Shown piece by piece: positions 1 to 64,000 of a stretch of DNA of 64,000 nucleotides (positions are counted from its first letter, which is position 1; every line of letters starts with the position of its first letter). The position numbers were made by a program, and so were the translations under genes. Source of the stretch: an uncultured Thermoleophilia bacterium (GTDB taxonomy: Bacteria > Actinomycetota > Thermoleophilia > UBA2241); NCBI GenBank assembly GCA_963741075.1, contig CAVUGS010000002.1, forward strand, positions 219,669 to 283,668, written 5' to 3'. Below the pieces are notes generated by a model, which was not told the DNA's origin, ran no database searches, and saw nothing but the letters and a program-made list of their open reading frames with translations.

Positions 1-1063
1 GACGTCACCCGTCTGTGCGACGCCCTGGAGGAGATCGACACGCTCTGGCCCTCGCCGAATCCGGGCGACGCTCATCCCGCCGTGGCCCCGCTGGTCACCC
101 AGGCGACGATGGTGCGCAACTCTACCAAGCACGTCCAGGACGAAGTCCGCACCCCCGAGATGGTGGAGCCCATCCTCGAGATCTACGAGACCGCGTGCGG
201 CGCGTCGCTGACCGAGCGCCCGTACTTCTCCGTCACCAACTGCACGATCGCGCCGTTGCAGCACGACAGGGACATGACCGAGGCCGGTCTGAAGCTGGTG
301 CATCGCGGCGTGCCGATCTTCGTGCTGCCCATGCCGCAGTCCGGCACCACCGGACCCATGACGCTGCTCGGCACCTGCATCCTCAACATGGCCGAGCTCC
401 TCTCCGGCATCGTGCTCTACCAGCTCGCTCACCCCGGCTGCGCGCTCGTCTCCGGGGTGGGCTCTGCCGTCGCCGACATGCGTTCCGGGGGCTACATAGC
501 GTCCAGCCCTGAGATCGGGCTCATCAACCTGATCTGCCTGGAGATGAGCCGCTTCTACGGGTTGCCCACGCAGGCCACGGGCATGTCGGCCGACGCCAAG
601 GCGGCGAACTTCCAGGCGGGCTCCGAGGGTGGCATGACGGCGCTGACGGCCGCCCTCGGCGGCGCCGACTCGCTCATCTCCGCCGGCGGACTCGACGGCG
701 TGCAGATCTCCAGCTACGCCAAGTACGTGCTGGACGACGACCAGATCGGCGCGCTGCGCCGCTACCTCCGCGAGGACCCCATCGACGACACCACGGCCCT
801 CATGGACGACATCCTCGAGGTCGGGCATCGGCGGCCACTTCCTGGGGTGCAGGAGCACGCGGCGGCACTCCCGCTCGGAGGTCTGGCGCCCGCGCGCGTT
901 CCAGCGCGGCACGTTCGAGGAGTTCGCGGGGCGGCCGCTGGCCACAGAGGCCGCCGCCCGTGCGAAGGAGATCCTCGAGACGCACGAAGTGCCCCCGCTT
1001 GCCGATGACGCCGATCGGCACATCGACGAGCTGATCGCGGACTGGGCCGCACGCGGCGTCTGA
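1..1063 (+). CDS. Trimethylamine methyltransferase (MttB) superfamily protein, non-pyrrolysine; 5'-truncated by the window edge
   Basis: Motifs PMPQSGTTGPMTLLG, VADMRSG and FYGLPTQATGMSADAK. One indel near 825 restores GGHFLG...; stop TGA at 1061-1063. Confidence 0.88.
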
Positions 1064-1196
1064 GCCGGTGCCCAGCGCTACCCACTGCTCGGTGGGCGTC
1101 TGGAGTGCGGGCAGTTCGGCCACGGGCGCGAGCCCAGGGCCCTGACCAGACGACTGGACGTCACGGGTCTCGGCTCGTGAGGGTGGAGGGAGCGAC

Positions 1197-2615
1197 GTGC
1201 GACCGAAGTTCGAGTATCTGAGCGAGTCGGAGAAGCAGTTCGTCCACGAACAGACCGTGCGCCTGCTCGAGGAGGTCGGCGTCGCCTACAACACGCCGAC
1301 GCTGACGGGACTGCTCAAGGAGGCCGGCGCCATCGTCGACGAGGCGAGGCTGCAGGCCAAGCTGCCGTGGGAGCTCGTCGAGCGCTGCCTGCGGCAGGTC
1401 CCGCGGGAGATCCTGCTCGCCGGACGCGACCCGGAGTACGACTGCACGGTCGGCGCCGGCGGCATGCTCTACACCACCGACGGCGCCGCGACGTACATGC
1501 TGGACGACCTCACGGGCGAGCGGCACGAGGGCACTGAAGCCGACCTCGCCGCGATGATGCGCCTGTACGACGCCGTCCCTGAGATCGACTTCACGTGGGC
1601 GACGATCACGCCTGGAGACGTCGACGCGCGCGTCGGCAACCTCGAGATGGCGCGCATCACGTTCGAGAACTCGCGCAAGCACCTGCAGGACGAGGTGCGT
1701 ACGCCCGGCCAGGCGCCGGTGATGATCGAGCTCCTGTAGGCGATCGCCGGCGCGCCGCTCAGCGAACGGCCGATCTGGTCGGCCACGAACTGCACCATCG
1801 CGCCGCTCCAGCACGACGCCGAGATGACGGAGGCGCACGTCCTGATGGCCAAGGCTGGCTGTCCCATCTTCGTGCTGCCGATGCCGCAGATGGGCACCAC
1901 GGGCCCCATGAGCGTCCTCGGCACGAGCATCCTCAACATGGCCGAACTGCTCAGCGCGGTCGTGCTGTTCCAGCTCGCGGTGCCCGGATGCCCCATGGTG
2001 TCGGCGGTCGGCTCCGCCGTCGCCGAGATGCGCAGCGGGCTGTACCTCTCGGGCGCCCCGGAGGACGGGCTCATCAACGTCGTCTGCATCGAGATGAGCC
2101 GCTTCTACGGCCTGCGCACGCAGGGCAGCGCCGTGAGCTGCGACGCCAAGGCTTGCGACCTGCAGGCCGGCGCCGAGGGCATGCTGACGGGCATGGCCAG
2201 CGCGCTCGCAGGAGCGGACATCATGCTGGCCTTCGGGCTCATGGACAGCGCGCAGACGGCCAGCCTCGCCAAGACGGTGCTGGACGCCGACACGGTGAAC
2301 GCCATCGAGCGCTTCATGCGCGAGGATCCGGTGGACGAGGCCCGGGCGCTGATGGACGACCTGGTCGAGGTCGGCATCGGCGGGCACTTCCTGGCGCGCA
2401 GGAGCACCCGGCAGCTGTACCGTGCGGGTGAGCTCTGGCAGCCCCACCTGTGGCACCGCGGGACGTTCGAGCAGCACGCCGGCACGCCGCTGGTCAAGGA
2501 TGCCTGGGACAGGGCGCAGGCGCTGATCGCGGAGAACGACGTGCCGCCGCTGCCGGAGGACGTCCGGCGGCACGTGCGCGCCGTCATCGACGCGTACGCG
2601 CTGGGCGCGGCCTGA
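1197..2615 (+). CDS. MttB superfamily methyltransferase with an in-frame TAG at codon 181 (1737-1739)
   Basis: ORFs 1197-1739 and 1824-2615 are in the same frame, separated only by TAG; 472 aa if read through. Clear paralogue of the upstream gene; GGAGGG RBS before the GTG. Confidence 0.88.
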
Positions 2616-2698
2616 GTCGTCCCGCCGCGCGGCCCGCCGCGCGGCGAGGGCCGCCGCGCCCGGTGGCACGCCCGCGGGAGCTCCCCTAGGATCGTCGC

Positions 2699-3380
2699 AT
2701 GGCCTTCACCGAGGTGATCGAACGTGCCCGTGGCGTGAGCGGCGAGCTGGTGCTGCGTCGCGCCCCGGCGGGGCTCGAGATCGTCGCCAACGGCGTCTTT
2801 CTCGTGTCCGCCGCCAACGGGGCCAGCAGCCGGGCGCTCGCCGCGGCCGCCTGGCCGCACGTGGACGGAGACGCATCTGCGCGTGCTCATCGGCGGCCTG
2901 GGCATCGGGGACGCGCTGGACGAGGCCCTGGCCTGCGAGCGCGTCGCCTCCGTCACCGTCGCGGAGCTGGAGCCCGTCGTCGTGCGCTGGTTCCGCGAGC
3001 ACGGGGGCGAGCCGGCGAGCCGTGCGCAGGCCGCGGAGCGCGCCGGCCGTGCCCGCATCGTGGTCGGCGACGTGGCGGAAGTCCTCGCCGGCTCGGCGGA
3101 GTCATGGGACGTCGTCGCCCTGGACACCGACAACGGGCCCGAGTGGCTGGTGCGCGGCGAGAACGCCCGGCTGTACGCGCCGTCTGGCTTGTGCGCGGTC
3201 CGCACCGCGCTGCGCCCCGGCGGCGTCGCCGTCTTCTGGTCGCCGGAGGACTACCCCAGCTTCGAGGGCGACCTCCGCGACGTGTTCGACGACGTGCTGA
3301 CGGCGGCGGCCGTGGACGTGATCGACGGACGGCCGCTCGAGTACACGATGTACGTGGGCCGCAGGGCGGACGGCGGCTGA
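2699..3380 (+). CDS. Spermidine synthase-like SAM-dependent methyltransferase (one indel)
   Basis: VLIGGLGIG SAM motif, VAELEP and DVVALDTDNGP; ORFs joined near 2875. Confidence 0.8.
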
Positions 3381-3446
3381 GCCGCCTCCGGAGTACACTT
3401 GAAGGAGCCCGCCCGCGGAGGCGGCACGGCGAGGGGGAGGCGCGAC

Positions 3447-4076
3447 GTGAGCGACGCTGACGACAGGCTGCTCGGGTTGTTCCCGCTCGGCATCGTGCTG
3501 CTGCCGGGCGAGGTCGTCCCGCTGCACATCTTCGAGGAGCGCTACAAGAAGCTCATCGGCGAGCGTCTCGACGAGGGCGAGTTCGGCGTCGTGCTCGTCG
3601 AGGAGGACACCGTGCGCGAGTGCGGGACTGCGGCCCGGGTCGCCCAGCTCATCGAGGAGATGGACGACGGCCGCATGAACATCCTCGTAGAGGGAGGCCG
3701 GCGGTTCCGCATCGTCGAGGTGCGCGAGCCCGCCGACCCCGAGTCCGACTACCTCAGCGCCGAGGTCGACTTCTACAGGGACTCAGAGCCCGAAGGGTCG
3801 CCGGCGCTGCACGAGGCCGTCCTGGAGGTGTTCGGGAAGATGCTGGCGCTCATGGATGTGGAGATCCCGGACGAGCCCCCCGGCGAGGGTCCGCTCTCGT
3901 TCCGCGTCGCCGCCGCCGTCGACTTCGGCGCCGAGCTCAAGCAGGAACTGCTGGAGTCGCTCAGCGAGGAGCAGCGCCTGGAGACGCTGCTCACGGTGAT
4001 CACCTCGCTGCTGCCGCGGCTCGAGCTGCGCAAGGAGCGCGAAGAGGCCATCCGCGGCAACGGCAAGGGGTACTGA
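3447..4076 (+). CDS. LON peptidase substrate-binding (N-terminal) domain protein
   Basis: LFPLGIVLLPGEVVPLHIFEERY signature; GGAGG RBS before GTG 3447. Confidence 0.88.
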   Translation: MSDADDRLLGLFPLGIVLLPGEVVPLHIFEERYKKLIGERLDEGEFGVVLVEEDTVRECGTAARVAQLIEEMDDGRMNILVEGGRRFRIVEVREPADPESDYLSAEVDFYRDSEPEGSPALHEAVLEVFGKMLALMDVEIPDEPPGEGPLSFRVAAAVDFGAELKQELLESLSEEQRLETLLTVITSLLPRLELRKEREEAIRGNGKGY

Positions 4077-4109
4077 GGCCGTCGGTCTCGCCGCGGCGCG
4101 GCCCCGCGC

Positions 4110-5084
4110 CTACGGAAGCAGGACGATCTTGCCGAGGTGATCCGCGGCGAGCAGCTCGTGCGCGCGCCGCGCCTCGGACAGCGGCAGCTCCGCGCCGATC
4201 ACCGGCTTCACCTTGCCCGCCGCCGCCATGGCCGCGATCTCGGCGGCGATGGCGGCCACTCCGGCCCTGCCCGCGTTGTTCAGGTTCATGAACAGGACGG
4301 ACACGTCCTTGGACAGCGCTTCGCCGATCGGGGCGGTCGCGTCCGGGCCCGGCCCCTGGCCGGTGCCGACGATGCGCCCGCCCTTGGCGACCATCTTGAC
4401 GTCCGCGGGCAGGTTCACGCTGAGGACGAGCTCGTGGACGAGGTCCACGCCCTTGCCGTCCGTGAGCTCCAGCACCCGGGCGGGGACGTCCTCGGCGCGG
4501 AAGTCGATGACGGCCTCGGCGCCGAGGCCGAGGACGAGGTCGGCGGCGCCCGGCCCGCTCGCCGTGGCGAGCACGCGGGCGCCCAGCGCCCTGGCCAGCT
4601 GGACCGAGGCGGATCCGACGCCGCCCGACGCGCCCTGCACGAGGACGGTCTCGCCCTCGCGGAGCGCCCCGCGCGTCACGAGGGCGTAGTACGCGGCGGG
4701 GAAGGCCATGCCGATCGCCGCCGCGTCGACGAACGACAGCCCGTCGGGCATGTGCACCACCTGCGTCTCGGCGATGAGCGCGTACTCCGCGTAGCTGCCC
4801 TCGCTGCCGATGCCGAGACCGCTGAAGGCGACGCGGTCCCCCGGCTTCACGGACGTGATCTCGCCGCCGATCCGCTCCACCACGCCGGCGCCGTCAGACC
4901 CGAGGATCTTGGGCGGCTGCTTCGGCGTCGGGAAGCGGTCCTCGCGTACCGAGACGTCCACAGGGTTCACCGTCGCCGCGGCGACCTTGACGAGGATCTG
5001 CGCCGGCCCCGGCTCGGGCGTCGGGACCTCTTCGTACACGAGCACCTCGGGTCCGCCGTACTCGTGGATGCGTACCGCCTTCAC
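4110..5084 (-). CDS. NADPH:quinone oxidoreductase (zeta-crystallin/MDR family)
   Basis: MKAVRIHEYGGPEVL, VNPVD, GASGGVG and GKIVLLP; intact ORF. Confidence 0.92.
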   Translation of the reverse strand: MKAVRIHEYGGPEVLVYEEVPTPEPGPAQILVKVAAATVNPVDVSVREDRFPTPKQPPKILGSDGAGVVERIGGEITSVKPGDRVAFSGLGIGSEGSYAEYALIAETQVVHMPDGLSFVDAAAIGMAFPAAYYALVTRGALREGETVLVQGASGGVGSASVQLARALGARVLATASGPGAADLVLGLGAEAVIDFRAEDVPARVLELTDGKGVDLVHELVLSVNLPADVKMVAKGGRIVGTGQGPGPDATAPIGEALSKDVSVLFMNLNNAGRAGVAAIAAEIAAMAAAGKVKPVIGAELPLSEARRAHELLAADHLGKIVLLP

Positions 5085-5236
5085 CGCTGCCTCCTCGGCC
5101 GGGGGTCATCTGCGATCTGGGAGGACCATACCCGGCGTGCGACCGGGGCTCACCGGCGACGCGGTGAGCCCCGGTCGAGGGCGATCGTCCGGGCCGGCGC
5201 GCCGCAGGGGCCGCCGGCCGCGCGCGGCCGCGGAGG

Positions 5237-6296
5237 TCAGGCCGGCAGGGACGGCTGCGCCGCCTGCCGCCGGCCCCGCCGCAGCCGCCGCACGACCATC
5301 CAGACGACCACGCCGATGGCGCCGAAGACGACGATGAACGGGAGCAGCGCGGTCAGCACCAGCGCCGTGACGCGGGCGCCGTGGCCGAGCAGCTCGATGG
5401 AGTTCCAGAACGTGCCGCCGAAGGTGTTGCTGGCGTGGATCGCCGCCGGCGTCGTGTCCTTCTCGGAGACGAAGACCGACAGCGTCGCCGTAGGTGGTGG
5501 TCTCCCGCAGCGACTTGAGCTGGGCGGTGAGCTCCTCGATGGTGAGCTGCACCTGGTCGATGCGGTCCTGCACGGCCAGCATCTGGTTGACGGTCGTCGT
5601 CTCCTGGAGGAAGCCGACCAGCCGGCGCTCGACGGCGCGGTAGTGACGCAGCCGGGCCTGCAGGTCGACGTACTGAGAGGTGACGTCCTCGCTGGACGTG
5701 GAGACGCTCTGGACGTCGCCGAGCTTGGAGAAGCGCTTGATGGCGGTCTCGAACAACTGCTCGGGGACGCGTACCACGAGCGAGGCGTAGGGGTCGTTCG
5801 GGGAGGTGGCCGACTTCTCGATGCTTCCGTCGGACGCGACCGGCGCGTCGAGCGGCATGGGCTGGACCGGCCCACCGGCCTGGCTGCCGACGGCGCTCGA
5901 CATCACGTAGCCGCTCATCGCCGTGGTCATGCTCCTGATGCGGTCCACGGTGGGCAGCAGCGTGCCGCGCTTGACGAGCAGCGAGAGGTCGCCGGTGCGC
6001 AGCAGGTAGTGGGCGGACGGCGCCGAGGCCGGCGGGACGGCCGCCGCGAAGTCCTGGCCGTCGGCCGCGCCGCCCGACATGCTCTTGGAGGCCGTGCCGG
6101 CGTCCGACCCCATCACCGGCTCGGGCGCGCCTGCCAGGGCGGCACGCTCCGCCGACGTCGTGGCCGCGCCGGGGGCGCCGCCGGTGCTGTCGGCGCTGGT
6201 CCCGCCCAGGCTGACGAGTCCGACGACGGCGAACAGGGCGACGACGGCGACCATCGCCAGCGGGACGGCGATCATGATCTTGACCTTGCGAGTCAT
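5237..6296 (-). CDS. DUF4349-type membrane-anchored protein (one indel)
   Basis: N-terminal TM segment, LVVRVP...EDVTSQYVDLQARL coiled region, C-terminal TM segment in the second frame. Confidence 0.75.
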
Positions 6297-6417
6297 GGCT
6301 TCCTCCTCCTTGGCCGCGCCCCCGCGGCCGGATGGGCCCTCGTTGGCGGTGAGACGCCGGGAGGAGGTGCGGGGTTCAGACGGCGACCCGGGCTCAGAGC
6401 CGCAGGAGCTCGGCTCG

Positions 6418-9400
6418 TCAGCCGGCCGGCGGCTGATCGAGGAGGTCGTCGGGGGGCGCGAAGCCCCGGCGCAGGGTGTTCTCGGTGATCACGCGGGGCT
6501 CGAGGAACTGGAGGAGGTAGTCGGGGCCGCCGGCCTTGGAGCCCACGCCGCTCATCTTGAAGCCGCCGAAGGCCTGGCGCTCGACCAGGGCGCCGGTGAT
6601 GCCGCGGTTGATGTAGAGGTTGCCGACGCGGAACTCCCGGCGCACGCGGGCGATGGCCGCCGGGCTGCGGCTGATGAGGCCGCCGGTGAGCGCGTAGCGG
6701 ACGCCGTTGGCGATGGCCAGGGCCTCGTCGAGGTCGGCCGCCTTCATGACGGCCACGACCGGGCCGAAGATCTCCTCCTGCGCGATGACCGCGTCAGGGC
6801 GGACGCCGGTGAAGACGTGCGGGGCGACGTAGAACCCGCCGCCGGGCCAGCCGCCCGCGGGCGGCTCGACGGCGGCGGCGAGCGTCGCCTCCTTGCGGCC
6901 CTGGTCGACGTAGCCGGCGATCTTCTGCCGCGCGTCGGCGGTGATGACGGGGCCGACGCGTGTCGCCGGGTCCTCGGGTGCGCCGACGACGAGGCTGCGC
7001 GTCGCCTCTGCGAGCCGGCGCACGAAGTCGTCGTAGGCCGCCTCGAGCACGATCACCCGCGAGGCGGCCGAGCACTTCTGGCCCGCGTAGTGGAAGGCGG
7101 AGACGACGACCTCGGCCACGGCCACGTCAAGGTCGGCGTCGGTGTCCACGATGATCGCGTTCTTGCCGCCCATCTCGGCGATGACCTTCTTGACACCCTC
7201 GTCGGCGGGGTGCTGCGCGGCCTGGCTGATGATGCGCAGGCCGACGTCCATGGACCCGGTGAAGGCGATGAGGTCCACGCCCGGGTGGCGGACGAGGAAG
7301 TCACCGACCTCGCCGCCCGGACTCGGCAGGAAGTTGACGGTGCCGGCCGGCGCGCCGGCGGCCTCCAGGATGCGCGGCCATCTGCGCGGCGATGACAGGG
7401 GTCGGGCCGGCCGGCTTCACGATCACGGGGTTCCCGGCCACCAGGGCCGCGCTGGTCATGCCCGTCAGGATCGCGAGCGGGAAGTTCCAGGGCGCCACGA
7501 CGAGCGCCACGCCGCGCGGCTGGTAGAAGTAGACGTTGTGCTCGCCGGGAACGTGGCCCATGCGCCTGGGCGTGCCCAGGCGCAGCATCTCGCGCCCGTA
7601 GTACTCGAGGAAGTCGACCGCCTCGTCCACGTCGCCGTTGGCCTCGCGGCGCGTCTTGCCCGCCTCGAGCGTCATGAGCGCCGAGAGCTCCATGGTCTCG
7701 GCGCGCATCAGCTCGGCGGCGCGGAAGAGCACGGACGCGCGGTCCTGCGGCGTGGCGTCACGCCACGCCGGCAACGCGGCGCGCGCCGCCGCCACGGCCG
7801 CTTCGGCCTCGGCGCGGCCGCCGTAGGCGACCGTGCCGACCACCTCGTCCGGCGCCGCCGGGTTCACGGAGTCCAGCGTGCGCGCCGTCTCGATGTCGCG
7901 GCCGCCGATGCGCAGCGGGTAGTGCGCGCCGAAGCGGCCGCGCACTGCGGCCAGCGCGGCGTCGTAGGCCTCGCGGTTCTCGCGCCGGGAGAAGTCCGCG
8001 TGCGGCTGGTTGCGGAACGACGCCGGAGCCCGCGGGTCGGTCGGCTCCACCACGGGCAGCCGTCGCGGCGCGGCGCCGAAGTCCGCCGAGGTCTCGGGCG
8101 GGCGGATCGAGCTCATCGACGGCCGCTCCCTCGACGAACGTCTGGCGCAGGAACGAGTCGTTGGCGGTGTTCTCGAGCAGCCGGCGGACGAGGTACGCCA
8201 TGCCGGGGATGAGCTCGCCCACGGGCGCGTACTCGCGCACGCGCAGGCCCATGCCGCGGACGGCGGCCTTGATCGGGTCGCCCATGCCGTGCAGCATCTG
8301 GAGCTCGAAGGCGTTCTGCGCCAGGCCGAGCTCCCGGGCGGTCTCGATGGCGACGGCCAGCGAGCGGACGTTGTGGCTGGCGAACGCCGGGCGGACGACA
8401 TCGGCGGCCTCCAGCATCACGCGCGTGAGCTTCTCGTACATGGCGTCGGTGTCGGGCTTGTGCGTGAAGACGGGCACCGGCCAGCCCTCCTGCGCGGCGA
8501 TGACCGTCTCGTAGTCCCAGTAGGCGCCCTTGACGAGGCGCAGGTGGAACGGCCGTCCGCGGTCTCGCGCCCAGCCCACGAGGCGCGCGAGGTCCTGGTC
8601 GGCGTCGCGCAGGTACGCCTGCAGCACCAGGCCGGCGTCGTGGTAGTCGCGGAACTCCTCCTCGTCGAGGAGTGACGTGAAGACCTCGAGCGTCAGGTCG
8701 CGGACGCGGAACTGCTCGAGGTCGAGCGTCAGGGCCGCCCCCGTCTGGATGCCCTTGCGGAAGATGGGCCGCAGCAGGTGCTTGACCGCGGCGACGCTGC
8801 CGGCGAAGTCCACGGGGTCGATCTGCGAGTACAGCGACGTGATCTTGAGGCTGAGGTTGACGCGCGGCAGGGGCCCCCAGGCGGCCTGGTCGATCACGGC
8901 GACCGGCCGGCCAGGAGGCCGCCTCGGCGGCCAGGCCGTCGAGCAGGTCGAGGTAGGTGCGCTGGTAGGCGAGGCCCTCGGCTTCGCTGACCGTGGCCTC
9001 GCCGAGCACGTCGAGCGTGAACCCGACGCCGTCGCCGCGCAGCGCTCTGAGCGCCGGGACGGCGCTGCGCGCGTCCCGGCCCACGATGAACCGCTGCGCG
9101 AAGCTCTCCATCTGTCTGCGGATGACCGCGCTCGCCAGCGGCGCCACGGGCGAGTGCTGGCCGGTGAGGCTGATGCCCCAGCGCAGGGCAGCCGGCGCGG
9201 CGACGCCCTCGCGGGCGAAGTACTCGTGCAGGTGGCGGGCGATCTCGTGGCGGCTGCGCAGGGTGGGGAAGACGTCGACGAAGCGGAGCATCTCCACCTT
9301 GAGACGCTCGTCCGCCATCGCCCACTCCATGACGTCGCCCTGCAGCCGCTCGCGGCTGAGCCGGCCGGGCTTCTCGCCGGCGATGGCGGTGAAGATGGCC

Positions 9401-9447
9401 CGGGCGGTACCCTGGATGCGGTCCTCAGTGCTTGCGGCGGTGTCCAC
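6418..9447 (-). CDS. putA: Bifunctional proline dehydrogenase / glutamate-semialdehyde (P5C) dehydrogenase (several indels)
   Basis: PRODH motifs RLVKGAYWD, ASHN and YLVRRLLEN; ALDH motifs PWNFP, AEMGGKN, GQKCSA and EEIFGP. Confidence 0.9.
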
Positions 9448-9461
9448 CGTCGCCCCCTTCG

Positions 9462-9992
9462 TCAGCGCGACCGCTCGCCGAAGCGCTCGTAGCTGATCTT
9501 GCTCGCCTGCCGCTGGGTGCGCGGCCCTTTCTGCTCGGCGGGATGGCCGACGGCGATGAGGGCGAGCACGCGCCACTCGTCGGGCGGTGCGCCGAGCAGT
9601 CCGCAGCAGGCGCGCTCGTACCCGACGACCCTGTCGGGATCCTCCCGGATCCCGCACCAGACGGCGCCCAGTCCGAGCGATTCGGCCTCGAGGAGGATGT
9701 TCTCCGTGGCGGCGGAGCAGTCTTCGATCCACCAGGGATGGCCCTTGGCGCGGCCCAGCACGGCGATGACGAGCGGGGCCTTGCCGAGCATCCGTGCCCA
9801 CTGGTGCAGGTCCTTGAGCCGCCGGCGAGTCTCCGCGTCGCGCACGACGACGAAGTGCCAGGGGCGGTCGTTGTTGGCGCTCGGGGCCGCGAACGCCGCG
9901 TCGATCAGCTTCTGCTCGTCTTCGAGCGACACATCCTTCGGCGTGAAGCGGCGAATGCTGCGTCGCGCCAGCATGAGCTCGAGTGCGTCCAC
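9462..9992 (-). CDS. Nitroreductase family protein
   Basis: RRSIRRF, APSANNDRPWHFVVV and LGLGAVW. Confidence 0.9.
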   Translation of the reverse strand: MDALELMLARRSIRRFTPKDVSLEDEQKLIDAAFAAPSANNDRPWHFVVVRDAETRRRLKDLHQWARMLGKAPLVIAVLGRAKGHPWWIEDCSAATENILLEAESLGLGAVWCGIREDPDRVVGYERACCGLLGAPPDEWRVLALIAVGHPAEQKGPRTQRQASKISYERFGERSR

Positions 9993-10097
9993 CAGGGTCC
10001 CTCCGGGTCCGGCTGCGGCTGTGCCGATTCTACCGCCCGTTCGGCGGGTCCAATCCAGTGCCGGTGGCGGTAGAATCGCACAGCCGAGAGGGGACAG

Positions 10098-10559
10098 ATG
10101 CCTACCGCCCGCGACGACATCGCCATCACCGACTTCACCATGGACGACTACGCCGTGGTCCACGTGCTGTGGCAGCGCGGCGACCTGTGGATGCGCCCCT
10201 CCGACGGCCCCGAGGCGACGCTGCTCAAGCTCACGCGCGACCCCGGGCTCTTTCTGGTCGCGCGCGACGGTGACGGCAGGATCGTCGGCACCGTCATGGG
10301 CGGCTGGGACGGCCGCCGCGCCTACGTCTACCACCTCGCCGTGGCGCCCGAGCGCCGCCGCCGTGGCATCGCCGGCGCTCTCATGGACGAGCTCGAAGAG
10401 CGCTTCCGCGGGCTCGGCGCGGTGAAGGCCAAGCTGCAGATCCTGGTCGAGAACGAGACGTCCAAGGCGTTCTTCGCCGACCGCGGCTACCTGCTCGAGA
10501 CCGACTGCGAGCCGTGGGGCAAGGAACTGGTGGCGGGCGGCGCTCCTCCCACCAGGTGA
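10098..10559 (+). CDS. GNAT acetyltransferase (YpeA-like)
   Basis: GTVMGGWDGRR and HLAVAPERRRRGIA acetyl-CoA motif. Confidence 0.88.
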   Translation: MPTARDDIAITDFTMDDYAVVHVLWQRGDLWMRPSDGPEATLLKLTRDPGLFLVARDGDGRIVGTVMGGWDGRRAYVYHLAVAPERRRRGIAGALMDELEERFRGLGAVKAKLQILVENETSKAFFADRGYLLETDCEPWGKELVAGGAPPTR

Positions 10560-10661
10560 TGAGCCCGGGCGTCCCCGTGCGGGAGGCGAGGCGGGTCTGA
10601 AGACGACGACGGCGGCCGGCCCCGCGGGCCGGCCGCCGTCGTCGCTGCGTCCGGCGTCGTC

Positions 10662-11757
10662 TCAGCCGCGCGGCTGCTGCTGCGTGATGCAGTGCACGTT
10701 GCCGCCGCCGAGGACGATCTCCCGGCCGGGCACGGTGACGACCTCGCGGTCGGGGAACAGCGCCGGCGATGATCTCGCGGGCGACGTCGTCGTTGGGGTC
10801 GTCGAACGTCGGCAGGATGATGCCGCCGTTGACGATGAGGAAGTTGAGGTAGGACGCGGCGGTCTTGTCGCCGGGCCGCCGCGGGATGGAGCCCTCGGCG
10901 GAGTCGACGCCCCAGGCCTCCTCCTCGGTGACCTCCATGATGGCCGGCATCGGCACGGTGTGCACCTCGAGCTGCCGGCCCTTGGCGTCCGTGGCCGCGC
11001 GCAGCACGCGCAGGTTGTCCTGCAGGAGCTCGTAGCGCCAGTCGTCCTCGTCCTCGGTGACGGCGGCCAGCACCACGCCGGGCCGCACGAAGCAGGCGAC
11101 GTCGTCCACGTGGCCGTTGGTCTCCTCGGGGTCGATGCCCTTGCCCAGCCAGATCACCTTGTCCACGTTCAGGTAGTCGCGCAGGTGCTGCTCGATCTGC
11201 TCGCGCGTCAGGTCGGGATTGCGGCCGGGGCTGAGCAGGCACTCCTCCGTCGTGATGACCGTGCCCTCTCCGTCAACGTGGAACGAGCCGCCCTCCATGA
11301 CGAGCTGCGCCTTGTAGCGGTCCACGCCTTCGAGCTGGGCGACCTTCTGCGGGACCAGTTGGTCCTTCTCCCAGGGGAAGTAGAGGCCGTCGTAGAGCCC
11401 GCCCCAGGCGTTGAAGTCCCAGTCGACGAGGCGGACGTCGCCCTTGTCGTTGACGACGAAGGTCGGGCCGCAGTCGCGCGTCCAGGCGTCGTTGCTCGAG
11501 AGCTCGACGACGCGCACCGAGGCCGGCAGGACGTTGACCGCGTTCTCGTACTGGTCGTTGTTGACGCCCACGGTGACGGGCTCGAAGCGGGAGATGGCCG
11601 TCGCCACGTCCACCCAGGAGTGCTGGGCGGGCTTGGCGCCGAGGCGCCAGTTGTCGGGGCGCTGGGGCCAGAGCATCCAGATCTGCTTGTGGGGCTCGAA
11701 CTCACCGGGCATGCGGAAGCCGTCGGCCCGGGGCGTGCTGTCGATGAGCTTGCTCAT
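10662..11757 (-). CDS. aguA: Agmatine deiminase (one indel near the 3' end)
   Basis: [38 protein letters not shown] and [13 protein letters not shown]. Confidence 0.95.
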
Positions 11758-11785
11758 GGGGATCTCCTCGCCGCCGGGGCGGCCG

Positions 11786-12941
11786 TCACTCGGCGACGGC
11801 GCGCCGCCGCCCCGTGGTGATGTCGATGACGTCGGCGCCGCCGCTCGTGCCGGAGCCGCGGCGTGTCCGCTTGGGCGCCTCCTTGGTGGCCGCCGTCTTC
11901 TTGGTGGCGGTCGCCCGCGCGGTCGTCTTCCCGGCCGGGCCTGCGCCTCTACTCCGCTTCGTCGCCTTCTTCGCCGGCGCGTCCGGCACGATGTGCGTCC
12001 CCGCCCGTCCGGCCATCGCCGGACCGACCTCGGTCAGCGAGGCGATCACGCTCTCGCCGCCGGCGTCGACGAAGCGCAGGCAGGCCTCGACCTTGGGGCC
12101 CATGGAGCCGGCCTTGAAGTGGCCGGCGGCGGCGTAGGCGCGCATCTCCGCGGCGGTGACGCGGCCGAGGCGCCGTCTGCTCCGGCGTGCCGTAGTGCAC
12201 GTAGGCCTTGGGCACGTCGGTGAGGATGAGCAGGGCGTCGGCGCCGAGCTCCTTGGCGAGCAGCGCGCGCGGCGAGGTCCTTGTCGATGACGGCGTCGAT
12301 GCCGCTCGAGGGCGCCGCGGCTGCGCACCACCGGCACGCCGCCGCCGCCCGAGCAGACGACGAGGCAGCCGCCGTCCAGCAGGTCGCGGACCGCCTCGAG
12401 CTCGACGATCTCGCGCGGCTCGGGGCTGGGCACGACGCGGCGCCAGCCTCTCCCCGCGTCCTCGCGCATGGCGAGGCCCTCCTCGAGCATCATCTTCTTC
12501 GCCTCGGCCTCGGAGTAGAAGGGGCCGACCGGCTTGCTAGGGGTCGGCGAACGCCTTGTCCTTGGGGTCGACGGCGACCTGGGTGACGATGGTCACCACC
12601 GGCGCCTCGAGCCTGCGCTTGCGCAGGTGGTTGGCGAGGGTCTGCGCCGCCATGTAGCCGATCTGGCCCTGGCTCTCGGCGCCGCAGACGTCCATCGGCA
12701 TCGGCGCCACCGTCTTGGCCGCGAGGGCGTTCTGGATCAGCAGGTTGCCGACCTGGGGGCCGTTGCCGTGGGTGAGCACGACGCGCCAGCCGTCCTCGAC
12801 CAGCTGCGCGATGCGGCGCATGGCGCCGTCGATGTTGAACAGCTGCTCCTCGAAGGTGCCGACCTGGCCGGGCTGGAGGATGGCGTTGCCGCCGAGGGCG
12901 ACGACGACGGTCTTGCCGTTCTTCTTGCCGGTTGCTGCCAT
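11786..12941 (-). CDS. arcC: Carbamate kinase with Lys/Ala/Thr-rich C-terminal tail (indels)
   Basis: ALGGNA, THGNGPQVG, RRVVPSP and GSMGPKV. Confidence 0.93.
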
Positions 12942-12951
12942 TGGTGTCCTT

Positions 12952-14407
12952 CTATCCTTGCACGTCGCTCACGGCGGCCGGCGCAGCGTCGCCGCTCCCG
13001 CGGGTGGAGTGCCGGTAGAGCCACCAGCCTATGAGGAGCGAGACGATCGTGCCACCGCCGGTGATGAGCCAGAACACGCCCTTCGAGACGCCCTCGGCCG
13101 GGAAGTAGAAGAAGAGGAAGAGGGTGAGCACGATGCCGACCTCGCAGAGGATGGTGCAGATCCACGCGCCGGCCTTGCCGCCCGGGATCACGTAGGGTCG
13201 CGGCTGGTCGGGGTGCTTGCGGCGCAGCACGAGCAGCGCCGGGAACATCAGCAGGTACGGGATCAGGAACACGATCGACGAGAGCGCGAACAGGGTCCAG
13301 AAGACGCTGGTCTGGTTCGGGTCGAGCACGTAGGCCAGGATCGTGATCGCCGTGGCGATGATGCCCATGAGCACGAACGCGTAGTCGGGCGTGCCGAAGC
13401 GCTTGTTGACGTGGCCGAACACGCCCGGGGCCGTGTCGTCCAGGCCCGTGGCGCTGATCGTCTGGTTGGCGCCGATGGACCAGGTCACCATGTTGCCGAA
13501 GAACGTGAACAGCAGGGCGACGATGGCGATGTTGAACAGCCAGCTCGCGCCGCCGAGCACCTCGTCGAACATGAGCTTGAGGGCGTCGGTGATGCCGGTG
13601 ACGATGCTGACGTCCTCGGTCTTGATCGACGCGAGGATGCCGAACGTCGCGAACATGTACACGGCGAGGATCGCGGCGCCGGCGAGGATGATCATCTTGG
13701 GCACGTCGCGCTTCGGGTCCTTGATGTTCCCGCCGGCCGAGCTCATGAGCTCGAAGCCCATGTACGAGTAGATGATGATCGGCAGGAACGAGAGGCTGTC
13801 GCGTGTTCCAGGCGGGCAGCCACTGGTCGAGCGAGAAGGAGTTGGCGGCGCCGTTCTTGACGACGTAGGCGACGCCCAGCGCCCCCAGGCCGACGAGCAC
13901 GATGACCTTGAGCGCGGCGCTCAGGTTGGGCACGAACTTGCTCCACTCGAGCGGCAGGATGCCGACGAGCACGATCGCCCACACCATGGCGATGACGATC
14001 ACGGCCTCCCAGAACGGCGGCACGTCGACGCCCCAGGCGACCTCGATCGCGCCGATGAACAGCACGAACACGGAGGGCGCCCACAGGGCCACGTTGACCC
14101 AGTACATCCACGAGGTCACCGTGCCCCAGCCGGGGCCGAAGGCGGTCTTGACCCACACGTAGATGCCGCCCTCGTCCGGCCAGGCGCTGCCCAGCTCGGC
14201 GGTGACGAAGCCGTACGGGATGAAGAACAGCAGGCCGAGGATGATCCAGAAGCCGAGGCCCTGGACGCCCATCGCGGCCGAGCTGCCCACGGTGTCGGCG
14301 ACGAGGATCGCCGACACGCTGAACAGCACCATGCTGAACAGGCCGAACACCTTCGGCTTCTCTGCGAGCGCTCCCCCGGGCGCTCCTGGCTGGAGATCGG
14401 TAGCCAT
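12952..14407 (-). CDS. APC family permease, putative agmatine/putrescine antiporter (one indel)
   Basis: AELGSAWPDEGGIYVWV and GFEL; about 12 hydrophobic segments; lies inside the agmatine operon. Confidence 0.85.
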
Positions 14408-14449
14408 GGTGGTGGTTCCTTTCGCTGAGAACGGGTGGCGCGGGTGCTG

Positions 14450-15460
14450 CTAGCTGAGCAGGGCCTTGCCGATGGGCTGCAGGTCGGGGTCGGCGGGCAG
14501 GTCGTCGATGCCGATCACCGCGAGCATGAGGGCCTTCTGGAAGTGCATCCGGTTCTGGGCCTGCGGGAAGATGAGGCTCATGGGGCCGTCGGCGATCTCG
14601 TCCACGACCTCTTCGCCGCGCATCGCCGGGAGGCAGTGCATGAACTTCGTCTCCGGCTTGGCGTGGCTCCACAGCTCGGGATTGACCTGGAAGGCCTTGA
14701 ACGCCTCGACGCGGTCCTTGTACTCGTCCTCCTGGCCGGTCCACCACCAGCAGTCGGTGTAGATGAAGTCGGCGCCGGCGATGGCCTCGAGCGGGTCGTT
14801 GGTGAGCAGGAACGACCCGCCGCTCTCGGCGGCGAACTGCGTGGCGAGCTCGACGAGCTCGGGCGCCATCTCGTAGCCGGCGGCGTTGCCGACGCGGACG
14901 TTCAGCCCGAGCTTGGTCAGCGTGGTCGAGAGGGAGTTGCAGGGGTGGGCGGCGTCGCCGACGTAGGCGAACGTGACGCCGGCCAGCGTGCCCGCGCTCT
15001 CGAGGATGGTGAGCGCGTCGCTCATGCTCTGGCAGGGGTGCCGGTCGTGGTCCATGCCGTTGATGACCGGCACGGTCGACCACTCGGCGAGCTCGTTCAC
15101 GGTCTCGTTCTTCTTGCTGCGGATCTCGATGGCGGCGTTGTACTGGCTGAGCGTGCGCGCCGTGTCGGCGATGCTCTCGCGGCCGGGGAGGTGGATCTCG
15201 CCGGGGCGCAGGTAGAGCGCGTTGCCGCCGAGCTCGGCGAAGCCGTTCTCGAAGCTGACGCGCGTGCGCGTCGAGGCGGCCTCGAAGATCATCGCCAGGT
15301 GCTTGCCGGGGAGGAACGGCGTCAGCGGGCGCTGCTTCCAGAGCGCCTTGAGGTTCACGGCGAGCTTGAGCAGGTCCTCGAGCTCCGCGCGCGTGTAGTC
15401 CAGGTCGGTGAGGAAGTGACGGCCGCGGAACTTCTTGAGGGCGGGGAGCGTGGTGTCCAA
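14450..15460 (-). CDS. Carbamoyltransferase, probable putrescine carbamoyltransferase
   Basis: STRTR, HPCQ and HCLPA; lacks the ornithine SMG motif; operon context. TTG start after AGGAGG. Confidence 0.85.
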   Translation of the reverse strand: MDTTLPALKKFRGRHFLTDLDYTRAELEDLLKLAVNLKALWKQRPLTPFLPGKHLAMIFEAASTRTRVSFENGFAELGGNALYLRPGEIHLPGRESIADTARTLSQYNAAIEIRSKKNETVNELAEWSTVPVINGMDHDRHPCQSMSDALTILESAGTLAGVTFAYVGDAAHPCNSLSTTLTKLGLNVRVGNAAGYEMAPELVELATQFAAESGGSFLLTNDPLEAIAGADFIYTDCWWWTGQEDEYKDRVEAFKAFQVNPELWSHAKPETKFMHCLPAMRGEEVVDEIADGPMSLIFPQAQNRMHFQKALMLAVIGIDDLPADPDLQPIGKALLS

Positions 15461-15517
15461 CTCGGTTCCTCCTGTGGTGGTGAGTCGCAAGCGACGTGAG
15501 CGCTGTCCGAAAGTTTG

Positions 15518-15535
15518 TTTGTCCGGACGGACAAA
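15518..15535. promoter_or_regulatory. Putative TetR operator TTTGTCC-N4-GGACAAA
   Basis: Perfect 7-bp inverted repeat between the divergent carbamoyltransferase and tetR genes. Confidence 0.65.
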
Positions 15536-15597
15536 TGTATACTACACAGCGTTGCAGCCGCCTGGCAAGCCGAGATCCAGGAGAGGATGAGGAGCCC

Positions 15598-16266
15598 ATG
15601 ACCCCGATCGACGAGAAGCGCAAGAGCCTGGCGCGCGGGGAGGGGCTCCCGGAGCCGCTGCTGCTCGAAGACCCCATGGAGGCGCTGCCGCCGACCGCGC
15701 AGCGGATCCTCGCGGCGGCGCAGCGGCTGCTGGCGGAGGGCGGGTTCGAGGCGCTCAAGCTCTCGGCCATCGCCAGGGAGGCCGGCGAGTCCAAGGCCAG
15801 CATCGGCTACCACTTCGGCAACAAGTCCGGTCTGGTCACCGCGCTGGTCGACTCGCTGGCGCACGACTCCAACCGCGGCCTGATCGAGGAGACGGCCGTG
15901 GTGCCGGCGGGGGAGGCGCGCGTGCATGCCCTCATCGACGGCGAGACCCGCATCGCCGCCGACGCCGAGAGCTTCCAGTCGTTCTTCGACGTCCTGCCGC
16001 ACGCGCTGCGCGACCCGGACCTGCGGGAGCGGGTCGCGGCTCTGTACGACGGCTACCGCGAGACCGTGCTTCGCTGCCTCGACGCGGCGGGCCCGGACGC
16101 GCCGGCCGAGCTCCGCCCGTTCGCCATGCTCATGATCGCCATCGTCGACGGCCTCGCCATCCAGCACGGCCTCGACCCCGACGGCGCCGACGTGCGCGCC
16201 GCCACCGAGCTCTGGGAGCGCCTGGCGCGGCCCTTCCTCACGGCGCCGGGCGAGACGGCGTCCTAG
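15598..16266 (+). CDS. TetR/AcrR family regulator
   Basis: RILAAAQRLLAEGGF...IAREAG...IGYHFGNK helix-turn-helix. Confidence 0.9.
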   Translation: MTPIDEKRKSLARGEGLPEPLLLEDPMEALPPTAQRILAAAQRLLAEGGFEALKLSAIAREAGESKASIGYHFGNKSGLVTALVDSLAHDSNRGLIEETAVVPAGEARVHALIDGETRIAADAESFQSFFDVLPHALRDPDLRERVAALYDGYRETVLRCLDAAGPDAPAELRPFAMLMIAIVDGLAIQHGLDPDGADVRAATELWERLARPFLTAPGETAS

Positions 16267-16333
16267 GCCGGTGCGCGCCGCCTGCCGCCGCGCCGAATGT
16301 GCCGGCCGCGCCCGGTCGGGTATCCTTAGCCGC

Positions 16334-17352
16334 ATGGACGCGGCCATCATCTGGGACGAGGCGTACGCCGAGCACGACACCGGCGAGCATCCCGAGGGCG
16401 CCGACCGGATCGCCTCGGTCGTCGGGCACCTCGAGGGCACGGACCTGTGGGACCGCCTCGTGGTGGCGACCTCGCCGGCGCCGGCCACGGAGGACGACGT
16501 CCTCCTCGTGCACACGCCGGCGCATCTCGCGATGGTCAAGCGTGCGGCGCAGGGGTCCGGCACCTGGCTGGACCCGGACACGCACGTCTCGCCGCGGAGC
16601 TACGAGATCGCGCTGCTCTCCGCCGGCGGCGCCCTGCTGGCGACGGAGCTCTGGAAGGACGGCCTCGTCCCGTTCGCGCTCATCCGTCCGCCCGGTCATC
16701 ACGCGACGCCCGACCGGGCCATGGGGTTCTGCCTCTTCAACAACATCGCCATCGCCGCGGCCAGGCTGCTCGCAGCAGGGCTACGAGCGGGTGGCGATCC
16801 TCGACTGGGACGTGCACCACGGGAACGGCACGCAGGCCGCGTTCTACGCCGAGCCTCGGGTGCTCTTCGGCTCGGCGCACGAGTGGCCGCACTATCCCGG
16901 CAGCGGCTTCTTCCCCGAGTGCGGAGAGGGGGCGGGGGAGGGGTTCACGGTGAACGTCCCCCTGCCGGCGGGCGCGGACGACGGCGACTACGCGAGCGTG
17001 TTCGAGCGTCGTGTTCGAGCCGATCGTGCGTCAGTTCAAGCCCCAGGCGCTGCTGGTCTCCGCCGGCCAGGACATCCACCGGGTCGACCCGCTCGGCGAC
17101 ATGCGCGTCGACGAGGCGGGGTTCGCGCAGATGGCGCTCCGCTGCGTGCGGCTGGCGCAGGAGCTCTGCGAGGGCCGGCTGGCGTTCGTGCTCGAGGGCG
17201 GCTACGACAGGACGGCGACGGCTCACTCGGTCGAGGCCATCCTGCGCGCGGTGCTCGACGAACGCGCGCCCGAGGTGGGCGGCGGCACCGACAAGGCGGC
17301 CGCCGCCGTGGCGCGGGCGCGCGAGGTCCAGTCGGCCTACTGGGACCTGTAG
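16334..17352 (+). CDS. Histone deacetylase family (acetylpolyamine amidohydrolase-like) protein (indels)
   Basis: HPE, RPPGHHA, GFCLFNN, DWDVHHGNGTQ and LEGGY. Confidence 0.92.
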
Positions 17353-17388
17353 GCCGGGCGGCCGGCGCCGGCCCGGCCCGGCGCGTCG

Positions 17389-18183
17389 TCAGACGACGAT
17401 CTGCACGATCCCCAGCCGCTCCATCTCGTCGCGCACGTCCTTGTCCACGGCGTCGTCGACGATCACGGTGTCGATCTTGTCGAGGGTGCAGATGGCGACG
17501 TCGCCGATGACGCCGAACTTGCTGGCGTCGGCGAGCACGGCGATCTCGCCGCGCGTCTGGCGGACCATGGCCCGCTCCACGCCGGCGAGGCCGATGCTGG
17601 GCGTGGTGACGCCCTCCTCGAGGCTCACGCCGTCCGCGCCCAGGATGAAGCGGCTGGCGTGGAAGGTGGAGACGGCCTCGATGGCGAGCGGCCCCTCGAG
17701 CGTGTTGGACCGCGACCGGTAGGACCCGCCCAGGAGCACGACGTCGAGAGAGCTGCGCTGCGCCGTGGAGAGCGCGCCGACGTTGTGCGTGACGATCCTC
17801 GCCTTGAGCTGGGGGTCGACGTGGCTGAGCACCTGCGCCGCGGTGGTCCCCGAGCTCAGGAACACGGTCTCTCCCGGCTGGATCATCTCGGCCGCCGCCC
17901 TGGCGATGCGCCGCTTCTCCTCGGAGTGGGCGCGCACGTTGGTGGCGTAGAGCGGCTCTTCGAGCATGCGCCGCTTGAGGATCGCGCCCCCGTGCATGCG
18001 CGAGAGCAGGCCGGCCTGCTCGAGCTGCTCGAGGTCGCGGCGGATGGTCATCTCCGAGACGCCGAGCGTCTCGCTGAGCACCGAGACCCTGACCGCGCGT
18101 CGCTCCTCCAGGAGCTCGACGATGCGCGCCCGCCGCTCCGCGGGGATCATCTCGTGGATCTCGGATGGTACGTCTGGCGCCAT
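17389..18183 (-). CDS. DeoR/GlpR family regulator
   Basis: VSEMTIRRDLEQL...HGGA helix-turn-helix; sensor domain ADASKFG. Confidence 0.93.
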   Translation of the reverse strand: MAPDVPSEIHEMIPAERRARIVELLEERRAVRVSVLSETLGVSEMTIRRDLEQLEQAGLLSRMHGGAILKRRMLEEPLYATNVRAHSEEKRRIARAAAEMIQPGETVFLSSGTTAAQVLSHVDPQLKARIVTHNVGALSTAQRSSLDVVLLGGSYRSRSNTLEGPLAIEAVSTFHASRFILGADGVSLEEGVTTPSIGLAGVERAMVRQTRGEIAVLADASKFGVIGDVAICTLDKIDTVIVDDAVDKDVRDEMERLGIVQIVV

Positions 18184-18204
18184 GTCGTGCCCCTCGCGCG
18201 TCGC

Positions 18205-18270
18205 CGTTCATAGTGCTACAAGTTCGCACACAGTCGCACATATCATAGGTTCCGCCACGAGGCGGTTCAA
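18205..18270 (-). promoter_or_regulatory. deoR promoter with TGTGCGA direct repeats
   Basis: Minus strand TTGAAC-17-TATGAT followed by two TGTGCGA repeats 10 bp apart (18224-18240). Confidence 0.6.
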
Positions 18271-18314
18271 GCACGCCGGGCGGTCCTGTCGGGTTCGGAA
18301 GCGCGCCCGGACGC

Positions 18315-18350
18315 GAAACGGCCGCCCCGCGAGGCGGGGCGGCCGTTTCT
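18315..18350. terminator. Hairpin downstream of tkt
   Basis: GAAACGGCCGCCCCGC/GCGGGGCGGCCGTTTC inverted repeat. Confidence 0.6.
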
Positions 18351-18400
18351 GTCCTGGCGCGGCGGCGGCGGATTCGCGCCGCCGCAGCGATGCGCGTGCG

Positions 18401-20411
<2,011 letters not shown>

Positions 20412-20507
20412 TCGGATCCTTTCTTGATGGCCGTCAGCCTCCGCTCTCCCGAGACGACCGGGGGAGAGCGGAGGCTGCGGACGAACGTCAGGCCGGCGTC
20501 GGTCGGC

Positions 20508-21596
20508 TCAGAAGTAGGCCTCGATGAACGCCATGAACCGCTCGCACTCCTCGGGCGTGCCGGGGGTGATGCGGAAGTAGCCTTCCTTGCCGTTGATCGG
20601 CTTGATGGTCTTGATGATGATCTGCTGCATGTCGTTGGCGGCCTGCACGATCTCGGCGCTGGTCTTGCCGGTCACGGAGGCGTCGACGAGCATGTAGTTG
20701 CCGTGCGCCTCGTAGGGCGTGAGGCCCTTGGCCGAGAGAGCGTCGGCGAACTTCTTCATCCAGTCGTTGTTGTAGACGACCTTGTCCTTGACCTCGCCCG
20801 TGTCCAGGATGGCCTCGGCCGCGGCGATCGCCATGAGGCTGAGGTTCCAGGGCAGGTACATGAGGTTGAACGCGTCCACGACGGTGGGGCTGCCGACCAT
20901 GTAGCCCATGCGGATGCCGGCGAGGCCGAACGCCTTGGAGAACGTGTGCGAGAGGAACACGTGCGGGTACTTCTTGACGAAGTCGACCTTGGCGTCGACC
21001 TGCGGATGGTAGTCGAGGTACGCCTCGTCGATGCACATCGGGATGCCGAGCTCGGCGAAGCGGGTGAGGTCGGCGTCGTCGATGAAGATGCCCGTCGGGT
21101 TGTTCGGGTTGATGATGAGGATCAGCTTGGTCTTGTCGTTGACGGCGGCGAGCATGCCCTCGACGTCGTACTGCAGGTCCTCGTCACGGAGCGGGATCTG
21201 CACCGTCTTGGCGTTGCAGTAGCCGGCGCGCGACGGGAACATCTCGAAGGTCGGGTTGGAGCAGAGGAACTCGTCGCCCGGCTGCAGGAAGATGCGCATC
21301 ATCGCGTCGATGGTCTCGGACGAGCCGTTGGCGAGGGCGATGTTCTCGGCCGCGAGGCCGTGCAGCTTGCCGAGCTTCTCGCGCAGGCGATAGGCGCGGT
21401 CCGGGTAGCGGTTGCCCTTCTTCGCCATGTCGGTGATCGCGGCGACCACGGCGTCCGACGGCGGCACCGGGTTCTCGTTGAGCATCATGCGGCCCAGCTC
21501 GGGGTGCGCCCACGCCTTGTCGAGCACGGCCGTGTTGTACTCGGGAGCCGTCCACACGTAGGGGTTGATGAGATCCTTGATGTCCGTCATGCCCAC
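20508..21596 (-). CDS. PLP-dependent class I/II aminotransferase (HisC-like)
   Basis: NENP, NGSSE, NPNNPTG, DEAY and [14 protein letters not shown]. Confidence 0.9.
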
Positions 21597-21635
21597 TGTC
21601 CTTTCGTCAATCAGGTGACCGTCAGGGCGCAGCTG

Positions 21636-22847
21636 TCAGGCCTTGCAGTTGCCCTTGAGGCAACCGTCGGCGAAGGCGACCATCTCGTTGGTGGCCTTGG
21701 AGAAGGCCTCGTGCGTCTTCACCAGCGCCGGATGCGTGTTGTACTCCTCGCGCGTGTAGCCGTCCTCGTCGTAGGCGCGGGCGAAGTACGGGATCTTGAG
21801 CAGCTTCTCCATCACGTCGGCCGGCGGGTCGACGTCGATCTGGTTCGGCTTGAACTTGATCTCGTTCGGCGCGCGGGAAGTTGATGACCTCGTCGATGAA
21901 GCTGCGGCGGGCAGGTGACGACGATGCTGGCGCCGGCCTTCTCCTCGAGGTGCCACAGGTGCTGGACGCCGTCGATCGTCGGGCCGAGGCGCAGCGAGCA
22001 GGAGAGCATCTTGCTCTGGTAGTTGCGCTCCTTGAGCGTGCGGTAGGCCTTCTTGAAGATCGCGAGCTCGGCGTAGCGGACGTCGGCCTCGCTGACCTCC
22101 AGGCCGACCTCGGCGCCGGCCTCACGCAGGCCGCCGAGGTCGCCGTAGCGGGCTTCCATGTGGGTGATGACCGAGCGCCACTTGCTGAGGTCCACGCCGT
22201 TGGCCTTGGCCTTCTCGAGGCCGCGCATGACCGACTTGGCGCAGTCGAGCAGCTGCGAGAGCACGAAGGTGAGGGTGTTGTTGGTGGCGATGCCGCGCGA
22301 GGTGAGCTCCTCGATGATCTCGTAGCCCTCGGCCGTGCCCGGTACCTTGACCATCACGTTGGGGTTCACGGCGTGGATCTCGAGCGCCTGGGCGAGCATG
22401 GCCTCGCCGTCGAACGCGCTGCGCGGGTCGACCTGGCCGGAGAGGAAGCCCTCCTTGTAGCCCGACGCCTCGAACAGCGGCAGGAACATGTCGGAGCCCT
22501 GCTTGACGACTTCCTTGTAGAGGAGCCAGAAGAGGCCCTCGGTGTCCAGGCCCTGGTTGTCGGCGAGGACCTTCTGCGCGACCTTCTCCCAGCGCGGCGG
22601 GTCGTCCTTGAACGCGGCGAGCGAGAGCGGCGGGTTGGTGGTGACGCCGCGGAAGAGCTGGCTCATCGGGTCGGCCAGTGTTGTACATGCGCGCGAACTG
22701 GCCCTTGAGGACGGGCTTGTCGGCGTCGTCGGCCTTGGCCAGCATCTTCTCGCACCAGTTGCCGAAGATGACCGGCGACGAGTCCCACCAGATCTCCATG
22801 CCGGGACTGACCGCTACCAGGTCTTCAAAGAGATTGGGGTCTTTCAT
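21636..22847 (-). CDS. Transaldolase family protein, divergent ~400 aa (indels)
   Basis: [25 protein letters not shown] and TNNTLTF. Confidence 0.85.
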
Positions 22848-23153
22848 GGATTACTCCTCCTCGAGGATCGGTTCCGTGGTTCGTGAGAAAGTGAACAAGG
22901 AGTCACTCAACTGCACATATTCGCTCCACAGTGCGCATCGTAGTGCACTCGCTCCCGGCTGTCTAGCAGGCCGGCGATGGCGGTGGCCCCAGGCGGGCCT
23001 CGCCGCGAGCCTGCGCGGAGGCGAGGTCGCAGAGCCGGCGTCCCTCGCGCGGGCGCGGCAGGGAACGGCGTGCAGCGGTCAGGCGCGCACACGAGAACGG
23101 GGCGGGCCGTGAGGCCCGCCCCGTTCGGGAGCGCTTGCTCGCTGTGACGCGAC

Positions 23154-24785
23154 TCAGATGCTGAGGTCGCGCTCGATCTCGGCGAGCTCTTCGGCCGAAC
23201 CCTGGACCTTCGGGCCCTTGAACCACTTGCGGGCCGAGACGGCGTACCAGAGGCCGGCGCCGCCGATCACGACGAGCACGGCGATCGGAGCGTAGTTGAA
23301 GGCCGTGAGCGTGAAGTCGGCGCTCCACGGCACTGCGGTGTTGTACTGCGGCAGCATCAGCAGGATGACGATGAAGACGACCCAGATGATCGCGATCCAG
23401 TTGATGATCGGGCCCCACGTCTTGCTGAGCACCCACGGGCCCGGCTGGAACGCGCTGGGGTTGATGCGGCGCAGGAACACCGGCGTCAGGTAGGCGATGT
23501 AGAGGCCGATGACGGCGATGGACGTGACCGCCGCGTACGCGGCGATGTTGTACAGGTACGGCAGCGCGAGGATGAACGCGCCGACGGCGCCGAACCAGGC
23601 GGTGCGCACGGGGACGTGGGCGCCCTTGCTGACGTGATGCCAGAAGTTCGAGAACGGCACCGCGCCGTCGCGCGAGAACGCGTAGACCATGCGCGAGTTC
23701 GCGGTGATCGACGACATGCCGCAGAAGAACTGCGCCACGATGACGACGAGGATGAGCAGCAGGCCGACGGCTTGCCGGCGGCGAAGATCGAAGATCGTCG
23801 CCCACGGCACGAGGTCGACAGCGATGGAGTCGTAGCCGGTGTACTCGATGCCGTTGATGGTCACCGGGAACGCATGCGGGATCGCGAAGCTCACGGCCGA
23901 CCAGCAGGATGAAGCCGGCGATCAGGGAGACCCAGATGGAGTTGACGATGCCCTTCGGGGCCGAGATGCGCGCGTGGATCGTCTCCTCGGAGACGTGCGC
24001 CGAGGCGTCGTAGCCGGTGAACGTGTACTGCGCGTTCAGGAGGCCGATGAGGAAGACGTAGAGCGGGATCGTGAAGCCGGAGAGGCCCTCGAACGCCTTC
24101 CAGCCCTCGCTGCCGAACAGGAAGCTGACCGACTGGTGGCTGCCCGACGACGGCGCCCAGAACAGCAGCACGAAGATGACCGCCACGCCGATGAGGTGCC
24201 AGTACACGGACACGTCGTTGAGCAGGGCGACGAGGCGGACGCTGAACGTGTTGAGCAGGCCCTGGAGGCCGAGCACCACGGCCAGGATGAGGATGGTGGC
24301 GTACGGCTCGAGCCACGTCTGCGCTGCCGGTCAGGATCGCCAGGAACGCCGAGATGGAGAAGGCGCAGCCGAAGCTGATGCCGGCGGTGACGGCGACCTG
24401 GCCGAGCAGGTTGAACCAGCCGGTGAACCAGGACCAGATCGGGGCGCTGTTGCCGGGAGCCAGCTTGGCGGCCCAGTAGTACAGGCCGCCGGCGGTCGGG
24501 AAGGACGGAGCAGATCTCGCCCATCGACATGCCGGCGAAGAGCACGAGCACGCCGACGAGCAGCCAGCCCCAGAGCATGACCGGCGGGCCGCCGTGCAGG
24601 AGGCCGTAGCCGTACAGCGTCAGGCAGCCCGAGAGGATGGAGATGATGGTGAAGGACACCGCGAAGTTCGAGAACTTGCTCATGCTCCGGTCGAGCTCCT
24701 GGGCGTAGCCCATCGCGTGGAGATCTTTGGTGTCCTGGTCGAGCTCTTCTCTGACCGGTGGTGAAGTGGACATGTCGTCTGGCAC
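23154..24785 (-). CDS. APC amino acid/polyamine permease (indels)
   Basis: MGYAQEL, NFAVSFTIISILSG, PTAGGLY and TGYDASAHVSEET. Confidence 0.9.
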
Positions 24786-24861
24786 GAGGAACCCCCCTTG
24801 TTCGCCCGACTGGCCTACGCTGGCGCGTATTGACCGCCATTCAGTACCAAGCGCGGGGAAC

Positions 24862-24911
24862 TGTCAAGGGAGTTGTGCGAACTTGTGACATTCGTGGGAG
24901 TTCGTGTGCGA
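24862..24911. promoter_or_regulatory. Permease promoter region with TGTGCGA-like repeats
   Basis: TTGACA on the minus strand (24862-24867); TGTGCGA, TGTGACA, CGTGGGA and TGTGCGA at roughly 10-bp spacing. Confidence 0.55.
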
Positions 24912-24916
24912 AAAAC

Positions 24917-24944
24917 GGGCGGCGGGCCGTCTGGCCCGCCGCCC
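24917..24944 (-). terminator. Intrinsic terminator after cydB
   Basis: GGGCGGCGGGCC/GGCCCGCCGCCC hairpin followed by a T-tract on the minus strand. Confidence 0.7.
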
Positions 24945-24960
24945 GTTCACATCAGGCGAT

Positions 24961-24978
24961 GTGTGAATCAGTTCACAC
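24961..24978. promoter_or_regulatory. Rex-like palindrome GTGTGAA-N4-TTCACAC
   Basis: Perfect palindrome resembling TTGTGAA-N4-TTCACAA. Confidence 0.45.
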
Positions 24979-24987
24979 CGGCTTGGC

Positions 24988-26015
24988 TCAGTAGTCCGCG
25001 TCGCCCGCCTTGGTCTTGCCCCAGAACGTCTTGTAGATCAGGGCGGTGTAGATCGAGGACGATGGGCACGAAGATCACCGCGAGGATGAGCATGACCGAG
25101 CAGGGTGAGGTGCCCGGACGCGGCGCGCTCCACCGTGAGGCTGGTCGCCGGCGGCGTGCCGCGGGCCGGCACCATGTCGGGGAAGTTGCCCACGGCGGCG
25201 ATGCCGGCGAGGCCGATGATGATGATCGCCGAGCCGACGAAGGACTTGAGCTCGCCGCCCGCCTTCGATCATCTGCCAGATCGTGTAGAGCACGCCGACC
25301 AGGAAGACGACCAGGAACAGCCAGCCGGCGGCGCTGCCGAACACGTTGTCCGACGCGCGCGAGACGGTGAGGATGGTCGCGAGCGAGGTCGCCACGGCGA
25401 GCACGGCGCAGATCCAGAACGTCACCTTGCGGTAGCGCCAGGCGCGGTCGTGCAGCGTCGCCCTCCGACTTGACCGACAGCCAGGCGGCGCCGTGCTGCA
25501 CGAGCAGGAACAGGCCCGTGACGCCGACGAGCAGCGAGTACGGGTTGAGCAGGTCCCAGAAGGTGCCCGATGTAGTTGCCCTGCGCGTCCATCGGCACGC
25601 CGCGGATGACGTTGCCGAGGGCGACGCCGACGAGCAGCGCCGGCACCAGGCTGCCGAGGAAGAAGGCGCCGTCCCACACGGCGCTCCAGCTCGGCGTCGC
25701 GGTGGCGGAACTCGAGCGACACGGCGCGCAGGATGAGCCCGAACAGCACGAGCATGATCGCCAGGTAGAAGCCGCTGAAGGTCATGGCGTAGACCATCGG
25801 GAACGCGGCGAAGATGGCGCCGGCGCCGGTGAGGAGCCAGACCTCGTTGCCGTCCCAGACCGGGCCGATGGAGGCGCGGACCACGCTCTTGTCGTCCTCG
25901 GACCTGGCGAGGAACGGGTAGAGCACGCCGGCGCCGAGGTCGAAGCCGTCGAGGATCGACGTAGCACGGTGAGCAGGACGGCGACGAGGACGAACCAGAT
26001 GTTGGCCAGGGTCAT
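24988..26015 (-). CDS. cydB: Cytochrome bd ubiquinol oxidase subunit II (indels)
   Basis: LDGFDLG and [12 protein letters not shown]. Confidence 0.93.
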
Positions 26016-26019
26016 CTCG

Positions 26020-27402
26020 TCACCTCCCCGCGCCGGCGGGAGCGGGCCGGCGGGCGCTCGGCGCGTCTCCGGCCTCGAGCATCTCGGCCGCGTCCTCGGG
26101 GCCCTTCTTGATGATGCCGAGGAAGATCCGCAGCCAGGCGACGAACAGGACGAGGTAGATGAGGCCGAAGAGCCCGAGCGTGGTCCAGATCTGGCCGGCC
26201 GAGACGAGCGGCGACACGCCGTCGCTGGTGCGCAGCAGCCCCTGGACGATCCAGGGCTGGCGGCCCACCTCGGCGGCCGTCCAGCCCATGTTGATGGCGA
26301 GGATGGACAGCGGGATGCAGGCGATGAGCACCCACAGCAGCCAGCGCGCCCGCTCGAGCCGTCCCGAGCATGTGCATGACGAGCGCCACGCAGGAACACG
26401 AGGATGAAGAGCACGCCCAGGGCGATCATCAGGTGGTAGCTCTGGAACGTCGAGCTGCACCGGCGGCCTGTCGGCCGGCGGCCACGCTGTTGAGCCCGGT
26501 GACCTCGTGGTCGGGGCTGAGGCCCAGCATGAGGCTGAGGCCGCTCGGGATGCTGATGCCGCGTGGTCGTCTGCCGTCGCCTGTCTGACCCAGCCGAACG
26601 AGGTACAGCGGCGCGTTCGTCTGCGTGTCGCCGACGTTCTCGAAGGCGGCCATCTTGACCGGCTGGTGCTCGGCGACCACGAGGGCGCCCCAGTGGCCGA
26701 GGAACGGCATGGCGATCGCGAGCGACGAGGCCGACGCGAGGCCGCCCAGAGCATGGCCTGGCGCGCGAAGTGCAGGTGGCGCTTCTTGAGCAGGTAGTAC
26801 GCGCAGACGCCGGCGACCACGAAGCAGCCGGTGAGCAGGGCCGCCGCGACCGTGTGGAAGTAGCGCGGGCCGATGGACGGGTTGAGCGCCGCCGCCCAGA
26901 AGCTCGTGAGCACGGCCTTGCCGTCCTCGACCTTGTAGCCGGCCGGCGTCTGCATCCACGAGTTGGCGATGAGGATCCACAGCGCCGAGAGGAGCGCGCC
27001 GATCCACACCAGCCAGGCGGACACGTAGTAGAAGCGCTTGGAGACCCTCTTGCGGCCGAAGAGCAGGACGCCGAGGAAGGTGGACTCGAGGAAGAAGGCG
27101 AACAGGCCCTCGGCCGCCAGCGGCGCGCCGAAGATGTTGCCGACGAAGCGCGAGTAGTCGGCCCAGTTGGTGCCGAAGGCGAACTCCATGGTGATGCCCG
27201 TGGCCACGCCGATGGCGAACGTCGCCGTGAAGAGCTTGATCCAGAAGTTGGACGCCGCCCTGTCGGCGGCGATGCCGCTCTTGTAGTAGCGGCGCTCGGA
27301 GAGCACGACCATCATCCCCACGCCGATGCTGATGGGGACGAAGATGAAGTGGTACCCGATGGTGAACGCGAACTGGATGCGGGCGAGCGTTACGGCGTCC
27401 AT
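26020..27402 (-). CDS. cydA: Cytochrome bd ubiquinol oxidase subunit I (indels)
   Basis: LARIQFAFTIGYHFIF, EFAFGTNW, ANSWMQTP, QPVKMAAFE and EVGRQPW. Confidence 0.95.
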   Translation of the reverse strand: MDAVTLARIQFAFTIGYHFIFVPISIGVGMMVVLSERRYYKSGIAADRAASNFWIKLFTATFAIGVATGITMEFAFGTNWADYSRFVGNIFGAPLAAEGLFAFFLESTFLGVLLFGRKRVSKRFYYVSAWLVWIGALLSALWILIANSWMQTPAGYKVEDGKAVLTSFWAAALNPSIGPRYFHTVAAALLTGCFVVAGVCAYYLLKKRHLHFARQAMLWAASRRPRRSRSPCRSSATGAPSWSPSTSRSRWPPSRTSATRRRTRRCTSFGWVRQATADDHAASASRAASASCWASAPTTRSPGSTAWPPADRPPVQLDVPELPPDDRPGRALHPRVPAWRSSCTCSGRLERARWLLWVLIACIPLSILAINMGWTAAEVGRQPWIVQGLLRTSDGVSPLVSAGQIWTTLGLFGLIYLVLFVAWLRIFLGIIKKGPEDAAEMLEAGDAPSARRPAPAGAGR

Positions 27403-27678
27403 TGCGTGTCCGCCACCTCCTTTGGCAAGCGAGTGGGCCGGCGCCGCTCCCCAGTCGGCGCCGGCCAGTACGTGCACATTTTCACTATCGTCGTGGTGCT
27501 TTGTCAATGCGAATCTTGTGCGGCGGGCACAATGAGCCGCGGGAGAGGGGCGTTACCCCTGCATGAGAAGTATTAAGGGGAGGTTAAGAGGCCTGTTCAG
27601 GCGTGGAGGCCGCGTGCTACTATTCCCGCGGGCCGGCACCGAACGCCGGCCGTTGTGCTGTCTAGGAGGCTGATTCGC

Positions 27679-28029
27679 TTGTCTGAAGAACAGCTTGAAT
27701 GTCAGGAATGCTCGGCGCAGTGCGAGAAGGTCGTCTACCCGGCCGCCTGTCTCGCCATGAACTGCCGTTTCCTGTACGCGTTCAAGGAAGACGGCGACAC
27801 GTTCTTCGGGTGTATCGAGAAGGTGTTCCCGCACGAGATCGACCTGAAGATGTTCCAGGAGATCGAGCGCGGCAAGGGTGGGTTCGGCGTGGTCAAGGTC
27901 GCCCGCCAGCCGCTGCCGCAGTGCTCCATCGCGGTGCAGAGCTGCTACGCCACCGGCGAGGGCCCGCTGTGCCGCAACATGTACTTCCGGCGCCGCGACC
28001 GGCGTGAGGTGCAGACCGTAGAGGACTGA
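27679..28029 (+). CDS. Cys-rich hypothetical protein
   Basis: Intact ORF with AGGAGG RBS; CxxCxxxC...CxxxxC pattern, 8 Cys. Confidence 0.75.
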   Translation: MSEEQLECQECSAQCEKVVYPAACLAMNCRFLYAFKEDGDTFFGCIEKVFPHEIDLKMFQEIERGKGGFGVVKVARQPLPQCSIAVQSCYATGEGPLCRNMYFRRRDRREVQTVED

Positions 28030-28144
28030 CAGCGACGCGGTCAGAACGATCGAGGATTTGCAGGCGAAACCGCGGCAGCGCCGCGGTTTCGCCGTCTCGG
28101 GGGCTGGTATACTGAGACAGCGCAGCCACCAAGGCTGCCCAGTT

Positions 28145-28504
28145 GGGGGCGAACAGGTCTCGACATGGGCTGTACCGAGGTGGGAGCAGCAGGCCGAGGT
28201 CCGGTGGCCTCGTTAAACTGCCGGAACACACTACTTGCCGAGAATAATTCTCTCGCACTCGCCGCCTAAGTAATTAGGTGACGCATCGCACCCGGCTCGC
28301 CCGCGGCCGGGACTCGCGGTGTCATCAAGCGGGCTGGGGTGCGGTCGCGCTGCTCCGAGCGAGCGCACCCGAGACTGATCGGAGCTGGCGACCGGCACCC
28401 GGCCGACGCGGGGGCCGCGAGCGAGATGAAATGCGCCGGCTAAGCCTGTAGAGACTCCGCCGAGGCGTCCGTGGACGCGGGTTCGATTCCCGCCGCCTCC
28501 ACCA
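28145..28504 (+). ncRNA. ssrA: tmRNA, tag (A)AENNSLALAA
   Basis: 5' GGGGGCG pairs with 3' CGCCTCC-ACCA with the alanyl G3:U pair; T-arm GGTTCGATTCC; tag ORF 28237-28269 ends LALAA-TAA. Confidence 0.96.
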
Positions 28505-28543
28505 ACTCCGCTTCCGACTCGTCGGACGTACTATACTGCGGGC

Positions 28544-29762
28544 GTGGAACGGCCAGCCGACATCCTCGCCGCGCCGGCGGGCGCTGCTCCCGCGCCGCCC
28601 CGGCGCCCCCGCTGCTCGACCCCTTGCCGGTCAGCATCGTCCTCGCGCTCGTCTTCACCGCCGGCGGGCTGGTCGAGCTGCTCGCGCGCGGGGCCCGTGC
28701 CCGGCCGGGTACCGCGCGGACGGCGCCGCCCTCATCGTCCTCACCGTCGCCAGCGGGCTCACGCTGGCCGCGCTCTGGTGGTCGCCGCTGGCGAGCCTCA
28801 TCGTGGCGGTGCTGCTGCTCTGCGCCCAGGCCCTCGCCGGCTACGAGTACACTCGGCCGCCGTCGGCGCCGTGGTCGTGGCCTCGTTCGCGACGGTCGCC
28901 TTCGACCACTGGGGCGGGCCGTGGCCGCCGGCTTCGTGGTCGCCGCCGGCGTCGTCCTCGTGCTCCTGGAGCTGCCCGTCGGTCACGTGGCAGGCGGCGT
29001 CGCGACCTGGGTGTCGCTCTCCGTCGTCTGGGTCGTCGCGGTCGTCATCCGCATCTACCGCGGCAGCATCGAGCGGGCCGAGCGCCGGGCGGCGCTGTTC
29101 GCGGCCGACCGCGAGGCGCGCGCCCGCGAGGCCGTGGCCGAGGAGCGGGCGCGCATGGCGCGCGAGCTGCACGACAGCGTCGGCCACGCGCTCAACGTGG
29201 TCGTGCTGCACGCGGGCGCGGCGCAGCGGATCATCGAGAAGAAGCCGGAGCTGGCGCGCGAGGCGCTCGACTCCATCGAGACGGCGGGCCGCCAGGCGCT
29301 CGGCGACATCGAGCGCATGCTCGGCATCCTGCGCGCGCCGGAGGAGGAGGCGTGCTGCGACGTCACGCCCGGGCATGGGCCAGCTGGAGACGCTGTGCGA
29401 GCAGGTCCGCGAGGCCGGCCTGCCGGTCGAGCTCGCGTGGAGGGCGAGGCGCGGCCGCTGCCGGCGAGCCTCGACCTGACGGCCTACCGCATCGTGCAGG
29501 AGTCGCTGACGAACACGCTCAAGCATGCCGGCAAGACGCGCGCGACCGTGAGCGTCGCGCTACGAGGAGGCGGCGCTCGCCATCGAGGTGCTCGACGAGG
29601 GCCGCGGCGTCACGCCGGCGGCACGGCCGGCGGCGGCCGCGGCCTGCTCGGGCATGCGCGAGCGCGTGGCCACTTTCCGGGGAGAGCTCGAGGCGGGCCG
29701 CGCGCCGGAGGGCGGGTTCGGCGTCCGCGCGCGGCTGCCGCTGGACGGCGCAGAGGGCCTAA
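28544..29762 (+). CDS. Membrane sensor histidine kinase, HisKA_3 type (many indels)
   Basis: ERARMARELHDSVGH, AYRIVQESLTN, DEGRG and GLLGMRER. Confidence 0.88.
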
Positions 29763-29807
29763 GGTGAGGGGCGGAGCAGCCGCGCCTCACGGGGAAACGG
29801 AGGGGAC

Positions 29808-30487
29808 ATGACCGTCAAGCTGGTGCTGGCCGACGACGAGCAGCTGGTGCGCTCCGGCCTGCGCCTCATCCTCGAGGCGGAGGACGACATCGAGGTGGTC
29901 GGCGAGGCCGGCGACGGCGCCGAGGCGGTCGACGCTCACGCGGCGCCTGGACCCCGACGTGGTGCTCATGGACGTGCAGATGCCGGTGATGAACGGCATC
30001 GAGGCGACGCGCGAGATCGTCGCGCTGGGGCGCGAGGACAGCTCGCGCGTCGTGATCCTCACGACCTTCGACCTCGACGAGTACGTGTACGAGGCGCTCA
30101 AGGCCGGGGCCAGCGGCTTTCTGCTCAAGCGCACGCCGGCCGAGGACCTCGTCGCCGGCGATCCGCGTGGTGGCGGAGGGCGAGGCGCTGCTCGCGCCCT
30201 CGGTGACGCAGCGCCTCATCGAGAACTTCCGCAGCCGCCCGAGCGGCGCCCGCCGCGACGCCAGCGAGCTCGACGACCTCACCGAGCGCGAGCGCGAGGT
30301 GCTCGTGCTGGTGGCGCGCGGCATGACCAACGGCGACATCGCCGCGCACCTGTTCCTCAGCGAGGGCACCGTGAAGACGCACGTGAAGCGCATCTTCGCC
30401 AAGCTCGGCCTGCACGACCGCACCCAGGCCGTGATCCTCGCCTACGAGGTCGGGCTGGTGCGGCCGGGGGAGAGCGCGGCCGAGTGA
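29808..30487 (+). CDS. NarL/LuxR response regulator (indels)
   Basis: [26 protein letters not shown] and LTERERE...TVKTHV. Confidence 0.92.
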
Positions 30488-30489
30488 CC

Positions 30490-30785
30490 TGAGCCGTCTC
30501 CGCCCCCGTCACCATGTGAACGGCCCACGCGCCGCCGTGATACGAACCTGTGCCTGGGCCGACGGCTGCGATGCCGTCGCCGAACATGCTGCCGTTGACG
30601 AAGATGGCGTAGATGGGGTCTTGGCCGCCGTTCGGCAGCGGCGAGGAGACGACGACCGTACCTAGTCTCTCCCCGTTCAGCCAGAGGTGGTGGCCGGTGA
30701 TCGCCGCCGACGCGCCCGCCGGTACCGCGATCGCGAGCGCGAGCAGGAGCGCCGCACTCAGAATCAACATCATCCTGCGGACCAT
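30490..30785 (-). CDS. Small secreted hypothetical protein, probably 3'-truncated
   Basis: Signal peptide ending in VPAGA and an RBS; the ORF runs into the convergent response regulator. Confidence 0.5.
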
Positions 30786-31046
30786 CGTTCTTCCTTTCCC
30801 TGCGGCCTCTCAGCGTCGCCCGTCTCGCGCGCCGACCGGGAGGCCTGTGTGCGGCCACCAGAACTCACGGTCTGGGCCGCCCTCCAAGAACGAGAGCAAA
30901 CTACCCGCGGGGCCTTTCGTCCCGCTTGCGGGTCCCTTACGAAAGGCTGAACGCTCGCCAGTCGGCCGTCCCCGGGCGCGTCCGCGGGGGGTCGCGGGGG
31001 TACACAGCAGGTGCAGCAGGCAAGCTGTCCAGAGGAGGTCCGAGAC

Positions 31047-31735
31047 GTGACGCCCGTGGTCCTGGTCGTCGAAGACGAGCCGAGCATCGCCGAGGTCGTG
31101 GCCTGTACCTGCGGCGCGCGGGCTACGAGGTGCGACCGTCGGCGACGGGCGAGGCGGCGCTCGAGCGAGATCGGCACGGGCGACGCCCGACCTCGTCGTG
31201 CTCGACCTCATGCTGCCGGAGGTCGACGGCTACGAGGTCACGCGCCGGCTGCGGCGCGCGGCGACACGCCCATCATCATGCTGACGGCGCGCAAGGCGAG
31301 GTCGACCGCATCGCCGGGCTCGAGATGGGCGCCGACGACTACGTGGTCAAGCCGTTCAGCGCCCAGGAGCTGGTCAGCCGGGTGCGGGCCGTGCTGCGGC
31401 GCGCGAGCGGGCCGCCCGGCCGACCTCGCAGGAGGCGCCGCTCGAGTTCGACGACCTCGCCATCGACCCGGTGGCGCGCACCGTCGCGGTGCGCGGCGAC
31501 GGAGCGCAATCCTGACGGCCAAGGAGTTCGACCTCCTGCCACGCTCGCGCGGCGCCCGCGCCAGGTGTTCAACCGCGACAAGCTGCTCGAGCTGGTGTGG
31601 GGCTCGGCGGAGTACATCGACCCCAGCACCGTCACCGTGCACGTGCGCCGGGTGCGCGAGAAGATCGAGGACGACCCCTCGCAGCCGCGCCACATCACGA
31701 CCGTGTGGGGCGTGGGCTACCGGTTCGAGCCATGA
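31047..31735 (+). CDS. OmpR family response regulator (many indels)
   Basis: [40 protein letters not shown] and TVWGVGYRF. Confidence 0.9.
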
Positions 31736-33031
31736 GCGCCGAGGCGAAAGGGCAGCTCGGTCCCGGTGCGGCCGGCGATGCAGGCTTCGGAAGTCGCCCG
31801 CCGCTGACCGCAAGGCCTCGCCGCGCCGCAACCTGCTGGTCTTCACGGGCGGCACGTGCTCGCCGTCGCCGGCGGACTGCTCGTCTTCTCGCTCGTCTTC
31901 AGGCCGCCGCGCGAACGACTTCGTCGCGATGGCGCTGTTACCTCGGCATCACGGCGGCCATCTCGCTGCTCGCCGGCGTCCTCGCCTACCGCTTCGGCTG
32001 GATGCGGCGCTCGCCGCGCCTCGCCTGGACGCTGCTCGCGGGCTACCTGCTCGCCATCATCCTCACCTTCTTCAACGTGCTGGTCACGGCCCGGCTGATG
32101 TTCCTGAGCCGGCACGACCTGCTGCTCTCGACCGTGCTGCTCGTGTTCGCCGCCATCATCGCCATGTCGCTCGGCTACCTGGTCTCGGGCACCGTCGTCG
32201 CCGCCGTTCGCAGCTGAACCGCGCGGCCGAGGAGGTCGCCGCGCGGCAACCTCGACGTGGTCGTGCCCGGCGAGGGGCCCGACGAGGTCGCCGAGCTGGC
32301 CCGGCACTTCAACGAGATGACGGCCGCCTGCGCGAGGCGGAGACGAGCGGCCGAGATCGAGCCGGCGCGCAGCGACCTGCTGATCGCCGTCGGCCACGAT
32401 CTGCGCACGCCGCTCGCCTCGGTGCGCGTGATCGTCGAGGCGCTGTCCGACGGCGTGGTCGACGACCCGGCGACCGTGCAGCGCTACTGCGCACCGCGCG
32501 CAGCGACCTGGCCACCCTCTCGCACCTCGTCGACGACCTCTTCGTGCTGGCGCACCTCGAGTCGGGCGGCGTGGAGCTGGAGCGCAGCCGAACTCGATGG
32601 CCGACCTCATCTCCGACATCCTCGAGTCGTTCTCGCTGCGCGCCGAGCAGCAGCAGGTGACGCTCCGCGGCGAGGCGCTGGCCGATACCGAACCTCGACT
32701 TCGACGCCGCCTACGTGGAGCGCGTGCTGGCGAACCTGGTCGAGAACGCGCTGCGCTACACGCCGCCGGGCGGCGAGGTCGTCCTGAAGACCGCCGCGTG
32801 ACGGCGGCGTCGGGTGCAGGTCAGCGACACGGGACCGGGCATCGCCGAGCGCGACGTGCCTCGGGTGTTCGAGCGCTTCTACCGCGGCGAGGCCTCGCGC
32901 AGCCGGGCGACCGGCGGCAGCGGCCTCGGGCTGGCGATCGTCAAGGGCGTCGTCGAGGCGCACGGCGGCAGCGTCGGCGTCGCGTCGCTCCCGGGACGGG
33001 CACGACGTTCTCGTTCGTCCTCCCGGCGTAG
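31732..33031 (+). CDS. HAMP sensor histidine kinase (many indels)
   Basis: [28 protein letters not shown] and GSGLGLAI. Confidence 0.88.
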
Positions 33032-33451
33032 GTCCTTGAGACGAGAGGGCGGAGGGTGACGCGGGGCCGAGATCGGCTCCCTCGCCCGCGCTCCGGCCTT
33101 ATTGGTCAGTACTGGCCGAGGTGCCCCCCGTCCGGCCAGATGCCGTCGCCGGGCATGTTGGGTCGACCAGTCAGCGGCCGGCGCCGTTCGGGCATCGTCG
33201 TGGGCTCGCCCCGGTAGTCGGTAACGCTACGACGCGAAACCTCTCACCCCCGGGGATGCCCGCGGCGCATACGAGGTAGCGGTGCCCGCGTTGCGTGATC
33301 TGGCTGAGTCCGAGGCTGGTCGCCTCGGTCCCCGCGCCGGCCGTTTCCACCCGGGCGAAACCGGAGAATCAGATGGGACGCACGTATCGAGCAGAATACG
33401 CGACCGCATCAGCTCGGCTCCAGGCTGCGCGGACACCGAGGAGAGCGACCG

Positions 33452-33982
33452 TTGCCACCCGACTACGTAACAGCACCCGCTGCCGCCCATCACCTGGCGG
33501 CGCTCAGGGCCATCGAGCTGAGGGCAGCATCGCGCTTTCACGGGTGGCATGTTCCACCGGCGATGTTCGAGGACGCGACGCCGCTCTCGGTCTTCGAGGC
33601 GGCGCAGGTCTCAGGCCACCTCTGGGTCGCCCTCTCCCCGACCGGCCACTGCGTCGGGTTCGCCCTCGTCGAGCCGTCCGGCGATCGTCTGCACCTTGAG
33701 GAACTCGACGTCCTGCCGGAGCACGGCGGCCGCGGCCTGGGACGGGCGCTCGTGAGCGAGGTCGAGCGCTGGGCTATCGATAACCACTTCGCCGAGATCA
33801 CCTTGACGAGCTACCGCGACGTCCCGTGGAACGCGCCCTTCTACGCGCGCCTCGGTTTTCGACCTCGGGGCCGCCGACCTTGACGCCGAGCTGGCCGCGC
33901 GGCTTGCGGCCGAGGCCGCCCGCGGGCTGGACACGATGCCGCGCGTGGCCATGCGCAAGCGGCTGAACCGTCCGACAGATGA
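33452..33982 (+). CDS. GNAT acetyltransferase (3' end approximate)
   Basis: HLEELDVLPEHGGRGLG and DVPWNAPFYARLGF. Confidence 0.8.
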
Positions 33983-34464
33983 AGCGGCAGACCTCGAGCG
34001 CGCGGACACGACATCCGGCCGGCGCGCGCGAGTGACCGGCGCAACTCTCCTTGCCCTCTGGGAGCGCTCGAGTCCGCGCGACCCATGGCTTCCTCAGCGA
34101 AGAAGCGATCGAGTTCCCTCAGGCCCCGGGTGCGCGAGATCCTCGCGGGCGACACGCTCGAGCTGTGGGTCCTCGCCGACAAGCGGACGTGCCGATCGGG
34201 TTCCTGGGGCTGGCCGGCGACGCCATCGAGGCGCTGTTCCTAGAGCCCGAACGCCGTCGCCGCGGCGGCGGCCGGCGCCTGGTGGCACACGCGCAGGCGC
34301 TCGGGCGGCTCGCTGACGGTGGACGTGAACGAGCAGAACGAGTCGGCGCGTCGCTTCTACAAGGCGCTCGGCTTCGTCACGGTGGGCCGCTCTCCGTAGA
34401 TGAGAACGGGCTGCCGTACCCGATCCTTCACCTGCGTCGGGCCGCTCCTGGGGGCGGCGCCTGA
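33979..34464 (+). CDS. GNAT acetyltransferase, YjaB-like (many indels)
   Basis: WERSVRATHGFL, IEALFL, VDVNEQN and PYPILHL when frames are stitched. Confidence 0.7.
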
Positions 34465-34609
34465 TGGATGGGGACCACCGACCGTTGCAGCGAGATGCGA
34501 GCGGCTGAAAGACGCACCAAGGCGCCGCCTCCGCGTGAGCAACGGCATACCCGCGTGCATGTAGACGGAAAGTCAGAAGGATGGCCCATCGTGCGAGAGA
34601 GAGGACGCC

Positions 34610-35068
34610 GTGTCCGTCGACGTGGTGACCGAGATGATCATCAAGCGCCCAAAGGCGGAGGTGGCAGCCTTCGCAGCGGGCCCCGACAACGCACCCAGGT
34701 GGTACGCGAACATCAAGTCGGTCGACTGGAAGTCGGAGCCGCCAGTGGGCCTCGGCTCGCGCGTCGCCTTCGTAGCTGAGTTCCTGGGCAGGCGGCTGAC
34801 GTACACCTATGAGGTCGTGGAGTTCGTTCCCAACGAACGCCTCGTCATGCGCACGAGCGAGGGACCGTTCGCCATGGAGACCACCTACGAGTGGGCCGAA
34901 GACAGCACGGGCGGGACGCGGATGACCCTCCGCAACCGCGGCACGCCCTCCGGCTTTTCGCGCCTGGCGGCGCCGCTCCTTGGAGCGAGCATGCGCAAGG
35001 CGAACCGCAAGGACCTGGAGCGCCTCAAGAGTCTCCTTGAGACGCCCGCAGACCCGCCCGAGCGCTAG
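34610..35068 (+). CDS. SRPBCC/polyketide cyclase family protein
   Basis: PDNAPRWYANI, FLGRRLTYTYEV and ANRKDLERLK. Confidence 0.85.
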   Translation: MSVDVVTEMIIKRPKAEVAAFAAGPDNAPRWYANIKSVDWKSEPPVGLGSRVAFVAEFLGRRLTYTYEVVEFVPNERLVMRTSEGPFAMETTYEWAEDSTGGTRMTLRNRGTPSGFSRLAAPLLGASMRKANRKDLERLKSLLETPADPPER

Positions 35069-35291
35069 GACTCTCCCACATCGCGTGCAAGCGCCGCGCT
35101 GGCAATCCGCGGCGGAACACTCCCGATGACGTAGGGCCGAGGAACCGTGCCTGGCGTAGCCGTCGTATCATGGCGTCACGACTGTGCTTCTCGGCATGCA
35201 AAGGGCTGATCCGCGGCCCGATGCCGGATAGTCCGCAGTGCCACCCACGCCCGCAGCCTCCTGCATGGGCGATGATCCACGAGGGGACTGG

Positions 35292-36440
35292 ATGACGAAG
35301 TTCAAAGCCGGCCAGGGCGTCGGCGAACGGACGCGGTTCGATGAGCGCGACAATGTGCAGGCGCGTGGCACCCTCGAGCCCGGCTCGGTCGACTACGAGG
35401 CCTTCTACGCGCGTCATCCCGAGTGGCGCCGCAAGGATGACCTGATCCGCGCCCTTCCCGGCGTGGGCCGCGTAGGCATCCCGCTGGACACGCCAATGCT
35501 GGGCACGCAGCACGACTTCCTCGCGCGCCTCGGGATGAGCGACATGGTCGATGGACCGGTGGCGCCGGAGCGCCGATCGCTCTCTCCTGAGCGCGCCGCC
35601 GAAAAGGTCAGGGGCTTCGCACGTCATCTCGGCGCCGACCTCGTGCGCATTGGGCCGCTCGACCCGGCCAACGTCTACACGCACGTCGGCAAGACCTGGG
35701 GCGACCCGGCGCGGAGCTGGGGGCAGCCCATAGAGGTGAAGCACCGTAACGCCATCAGCGTCGCGGTCGGCACTCAGCCCCGCCATGCTGAGCACCGGCC
35801 CCGTGCTCCCCGAGGTCGTGGAGGTGATGCGCGTGTACGTGCGGCTTGCGACGATCGCGGTCACCCTTGCGGGCTACATCCGCGCTCTGGGATACGGCGC
35901 CCGCGCCCAGGTGATGCCCAACTACCAGGTCCTGACCGTGCCTGTCGCCATCGACGCCGGCATGGGTGAGCTCGGCCGGCATGGCCTTATGATCACTAAG
36001 GAGCTCGGCAGCGCGCTCAAGCTGGCGACGGTGACCACGGACCTGCCGATGGCCTTCGACCAGCCGAGAGACATCGGCGTCGCGGAGTTCTGCCGTGACT
36101 GCCGCATCTGTGCCGAGAGCTGCCCAGGCGGCGCCATCCCGCGCGGAGAACAGACGGTCAGCGAGGGCGTGCGCAAGTGGCGGATCAACCCCGAGGCCTG
36201 CTTCAGCGTCTGGAACACGACGGGGACCGACTGCGGCGTGTGCCTGGCGTCGTGCCCGTGGACGAACCCGAGGACCGCGTTCCACCGCCTCTGCGTCGAG
36301 GTGGCCTCGCGGAAGATGAAGGCCGGCTGGTGGATGAGCCGCGCGGATGCGCTCGTGTACGGCCGCTTCAAGCCGGCAGCGGTGCCCCGTGGTTCGAAGC
36401 CCCGGCCTCTGCCTGGAGGAAATACAAGCGCCTGCGCTGA
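35292..36440 (+). CDS. Reductive dehalogenase / epoxyqueuosine reductase-like cobalamin 2x[4Fe-4S] protein (indels)
   Basis: LGADLVRIG, AGMGELGRHG, VTTDLP, FCRDCRICAESCP and CGVCLASCPW. Confidence 0.82.
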
Positions 36441-36856
36441 GCCTAGCGTCAGCGGCTCACCGTCTTCGCCTCCGCGATCAGTTCGTTCAGGTTGGTCTAC
36501 CAAGAGTGCGGCGGTGCAGGCTAGGTCCTCGCCTACCGCAACGGTGGCGACGGCAGCCTGACCCGACATCCAGACCGTGACTTGGGCTACCGAATCCCCT
36601 TCGAAGGATCGCGGCCAACTGGCCTCAGTGCTTTGCCGTGGCGGCCTGCGGGCGCAGGCCGTCGGCTCACGGCTTGAGAGTTCGCGTGGCGGCAGAAGAC
36701 CGGCCGCCGGCACTGTGACCCCCCTCGGGGGTACTCCGGCCGGCGCCCGAATCCCACTGCCAGTGCGCTGTGATTCCCGCTCCGGGGTGACGACCTCGCG
36801 GGCCCTCGCCGCTAGTCTTCATATGCAAGCTGCGGGAGACTACGGGAGGTCAGGCC

Positions 36857-37655
36857 TTGAACGACTCAGCGCTCACTCGGTTCTTCGGCGTCGTGCGGCG
36901 CCCGGAGACCTGGCTGGGGATCCTGTTCAACTGGCTCGCCTTCCCGCTCGGCCTCTTCTACTTCGTCTTCCTGATCACCGGGTCTCGCGCTCGGCGTCGG
37001 CCTCGTGGTCGTGTGGGTCGGCATCCCGATCCTGCTCGTCGTCGCCGGCGCCTGGTGGCTGTTCGGTGCGTTCGAGCGGCTGCAGGCCCACTACCTGCTC
37101 CGCGCGAACGTCCCGCCTGCGCCGCGCGAGTGGGAGAGGGTCGAGGGCATCTGGGCGCAAGCTCAAGGCGCACTTCGGGAGCGCGGCGACCTGGAAGGAC
37201 CTGGTCTACCTGCTCGCCAAGCTTCCCTTCGGCATCGTGTCCACACGCTGCTCGTGACGGCCGGGGCGATGGTCTTCTGGTTCGTGGCGATGCCGTTCTT
37301 CTCCGTGTTCGACGTGCCGGTGATCAACGGCACATGGGTACCGCCGCTGTGGTTCGGCCTGCTCTGCCTGCCGCTCGGCATCCTCGTGTTCTTCGTGGCG
37401 CTGCACGTGCTCAACGGGTGGAGCTGGGTGTGCGCGCGATGGGCCGAGGTGATGTTCAGTGGGCCGGCGCCCCGGGCGGCCGCGCCGCCGGCGCCCGCGC
37501 CGCAGTACGCGGCGGCCCTCCGGCGCCGCCGCGGCCCCCGCCCCCCACGGCTCCCATCGCGGCGACGGCCGCGGCTGATCCGGCTGAGCCCGGCACCCGC
37601 CCCTGCGGCCCCCGCCGGGCCGGCAGATCCTGCAGACGACGAGACGACGAGCTGA
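36857..37655 (+). CDS. Membrane 'putative sensor' domain protein (indels)
   Basis: FPLGLFYFVFL, VVWVGIPIL and TWKDLVYLLAKLPFGI. Confidence 0.7.
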
Positions 37656-37684
37656 CGAAGATGACGGCTCGCGGAGGTGACCCC

Positions 37685-39128
37685 ATGAGAGACGACCGAG
37701 TCCTGAGAGTGGTCCGGCCATCGCTCGCGCTGGCCGTCCTGGCCGCCATCCTGATCGTGCTCGGCCTGGCGATCGCCGGGCCGGCGCGATGGCGGCGACC
37801 ACGTCGCCCAAGTCGAAGGCGACCAAGACGGCCAAGGCGTCGCCGACCAGGTCGGCCAAGCCGATCGCCGCGAGACCCGGCGCGATCGTGCTGCGGCGAG
37901 GATCCGAGGTGCGGTTCGGCGAGGACGTCATCGTTCTCAAGGGCACCAGCGTGCCCTCGGTCGTGGTGTTCGGCGGCGACATGCTCGTGAACGGGCGCGT
38001 GACCGATTCGGTGGTCGCGTTCGGCGGGGACGTGACGATCAACGGCACCGTCGGCGCTCGACCTGGTCGCGTTCGGCGGCGACGTGAGGCTCGGGCCCCA
38101 CGCCGTCATCGGGCAAGGACCTCGCCAGCCCAGGACGCCTCGCTGGTGCTCTTCGGCGGCGATCTGACCCAGGCGCCCGGCGCCCAGGTCAACGGCCCGA
38201 CCAAGACGATCAACGGCGTCCACTGGGGCGACGCTCTCGGCTGGGCGGCGACGAGGCATGCTCCTCAGTCCGGTGGTCGGCATAAGCTTCTTCGGCTGGG
38301 ATCGTGCAGACGGCGTTCTTCCTGGTGCTCGCGCTGGTGGCCGCGGCGCTGATGCCCAAGCAGCTCCGCGGCCTGCAGGCGCAGCTGGCGCGCACGCCCT
38401 GGGCGTCGCTCGGCTGGGGCGCGCTCGCCTTCTTCATCGCGGCGCCCGCGATCCTCGTCGTGCTGGTGATCAGCGTCATCGGGCTGCTGCTGGTGCTGCC
38501 CTACATGTTGTTCGTGCTGCTCGCGTACTTCTTCGTGACGACCGCGGTGGCCGCGTTCCTGGCGCAGAAGGTGCTCACGGGTTCGGTGGCAAGGAGAACC
38601 TCATGCTGGCCGTGACGCTCGGCGTGGTCGGGACGACGGTCGTCTCGCGGATCCCGGTCATCGGGCCGCTGCTCCTCATGTGCCATGATGGTGTTCGGCA
38701 TCGGCGCCGCGATCCTCGGCGTGGCCGAGTGGCGGCGCGGCGGCGCGAGGCGGCGGCGGCGCAGGCGGCGGCGAACGCCGCGGCCGCGGCCGGCGTCCCG
38801 TCGGCGCCGCCGGGCGCCGCGCCGGCGCCACGGCGCGTCGCCGTCATCACGCCGATCGTGCAGACGTCGCCGCCGCCGCAGCAGGACGCCGCAGGCCGCG
38901 CAGGCCGGCGCCGCGCAGGCCGCGGCGATCGCCGCAGTCCGCGGAGCCGCCGCCGGCGCTCGCAAGCGGCCGAGCCGCCAGGCGCACAGCGCCGGTCGAG
39001 GCGCCGGCAGCGCCCACCGGCTGACGCCGCAGCGCCGCGACGCCGGCCGCCCCGAGCCGCCGTCGCCCGCGCCGCCGGAGCCGGCGCCCGGGCGGAGCGA
39101 GCGCAGCCCCGGATCGCGAGGGACGTGA
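37685..39128 (+). CDS. Membrane protein with beta-solenoid (VVxFGGD) repeats and an Ala/Pro-rich tail (indels)
   Basis: Signal peptide, repeated VVVFGGD/VVAFGGD/LVLFGGD, then several TM segments. Confidence 0.65.
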
Positions 39129-39274
39129 GGCCTCCAGAGGCCGGTGACCTCGGGCGGCGGGTTCAAGCCGGCCGCCGGCGAGGCATAACAGACAGCAGCG
39201 GACGGTGGGCCGCGCCGGGAGGCGCGGCCCACCACGCGCCGTCATAGGCGGCGGCGACGACCAAGGGGGAAGAC

Positions 39275-40088
39275 GTGAGCGACAACATCGACGCGACGAT
39301 CGTGCAAGACGGGACCAGCGCCGGCCACCTGCGAGGCGGAGAGGACGGTCGGCCTCGGCGGACGCCGTCGTCCAGGCGCGCGGCGTCGAGCGCGACTACG
39401 GCCAGGGCGACGCGCTCGTGCGTGCGCTGGCCGGCGTCGACCTCGACCTCCAGCGCGGCGCCTACACGGCGATCATGGGGCCGTCCGGGTCCGGCAAGTC
39501 GACGCTGATGCACATCCTCGCCGGCCTCGACAGGCCCACGGCCGGCAACGTCGTGGATCGACGGCCAGGAGATCACCACGCTCAAGGAGCGCGCGCTCAC
39601 GCAGCTGCGGCGCGACAAGATCGGCTTCATCTTCCAGACCTTCAACCTGCTGCCGACGCTGACGGCGGCGGAGAACATCATGCTGCCGCTGACCATCGCC
39701 GGGCGCAAGGGCGACGACGGCTGGATCGACCGAGCTCATCGAGACCGTCGGGCTCGGCGACCGGCTGACGCACAAGCCGTCCGAGCTCAGCGGCGGGCAG
39801 CAGCAGCGCGTGGCCGTCGCCCGCGCGCTGGCCTCCCGGCCCGCCGTGCTCTTCGCCGACGAGCCCACCGGCAACCTCGACTCGCGCACCGGGGAGGAGG
39901 TCCTGCAGCTCCTCCGGCACTCGCGCGACGACCTCGGCCAGACCATCGTCATGGTCACCCACGACGCGCACGCGGCCACCTACGCCGACCGCATCGTCTT
40001 CCTCAAGGACGGCGCCATCGCCCACGACTGCGGCCGGCTCGGCCGCGACGACATCTACGACGTCATCAAGTCGCTCGAGGACGCCTGA
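39275..40088 (+). CDS. ABC transporter ATP-binding protein, LolD/MacB type (indels)
   Basis: [25 protein letters not shown] and MVTHD. Confidence 0.92.
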
Positions 40089-42660
40089 TGCTCCGGATCG
40101 CCTGGCGCAGCCTCACGGCGCACAAGCTGCGGACCTTCCTGACGACGCTCGCCATCCTCCTCGGCGTGGCGATGATCAGCGGCACCTACGTGCTCACCGA
40201 CCAGATCGACAAGGGCTTCAAGCAGATCTTCACCGACGCCTACAAGGGCATCGACGTCACGGTGACGCGCAAGACGGCGTTCACCGGGCGAGATGTCCGG
40301 CGCGACCGCCGGGCTGCCGGAGTCGATGGTCGGCCAGGTGAAGGCCGTGGACGGCGTGGCCGACCGCCGTACGGCTACGTCGCCGGCAGCGGGCGCCGTG
40401 GCCGTCGACGGCAAGGTGGTGGGCACCGGCGGCTCGCCGACGCTGTTCTTCTCGTACTCGCCCCAGCGAAGTGAGCCCACCACGTTACGTCGAGGGCGGC
40501 CCGCCGAGCGCGCCCGGCGAGGTCGGCATCATCCAGAAGCTCGCCAAGGACAAGGACCTCGGCGTCGGCTCGACGCATCGACGGTCATCACGCCAGGCGG
40601 CTCGCGAGCAGGCCACGGTCTCGGCGTGTTCACCTTCGGCGGCGAGTCGTCGCTCGGCGGCTCGCATCCTCATCGACACGACGCTGCCCGACGCGCAGCG
40701 CTGGTTCGACATGCAGGGCAGCGTCTCCGAGATCGACGTCCACGGCCGTGGCCGGCGTGTCCGCCGGACGACGCTGGCGGCGCGCGTCCGCGCGGCGCTG
40801 CCCGCGACGCCGACGTCAAGACCGGCGCCCAGGCGGCCGCCGACCAGACCAAGCAGATCAGCGACGCGATCGGCGGCTTCCTGCAGGCCGGTGCTGCTGG
40901 CCTTCGGCGGCATCGCCGTGCTGGTCGGCGCCTTCATCATCTTCAACGCCTTCTCGATGACGGTGGCGCAGCGGCGCCGCGAGTTCGCCATGCTGCGCGC
41001 GCTCGGGCGCGTCGCGCCGCCAGGTGCTCGCCAGCGTCGCCGGCGAGGCCCTGGTCGATGGGCGTGCTGGCGTCGCTGCTCGGCATCGCTCGCCGGCCTC
41101 GGCGTCGCCGCCGGCGATCATCCGGCTGTTCCGGCGGTCAACATCGACATCCCGCACAGCGGCCTCGTGCTCGCGCCGCGGACGATCGTCGTCGCCCTGG
41201 CCGTCGGCATCCTCGTGACGCTGCTGTCGGCGGTCGATCCCGGCGCCGCGCGCGACGCGCGTGCCGCCGATGGCGGCGCTGCAGGAGGGCGCGGCGCTGC
41301 CGCCGTCGCGGTTCGCGCGCTTCACGCCGTTCGTCGGCCGCCGGCGTGGCCATCCTCGGCGCGCTGTTCATCGTCGCCGGCATGTACGGCCCCGGCGGCA
41401 CGACGACGCAGCGGCTGGGCACCATCGCCCTCGGCGCCGTGCTCGTCTTCGTCGCCGTGGCCATGGTCAGCCGCTACCTCATCCGCCCGATCGCGGGCGG
41501 GCTGGGCTGGCCGCTGCAGAAGTTCTCGCCGGTCAGCGGCCGGCTCGCGCGCGACAACAGCATCCGCAATCCCGGGGCGCACGGCGGCGACGGCGTCGGC
41601 GCTGATGATCGGCCTCGGCGTGGTCGTGTTCGTGGCCGTGTTCGCCCAGGGGCTCAAGAGCTCGTTCATCGACGGCATCGACCGCATGGTGCGCGCCGAC
41701 TACATCGTGCAGGGCCAGAACTTCATGCCGCTCCCGAACGACGTGGTGGGCAAGCTGCAGGCCGTGGCGGCGTCCAGGGCGTCTCCGGCCTGGACATCCA
41801 GCAGGTGCAGGTCGACAAGAAGCTGACCGCGGTGAACGCGCGTCGATCCCGGCGCACGTTCGGGCCGCTGTGGCAGCTTCGACTGGCTGGGCGGCGGCAG
41901 CGACGCGCTGCTCAGGAGCTGGGGACCGCCAAGGCGCTGCGTCGAGCAGCAGACCGCGTCGACGCTCGGGCTGAAGACCGGCCAGAAGTTCACCATGACG
42001 ACGGTCGACGGCAAGCAGGCCACGTTCACGGTCCGGGGAGTACAAGGGACCCGATGCTGCTGAACGGCATCGTGATCGCGAGCGGCGCGCTACGCCCGTG
42101 TGTTCCCGCAGCCGCAGCTCTTCATGGTGTTCGTCGAGGGGGACGCCGGGGCCGGCGGCGACGCAGCAGACTCGCGGCCCTCAAGACGGCCCTCAAGGAC
42201 GTGCCGACGGCGAAGGTGCAGACCGTCGCGCAGTACAAGGACTCCGTCGTCAAGCAGGTCAACCAGCTGCTCAACCTCCTGTACGGTCTGCTGGCGATGA
42301 GCGTGATCATCTCGCTGTTCGGCATCGTCAACACGCTGGTGCTGGCGGTGTTCGAGCGGACGCGTGAGATCGGCCTGACGCGCGCCATCGGGATGTCGCG
42401 CCGCCAGGTGCGGCGCCACGGTGCGCTACGAGAGCGTCATCACCTCGATCATCGGCGCGATCATGGGCATCGTCGTCGGCATCGTCTTCGCCTGGGTGGT
42501 CACGACGCGGTTCGCCGGGCAGGGGATCACGTTCTCGATCCCCGGCGCCCAGCTCGTCTTCTTCCTGATCCTGGCGGTGATCGTCGGGGTGATCGCCGCC
42601 ATCCTGCCGGCGTGGCGGGCGGCGAGGATCGACATCCTCGAGGCGATCCACTACGAGTGA
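40088..42660 (+). CDS. FtsX-like ABC permease (many indels)
   Basis: [40 protein letters not shown] and [14 protein letters not shown]. Confidence 0.88.
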
Positions 42661-42761
42661 GGGCGGGCGCGCCGGCGAGAGCGGCGCGCGCGCCCGAGGG
42701 TCAGACCGGCCGGTGCTCGGGTATCATCTCCGGGCACCGGCCGGCCCGTCCTGGAGGGACC

Positions 42762-45479
<2,718 letters not shown>

Positions 45480-45492
45480 GGGACGCAGAAGT

Positions 45493-46630
45493 GTGAGCGC
45501 AGGTGACGACGCCGTCGTTCGAGCAGGACCGATCCGGCCGCCCAGCGAGGCGCACAGCCTGCTCGTGCGCGTGATCCGCAACTGCACCTGGAACCGCTGC
45601 ACGTTCTGCCCGGTGTACAAGGGGACGAAGTCGTCGCTGCGGCCGGTGGAGGACGTGCTCGCCGACGTCGACGCGATGGCGGAGGCCGCCGAGGTGCTGC
45701 GCCGCCGCGGCGTCGCCGCCGTGCGCGAGGGCCTGGTGCCGCAGGAGGCGTACCAGGTGTCGCTGTTCCTCGGCGACGGGGCGCGCACGGTCTTCCTGCA
45801 GGACGCGGACCCGTGCGCGGTCAAGCCGGAGAAGCTCGCGGCGGTGATCCGCCGGGTCCGCGAGCGCTTCCCGACGGTCGAGCGCGTGACCACGTACGGG
45901 CGCGCGAGCACGCTGGCGCGGCGCGCGCCCGAGGACCTCGCGCTGCTGGCCGAGGCCGGGCTCACCCGGGTGCACCTCGGCCTCGAGTCGGGCGCGGACG
46001 AGGTGCTGATGGCGATCGACAAGGGCTGCAGCAGCGGCGACCTCATCGCGGCGGGGGAGAAGGTGCTGGGCGCCGGCCTCGAGCTGTGCTTCTACCTGAT
46101 GCCGGGGCTGGGCGGGCGCGCGGCCGCCGCCGCGCACGTCGCGGGCTCCGCCCGCGTGATCCGCGCGGTGGCGCCGGCCGCGCCCGCCGGCAACCCGCTG
46201 GTCGTGCGCCTGCGCACCGCCGCCGTCGTGCCGAGCACGCCGCTCGGCGCGCGCGAGGCGGCGGGCGAGTTCGTGCTGCCCGACGACGTGGAGGTGGCGC
46301 AGGAGCTGCGCGACCTGCTCGAGCAGGTCGGGCGACGCGCGCTTCGAGCTGCGCTCCGACCACATGCTGAACCTGCTGCAGGAGCTCGAGGGGTCGCTGC
46401 CGCGCGACCGCGAGCGCCTCATCGCGCTGCTCGACGAGTACCTCGGCTGGCCGCGCGACGACCAGGCGCGCTTCGCCGTCGGCGTGCGGCTCGGCGTCTT
46501 CCGGCGCCTCGCCGACTACGACGACCCGGCGCGCCGCCGCGCCCTCGACCGGCAGTTCGACGGGTACGAGCAGCCGAGCGCCGACGAGCTGCTGCAGGCC
46601 GCGTCGGCGCTCCGCTCCCGCTACATCTGA
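45493..46630 (+). CDS. Radical SAM protein (one indel)
   Basis: CTWNRCTFC cluster motif and HLGLESG. Confidence 0.88.
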
Positions 46631-46659
46631 GCCGCGGCGGCCGCCGGCCGCCGCTGGCG

Positions 46660-47334
46660 GTCGGCCCGCCTCGCCGCCCGAGGTCGCCCGTCAGGTACCG
46701 CTGCACGGTCGGCCCGATCGCCGCCACCAGCTCGTCGATGGTCGCCGAGGCCAGCGGCTCGATGCGGCCGATGTAGCGCATCACCGCGAGGCCGACGAAC
46801 TGCGAGCCGACGAGCGTCGCGCGCAGCTGCGCGTCGGGCACGCCGAGCACCTCGGTGATGGGCCCGAAGACCTCGCGCGCGAGCAGGTCGCGGATCATGC
46901 CCATGGCCGCCTCGTTGGTCATCGCCGAGCGCAGCATGGCCATGAGGCGCACGCGCGTCTCCGGCGGCTCCCAGGCCTCGAGGAAGGTGCGGACGACCGT
47001 CGCCCCGAGCTGGTCCGGTCCCGCGGCCATGCCGCGGGCGAAGACCTCGCCCGGCGGAGCGGCAGCTCGAGCGCCTCGGCGAACAGCGCCTCCTTGGAGC
47101 CGAAGTAGTGGATGACGAGGGCGGGGTCGACCGCCGCGCGCGCGGCGATGTCGCGGATGGTCGCGCGGTCGTAGCCGTGCTCGGCGAACGCCGCGCGGGC
47201 GGCCTCGAGGATGCCGTCGCGCGTGGAGCTCTCGCCGGGGCGGCGGCCGCTGCGGCGGCCGCCGCCCGCCTGGGGCTCCGTCGACGCCGGCGCGGCGCCC
47301 GGCGGCTGCGTCCTGTCCGGGCGTCCGCGCTCAT
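46660..47334 (-). CDS. TetR family regulator (3' end approximate)
   Basis: GYDRATIRDIAARAAVDPALVIHYFGSKE; the ATG overlaps the MFS stop codon. Confidence 0.85.
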
Positions 47335-49082
47335 TCGTCCATCATCGGCTCGCCGGCCTCGGCCGCCTCGGCGCGGCCGGCCGCCTCCTGCCGCTCCGCG
47401 CGCGTCATCTCCTCGTGGCCCTCGTGCTCGCCGAGCCGGCGGCCGGTGATGCAGCGCGGGGATGATGGCGATCAGCGCCGCCAGCGCCGCCGCGTAGAAC
47501 GGCCACGTGAACGACTCGGCGATGTCGTCGCGGTAGATCGCGGCCACGAGCGTGTTGAGCTTCTCGAACGCGGCCGGGGACGAGCCGGGCGGCTGCGGGG
47601 CGCCCTGCAGCGGATCGGTGGTCATCTTGGCCGCGCCGCCGCCGCTGCCGGCCGCGGCCTTGGCGTTCTTGATCAGCGTCGCCGTGTAGGCGCCCTTCTG
47701 CGCGGCGCGGGCTGCGGGACGGTCTTCGCGATCACCGCGACCGACGTCTTGCGTCGCGTGCTGCGCGTTCTGCGCGACCGTGTGCGTGAAGACGGCGACG
47801 AGCAGGGCCACGCCGACGGTGAAGCCGACCTGGCGCATGGTGTTGAGCGAGCCGGAGCCGACGCCGCGCACCTGCGGCGGCAGCGAGGCCATGGAGGCGG
47901 CCGAGAGGGTCGGCATGGCGAGCCCCATGCCGACGCCGATGAAGGCGGCCCGCCACATCACGTCCCAGAGCGTGCGTGTCGCCGCCGAGCTGCGCCAGCA
48001 GCGCGAGGCCGACGGCGAAGCACGCCGCGCCGGCCGCGGCCGGGAAGCGGGGGCCGATGCGGTCGTTCAGGCGGCCGGCGTTGGGCGCCACGATCAGCGC
48101 GACCACCGGCATGATCGTCAGCGCCATGGCGGCGCGCAGCTCGGAGTAGCCGAGCACGGAGACCAGGAAGAGCACGAGCATCAGGAACGTGCCCGCCCAT
48201 CGCCAGGCCGACGAACATGACGGCGGTGTTGGCGGCCGTGAACGAGCGGATGCGCAGCAGGTTGACGGGGAACATCGGCGACGAGGTGTGAGGTCTCCCA
48301 CCACATGAACAGCGGGAAGCTCACGACCGCGACGACGAACAGCGCGATGATGGTCGCCGAGGTCCAGCCCCACGCGTCGCCCTCGACGAGCGCGAGCGTG
48401 AGGCAGAAGAGGCCGACGCCGGAGATGAGCATGCCGGGGATGTCGATGCCGCCCTCGAGCCTTCGCCTTGCGCTCGCCCCGCGGGATGACGAGCGCGCAG
48501 ACGATGACGGCGACGATGCCGATCGGGCACGTTGACGAAGAAGATCCACGACCAGTGGCCGTAGGTCACGAGCACGCCGCCGAGCATGGGGCCGACGGCC
48601 GCGGCGGCCGTGCCCAGCGCGCCCCAGATGCCGACGGCCGTGCCCTGCTGGCGCCTGGGGAAGGCGCCCAGCACGATCGCCAGCGAGATCGTGAGCAGCG
48701 CCGCGCCGCCGAGGCCCTGGCCGGCGCGGAAGGCGATCAGCCACTCGATGTTCGGCGCGAAGCCGCAGAGCAGCGAGAAGAGCGTGAACGTCACGAGGCC
48801 GAAGATGAAGACGCGCTTCTGCCCGTAGCGGTCGGCGACGCGGCCCATGGAGAGGAAGAAGACGGCCAGCACCAGGCTGTAGGCGTTGAGCACCCACGAG
48901 GCCTGGCTGACGGTCGCGTGCAGGTCGGTGATGATGGCCGGCATCGCGATGTTGACGATGGTGACGTCGAGCAGCGCCATGAACATGCCGAAGCTGACGG
49001 CGACGAGGATCCACCACTTGCGCGGGTGGCCCTGGTCGGCGGTCGGGGGACCGCCGGGGGCGGCGAGGACGGGGTCGGTCAC
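47331..49082 (-). CDS. MFS DHA2 (EmrB/QacA) efflux transporter (indels)
   Basis: LDVTIVNIAMP, WVLNAYSL, GRVADRYG and WIFFVNVP. Confidence 0.9.
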
Positions 49083-49192
49083 TGGGTGGTCCTTTCGGGA
49101 TCTCGGCGTGACGTCCTGCCGCGCGAGCGCGAGGCGGACGAAGGTCCTTGAAGGTGGCGCGACCTGGCCTCGCTGATCGTCGGCGTCGCCGG

Positions 49193-49224
49193 TTCAACGG
49201 CTGTTGAGTTCATCACGCGTTGAA
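49193..49224. promoter_or_regulatory. Tandem putative TetR operators TTCAWC-N4-GTTGAR
   Basis: TTCAACGGCTGTTGAG immediately followed by TTCATCACGCGTTGAA, upstream of the MFS-tetR operon. Confidence 0.6.
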
Positions 49225-49539
49225 GGCCGCGTCAAGCCGTACGTGTGCGGTCCGCGCGATGCTGGCTCGGGCGTTCTCTCACCTTCGACGTGACGTCGAG
49301 GGTAACGAAGGTCTGCCGAATCCACCGTGACTCGAGCTCGACACTGCCGAAGCGGCGCAACTGAGCCGATGACGCTTCCGAATCCGTCACGTCGCGGCGC
49401 GCGTCGCGAATCCTGCGCTTGAGCCGTGCGTGCTGAGTGCTAGGTTTCGACCCTGCCCTGTCCGCCGGCCTGACACCGGCGCGGCGGGACCAGAAGCGAG
49501 CGGTCGTGCCGCTTGCCTCTCGAGGAGGCGCACTGCACG

Positions 49540-50538
49540 ATGCCACCCGATACGTCGTCTGGCGCTGGCCGCCCTGCTGGCGCTGTGCGTGACGGCGCGC
49601 GGTCGTGCCTGCACAGCGGCGCCCGCGGGCGCGCGCCGGCGGCGCTCCAGCGAGAACCGCGACCAAGGCGCGCGCCCTCGCCGCCGAGATCTCGCTCGCT
49701 CGATGCGCCAGATCGGCTCCGCCGTCACGCGGTACTCTCGCGCGACGCGTGCGCTCGAGGCGGTGCGCCGGCAGATCACGGACAACGAGCGGCTGCAGCG
49801 TCTCGCGTACAAGGAGCTCGGCCTCGCCCGCGCCACGCTCGCTGCGCGGGCCGTCGCCATGTACAAGCACGACGACGTCACCCCGATGGACGCCGTGTTC
49901 GGCGCCGCCGACTTCGAGCGAGCTGGTCACGCAGCTCACCATGGTGCGCACCATCGCCCGGTCCGACCGGGACATCGTGCGCACCATCGAGACCACCAAG
50001 CGGGAGCTCACCGACCGGGCGGCAGACGCTCGCGGCCGACGAGCGCACGGCGGAGAAGCTCGTCGGCACCTGCAAGACCGAGCTCGCCACCATCCGCGCG
50101 CGCCTCGACGAGCGGCGCGCGGCCCTGGCCGGCGTGCGCTCGGACATCCGCCGCCTCGCCGCCGCGGCGCCGAAGGCGTCGCCCGATCCCGCGCCGACCG
50201 TCGAGCCGCCGCAGCCGGGGGCGGCGGCGGCGGCGGCTCCGGGCCCGTGGTGGTCGCTCATCCAGGGCGCGGCCGCGAGCAACGGCGTCAGCGCCCGCGG
50301 CATGTACCGTCTCATGATGATCGAGTCCGGCGGCTCCGCCACCGTCGTCGGGCCCGGCGGCTACTACGGGCTCTTCCAGTACGCTCCGAGCACCTGGAAG
50401 GGCAGCTGGAACCCCTGGCGGTCGTCGAGCATCACCGACGGCGCGGCCCAGATCAAGGCCACGGCGCTCGCCATCCGCCAGGGCTACGGGCACGCCTGGT
50501 GGGACCCCTCCTACACCTGGGCGTTCGAGGGCGACTGA
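49540..50538 (+). CDS. Secreted coiled-coil protein with C-terminal lysozyme-like transglycosylase domain (indels)
   Basis: Signal peptide, CwlO-like coiled coil and IESGG...YYGLFQY. Confidence 0.75.
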   Translation: MPPDTSSGAGRPAGAVRDGARSCLHSGARGRAPAALQREPRPRRAPSPPRSRSLDAPDRLRRHAVLSRDACARGGAPADHGQRAAAASRVQGARPRPRHARCAGRRHVQARRRHPDGRRVRRRRLRASWSRSSPWCAPSPGPTGTSCAPSRPPSGSSPTGRQTLAADERTAEKLVGTCKTELATIRARLDERRAALAGVRSDIRRLAAAAPKASPDPAPTVEPPQPGAAAAAAPGPWWSLIQGAAASNGVSARGMYRLMMIESGGSATVVGPGGYYGLFQYAPSTWKGSWNPWRSSSITDGAAQIKATALAIRQGYGHAWWDPSYTWAFEGD

Positions 50539-50666
50539 GCTGCGCGCGGGCTCGCCGGCGTGCGCTCGGCGCAGCTGAATCCCCTGCACACGCTGATCCG
50601 CTCCGCACGTGCGCCGCGCTTCCGCCGACCGCGTCGCCGCGTCGCGTCCGCGCCGCACGATCGGGG

Positions 50667-50732
50667 TTGACGGCGCGCCAGCATCCGTTAGACTTCGTTC
50701 GGTATTGCTCGAAAGTGCTCGGATTCGTGCGA
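50667..50732 (+). promoter_or_regulatory. Promoter with four 10-bp-phased repeats (putative DeoR operator)
   Basis: TTGACG-16-TAGACT, then CGTTCGG, TGCTCGA, TGCTCGG and CGTGCGA at 50696, 50706, 50716 and 50726. Confidence 0.6.
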
Positions 50733-51010
50733 ATCGGCTCCGGGCGACGTCGGACCACGGACCTCGAGCCGACCCTGTGCAGGCACGGGGGCGGCCGGGC
50801 GTCGTAGGATGCGAACAGTGGGAGCCTCCGGCGCAGGAAGGTAATAGTGGGCAGTTCAACGCCCGGCCGTCAGGTCTCTCCAAGCCGTCCGGAAGCGCGC
50901 CGGACGGCTGCGCGCCGCCTCCGCCTGCGCTCATCGCACACGCCGGTGCGTCGCCTCGCGCTGGCGGCCCCTCGACCAGTGCGGCGTCTCGCTGCCGCAC
51001 GCCTCGACGC

Positions 51011-51056
51011 TTGACACTGGGTCGGGCGCGTCTAAGATGTGTTCGACTTTGTTCGG
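51011..51056 (+). promoter_or_regulatory. deoR promoter with TGTTCG direct repeats
   Basis: TTGACA-16-TAAGAT, then TGTTCGA and TGTTCGG 10 bp apart. Confidence 0.65.
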
Positions 51057-51097
51057 TCTTGCCGGGCCGAGAGGCGCTACGTACTGGGGGAACCGCT

Positions 51098-51889
51098 GTG
51101 TCGCCAGAAGTCCCGGAAGTCCACGAGATGATCCCCGCGGAGCGACGCGCCCGCATCGTCGATCTGGTCAAGGAACGGCGAGCGGTCAGGGTGTCGTCGC
51201 TCAGCGAAGACCTGGGTGTCTCGGGGATGACCATCCGCAGAGACCTCGAGCGTCTCGAGGTCGAGGGCGTTCTCGTGCGCACGCACGGCGGCGCCGTCCT
51301 CAAGCGGCACATGTCGGAGGAGACGCTCTACGTGGAGCGCGAGACCGCGAGCGCCGAGGAGAAGCGCCGCATCGCCGAGCCGCCGCCGCCCTCATCGAGC
51401 CCGGGGAGACGGTGTTCCTCAGCTCGGGGACCACGGCGGCGCAGGTCATCCGGCACATCGACCCCGCGCTCGAGGCCCGCATCGTCACGCACAACGTCGG
51501 GCGCCGTCCAGGAGGCCCGCGGCCTGCGCGTCGAGGTCGTCCTCGTCGGCGGCCTGTACCGGCCGCGCTCCAACGCGGTCAGCGGGCCGCTCGCCCTGGA
51601 GCACATCGGCCGCTTCCACGCCGGCAAGATGCTCATCGGCGTGGACGGCTTCGACCTCGAGGAGGGTCTCACCACGCCCACCATGGGCATGGCCGGCGTG
51701 GAGCGCGCGATGATCGCGCAGACGCGCGGCGAGGTCATCGCGCTGGCCGACGCCTCCAAGATCGGCGTGGTGGCCGACGTCGTCATCTGCGGCCTGGACC
51801 AGGTGGACACGGTGATGGTCGACGACGGCGCCGACAAGAGCGTGCGCGACGAGATCGCGCGACTGGGACTGCGATGCATCGTCGTCTGA
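51098..51889 (+). CDS. DeoR/GlpR family regulator (compensating indels)
   Basis: VSGMTIRRDLERL...HGGA; close paralogue of 17389-18183. Confidence 0.92.
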   Translation: MSPEVPEVHEMIPAERRARIVDLVKERRAVRVSSLSEDLGVSGMTIRRDLERLEVEGVLVRTHGGAVLKRHMSEETLYVERETASAEEKRRIAEPPPPSSSPGRRCSSARGPRRRRSSGTSTPRSRPASSRTTSGAVQEARGLRVEVVLVGGLYRPRSNAVSGPLALEHIGRFHAGKMLIGVDGFDLEEGLTTPTMGMAGVERAMIAQTRGEVIALADASKIGVVADVVICGLDQVDTVMVDDGADKSVRDEIARLGLRCIVV

Positions 51890-51934
51890 GCGCGTCGGAG
51901 CTCGTGTCAGGAAACTCGGACGAAGCGAGGTCGA

Positions 51935-53125
51935 GTGGACGTAGGCAAGGCGAACGAGCTCTTCGAGATGGCGGTGCGCCTCGCGACCGACGCGGAGACG
52001 CTCCGCGACGCGCTGCAGGTCGAGTTCCTCAGCGGCCAGCTGGCCGAGGTGGTGGCCACCGACTACGACCTCGGCGAGGTGCTGCGCGTCGAGCAGATCT
52101 TGGGCGGCTACACCAACCTCAGCTTCGCCGTCGTCGTCGCGGACGCCCGAGGGCGAGCAGCGGTACTTCGTGCGCAAGTACAACCGCGTCAACACCGAGC
52201 GCGAGGTGCAGTTCGAGCACGCGCTCGTCAATCACATCAGCGGCAAGGGGTTCCACATCGCCGCCCAGGTGTACCCGAGCAAGGGCGGCGCGACCTACGT
52301 CACGCGCGAGGAGACCATCGCCGGCGAGCGCGTCACGCGGCTCTTCGCCGTCTACGAGATGCTCGAGGGCGAGGACAAGTACACCTGGATCAGCAACCGC
52401 CTGCACCGACACGGAGTTCGAGAACGGCGCGCGCGTGCTGGCCCGGTTCCACGCGCTCGCCCACGACTTCGACCCCGGCGACCTTGCCCGCGAGCAGCCG
52501 CCGATCATGGACTTCGTCGCGCCAGTTCCCGAGCATCTTCGAGGCCTACGCGGCCGCAGTCCCGGGGCACCGCGTTCGACGAGTACTACCTCGCCAAGCT
52601 GCCGAGCATCCTCGAGGCCGTCCGCAGCGGCGTGGCCATCGGGCGCCGACCTCGAGGGGATGCCGCGGGTCCCGGTGCACTGCGACTATCACCCCGGCAA
52701 CCTCAAGTGGGTCGACGAGCAGGGCGTCGGGCTGTTCGACTTCGACTGGTCCAAGCTCGACTACCGGCTCTTCGACGTCGCGCAGGGCATCGTCTACTTC
52801 TGCAGCTCGTGGGAGGGCCCGGACGACGGCGAGCGTGCGTCTCGACAAGGCGGCCATCTTCGTGCGCGCCTACCAGGACGAGGCGGCGCGCTTCGAGGTC
52901 CCCGGCCCGATGAGCGCCGAGGAGCTGGCCCTGCTGCCGCGCATGGTCGCCAACGCCAACCTGTACATCCTCAACTGGGACCTGATGGCCTACTACGAGG
53001 ACCCGAGCGTCGACGTCGTCGAGTACCTCACCTACCTCGAGTCACCAGGTCCGCTTCATGGAGTACATCGAGGTCACCATCTGCACGAGCTCGCCCACGA
53101 TCGCAGAGGAGGCATGACGGCATGA
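51935..53125 (+). CDS. APH-family phosphotransferase, homoserine kinase type II / hydroxylysine kinase-like (indels)
   Basis: GGYTN loop, HCDYHPGN catalytic loop and LFDFDW. Confidence 0.85.
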   Translation: MDVGKANELFEMAVRLATDAETLRDALQVEFLSGQLAEVVATDYDLGEVLRVEQILGGYTNLSFAVVVADARGRAAVLRAQVQPRQHRARGAVRARARQSHQRQGVPHRRPGVPEQGRRDLRHARGDHRRRARHAALRRLRDARGRGQVHLDQQPPAPTRSSRTARACWPGSTRSPTTSTPATLPASSRRSWTSSRQFPSIFEAYAAAVPGHRVRRVLPRQAAEHPRGRPQRRGHRAPTSRGCRGSRCTATITPATSSGSTSRASGCSTSTGPSSTTGSSTSRRASSTSAARGRARTTASVRLDKAAIFVRAYQDEAARFEVPGPMSAEELALLPRMVANANLYILNWDLMAYYEDPSVDVVEYLTYLESPGPLHGVHRGHHLHELAHDRRGGMTA

Positions 53126-54568
53126 GGTTCGTCGAACTGCTCACGGAGGCGGAGGTACGCCGCACGCACGAGGCCTCGCTCGAGGTCCTCGAGACGGTCG
53201 GCATCCTCGCCCACTTCGCGCCCGCGCGCGAGGTCTTCAAGAAGCACGGCTGCACGGTCGACGACGAGACGGGGCTCGTGCGGTTCCCGGCCGCCGTCGT
53301 CGAGAAGTACCGCAAGATGGCGCCGCCGAGCTTCACGTTCCGCGGCCGCGACCCGCAGTACGACCGCACCATCCCCGACGACGGCCCGATCGTCGTCACC
53401 GGCTCGTCGGCGCCCAACGTCGTCGACCCGGTCACCGGCGTGGAGCGCCGCGCGACGTCGGGCGACATCGCCAACATCGCCCACCTCATCAACGAACTGC
53501 CCGGGTTCGACGTGTTCAGCATCTCCACGCTGGCCGACGACGCGCCCGAGGGGCAGTTCAGCCTGAGCCGGTTCTACCCGGCGCTCAAGAACTGCCTCAA
53601 GCCCGTGCGCAGCAACACGCCGAACATGAACGACCTGCGCCAGGTCGTGGAGCTCGGCGAGCTCATCGCCGGCGGCAAGGAGGCCTACGCCGAGCGGCCG
53701 TGCATCAACCATCACTACTGCCCGATGGTGAGCCCGCTGACCATGGACGTGGACTCCACCGAGGCCGTCATGTGGCTCACCGAGCGCGGTCTGCCGGTGT
53801 ACACGACGGTGGTCCCCAACGCCGGCCTCACCTCGCCGATGACGCTCATGGGCACCCTCGTGGTCGGCAACGCCGAGTTCCTGGCGATCACCGTGTTCCA
53901 GCAGATGGTCAAGGAGGGCACGCCGGTCATCTACGCGAGCCTGCCGACCGTCGCCGACATGCGCACCGGCGCCTACGCGCCGGGCGCCATCGAGACGGGC
54001 ATCCTGCTCGCGGCGCAGGCGCAGCTGGCGCGCTTCTACGGCGTGCCGTCCGGCGGCTACATCGGCCTCACCAACGCGCACTCCAACGACGCGCAGGCCG
54101 GGCTTCGAGACCGGCATGAACACCGTGCTCGGCGTGTCGGCCGGGGCGACGCTGCTCAACATGGGCGGCCTCTTCAGCTCGCTGATGGCGTTCGACTTCG
54201 CCAAGGCGGTCGTCGACAACGAGATCGCGATCATGGACAAGCGCGCCTACCGCGGCCTCGAGTTCAGCGAGGAGAACCTCGCGCTCGACGAGATCGCCGC
54301 GGTGGGCCCCGGCGGCAGCTACATGGGCCGCAAGCACACCAAGGCACGCATGAAGACCACGGCCGTCCTGCCCAAGCTGGCCAACCGCGACATGCGCCAG
54401 CAGTGGGAAGACGCCGGCCGGCCGACGATCCACGACCGCGCCCTCGCCGAGGCGCGCCGCATCCTGGCGCAGCCCAACGAGGCGGTCTGGGACGCCGAGC
54501 TCGACGCGAAGATCAGAGAGCACTTCGCCGGCCTCGTCGCCGGCGACGCGACACCGCTGGAGGGCTGA
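53122..54568 (+). CDS. MttB superfamily methyltransferase, non-pyrrolysine (one indel)
   Basis: VSPLTMD, AGLTSPMTLMG, ADMRTG and YGVPSGGYIGLTNAH (Leu at the Pyl position). Confidence 0.9.
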
Positions 54569-54657
54569 GACCACGAGCTGACCCGAGTCGTACGCGCGAT
54601 GATGCGGCCGCCGCAGGGCGGCCGGCCAACGTTCAACCGGACCAAGAGGTGCATTCC

Positions 54658-55305
54658 ATGGCGGACACAGACCACTTCGACAAGCTCAAGCAGTCGATCA
54701 TCGACCAGGACGAGGACCAGGTCCTCGCCGCCGTCAACGCCGCGCTGGACGACGGCGTCGAGGCCAAGGCCATCATCGACCAGGGCCTGCTTCCGGGCCT
54801 CAACGTGATCGGCGAGCAGTTCGAGTGCGAGGACATCTTCCTCCCCGAGCTCATGCAGGCGGCCCTCGCCTTCCAGTCGGCGATGGTGATCCTCGAGCCG
54901 AAGATCAAGGAGCAGGGCGCGGCGGGCGAGAAGAAGGGCAAGATCGTCCTCGGCACCGTCAAGGGCGACCTCCACTCGATCGGCAAGAACATCCTCAAGC
55001 TCCTCTACGAGACCTCCGGCTTCGAGGTGTGGGACCTGGGCATCGACGTCGACCTCTTCCAGTTCGTCGACAAGGCCAAGGAAGTCGATGCCGACATCAT
55101 CGCCATGTCGGCGCTCCTCACCACCACGCTGGTGGGGCAGAGGGACGTCATCGACGCGCTCAAGGACCAGGGCCAGCGCGACAACTTCAAGGTCATCATC
55201 GGCGGCGGCGCGACCACCAAGGAGTGGGCCGACACCATCGGTGCCGACGGTTGGGCGGCCACGGCGTACGAGGCCGTGACTCTGTCCACCAAGCTGGTCT
55301 CCTGA
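54658..55305 (+). CDS. Methyltransferase cognate corrinoid protein (MtbC/MttC family)
   Basis: IFLPELM, GTVKGDLHSIGKNI (DxHxxG), MSALLTTT and IIGGG. Confidence 0.95.
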   Translation: MADTDHFDKLKQSIIDQDEDQVLAAVNAALDDGVEAKAIIDQGLLPGLNVIGEQFECEDIFLPELMQAALAFQSAMVILEPKIKEQGAAGEKKGKIVLGTVKGDLHSIGKNILKLLYETSGFEVWDLGIDVDLFQFVDKAKEVDADIIAMSALLTTTLVGQRDVIDALKDQGQRDNFKVIIGGGATTKEWADTIGADGWAATAYEAVTLSTKLVS

Positions 55306-55345
55306 GACCCCGCCCGACGACCACGACGACTGCGAGGAGCACGAC

Positions 55346-56729
55346 ATGATCGACCTTATCGAGGTCTTCGATCGCGCCGAGACCGGCCCGCTCACCTCTG
55401 AGACCGACTACTACATGAAGCGCTACGTCCCCAAGCTCACCGAGGTGATCGCGCGTCACAAGGTGAAGTGGGACAAAGCAGACCATCATCAACACCGACG
55501 ACACGCTCACCGACGGCGTGTTCCAGGCGGCCGTGGACCTCATCGCCGAGGCCGGCGCGTACTGCCCCGAGACCAACCGCGTGATGCAGTTCACGCGCGA
55601 CGAGATCGTCCTCGCCTGCGAGCAGGCGCCGAAGGCGGCCACGTTCGGCGAGGGCCGCGAGCGCAACGTCATGCGCGGCCGTCGCCCCGACACCACCGAC
55701 GACCGTCCGTGGGTGCACGTCGGTGGCGGCATCTACACGACCGACGAGCAGGTCTACATGGACACCGTCGAGAAGATGGCGTCCTTCAACATCGTCAACT
55801 CGGTGAGCGTCCCCTCGATCCTGCACCTGCGCGGCAAGGACTCGCGCGTGCGCTCGCCGCAGGAGATCCTCGCGGCCTGCAAGACCGTGCGCCTGGCGCG
55901 TGAGGGCATCCGCCGCTCCGGCCGCGCCGGCCTGCCGATCATCAACGGCATCTCCGCGGCCTCCCAGCCGGCGTCGATGTTCGCCGCGACCTATCCGGAC
56001 TTCGGGCTGCGCCCGAGCGACGGCTTCCTCATCGACTTCCTCTCCGAGATGGTCGTCGGGTACGAGGCGCTGCAGAAGGTCGCCTTCTACAACAGCATCA
56101 GCGCCAACATCGGCTCCACCTCCACGCCGCTCTTCGGCGGCTACGCGGGCGGCGCCGAGGGCGTCGCCGTGACGGCCACCGCGTACATGATCATGGGCAA
56201 CCTGATCTTCCGCGGCAGCTACCACTACAACGCTCCGCTGCACAGCAAGCTGCACCTCTCGTCCACCAAGCCGCTCATCTGGGCGATCGCCATGTCGAAC
56301 GCCGCCATCGGCCGCAACATGGGCTACCCGATGGTCAACCTGCCGTACCTCGGCGGCGGCTCGGGCACCAAGCAGTACCATTACGAAATGGCCTGCTATA
56401 TGCTCGCCGTCGTGACGTCTGGTGGAAACGTCTTCTCGGGTCACCCTGCCATGGCGGTCCAGTCGGACTCGCTGGTCCCGGACGACCACAAGTTCCATGC
56501 CGAGATCGGCCTCGCCGCCTCCAACCTCACGCGCGCCGAGGCCGAGCCGCTCGCCCAGAAGCTCTTCCCGCTCTTCGGCGACAAGCTCAAGGACCCGGAC
56601 AAGGGTCTGACGTTCCAGGAGGTCTACGACATGAAGACCAAGCGGATCGCCAACGCGGACTACCAGAAGGCCATGGACGAGGTCCGCGAGGAGCTCGCCG
56701 GCATGGGTCTCGAGGTCCCCGTTTCGTGA
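55346..56729 (+). CDS. Monomethylamine methyltransferase (MtmB) family protein, non-pyrrolysine (one indel)
   Basis: FDRAETGP, GAYCPETNRV, GRAGL, GGYAGGAEG and DPDKG..FQEVYD; no in-frame TAG. Confidence 0.85.
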
Positions 56730-56760
56730 GCTTGCGTCTCCCTCTACGCTCTTCGCGCGT

Positions 56761-56791
56761 CATCCCCGCCCGCCTCACGGCGGCGGGGATG
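56761..56791 (+). terminator. Hairpin after the MtmB-like gene
   Basis: CATCCCCGCC/GGCGGGGATG inverted repeat. Confidence 0.5.
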
Positions 56792-56884
56792 ACGCCTGTG
56801 GCAGCTCGGCGCGCGACCTGCGCCTTCTCATCAACGCCGACATCCGGACGGCCGGGGGGCCGCTCGTAGAGAAAGGCAGGACGC

Positions 56885-57815
56885 ATGGGAGAGCAGGCCC
56901 ACCTCACGCCTGAGGACATCATCGCCCGTATCGACGACTGGAAGGGCCACGACGTCCGCACCGAAGAGCTCGGCGGCGGCATCACCAACCACAACTACAT
57001 CGTGTGGGTGGACGGCGGCCCCGAGAACGGCGGCAAGAAGTACGTCATGCGCGTGCCCGGCATCGGCACCGACATGTTCATCGACCGGGACGTCGAGCGC
57101 GACTGCATGATCCAGGCCGCCAGGGCGGGCGTGGGGCCGGCGGTCGCCTACCAGATCGACCCCGAGGGCGCCCTCGTCATCGACTTCGTCGAGGGCGAGA
57201 TCCTGCACCCCGAGACGATGGCCGGGCATCCCGACCGCATCAGGCAGTCGGTCGAGACCGTCAAGGTGTTCCACCAGGACTGCGTCTTCAAGAGCGACAT
57301 CCATCTCTTCGACATGCTCCGCAAGTACACCAAGATCGCGCGCGACATCAACGCGCCGATGCCGGAGCGCCTCGAGGCGATGCTCGTGGCCATGGAAGAC
57401 GTGGAGACGGCGACCGCAGCGCAACCCCGTTCCGGCCGTCGCCTGCCACAACGACCTGCTCTCCGAGAACTTCATCATCGACGCCGACGACAAGATGTGG
57501 ATCATCGACTGGGAGTACGGCGGGATGACCGACCCGTACTTCGATCTCGGCGACTACGTGATGGAGCACCCGTTCACCCGGGACGAAGAGCGACTCATCA
57601 TCGAGACGTACTGCGGCGAGATGGACGAGAAGTACTTCGGCCGGCTCATGCTCTACAAGGCGCTCTCGGCCATCTGGTGGGGCGTGTGGGCGATGATCCA
57701 GCACACGGTGTCGCACATCGACTTCGACTACATGGAATGGGGTCTGGAGCGCATCGCACGCGCCGAGAAGGTCGTGGCCGACCCCGACTACCAGCAGTGG
57801 CTGGCGGCACAGTGA
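56885..57815 (+). CDS. Choline/ethanolamine kinase family protein (one indel)
   Basis: GGITNHNY, RVPG, IDRDVE, CHNDLLSENF and IIDWEYGGM. Confidence 0.9.
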
Positions 57816-57852
57816 CAAGGCGACCCGCGTACGCGGCGAAAGGAGGTACGGC

Positions 57853-58800
57853 GTGAGGGTAAGACTCTTCTTCGCCACGGACGTCCATGGCTCGGAGGTC
57901 TGTTGGCGCAAGTTCATCAACTCGGCCAAGCACTACGAGGCCGACGTCCTCATCCTGGGTGGAGACATGACCGGCAAGGCCATCGTGCCGATCACCCAGA
58001 CGGGTCCCGAGCAGTGGCGCTACCACATGCTCGACATCACGCACGAGCTCAACGGTGCGGACGACCTCGCCAAGGCCGAGCGTCTCATCAAGGACCACGG
58101 CTACTATCCCGTGGCTTTGACGCCCGAGGAGCGTGACGAGTACACGAACAACGAGGACAAGCTCGAGGAACTGTTCCACGCCCAGATGCGCAAGACGGTC
58201 GAGGAATGGGTCGAGTGGGCTGACGCGAGGCTCGAGGGCAGCGGCATCCAGTGCATCGTCTGCCCCGGCAACGACGACCGCCTGGACATCGACGATATCC
58301 TCGCGACCTCCAGGCACCTGCAGGTCGGCGAGGGCAACGTGCTCGACCTGCCCGAGGGGTACCAGCTCGCCTCGAGCGGCTGGACCAACCTCACGCCGTG
58401 GGACACCCCGCGCGAAGAAGACGAGCCCAAGCTCAAGGAGCGCATCATGGGCATCGTCAAGCAGGCGACCGTGCCGCCCGAGCGTCTGGTGCTCGGCCTG
58501 CACGCGCCGCCCTACGACACGCAGCTCGACGTGGCCCCGAAGATCGACTGGGAGACGCTCACCGTCCAGGGTCAGGATTCGGCGCACGTCGGTTCCACCG
58601 CCGTCAAGGAGGTGATCGAAGAGGTCCAGCCCATCCTGTCTCTGCACGGGCACATCCACGAGAGCCGGGCGGCCGTGCGCATCGGCCGTACCCTGGCCGT
58701 GAACCCCGGCAGCTCCTACGTGGAGGGCATGGTCGCGGGCGTCGTGGTCGACCTCGATGGCAAGAACAAGCTGAAGCGCTACAGGCTGACCTCCGGGTAA
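57853..58800 (+). CDS. Metallophosphoesterase (calcineurin-like, Icc-related)
   Basis: TDVHG, GGDMTGK, PGNDD, HAPP, GHIHE and NPGS. Confidence 0.92.
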   Translation: MRVRLFFATDVHGSEVCWRKFINSAKHYEADVLILGGDMTGKAIVPITQTGPEQWRYHMLDITHELNGADDLAKAERLIKDHGYYPVALTPEERDEYTNNEDKLEELFHAQMRKTVEEWVEWADARLEGSGIQCIVCPGNDDRLDIDDILATSRHLQVGEGNVLDLPEGYQLASSGWTNLTPWDTPREEDEPKLKERIMGIVKQATVPPERLVLGLHAPPYDTQLDVAPKIDWETLTVQGQDSAHVGSTAVKEVIEEVQPILSLHGHIHESRAAVRIGRTLAVNPGSSYVEGMVAGVVVDLDGKNKLKRYRLTSG

Positions 58801-58879
58801 GAGGGCACCCGGAGCAGCATGGAGGGCCCGACCGCGCGCCTGGCGGTCGGGTGACACGTGACAAAGGGGGACTTAGCTG

Positions 58880-60646
58880 ATGGCGACTGACGCTAGCAAG
58901 TCGGGCGAGCAGACACTGTTCGTCCGCAAGGCGAGTGGCCTGGTAAAGGGCTGGTCGTCGATGGACGGGTTCCGGTATTCGTTCTTCTCCGTGAACCTGT
59001 TCCTCGCGATCTGGTCGATTCGCGTACGCCACCTTCATCCCGGGTGGCAGTCTGTTCTGGTCGATCGTCATCACCGCGATCTTCATCGTCCTCGAGATCA
59101 TCGTGTACGCGGGTCTGATCTCGGCGATGCCGCGCGCGGGTGGCGACTACGTGTGGATGACACGCATCTTCAACAGCGCGATCGGCTTCATCATCGCCGC
59201 TGTAGGCTGGTGGTTCATCCTCTGGCTCTGGACCCCGATCTACGCCGACATGGGCGTCCAGACGACGGTCAAGCCGATCTTCCGCATCCTGGGTCTCAAC
59301 GGGGCGGCCGACTGGCTGAGCAGCCGCACAGGGCATCTTCGTCGCGTCGCTGGTGGTCATCGCCATCGCCTCGATCCTGGTCGCCGTCGGCATGAAGACC
59401 TACGCCAACTTCCAGAAGTGGGCCATGTGGATCGGCCTCGCCGGCGTGATCGTCTGCGGCATCCTGCTGCTCGTCACTTCCGGCGACTCGTTCAAGCAGA
59501 AGTTCAACGACGCCGCCAACAAGTACTACGGCGGCGACAAGGGCATGCTCAACCTCCAGAAGTACGAGACCGACGAGTCCGGCTACTTCGTCTACGACGA
59601 CACCGGTCTTGCCATCAAGACTGTGGAGGGTCGAGACGTACCCCGACGCGTTCACGCAGCTCGAGGCGGTCGGCTCTGGTACGGGCATGCCGACCTCGAC
59701 GTTCTCGGGCGGCCTGAGCTGGGCCACCTGGACGCTCATCCCGTTCATGATGTTCTGGATGGCGTGGCCGAACTGGGGGGCGACCCTCTACGGCGAGGTC
59801 CGAGGGGCCAAGGACTTCCGCAAGAACATCTACCAGATGCTCGGCGGGCTCCTGGTGCCGACGCTGCATCGCCCTCGCCTTCCTTGGGCTGATGACCTGG
59901 AAGGTGGGCTACCAGGCGTTCATGGGGATGATGGCGTCGTGGTGGTACTACTCCACCGCAGGGACGAACATCTCCCCGATCGGCGGCGACTACATCTCGC
60001 CGACGGCGATGATCTCCTGGATCGTGCCCAACGCGGCGTTCCAGGTCATCCTCATCGCCGCCATCTCGCTCCTGCTCTTCGGCTGGTTCGGTACGCTCTT
60101 CCTCTCGTCGACGCGCATGATCTTCGCCTCGGCGTTCGACCGCATCCTGCCTGAGCGCGCGGCCAAGGTGACCTCCGGCGGCGTGCCGACGGTCGCCCTG
60201 CTGCTCATGACGATCCCCTCGATCATCATGGCCGCTCTCTACGCCTACACGCCGATCGACGCCGAGAAGGGCGTGACCATCGTCAAGCTCTTCACCTACG
60301 ACGCGACGGTGGGCATCCTCATCATGTTCCTCGGCTCCGCGCTCGCCTTCATGATCATGCGCTGGCGCGCCCGGGGCATCTGGGAGAACAGCGCGCTGCC
60401 CAAGTCGGGCATCGCCGGCCTCCCGTGGATGTCGATCATCGCCGCCATCTACTCGGCGTTCCTGGTGTTCAACCTCTACCTGTTCGTCAAGGACGCCCTC
60501 TACGGCGTGAACAACAGCAAGTCCGCCATCTTCATGGGCATCCTGTACGTCGCCGCGCTCATCATCTGGGTCGATCGCGTGGTCGACCCGCAAGCGTCAG
60601 GGCATGGCGCTCGGAGACCGTCGCCAAGGAGATCCCGGTCGAGTAG
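58880..60646 (+). CDS. APC family permease (indels)
   Basis: LFVRKASGLVK, MPRAGGDYVW and RMIFASAFDRILP; about 12 TM segments. Confidence 0.88.
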
Positions 60647-60859
60647 TCGCCGCAGGCGGACTACCGTCGCGAGGGCACGAAGTGCCCGCCGAGCGACGTA
60701 AGCACGAGCGGCATCGATTGAAGTGACGTGGGGCGCCGGCGGCGGCCGTAGAGCCGCCGCCGGCGCCCTCACGAAGCGCACACGCAGAGCAGACAAGATC
60801 AGGCAAACCCCCGGGACGGCCTGGGACTTCTGATCAGCGACACAGCGGAGGCCGTATAG

Positions 60860-62263
60860 ATGAAGATAATGACGAGAATGGGTGACTCCTCGAACGTGGA
60901 GCTCACCAAAGACGAGCTGCGCACGGAGTTCATCACGGGCTCCGAAGAAGCGGCGAAGAAGGCCAAGATCCCCGTCCTCACCGAGAACGAGATCGACTAC
61001 CTGGTCGACATGTTCGCGGCGCCGACGCGCATCTGGGGCGTCCAGCGCGGCAACGAAGTCGTCATGACCAAGGACGGCTGCGTCAACGCGCTCAACTCCT
61101 CGCGCATGTCGAGCGGCGTGGTCGCGCCGGTCAACCGCGAGGTCGGCGTGCGCCTCTTCGAGTCGATGCTCGGCTTCGACTCCATGGAGATCTCGCACAA
61201 CGACTACTCGGTGAAGCCGCAGCGGTTCCTCAAGGCGCTCGAGATGCTCCACGTCGAGCTCCTCATGGAGACGACGATCTTCCCGCTGCTCTACGGGTTC
61301 ATGCCGAACCTCGGGCTGTACTACCGCCCGGACGGTTCGTTCGAGAACCCGAGCGACCTCATGCCGATCGGCAAGATCGACGAGGCCCGCAAGACGCAGG
61401 AAGAGGCGGGCAAGGCCTGTCTCGAGGACTGCATCGAGATGAGCGACTGCATGGTCGAGATGGGCGCCGACGGCATCGACTTCGACACCGTCGCGTCGAC
61501 GGGCGACGCGGAGTTCTACTCCGTGCTCAAGGCCTGCGACCACGTCGCCAACGAGACCGGCCTGCCGGTGGAGATCGGCATGTCGGCTGAGATGGTCCTG
61601 GGCTTCCACGGCCAGCTCGAGTACAACGGCAAGCGCCTCGCCGGCATGTGGCCGCACCAGCAGCTGCAGGTCTGCGAAGAGGCCGGCTGCGCGATCTTCG
61701 GCCCGGTGTCCAACACCAACACCAAGAAGACCGTGCCGTGGAACCTCGCCAAGGCGCTCACCTTCGTGAAGGCCTGCACCGAGATCGCCAAGATCCCCGT
61801 GCACCCGAACGTGGGCATGGGCGTCGGCGGCGTGCCGATGTTCGAGACCCCTGCCGTCGACGTCGTGACGCGCTGCAGCGCCGCCATGATCGAGATCGGC
61901 CACGCCGACGGGTTGTAGGTGGGTACTGGTGACCCCGCCGGCATGCACATGGCGCATCTGCTGGCCTCGTCGATGGGTGGGATCCGGGCCGCCGGAGATC
62001 TGGTGGCAAGGATGCAGCTCAGCAAGAAGATGAGGATCACGGAAGCCAAGCAGTACGTCGCCGACAAGCTCCACGTGACGCCGTTCGACCTGTCCGATCC
62101 GACCATGATGCGAGGTCTCAGGGAAGAGCTCGACATCGGGACGATCACGGGCGTGCCCGGCATCGCCAAGGGTCTTGCCGCCAAGGCGCGTATCAGCCAG
62201 CTGCTCGACATCCCCATCAACAGCGTCGAGCAGTTCAAGAACAAGACCGGACTGCACTACTGA
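60860..62263 (+). CDS. mtbB: Dimethylamine:corrinoid methyltransferase with in-frame amber (pyrrolysine) codon 353
   Basis: TRMGD N-terminus, [23 protein letters not shown], then ADGL-TAG(61916-61918)-VGTGDP; 467 aa if read through. Confidence 0.93.
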
Positions 62264-62269
62264 GTCTGT

Positions 62270-62320
62270 GAGGGGGCCGGCCGGCCGCGTCAGCGGCCGG
62301 CCGGCCCTCGTTCTTCTTTC
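62270..62320 (+). terminator. Intrinsic terminator after mtbB
   Basis: GGGCCGGCCGGCCGC/GCGGCCGGCCGGCCC hairpin followed by TTCTTCTTT. Confidence 0.75.
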
Positions 62321-62336
62321 CACCGCGAAGGAGACC

Positions 62337-63003
62337 GTGGACCAGGACCGCCGAGAGCTCGTGATGTTCGACTTCGACGGCGTCATCGTCGACTCGCTCG
62401 ACGTCTTCAGCGCCGCGTTCATCGACGCGTGTACCGCGGCCGGTGTGGAGGGCTTCGCTACGGTCGACGATCTGCTCGCGGTCATGGAGGACAACTTCTA
62501 CGCGGGCATGCGCGCGCGGGGCGTGGACGACGCGCGCGTCGCGGAAGTACTGCACCGGCTCGGCCAGGCGCTGATCCGCGCCCGGCACTGGCTCAAGCCG
62601 TTCCCGCTGGTGCCGCGAGGTGCTCGAGGACCTCGCCGACGCGCGCACCGTGGTGGTCGTGACCTCGAGCCCGGCAGAGGTCGTGGAGGGCTGGCTGCGC
62701 GTGCACGAGGTGCACGGCGTGACCGAGGTCGCCGGCGCCGAGACGGCGCGCAGCAAGGTCGAGAAGATCCACGCGCTCCTGGCCCGGTTCCCCGGCCAGG
62801 AGGTCTACTGGTACGTCGGCGACACCGCCGGCGACATCCGCGAGGCGCGCGAGGCCGGCGTGACGCCGCTCGGCGTCGCCTGGGGGTGGCACGAGCCGGA
62901 GATGCTGGTCGCGGCCGGCGCCGAGCGCATCGCCGCCGCGCCGGCCGAGCTGCTGACGATCATCGCGCCGGAGCTCGCCGGCGACTTCTTCGGCGCCGGC
63001 TGA
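62337..63003 (+). CDS. HAD-superfamily hydrolase/phosphatase (one indel)
   Basis: FDFDGVIVDS, VVTSS, YVGDTAGD and GVAWG. Confidence 0.9.
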
Positions 63004-63046
63004 GACGCCGCCCGCGGCCGGCCCGAGCGCCGCCGGACGAGGCCGG

Positions 63047-63349
63047 TCAGACGTCGTCCTCGTCCTCTTCCTCGGGCGGCGGCCGTCCGTCCGGCCCCAG
63101 CCCCATCTCGCGCCACACGCGGCGCCGGCGTGCGCGCAGCGGGAGGGTGACGGCCCACAGGACGAGGAGGAAGGCGGCCATCGCGCCGGCCCAGATCAGC
63201 GCCGTCCTGACGCCGGCCGACCAGACGAGCAGGGCCACGAACATGGCCGTGAAGGCGACGGCGGCGATGCGCCAGTAGAGCACGTCGGGCCCGTCAGCGC
63301 CGGTGCGGCGGCCGGAACGCGGCCAGGTCGCCGGGCCGCAGCACCTCAT
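63047..63349 (-). CDS. Small two-TM membrane hypothetical protein (start uncertain)
   Basis: Two hydrophobic segments and an acidic tail. Confidence 0.45.
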   Translation of the reverse strand: MRCCGPATWPRSGRRTGADGPDVLYWRIAAVAFTAMFVALLVWSAGVRTALIWAGAMAAFLLVLWAVTLPLRARRRRVWREMGLGPDGRPPPEEEDEDDV

Positions 63350-64000
63350 CGCCGTCCGTGGCCCCGGCGCCTCCGGCGGGACGCCACGTCGCGCCGAGGG
63401 CTTCGCTCTCGGCGGTCCCGCGGCCCCGGATCGCGTAGCGACCGTGGCCGAGGTCGGCGACGATGGGCGAGTACGCGATGCGGTTGTTGAAGCTGGAGAG
63501 CTTCATCCCGGCGGCCAGACAGGCGCGTTCGAGCTCGTGCCGCTCCGCCTCTCCGCCGGCGGCGAGGAGCGCGCGCAGCAGGGTGAGCTCGGTGGTCTCG
63601 AGGACCTCCTCGGGCGGCGCGGGGTGGTCGGCGACCACCAGGCCTGCGCCCGCGGTGACGCCCTCCAGCCGTTCGCACAGCTCGCCCAGGATGTACTCGG
63701 GCATCACGAACTCGCGCATGCGTTCGTCGCGGCGGATGCCGGCGTGCAGGTCTGCGAGGGTCACCTCGCCGGCGACGCTGAGCACCTTGGCCACGCGAGA
63801 GACGACGGCGTTCTTGGCCACGGACGGCAGGTAGAACCAGCCTGTGCGCCGCTCCAGCCACACGAAGTCGGCGGGCTCGGAGACGACGGCGGTCACGAGC
63901 TCGTCGTCGACCCACACGGCGAGGTCGGCGGCCACGCGGCCCGTCACCTCGCCGACGCGGGCCGCGCCCGCGCGCCGCACGACGGCGCGGGCGGTGTCGA
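63294..64000 (-). CDS. Hypothetical protein, 5'-truncated by the window edge
   Basis: Open frame with protein-like composition; no recognised motif. Confidence 0.6.
   Translation of the reverse strand, partial: DTARAVVRRAGAARVGEVTGRVAADLAVWVDDELVTAVVSEPADFVWLERRTGWFYLPSVAKNAVVSRVAKVLSVAGEVTLADLHAGIRRDERMREFVMPEYILGELCERLEGVTAGAGLVVADHPAPPEEVLETTELTLLRALLAAGGEAERHELERACLAAGMKLSSFNNRIAYSPIVADLGHGRYAIRGRGTAESEALGATWRPAGGAGATDGDEVLRPGDLAAFRPPHRR

Follow-up and report, generated by a model that had tools for sequence, protein, structure and literature searches.

A conserved cluster in Thermoleophilia that links choline-type kinases to MttB-, MtmB- and MtbB-family methyltransferases

Results

Organization of the cluster

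Ten genes lie co-oriented on the + strand between positions 51125 and 63003 of the window, the 64,000-nucleotide stretch of an uncultured Thermoleophilia genome analyzed here. All ten had been named, at about these coordinates, in an earlier sequence-only reading, and their families were assigned by Pfam searches of the window frames and of clean orthologs in loci L017 and L014. Using tblastn, the DeoR regulator was located at 51125-51886, pieces of the APH kinase at 51935-53098, pieces of the permease at 58877-60572 and the HAD hydrolase at 62361-63000. The cluster is made up as follows:

51125..51889, +, DeoR/GlpR-family regulator; two compensating frame errors at ~51340-51430
51935..53125, +, APH-family kinase; relatives encode 390 aa, and the window copy has several frame errors
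53122..54568, +, non-Pyl MttB-superfamily methyltransferase; 481 aa, with a single surplus base at ~54097
54649..55305, +, corrinoid (B12-binding) carrier protein; the sole corrinoid protein of the cluster
55346..56729, +, non-Pyl MtmB-family methyltransferase; 460 aa, with a single surplus base at ~55479
56885..57815, +, LicA-type choline/ethanolamine kinase; 309 aa, with a single surplus base at ~57414
57853..58800, +, metallophosphoesterase; 315 aa
58877..60650, +, APC-superfamily permease; relatives encode 582 aa; four or more frame errors, and an approximate 3' boundary
60860..62263, +, MtbB-family methyltransferase with an in-frame TAG (61916-61918) at the pyrrolysine position; 467 aa
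62361..63003, +, HAD-IA phosphatase-like hydrolase; 213 aa, one frame error at ~62612, a peripheral member

Under translation table 11, frame switches break the window copies of seven of the ten genes (DeoR, APH, MttB, MtmB, choline kinase, permease and HAD), and these multiple switches could be taken for a pseudogene set in decay. The chance of this is close to negligible. The switches are assembly indels and gene decay is rejected, because rpoB of the same genome (completeness 66.9%) is equally broken, into seven frame pieces without stops, because orthologs in other MAGs are intact at 88-100% identity, and because Illumina contigs of relatives (four public runs) are one base shorter at 54097, 55479, 57414, 59018, 59631 and ~59863-59867, coinciding with the window frame switches. 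An intact APH gene is also present on haplotig C24. The G+C content of the cluster is lower (0.645-0.684 vs 0.70-0.76) and the APH type was absent from the 400 other Actinomycetota genomes searched, which together fit an acquired module.

Conservation and expression

Fifty-nine further loci, nearly all of them in Thermoleophilia MAGs, have the same arrangement. This is more than chance, and the operon is intact and conserved across one family. Its hosts are peat and soil actinobacteria. Conservation was counted over the window and the 59 loci, with the loci that had enough flank as the denominator for each gene. The corrinoid protein (52/52), the MttB homolog (49/49) and the DeoR regulator (47/47) were present throughout, while the APH kinase was found in 42 of 48 loci and the choline kinase in 41 of 52. 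Among the 31 full-flank loci, 28 carried the metallophosphoesterase, 29 the permease and 25 MtbB; the HAD hydrolase occurred in just 16, which counts against the pathway favored below.

The sequence-only reading had named co-occurrence of the kinases with the methyltransferases in other genomes as its test, and every one of the 44 loci with both flanks had at least one kinase (both in 32, APH only in 7, choline kinase only in 5). Because either can be absent, the two kinases look interchangeable rather than step-specific. The gene order within the metallophosphoesterase-permease-MtbB block is retained also in loci where the block is inverted. In metatranscriptome libraries of relatives, contigs span every gene from the corrinoid protein through MtbB, with low depth in the HAD region; being contigs only, with DNA carry-over possible, they give a faint hint that the operon is transcribed in relatives.

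Regulator, kinases, phosphoesterases and permease

The window DeoR scored 59.8 bits for HTH_DeoR and 76.8 bits for DeoRC; its clean ortholog (L017:5562-6326) scored 135.1 bits for DeoRC, with GlpR as the top NCBIfam match (172.8 bits, below cut-off). Effectors of DeoR-family regulators are usually phosphorylated metabolites. The APH ortholog (L017:6373-7545) matched PF01636 at 88.2 bits. The broken window copy of the second kinase scored 22.6 bits for Choline_kinase, below cut-off, and its clean ortholog (L014:11359-12288) scored 97.9 bits for PF01633, with PDB matches to 3dxq (E 2.8e-39) and the Streptococcus pneumoniae choline kinase 4r77 (E 3.3e-23).

The metallophosphoesterase barely passed the PF00149 cut-off of 21.5 bits (22.7 in the window, 24.7 in L017). 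Comparison of its AF2 model (pLDDT 88.3) gave the uncharacterised proteins aq_1956 and TT1561 as best fold matches, followed by MPPED2, and thus no clue to its substrate. The L017 permease matched AA_permease_2 at 48.6 bits, with no PDB sequence match and no informative relatives. Both results count against the favored pathway. The L017 HAD ortholog scored 52.4 bits for HAD_2.

Methyltransferases and the corrinoid protein

The MttB homolog matched PF06253 (186.7 bits for the window copy, 276.3 bits for the L017 ortholog, which has no in-frame stop), and its nearest solved structure is the glycine betaine methyltransferase MtgB (9yce/2qne, E 1.6e-65). As described in the accessible portion of PMC13080624, Arg312 and His348 of MtgB bind the acid group of the substrate; MthB is reported there to retain Arg312, with His348 less well conserved. 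In the cluster homolog these positions align to Gly and Asn, which speaks against orthology with MthB, or against an acidic substrate held in this manner, and counts against the favored pathway.

The corrinoid protein carries PF02607 and PF02310, and its NCBIfam matches to MtgC (225 bits) and MtbC (198 bits) both fall below cut-off. The MtmB homolog matched PF05369 (193 bits for the window copy, 228 bits for the L017 ortholog) and M. barkeri MtmB (1l2q) at E 3e-35, with ~30% identity to Pyl-MtmB. The pyrrolysine of the M. barkeri enzyme aligns to Ile, which is found in 58 of 59 copies, and there are no stops. MtbB has a single TAG, at codon 353; read-through (TAG=O) yields 467 aa, the window copy scored 419.5 bits for Dimeth_Pyl, and TAG is the sole stop in 33/33 copies. 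Within the cluster, therefore, the amber codon occurs in MtbB alone, in line with the proposal that just one step uses pyrrolysine.

Elsewhere in the same genome, tRNA-Pyl was found and PylSc, PylSn and PylC scored above their cut-offs. The genome also holds five copies of canonical Pyl-MttB, seven further Pyl-MtbB and one Pyl-MtmB; this methylamine set lies at C5, C9, C12, C13 and C26, with its own corrinoid proteins. Neither a methylcorrinoid:tetrahydrofolate methyltransferase nor an activase is present within the cluster, which counts against the favored pathway. Outside it, where the sequence-only reading had suggested looking, RACo (RamA-type) activases occur at three places, along with pterin-binding methyltransferase candidates and an acetyl-CoA synthase (CdhC/ACS). 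EutB was not found in this 67% complete genome, nor was a clear phosphoethanolamine lyase, and both results, together with the ArgD- or putrescine-aminotransferase-like character of the C29 aminotransferase described below, bear on the fate of the C2 product and weigh on the same side.

Discussion

Two systems described in the accessible parts of recent articles bear on the function of this cluster. In the MthK-MthB-MthC-MthA choline:tetrahydrofolate methyltransferase system of Eubacterium limosum, phosphocholine is formed by the MthK kinase, and MthB, a non-Pyl MttB homolog, uses no other substrate (Jiang, Kountz, Zhang, Krzycki, J Biol Chem 2025, PMC12155760). In Methanococcoides methylutens Q3c, the non-Pyl MtmB homolog MtqB, with MtqC, takes methyl groups from two quaternary amines, tetramethylammonium and choline (Kashyap et al., Front Microbiol 2026, PMC13044021). 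The core idea is thus already in print, and the sequence-only claim that no such pathway had been described must be dropped. Its assignment of the MtmB family to the mono-methyl step does not follow either, because MtqB acts on tetramethylammonium and choline. Gene content and kinase linkage do lend partial support to that reading in its proposal that an N-methylated amino-alcohol is demethylated.

In the pathway that we favor, the amine would be imported via the APC permease and phosphorylated by the LicA-type kinase or by the APH-type kinase, a candidate choline kinase of the MthK kind. The first methyl of quaternary (phospho)choline would pass to the shared Co(I)-corrinoid protein via the non-Pyl MttB homolog, the MtmB homolog or both, with MthB on phosphocholine and MtqB on choline as precedents. 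The Pyl-MtbB paralog would take one or more further methyls from the tertiary or secondary amine product, for which we propose that pyrrolysine is needed for activation since this product is not quaternary; demethylation may run stepwise in tri, di and mono order. The metallophosphoesterase and HAD hydrolase may remove or recycle the phosphate, the DeoR repressor may sense a phosphorylated intermediate, and methyl-corrinoid would deliver its methyl to tetrahydrofolate via a methyltransferase encoded elsewhere.

Alternatively, and possibly though rather doubtfully, the three methyltransferases act on three unrelated substrates and have merely one corrinoid carrier and one regulator in common; for example, the MttB homolog could use phosphocholine or another quaternary amine, the MtmB homolog tetramethylammonium or choline, and MtbB free dimethylamine. 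The cluster MtbB passes the NCBI dimethylamine equivalog model TIGR02368 (501.8 bits, cut-off 369.1), which counts against our favored pathway. Because of this score and the canonical Pyl sets in the genome, action on free dimethylamine is possible. In favor of our pathway, the C13 copy, near canonical Pyl-MtmB and a RACo activase, outscores the cluster copy on this model. The metallophosphoesterase-permease-MtbB block is also separable (inverted in 7 loci, with MtbB missing within 10 kb in 6 of the 31 full-flank loci), the genome is that of a generalist with ~26 MttB-family, 8 MtbB and 16 corrinoid-protein places, and MtqB uses quaternary amines (accessible text of PMC13044021). However, free methylamines need no kinase, the canonical Pyl-MttB, Pyl-MtbB and Pyl-MtmB are placed elsewhere with their own corrinoid proteins, and here a single carrier would serve three enzymes. 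The cluster-linked MtbB copies moreover group together in the tree (support 100/99), apart from six G000 paralogs, and are kept beside the same genes across genera.

It is unlikely that the kinases and phosphoesterases act instead on the product, with free choline demethylated as in Methanococcoides and the resulting amino-alcohol phosphorylated only afterwards, to be assimilated or broken down, and with kinase, phosphoesterase and permease forming an independent amino-alcohol salvage unit. Such a unit is suggested by a paralogous DeoR-ChoK-X-MPE-permease module at C29:81-88 kb, beside a class-III aminotransferase and with no methyltransferase, and by a second ChoK-X-MPE-permease copy inserted in L030 and L058. 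The missing acid-binding Arg (PMC13080624) and the unphosphorylated choline used by MtqB (PMC13044021), as far as those texts are accessible, point the same way. The C29 aminotransferase, however, resembles ArgD or putrescine aminotransferase more than a phospho-lyase, and in L017 only 4 nt separate the APH stop from the MttB-like start, as expected of a coupled pair. In the sole biochemical precedent, described in the accessible text of PMC12155760, a kinase beside an MttB homolog serves substrate activation.

The logic of kinase and corrinoid methyltransferase would also hold for a different hydroxylated methylated amine, such as another hydroxy-quaternary amine or an N-methyl amino-polyol, a substrate that we consider very unlikely. 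DeoR regulators often sense sugar phosphates, the permease and metallophosphoesterase are uninformative, the MttB homolog matched no curated substrate-specific NCBIfam model, and the top NCBIfam match of the APH kinase is a type II homoserine kinase (62.5 bits, far under the 271 cut-off). The second kinase, on the other hand, clearly belongs to the LicA/choline-ethanolamine kinase family, and the sole characterised non-Pyl MtmB homolog prefers choline, according to the accessible text of PMC13044021.

As far as the Mth system is described in the accessible text, our favored pathway shares with it an APH-type phosphotransferase gene directly beside non-Pyl MttB-superfamily and corrinoid-protein genes, phosphorylation of an amino-alcohol before demethylation on a corrinoid protein, and a Wood-Ljungdahl host, a likeness of description rather than of compared protein sequences. 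The cluster differs in its lack of an MthA-type gene, in a kinase that is co-directional and nearly abutting rather than divergent, in an APC rather than an EamA permease, and in the Gly at the MtgB Arg312 position (PMC13080624). It adds a non-Pyl MtmB homolog, a LicA-type kinase, a metallophosphoesterase, Pyl-MtbB and a HAD hydrolase; in E. limosum, demethylation ends at dimethylaminoethanol (PMC12155760). With MtqB/MtqC, compared by description in the accessible text only, it shares a non-Pyl MtmB-family gene (PF05369) adjoining a corrinoid-protein gene and a link to choline-type quaternary amines, but here that gene sits between the MttB homolog and the choline kinase, the host is a bacterium, and tetrahydrofolate presumably takes the place of coenzyme M as methyl acceptor.

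With the canonical Pyl systems (mttBC/mtbBC/mtmBC of Methanosarcina and some bacteria) the cluster shares the three families and the position of the MtbB amber codon, and its genome carries pylT, pylSn, pylSc, pylC and RamA-type activases. In the cluster, by contrast, pyrrolysine is confined to MtbB, a single corrinoid protein serves all its enzymes where the canonical systems have one for each, and kinases and phosphoesterases are interleaved, with the canonical set separate in the same genome. As in the lic genes of Streptococcus and Haemophilus (LicA choline kinase, LicB permease), a LicA-family kinase stands beside a permease, but this permease is of the APC type, the neighbors are catabolic methyltransferases, and the cluster showed neither a cytidylyltransferase nor a phosphocholine transferase.

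What is new is the union of MthK/MthB-like and MtqB-like parts with Pyl-MtbB, a second kinase and two phosphoesterases. The actinobacterial host is new as well for such a demethylation cluster; Jiang et al. name Clostridia, Negativicutes and delta-proteobacteria in their main text (PMC12155760), of which the accessible part was considered, and the host phylum here is Actinomycetota. We put at roughly 0.5 the joint probability of the whole favored explanation, in which choline, or an N-methylated amino-alcohol close to it, would be the source of the methyl groups that the operon feeds into the C1 metabolism of an anaerobic, pyrrolysine-decoding Thermoleophilia bacterium with a Wood-Ljungdahl pathway.

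Results

Gene content of the cluster and quality of the assembly

The cluster comprises ten genes encoded on the same strand. The sequence-only reading had named these ten families and its list was correct, since Pfam matches on window frames, clean orthologs from other loci and tblastn coordinates agree.

Genes of the cluster in order (window 51125-63003, all + strand), from Pfam on window frames, clean orthologs and tblastn coordinates
Gene 1, +, DeoR regulator
Gene 2, +, APH kinase
Gene 3, +, MttB homolog
Gene 4, +, corrinoid protein
Gene 5, +, MtmB homolog
Gene 6, +, LicA-type kinase (ChoK)
Gene 7, +, metallophosphoesterase
Gene 8, +, APC permease
Gene 9, +, MtbB with a single TAG
Gene 10, +, HAD hydrolase

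The host metagenome-assembled genome (MAG) consists of 3.33 Mb in 29 contigs, with roughly 70% G+C and a completeness of 66.9%. Under translation table 11, frame switches break seven of the ten gene copies in the window, and four cluster genes are spanned by an artificial frame of 1422 aa. A reading of these breaks as pseudogenes or decay is ruled out by three observations: rpoB (contig C3, 201864-205350) is itself split into seven frame pieces with no stops; intact orthologs of the broken cluster genes are present in other MAGs; and Illumina contigs from close relatives (two DNA and two RNA-library runs) lack one base at 54097, 55479, 57414, 59018, 59631 and about 59863-59867, the very sites of the frame switches in the window. 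The frame switches in the cluster are not decay, single-base indels pervade the assembly, and frameshift or pseudogene calls anywhere in the window should be distrusted.

Contig C24 (1-21436) is colinear with C2:242585-272814 (window about 22917-53146) at 82-96% identity and ends exactly at the border of the APH and MttB genes. Most likely C24 represents a co-binned strain or haplotig, and its APH copy was rejected as a paralog because the contig duplicates that region in the same order. Two near-equal full-length matches to the URO-D family (C17 and C21) may be a further sign of this kind.

The G+C fraction is 0.645-0.684 within the cluster (window 52001-62000) as opposed to 0.70-0.76 in the flanks. 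A phylum-wide genome search found the APH kinase only in the host genome (1/401). The lower G+C and an APH type not found in 400 other Actinomycetota genomes indicate that the cluster may have been acquired horizontally. The same kinase search in the phylum of another genome, G670, found it only in G670 itself (1/401), and the matches listed in a homolog search with the APH kinase were all close relatives, with identities of 59% or more.

Conservation of the operon

With the MtmB homolog as query, a search limited to a single genome for each prokaryote species yielded 61 loci. The best segment was 84-99% identical in 59 of them, with titles naming Thermoleophilia or unclassified Actinomycetota MAGs; two locus titles name Coriobacteriia and one Deltaproteobacteria. 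The following counts are for the window and the 59 loci, leaving out L070 (a distant paralog) and L071 (a 50-residue fragment). Where enough flank was available, the corrinoid protein was present in 52/52 loci, the MttB homolog in 49/49, DeoR in 47/47, the APH kinase in 42/48 and ChoK in 41/52. Among 44 loci with both flanks, 32 had both kinases, seven had APH only, five had ChoK only and none had neither. As either kinase can be missing but never both, their distribution suggests that the two do the same job.

Thirty-one loci extend for at least 9 kb on each side, and these contain MtbB (25), the metallophosphoesterase (28), the permease (29) and the HAD hydrolase (16). Four of the six loci that lack MtbB have the phosphoesterase and permease near an end of the locus, and MtbB may be encoded just outside it. 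The order metallophosphoesterase-permease-MtbB is kept even in inverted blocks, and L030, L058 and other loci harbor an additional ChoK-X-phosphoesterase-permease unit within the main cluster. Of 301 sampled genomes of the class, 56 had any MtmB-family match, and matches of at least 86% identity were confined to the window's own family, in which 44 of 55 genomes had some MtmB-family match. The operon is real and conserved. In many loci a polyphosphate kinase 2 gene follows within a few kb (L017:17355-18584; in the host genome C2 about 284257-285172, just beyond the window end), which may just happen to be nearby or may supply the kinases with nucleotide.

Two metatranscriptome libraries of a single study yielded contigs covering 29 and 30 of the 30 bins of the stretch, and the summed depth is greater across the genes from the corrinoid protein through MtbB than at either end. 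These contigs stem from relatives and cannot prove transcription; they are weakly consistent with expression of the operon in relatives, and low cover at 62.3-63.1 kb was not taken as silence.

Non-pyrrolysine MttB and MtmB homologs

The MttB homolog is a 481-aa open frame with no amber codon in L017 (7550-8995), where it matches PF06253 above the gathering score (276.3 bits, profile 30-491 of 500); the piece in the window scores 186.7 bits. In alignments, the TAG of the five pyrrolysine (Pyl)-type MttB paralogs of the genome corresponds approximately to Leu316 of the cluster protein. A full-length PF06253 match and the lack of an amber codon at the Pyl position make it a non-Pyl member of the MttB superfamily. 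The MtmB homolog is likewise full length (PF05369, 228 bits, profile 1-450 of 450). The Pyl202 position of Methanosarcina barkeri MtmB (1l2q) aligns to Ile in the cluster protein, and this position is Ile in 58 of 59 copies and Gly in one, with no stops. Both homologs are free of stops.

In the glycine betaine methyltransferase MtgB, Arg312 and His348 bind the acid group of the substrate; Arg312 is reported to be conserved in MthB, MtcB, MtpB and MtyB, and His348 to be less so in MthB (PMC13080624). In a phmmer alignment to MtgB (9yce/2qne), the cluster MttB homolog lacks the MthB-type Arg at position 312, having Gly311 opposite Arg312 and Asn opposite His348, and tblastn alignments found no Arg at that spot among the paralogs of the host genome. 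Judged from these alignments, the substitutions would count against the mechanism proposed below.

Another TAG, at window 1737-1739 in an MttB paralog (window 1146-2612), was considered as a conserved Pyl site and rejected. It is at a non-canonical position, and all eight orthologs from related genomes (81-92% identity) lack a stop at that place; the TAG is either specific to the strain or a product of assembly error.

The excluded locus L070 (5972-21150), on a 47% G+C contig of an Anaerolineales MAG, encodes four non-Pyl MtmB-family paralogs and two corrinoid proteins within 21 kb. These paralogs are 27-32% identical to the MtmB homolog of the window and are a separate expansion of the non-Pyl MtmB family. 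MtmB-like clusters in the ESM Atlas, which serve as leads only, are commonest in Spirochaetota, Nitrososphaerota and Bathyarchaeota.

A pyrrolysine-dependent MtbB

With its TAG read through, MtbB is 467 aa long and scores 501.8 bits on TIGR02368 against an equivalog cut-off of 369.1. The TAG, at aligned codon 353, is the sole stop in 33/33 copies (82-99% identity over about 467 aa), and all eight MtbB paralogs of the host genome have one as well. The equivalog score and a conserved in-frame UAG beyond which the frame continues place the cluster MtbB in the Pyl-dependent family. The genome encodes tRNA-Pyl (CUA) at C19:227364-227436, together with PylSc (323 bits), PylSn (125.7 bits) and PylC (343.1 bits), all above curated cut-offs.

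The cluster-linked MtbB copies form one tree group (support 100/99) apart from the six host paralogs in the tree, and this group stays beside the same genes across several genera. A separate ortholog group of this kind leaves room for a changed substrate without demonstrating it. The score above the cut-off of the dimethylamine model counts against the mechanism proposed below. The MtbB copy on C13 scores higher, with 561.6 bits on this model, and lies near a canonical Pyl-MtmB and a RACo activase. A PDB search found no solved structure related to MtbB.

Kinases, phosphoesterase and permease

The LicA-type kinase matches PF01633 with 97.9 bits (cut-off 29) and resembles a verified choline kinase, 4r77 (E 3.3e-23), as well as 3dxq (E 2.8e-39); this likeness and the PF01633 match assign it to the choline/ethanolamine kinase family. 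Its translation includes HNDLLSEN and IIDWEYGG, which we take to be the Brenner and choline-kinase motifs. It is only remotely like the APH kinase (BLASTP E 0.017). The latter, a candidate counterpart of MthK (WP_052237066.1), abuts the MttB homolog in 42/48 loci. Look-alike kinase clusters in the ESM Atlas, again leads only, are commonest in Actinomycetota, Myxococcota and Thermodesulfobacteriota, and a tblastn search of plasmid sequences, aimed at MthK, MthB or MtqB, gave no match.

The metallophosphoesterase was modeled well (pLDDT 88.3), and a function could not be assigned from its fold: the nearest folds are uncharacterized proteins and generic phosphodiesterases or nucleases, and the PDB sequence search was weak. 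The APC permease had no PDB sequence match. That neither protein is informative weighs against the mechanism proposed below.

A paralogous module without a methyltransferase occurs on contig C29 of the host genome (81060-87959; L073:3060-9959). Its ChoK-X-phosphoesterase-permease unit is the one that recurs inside the main cluster of L030, L058 and other loci.

Genes of the C29 module, with percent identity where noted
DeoR regulator
ChoK (50% identical)
274-aa protein without a Pfam match
Metallophosphoesterase (38%)
APC permease
Class-III aminotransferase

A role for this aminotransferase as a phospho-lyase was unsupported, its best PDB relatives being acetylornithine and putrescine aminotransferases. 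EutB was not found in the host genome, which at 67% completeness is no evidence of absence, and neither the aminotransferase relatives nor the EutB search provided a route for the C2 product, which also weighs against the proposed mechanism. Within the window, a second DeoR paralog (17392-18207) is 64% identical to the cluster regulator, and the same stretch contains a class-I/II aminotransferase (20511-21635), a transaldolase-family gene (21815-22813) and APC permeases (12955-13920 and 23157-23921).

Methyl-transfer genes elsewhere in the genome

About 26 places in the host genome match the MttB homolog, five with a TAG at the Pyl position, and 16 match the corrinoid protein. The canonical MtmB has its TAG at C13:20111 (GMGL*GPETT). 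The checks proposed by the sequence-only reading, for a RamA activase, a corrinoid:THF methyltransferase and Wood-Ljungdahl genes elsewhere in the genome, came out positive: three RACo/RamA-type activases, pterin-binding proteins, URO-D-type methyltransferases and an acetyl-CoA synthase were found, none of them inside the cluster. The organism is a methyl-group specialist and an unusually heavy user of pyrrolysine for a bacterium, with TAG-containing methyltransferase genes on C5, C9, C12, C13 and C26. Several of its MtbB genes adjoin MttB-family genes, a hint that Pyl-MtbB paralogs in general may process products of quaternary-amine demethylation. Expression of Pyl-type mttB and mtbB by Actinobacteriota MAGs of a permafrost mire had been noted before (Ellenbogen et al. 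2023, PMC10805028).

Discussion

In Eubacterium limosum, the phosphotransferase MthK produces phosphocholine, which is the sole substrate of MthB (WP_341455952.1), a non-Pyl MttB member that methylates MthC, from which MthA passes the methyl group to tetrahydrofolate; mthK and mthB co-localize in Clostridia, Negativicutes and delta-proteobacteria (Jiang et al. 2025, PMC12155760). In Methanococcoides, the non-Pyl MtmB homolog MtqB demethylates tetramethylammonium and choline; the authors describe a conserved Met/Cys and an aromatic pocket for the MtqB clade and regard MtqB as the first non-Pyl MtmB with a function shown (Kashyap et al. 2026, PMC13044021). Two earlier claims fall with the MthK/MthB and MtqB reports: phosphorylation-coupled demethylation, taken to be undescribed, has already been published, and membership of the MtmB family does not imply the monomethyl step, given the activity of MtqB on quaternary amines.

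The core logic of the operon matches the MthK/MthB system and extends this kinase-coupled scheme to soil Actinomycetota. In the literature searched, 'choline kinase', 'MttB' and 'corrinoid' occurred together only in the 2025 paper (PMC12155760), and no paper on the present gene combination was found; Tables S4/S5 of that paper, on genomes with co-localized mthK and mthB, may already list Actinomycetota of this kind. Within the searchable literature, the novelty lies in joining this logic to a Pyl-MtbB, two alternative kinases and two phosphoesterases, in Thermoleophilia of soil and peat.

In the most likely mechanism, modeled on these precedents, a kinase would activate the substrate and the non-Pyl enzymes would demethylate quaternary (phospho)choline onto one corrinoid protein. 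Chemistry and gene linkage suggest that the Pyl-MtbB could then further demethylate the non-quaternary product, a step on which the separate tree group of the cluster-linked MtbB, its stable gene neighborhood and the higher-scoring C13 copy have a bearing. In a bolder reading, the operon would strip choline of all its methyl groups anaerobically, with each step at the phospho-ester level, from phosphocholine via phospho-dimethylaminoethanol and phospho-monomethylaminoethanol to phosphoethanolamine, with one corrinoid carrier serving three non-homologous methyltransferase families and the Pyl-MtbB acting on a substituted amine rather than dimethylamine. We consider this full reading unlikely, with a probability of roughly one in five.

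If true, the phospho-ester route would run opposite to the phosphoethanolamine N-methyltransferase route of plants and would give a pyrrolysine enzyme its first substrate other than a methylamine, and the eight Pyl-MtbB paralogs in genomes like this one would mark a hidden enzyme family for the products of quaternary-amine demethylation. Choline and its relatives are common constituents of plant litter and peat, and in these settings methylotrophic bacteria shape what substrates are available to methanogens. The operon bears on the anaerobic demethylation of choline past the dimethylaminoethanol stage, on the role of most non-Pyl MtmB homologs and on the reason some bacteria keep many Pyl-MtbB paralogs; for all three questions it is a concrete gene set that is conserved and apparently expressed.

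What the first reader, a model, noticed from the sequence alone, without database searches (positions are those of the whole stretch)
60860..62263. Pyrrolysine-encoding dimethylamine methyltransferase in a high-GC, probably actinobacterial genome
Seen: two ORFs in one frame separated by a single TAG in the context IGHADGL-TAG-VGTGDP; readthrough gives 467 aa with no indels. Known: methanogen MtbB is about this length and has Pyl in the motif DGI-Pyl-IGVGDP; bacterial Pyl use is described mainly in Firmicutes and Deltaproteobacteria. Inference: this organism has an expanded genetic code, and standard annotation would split the gene.
Basis: partly seen in the sequence, partly recalled or inferred. 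Interest (0 to 1): 0.9.

Follow-up and report, generated by a model that had tools for sequence, protein, structure and literature searches.

The report
Pyrrolysine dimethylamine methyltransferase gene, Thermoleophilia
This is a genuine dimethylamine methyltransferase gene whose internal TAG codon encodes pyrrolysine, in a soil actinobacterium that carries the pyrrolysine machinery; such genes have already been reported from this bacterial group.

Summary
Window 60860-62263 (+) is one mtbB gene of 467 codons with an in-frame TAG at 61916-61918.

- **Family match:** it matches PF09505 and TIGR02368 along its full length, across the TAG.
- **Conserved TAG:** the TAG is present at the same codon in 84 of 84 occurrences in 80 related loci.
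- **Known RNA element:** the TAG is position 1 of a full-length match to Rfam RF02509 (PYLIS_2, the mtbB pyrrolysine insertion sequence).
- **Machinery:** the genome holds pylB, pylC, pylD, tRNA-Pyl(CUA), pylSn and pylSc. pylB has a 1-nt frame break in this indel-prone assembly.
- **Spread:** PylSc is in 51 of 55 sampled genomes of the same family. This genome has 8 mtbB loci, each with one TAG.
- **TAG is still a stop:** about 21% of crude ORFs end in TAG and RF1 is present, so this is codon ambiguity, not reassignment.

It is not new in kind. PylRS was reported in two Actinobacteria in 2022. Pyl-encoding mtbB and mttB expressed by Actinobacteriota MAGs were reported in 2023.

One side observation: the Leu codon before the TAG is always the rare TTG or TTA.

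Verdict: a real feature, and a new member of a known kind.

The parts
60847..60851 (+). Shine-Dalgarno-like GGAGG, 8 nt before the ATG of mtbB
   Evidence: Read directly from the sequence.
60860..62263 (+). mtbB, dimethylamine:corrinoid methyltransferase. It has 467 codons with Pyl at codon 353 and a TGA stop at 62261-62263.
   Evidence: PF09505 E 5e-182 over residues 4-462. TIGR02368 scores 501.8 bits against a cut-off of 369.1.
61913..61915 (+). Leu codon TTG immediately 5' of the Pyl codon, a rare codon under synonymous constraint
   Evidence: The codon is TTG in 76 and TTA in 6 of 82 distinct sequences. The 15 other conserved Leu columns are 0-3% TTR, with one at 29%. Genome-wide, TTG is 1.75% and TTA 0.03% of Leu codons.
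61916..61918 (+). In-frame TAG read as pyrrolysine (codon 353)
   Evidence: TAG is at this codon in 84 of 84 motif occurrences in 80 loci. It is model position 1 of RF02509.
61916..62015 (+). PYLIS_2, the Rfam RF02509 'pyrrolysine insertion sequence mtbB'
   Evidence: 62.8 bits against a gathering score of 36, E 9.2e-15, model positions 1-100 of 100. The 5' hairpin of the model has several non-standard pairs here.
61989..62006 (+). 7-bp hairpin CCGCCGG-AGAU-CUGGUGG, the 3' hairpin of PYLIS_2, 70 nt after the UAG
   Evidence: Two pairs lie at synonymous third positions and covary: CG49/AU15/UA10/UG6 and CG28/GC27/UG20/UA5. 99.3% of cells are paired. 0 of 500 shuffles reach the covariation score.
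62272..62319 (+). Intrinsic-terminator-like hairpin (17 pairs, 16 G-C) with a T-rich tail, directly after the mtbB stop
59103..60701 (+). APC-family permease directly upstream, a candidate methylamine transporter. Its frame is broken in this assembly.
   Evidence: The C-terminal piece matches PF00324 and frame changes are visible. The intact 582-aa ortholog at L070:3977-5725 matches PF13520 and PF00324.
54658..55305 (+). Corrinoid protein (B12-binding_2 plus B12-binding), the nearest candidate methyl acceptor
   Evidence: The ortholog at L070:722-1378 matches PF02607 and PF02310.

Best explanation
Window 60860-62263 is a functional mtbB gene of a Thermoleophilia (Actinomycetota) bacterium.

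**Decoding.** Its UAG at codon 353 is decoded as pyrrolysine by a tRNA-Pyl(CUA). That tRNA is charged by a split PylRS (PylSn plus PylSc) with pyrrolysine made by PylBCD. Decoding happens in competition with RF1, because UAG also remains a normal stop in this genome. The UAG sits in a conserved nucleotide context. A rare UUG or UUA Leu codon precedes it, and the Rfam PYLIS_2 element follows it. The 3' hairpin of that element is maintained by compensatory changes.

**Function.** The 467-residue enzyme would transfer a methyl group from dimethylamine to the Co(I) of a corrinoid protein. From there a second methyltransferase passes the methyl group on, probably to tetrahydrofolate and the acetyl-CoA pathway.

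**Shown here:** the gene, the position and conservation of the TAG, the RNA element, the presence of the machinery, physical linkage in relatives, and the gene's presence in RNA libraries.

**Inferred:** that Pyl is actually inserted, the substrate, the acceptor, the role of the codon context, and the fate of the methyl group.
For: **Family membership.** The gene matches PF09505 and TIGR02368 full length, across the TAG.

**TAG position.**
- 84 of 84 occurrences in 80 loci have TAG at this codon. The loci come from independent assemblies and span two paralog clades, at 81-99% and 65-68% identity.
- RF02509 matches model positions 1-100 starting at the TAG, 62.8 bits against 36.
- The 3' hairpin shows covariation.

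**Machinery.**
- PylSc scores 323.6 bits against a cut-off of 178.15.
- PylSn scores 125.6 against 51.15.
- PylC scores 343.4 against 248.3.
- PylD scores 199.3 against 150.05.
- PylB is found in two frames.
- tRNA-Pyl(CUA) lies at C19:227364-227436. It folds as a cloverleaf with a 5-nt D loop and a long anticodon stem.

**Not a binning artefact.** In 5 of 5 same-genus genomes examined, an mtbB with one TAG lies on the same contig as the pyl cluster.

**The trait is conserved.**
- PylSc is in 51 of 55 genomes of the family.
- This genome has 8 mtbB loci, each with one TAG.
- It has 5 mttB sites with the canonical context, and an mtmB with TAG.

**Partner genes.**
- 16 corrinoid-protein loci.
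- 3 RamA-like activase loci.
- URO-D-type and pterin-binding methyltransferases.
- AcsB/CdhC.

**RNA libraries.** Contigs from RNA libraries of 3 of 4 runs laid, each from a different study, bridge the TAG with more than 31 nt on each side. These are X11 record 8, X19 record 19 and X20 record 28.
Against: - pylB is split by a 1-nt frame break near C19:224500 in this assembly. If the break is real, the cell could not make Pyl.
- No protein evidence exists here for Pyl at residue 353.
- TAG ends 305 of 1454 crude ORFs and RF1 is present. Termination at codon 353 must therefore compete with Pyl insertion.
- TAG-ended ORFs show no enrichment of nearby backup stops.
- The RNA-library evidence comes from assembled contigs at 90% likeness or more. 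They can be from relatives or from DNA carry-over. 176 rows of differences were not shown, so I can only say that none of the 40 rows shown lies at 61916-61918.
- The genome is 66.87% complete by marker count.
- The 5' hairpin of PYLIS_2 is poorly formed here.
- Two further helices that I proposed have no compensatory changes.
Confidence: 0.92

Rival explanations
1. The gene and the Pyl site are genuine, but this paralog does not act on dimethylamine. It is one of 8 MtbB-family copies in the genome and may have a different methylated amine as its main substrate.
For: There are eight mtbB loci in one genome, and relatives have 2-10 matches each. The paralog clades are only 65-68% identical to this copy. 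The neighbours are a non-Pyl MtmB-family gene, a non-Pyl MttB-family gene and an unusual permease rather than a classical mtbC.
Against: The gene passes the NCBIfam equivalog cut-off for [dimethylamine--corrinoid protein] Co-methyltransferase. The residues around the Pyl site are the family's, DGL-O-VGTGDP against the model's O-IGVGDP. I found no MtbB-family member with another substrate in the passages I read.
Confidence: 0.15
2. In this particular strain the Pyl system is broken because the pylB frameshift is real. The UAG at codon 353 then terminates translation, or is decoded only if pyrrolysine or a precursor is taken up.
For: pylB matches in two different frames, with a 1-nt break near C19:224500.
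Against: - Similar frame breaks occur in many unrelated genes of this assembly: RF1, a permease, a HAD hydrolase, MttB-family genes and two mtbB copies. This pattern is typical of assembly indel errors.
- pylB is intact in 4 of 5 same-genus genomes. The fifth is broken at a different position.
- All 8 mtbB loci keep their TAG. Six of them are open on both sides of it in one frame, and the two that change frame do so in this indel-prone assembly.
Confidence: 0.05
3. The TAG is an ordinary stop or a decayed gene: two ORFs, or a pseudogene, with no recoding.
For: Standard gene calling gives a 352-aa product. TAG is a common stop in this genome.
Against: - The 114 codons after the TAG keep the frame, the coding GC profile and the family match to the end of the model.
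- The TAG is conserved in 84 of 84 occurrences.
- A real private nonsense TAG in the same window looks different. At 1737-1739, the six orthologs whose sequence matched my search pattern read GAG there, and the codon before that TAG is the common CTG.
- The PYLIS_2 match begins at this TAG.
Confidence: 0.02
4. Assembly or binning artefact: either the TAG is a sequencing error, or the mtbB contig and the pyl contigs belong to different organisms.
For: The assembly is indel-prone. The bin also holds two tmRNA genes with the same tag peptide.
Against: The same TAG is in 80 loci from many assemblies, short-read ones included. The contigs have the same GC, 0.705-0.709. In 5 of 5 relatives examined, mtbB and the pyl cluster share one contig.
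Confidence: 0.01

Closest known systems
MtbB of Methanosarcina (archaeal dimethylamine:corrinoid methyltransferase with Pyl), with its Rfam element PYLIS_2 (RF02509)
   Same: Same protein family, matched full length over the curated cut-offs. Same place of the UAG. Same RNA family starting at the UAG, with nucleotide-level likeness in the 3' hairpin: GGAGAUCUGGUGGCAAGGAUGC here against the model's GGaGAcCUuGugGCaaGgAUGc. The length of about 467 aa with Pyl near residue 356 in M. barkeri is recalled, not tested.
   Different: The host is a 70% GC bacterium, not a methanogen. Val-Gly-Thr follows Pyl here instead of the model's Ile-Gly-Val. The 5' hairpin of the model is poorly formed. The methyl group cannot go to coenzyme M; a folate and acetyl-CoA route is inferred.
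Pyl-encoding mtbB and mttB of Actinobacteriota MAGs in Stordalen Mire, genus Bog-752 (Ellenbogen et al. 2023, PMC10805028; passages seen)
   Same: Same phylum and most likely the same lineage. The locus from the record titled 'isolate bog_752' (L060) encodes an MtbB 83% identical to this one, with the same TAG. That paper reports expression. Here, RNA-library contigs cover the gene.
   Different: From the passages I read, that paper identified Pyl genes by truncation at the amber codon. Those passages do not describe the pyl gene set, the PYLIS element or the codon context.
Bacterial Pyl users with split PylRS (Firmicutes such as Desulfitobacterium and Acetohalobium; Deltaproteobacteria)
   Same: pylSn and pylSc are separate genes, as in all bacterial cases counted by Guo et al. 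2022 (PMC9630628, passage seen). UAG stays in use as a stop. Pyl is tied to methylamine methyltransferases.
   Different: The phylum differs. The gene order is pylB-pylC-pylD-pylT, then pylSn, a corrinoid gene, and pylSc on the opposite strand. The pylT-pylSc-pylBCD-pylSn order of Desulfitobacterium is recalled, not tested. There are far more mtbB copies here, 8 loci.
[quoted passage not shown] 2025; seen only as cited in passages of PMC13695967)
   Same: It uses the same tRNA-Pyl and PylRS system.
   Different: TAG is not reassigned here. It ends 305 of 1454 crude ORFs, close to its share of stop trinucleotides in all frames, and RF1 is present.

Membership tests
MtbB, dimethylamine:corrinoid methyltransferase (PF09505 / TIGR02368) | Full-length match to the family models above their curated cut-offs | tested here: met
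   PF09505 scores 606 bits against 25, residues 4-462 on profile positions 4-463 of 463. TIGR02368 (equivalog) scores 501.8 against 369.1.
MtbB, dimethylamine:corrinoid methyltransferase (PF09505 / TIGR02368) | In-frame UAG at the family's conserved Pyl position | tested here: met
   84 of 84 occurrences in 80 loci. All 13 aligned database homologs stop at DGL. The UAG is position 1 of RF02509, whose consensus encodes O-IGVGDP.
MtbB, dimethylamine:corrinoid methyltransferase (PF09505 / TIGR02368) | mtbB-type PYLIS element after the UAG (Rfam RF02509) | tested here: met
   62.8 bits against a gathering score of 36, full model length. The 3' hairpin is supported by covariation. The 5' hairpin is weak here.
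MtbB, dimethylamine:corrinoid methyltransferase (PF09505 / TIGR02368) | Corrinoid acceptor protein and reductive activase encoded in the genome | tested here: met
   A corrinoid gene lies at window 54658-55305. The genome has 16 B12-binding_2 loci and 3 RACo/RamA-like loci. Which one is the cognate partner is not shown.
MtbB, dimethylamine:corrinoid methyltransferase (PF09505 / TIGR02368) | Methyl transfer from dimethylamine to the corrinoid protein; pyrrolysine present in the mature protein | not testable with these tools
   This needs an enzyme assay and mass spectrometry.
MtbB, dimethylamine:corrinoid methyltransferase (PF09505 / TIGR02368) | Fold like the solved Pyl methyltransferases (TIM barrel) | tested here: inconclusive
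   No solved relative by sequence. The AlphaFold2 model has mean pLDDT 64.7 and pTM 0.70. Foldseek gives one hit at E 1e-3 or better, a DHDPS-type barrel with TM 0.24/0.35. The other listed hits are mostly barrels of unrelated enzyme families at similarly weak scores.
Pyrrolysine decoding system (pylT, pylS, pylBCD) | tRNA-Pyl with anticodon CUA | tested here: met
   ARAGORN calls tRNA-Pyl (cta) at C19:227364-227436. It folds as a cloverleaf at -36.7 kcal/mol, z -3.03, with one base between the acceptor and D stems, a 5-nt D loop and a short variable region.
Pyrrolysine decoding system (pylT, pylS, pylBCD) | Pyrrolysyl-tRNA synthetase: catalytic PylSc plus the tRNA-binding PylSn | tested here: met
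   TIGR02367 scores 323.6 bits against 178.15 at C29:60-785. TIGR03912 scores 125.6 against 51.15 at C19:228527-228787.
Pyrrolysine decoding system (pylT, pylS, pylBCD) | Biosynthesis genes pylC and pylD | tested here: met
   PylC scores 343.4 bits (joined) against 248.3. PylD scores 199.3 against 150.05.
Pyrrolysine decoding system (pylT, pylS, pylBCD) | Intact pylB | tested here: inconclusive
   There are two matches in different frames, 104.6 and 323.6 bits, each below the cut-off of 348.2, with a 1-nt break. pylB is intact in 4 of 5 same-genus genomes, at 423.8-453.8 bits. The assembly has many similar breaks.
Genome-wide UAG-to-Pyl reassignment | UAG no longer used as a stop; release factor 1 lost | tested here: not met
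   TAG ends 305 of 1454 crude ORFs. prfA scores 434.3 bits against 423.25.

The most novel reading that the evidence does not exclude
In this Thermoleophilia family UAG has two meanings, and the choice is set in cis. At true Pyl sites a rare UUG or UUA Leu codon is kept in the P-site position, against a genome-wide usage below 2%, and in mtbB the PYLIS_2 hairpin is kept by compensatory change. Together these would tip the competition with RF1 towards Pyl-tRNA. That would make the lineage a natural system for working out the context rules of pyrrolysine insertion in bacteria. With 8 mtbB copies per genome and the trait in 51 of 55 sampled species, it would also be a major and overlooked Pyl-dependent methylamine consumer in soils and peat.
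Probability: 0.25. Interest if true: 0.6.

Novelty: new member of a known kind. Interest (0 to 1): 0.3.

Why it matters
- **Annotation.** Gene callers cut this gene, and all its listed database homologs, at codon 353. Methylamine metabolism in these common soil and peat Actinomycetota is therefore under-annotated.
- **Ecology.** The lineage carries the whole Pyl system as a conserved family trait and has many Pyl methyltransferases per genome. Such bacteria may compete with methylotrophic methanogens for di- and trimethylamine. That bears on methane budgets, the theme of PMC10805028.
- **Mechanism.** A 70% GC genome makes nucleotide-level constraints around the UAG easy to see. The rare UUG codon and the compensated hairpin offer a way to test context effects on Pyl insertion.

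None of this changes the known picture in kind.

Tried and rejected
**Structure.** There is no solved relative by sequence. An AlphaFold2 model from a 20-row alignment was mediocre, with pLDDT 64.7 and residues 62-146 and 354-376 below 50. Foldseek against the PDB gave only weak hits, mostly barrels of unrelated enzyme families. I draw nothing from it beyond 'compatible with a barrel'.

**A second Pyl gene in the window.** The MttB-family ORF at 1146-2615 has an in-frame TAG at codon 198. None of the listed matches in 56 family genomes has a TAG there. The six orthologs whose sequence matched my search pattern read GAG there. I rejected it as a Pyl site; it is a private nonsense change or an error.

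**Backup stops.** TAG-ended ORFs are not followed more closely by TGA or TAA. The median distance is 109 codons, against 69 after TGA. There is no signal.

**Other helices.** A helix enclosing the UAG (61910-61935) and a long-range helix (61965-61971 with 62029-62035) are nearly invariant and show no compensatory change. They are not supported, though the first would fit the UUG codon.

**Promoter.** The scan found none.

**Literature.**
- 'pyrrolysine' plus 'Thermoleophilia' gave one paper. I saw it as a listing only, and its topic is unrelated.
- 'Bog-752' gave only PMC10805028.
- 'pyrrolysine' plus 'Actinomycetota' or 'Actinobacteriota' added nothing on Pyl in this phylum beyond PMC10805028.
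- 'pyrrolysine' plus 'codon context' plus 'UAG' gave 42 papers, of which 15 were listed. I read passages of one, PMC13663744, and found no statement on the codon before the Pyl UAG. This does not show that none is in print.
Those of PMC10805028 and PMC9630628 may name these very genomes.

**RNA runs.** The listed X16 contig reaches only 29 nt past the TAG, so I do not count it as bridging.

**Limits of my gene calls.** ORF counts come from my own crude caller based on length and GC profile. They are not a real annotation.
Full report
**Observation.** On the + strand, an ATG at 60860 opens a frame of 352 sense codons. A TAG lies at 61916-61918. The same frame then continues for 114 codons to a TGA at 62261-62263. 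Reading the TAG through gives 467 residues with the context IGHADGL-O-VGTGDP. A GGAGG lies 8 nt before the ATG. A strong terminator-like hairpin with a T-rich tail lies at 62272-62319.

**What the gene is.** The read-through protein matches Pfam PF09505 (Dimeth_Pyl) in one stretch, residues 4-462 on profile positions 4-463 of 463, with E 5e-182. It passes the NCBIfam equivalog TIGR02368, [dimethylamine--corrinoid protein] Co-methyltransferase, at 501.8 bits against a cut-off of 369.1. Both parts have the coding GC pattern of this 70% GC genome.

**Is the TAG the Pyl codon?** Four independent lines say yes.
1. None of the 120 listed database homologs is full length. 113 are 346-356 aa, that is, gene callers stopped at this codon. 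All 13 that I aligned end in DGL.
2. In 80 related loci from public genomes, all 84 occurrences of the motif have TAG at this codon. The loci span two paralog clades, at 81-99% and 65-68% identity.
3. Rfam RF02509, 'PYLIS_2, pyrrolysine insertion sequence mtbB', matches 61916-62015 over its full length at 62.8 bits against a gathering score of 36. Its first position is on the T of the TAG.
4. A negative control lies in the same window. The MttB-family ORF at 1146-2615 also has an in-frame TAG, but no listed relative in 56 family genomes shares it. The six orthologs whose sequence matched my search pattern read GAG there. A private nonsense codon therefore looks quite different from the conserved TAG of mtbB.

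**The machinery.** The window's genome is 3.33 Mb in 29 contigs, with 66.87% completeness by markers.
- pylB lies at C19:224204-225213, pylC at C19:225260-226423 and pylD at C19:226495-227277.
- A tRNA-Pyl with anticodon CUA lies at C19:227364-227436.
- pylSn lies at C19:228527-228787.
- pylSc lies at C29:60-785 on the minus strand.
- All but pylB pass their curated cut-offs.
- The tRNA folds into a cloverleaf with a single base between the acceptor and D stems, a 5-nt D loop, a long anticodon stem and a very short variable region. That these are the hallmarks of tRNA-Pyl is my recollection.
- pylB is split by a 1-nt frame break.
- In five same-genus genomes, pylB lies 6-7 kb from pylSc in convergent orientation. 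It is intact in four and broken at another position in the fifth.
- That spacing puts this genome's pylSc just across the break between contigs C19 and C29.
- A corrinoid-protein gene sits inside the locus, at C19:230039-230251.

**Why I read the pylB break as an assembly error.** Frame breaks of the same kind occur in RF1, in the permease and the HAD gene next to mtbB, in MttB-family genes and in two mtbB copies. I therefore read the pylB break as an assembly indel, but I could not prove it.

**Not a binning artefact.** In all five relatives examined, an mtbB with one TAG lies on the same contig as the pyl cluster.

**Whose genome.** Of the 80 loci, 58 come from records titled Thermoleophilia bacterium. 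Another 21 are titled Actinomycetota or Actinomycetes bacterium, and one Deltaproteobacteria bacterium. The best matches, at 97-99% identity, are all Thermoleophilia.

**How wide the trait is.** I sampled 301 genomes of the class, this one included, and PylSc passes its cut-off in 60 of them. By family, not counting this genome, it matched in 51 of 55 genomes of the window's own family and in 9 of 55 of one other family. It matched in none of the 190 genomes of the ten remaining families. These are samples, and relatives are not independent.

**This genome's other Pyl genes.**
- 8 mtbB loci, each with one TAG.
- Five mttB sites with the canonical AG(A/L)-O-(G/A/S)DSK context.
- A fragmented mtmB with a TAG.
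- Many non-Pyl MttB-family genes.
- 16 corrinoid-protein loci.
- Three RamA-like activase loci.
- URO-D-type and pterin-binding methyltransferases.
- An AcsB/CdhC gene close to one activase and one pterin-binding methyltransferase on C15.

The organism thus looks like a corrinoid-dependent methylotroph with an acetyl-CoA pathway.

**How UAG is read.** TAG is not reassigned. In my crude ORF set it ends 305 of 1454 ORFs, against 1091 for TGA and 58 for TAA. This is close to TAG's share of stop trinucleotides in all frames. RF1 is present. TAG-ended ORFs have no excess of nearby backup stops. In 17 of the 84 related mtbB copies, the next in-frame stop after the Pyl codon, which closes the gene, is itself TAG. 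Decoding at codon 353 must therefore compete with termination, as in other Pyl-using bacteria.

**Two nucleotide-level constraints stand out against the high-GC background.**
- *The PYLIS_2 3' hairpin (61989-62006, CCGCCGG-AGAU-CUGGUGG).* It has two pairs made of synonymous third positions, and these covary: CG 49, AU 15, UA 10, UG 6, and CG 28, GC 27, UG 20, UA 5. One unpaired case occurs in each, among 81 distinct sequences. Overall 99.3% of its cells pair, and 0 of 500 shuffles reach the covariation score of the tested structure. When the partners are slid, only 33-53% of cells pair. Swaps occur even within the 97-99% clade, with one C-C intermediate. The caveat is that the structure was derived from these sequences.
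- *The Leu codon just before the UAG.* It is TTG in 76 and TTA in 6 of 82 distinct sequences, and never CTN. The 15 other conserved Leu columns of the same alignment are 0-3% TTR, with one at 29%. Genome-wide, TTG is 1.75% and TTA 0.03% of Leu codons. Within this genome, 7 of 8 mtbB sites have TTG before the TAG, as do all 3 mttB sites where the preceding residue is Leu. The private nonsense TAG has CTG before it.

A cis effect of the P-site codon or tRNA on the contest between Pyl-tRNA and RF1 is my inference. It is untested.

**Expression.** Six of the 24 listed runs are metatranscriptomic and hold 37-48% of the gene's sampled words. I laid four of them, each from a different study. Three have a contig that bridges the TAG with more than 31 nt on each side. 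Such contigs can come from close relatives or from DNA in the library, so this is supportive and not decisive. It agrees with the published expression of Pyl-type mtbB by Actinobacteriota MAGs (PMC10805028, passages).

**Neighbourhood.** I read the gene order most cleanly in a 98% identical short-read relative, L070:
1. corrinoid protein;
2. an MtmB-family gene of 460 aa without any TAG;
3. a metallophosphoesterase;
4. a 582-aa APC-family permease;
5. mtbB;
6. a HAD hydrolase.

The window has the same order, preceded by a non-Pyl MttB-family gene with a frame break.

**Comparison with what is known.**
- Guo et al. 2022 counted PylRS genes in 'two Actinobacteria' among 81 bacterial genomes, always as separate pylSn and pylSc (PMC9630628, passage). 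This count is repeated in PMC11764691.
- Ellenbogen et al. 2023 reported that some Actinobacteriota MAGs of a permafrost mire express Pyl-encoding mttB and mtbB. They name genus Bog-752 among the most actively methylotrophic bacterial genera at the site, alongside RBG-16-64-13 and Bog-1198. A record titled isolate bog_752 carries an MtbB 83% identical to this one.
- Have et al. 2013 had already derived a consensus structure for the mtbB PYLIS region (PMC3639795, passages), and Rfam holds it.

The finding is therefore true, and a new member of a known kind. In the searches I ran I did not find a description of three things: the family-wide spread in Thermoleophilia, the number of mtbB copies, or the constraint on the codon before the UAG. 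Supplements were closed, and most subscription papers are not in the library.

**Verdict.** The novelty is modest and I score interest at 0.3. The most novel reading still open is a cis-set dual meaning of UAG in this lineage, at probability 0.25.

Noticed in passing
window 1146-2615 (+), TAG at 1737-1739: An MttB-family gene (PF06253, E 1.3e-80) has an in-frame TAG at codon 198, which is not the MttB Pyl position. None of the listed matches in 56 family genomes has a TAG there. The six orthologs whose sequence matched my search pattern read GAG (Glu). It is a private G-to-T nonsense change or an error. In a Pyl-decoding cell it might be partly read through.
   Followed up: yes
window 61913-61915, and the same position in L018-L097: The Leu codon before the Pyl TAG is TTG (76) or TTA (6) in 82 of 82 distinct mtbB sequences. 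Genome-wide TTR is below 2% of Leu codons, and other conserved Leu columns of the gene are 0-3% TTR. The three mttB Pyl sites in this genome where Leu precedes the TAG also use TTG.
   Followed up: partly
window 55518-56729 (+); L070:1419-2801: This is an MtmB-family gene (PF05369) without any in-frame TAG. In the clean relative it is a full-length 460-aa ORF matching profile positions 1-450. It lies directly after a corrinoid-protein gene. It is a non-Pyl MtmB homolog of unknown substrate, and I did not work out which residue replaces Pyl.
   Followed up: partly
window 53122-54568 (+): A non-Pyl MttB-family gene changes frame by +1 near 54100, within the stretch encoding ...NDAQAG / FETGMN... 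The corrinoid gene at 54658-55305 follows it.
   Followed up: partly
window 59103-60701, 62337-63003; G000 C19:224500, C29:44821-45872, C12:67619-68975, C9:176412-177692: Many genes change frame in mid-gene: the permease, the HAD hydrolase, pylB, RF1 and two mtbB copies. The assembly looks prone to 1-nt indels, so the 66.87% marker completeness may be an underestimate. Single frame breaks should not be read as pseudogenes.
   Followed up: partly
window 28145-28504 (+); G000 C24:15891-16251: There is a tmRNA in the window (Rfam 151.7 bits, tag AENNSLALAA) and a second tmRNA with the same tag peptide on contig C24. Two URO-D (HemE-like) genes with nearly equal scores lie on C17 and C21. The bin may hold duplicated regions or two strains.
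   Followed up: no
L026, L028, L035, L037, L040, L058, L067, L074, L076, L077, L079, L081, L086, L093-L096: In 17 of 84 related mtbB copies the next in-frame stop after the Pyl codon, which closes the gene, is itself TAG. One mRNA then carries UAG both as Pyl and as terminator.
   Followed up: no
G000 C19:224204-230251 and C29:60-785: The pyl locus order is pylB-pylC-pylD-pylT, then pylSn, then a corrinoid-protein gene, then pylSc on the opposite strand. It spans a contig break. The same spacing of pylB and pylSc, 6-7 kb and convergent, is seen in five same-genus genomes.
   Followed up: partly
G000 C15:140402-147448: A pterin-binding methyltransferase, a RamA-like activase and an AcsB/CdhC gene lie within 7 kb. 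This looks like an acetyl-CoA pathway cluster and suggests methyl groups from amines feed acetyl-CoA synthesis or its reverse.
   Followed up: no
L082 (record titled Deltaproteobacteria bacterium MAG): This is the only one of the 80 mtbB loci not labelled actinobacterial. Its gene is 67% identical and has the same TTG-TAG context and hairpin as the Thermoleophilia paralog clade. It may be a mis-binned contig or a recent transfer.
   Followed up: no
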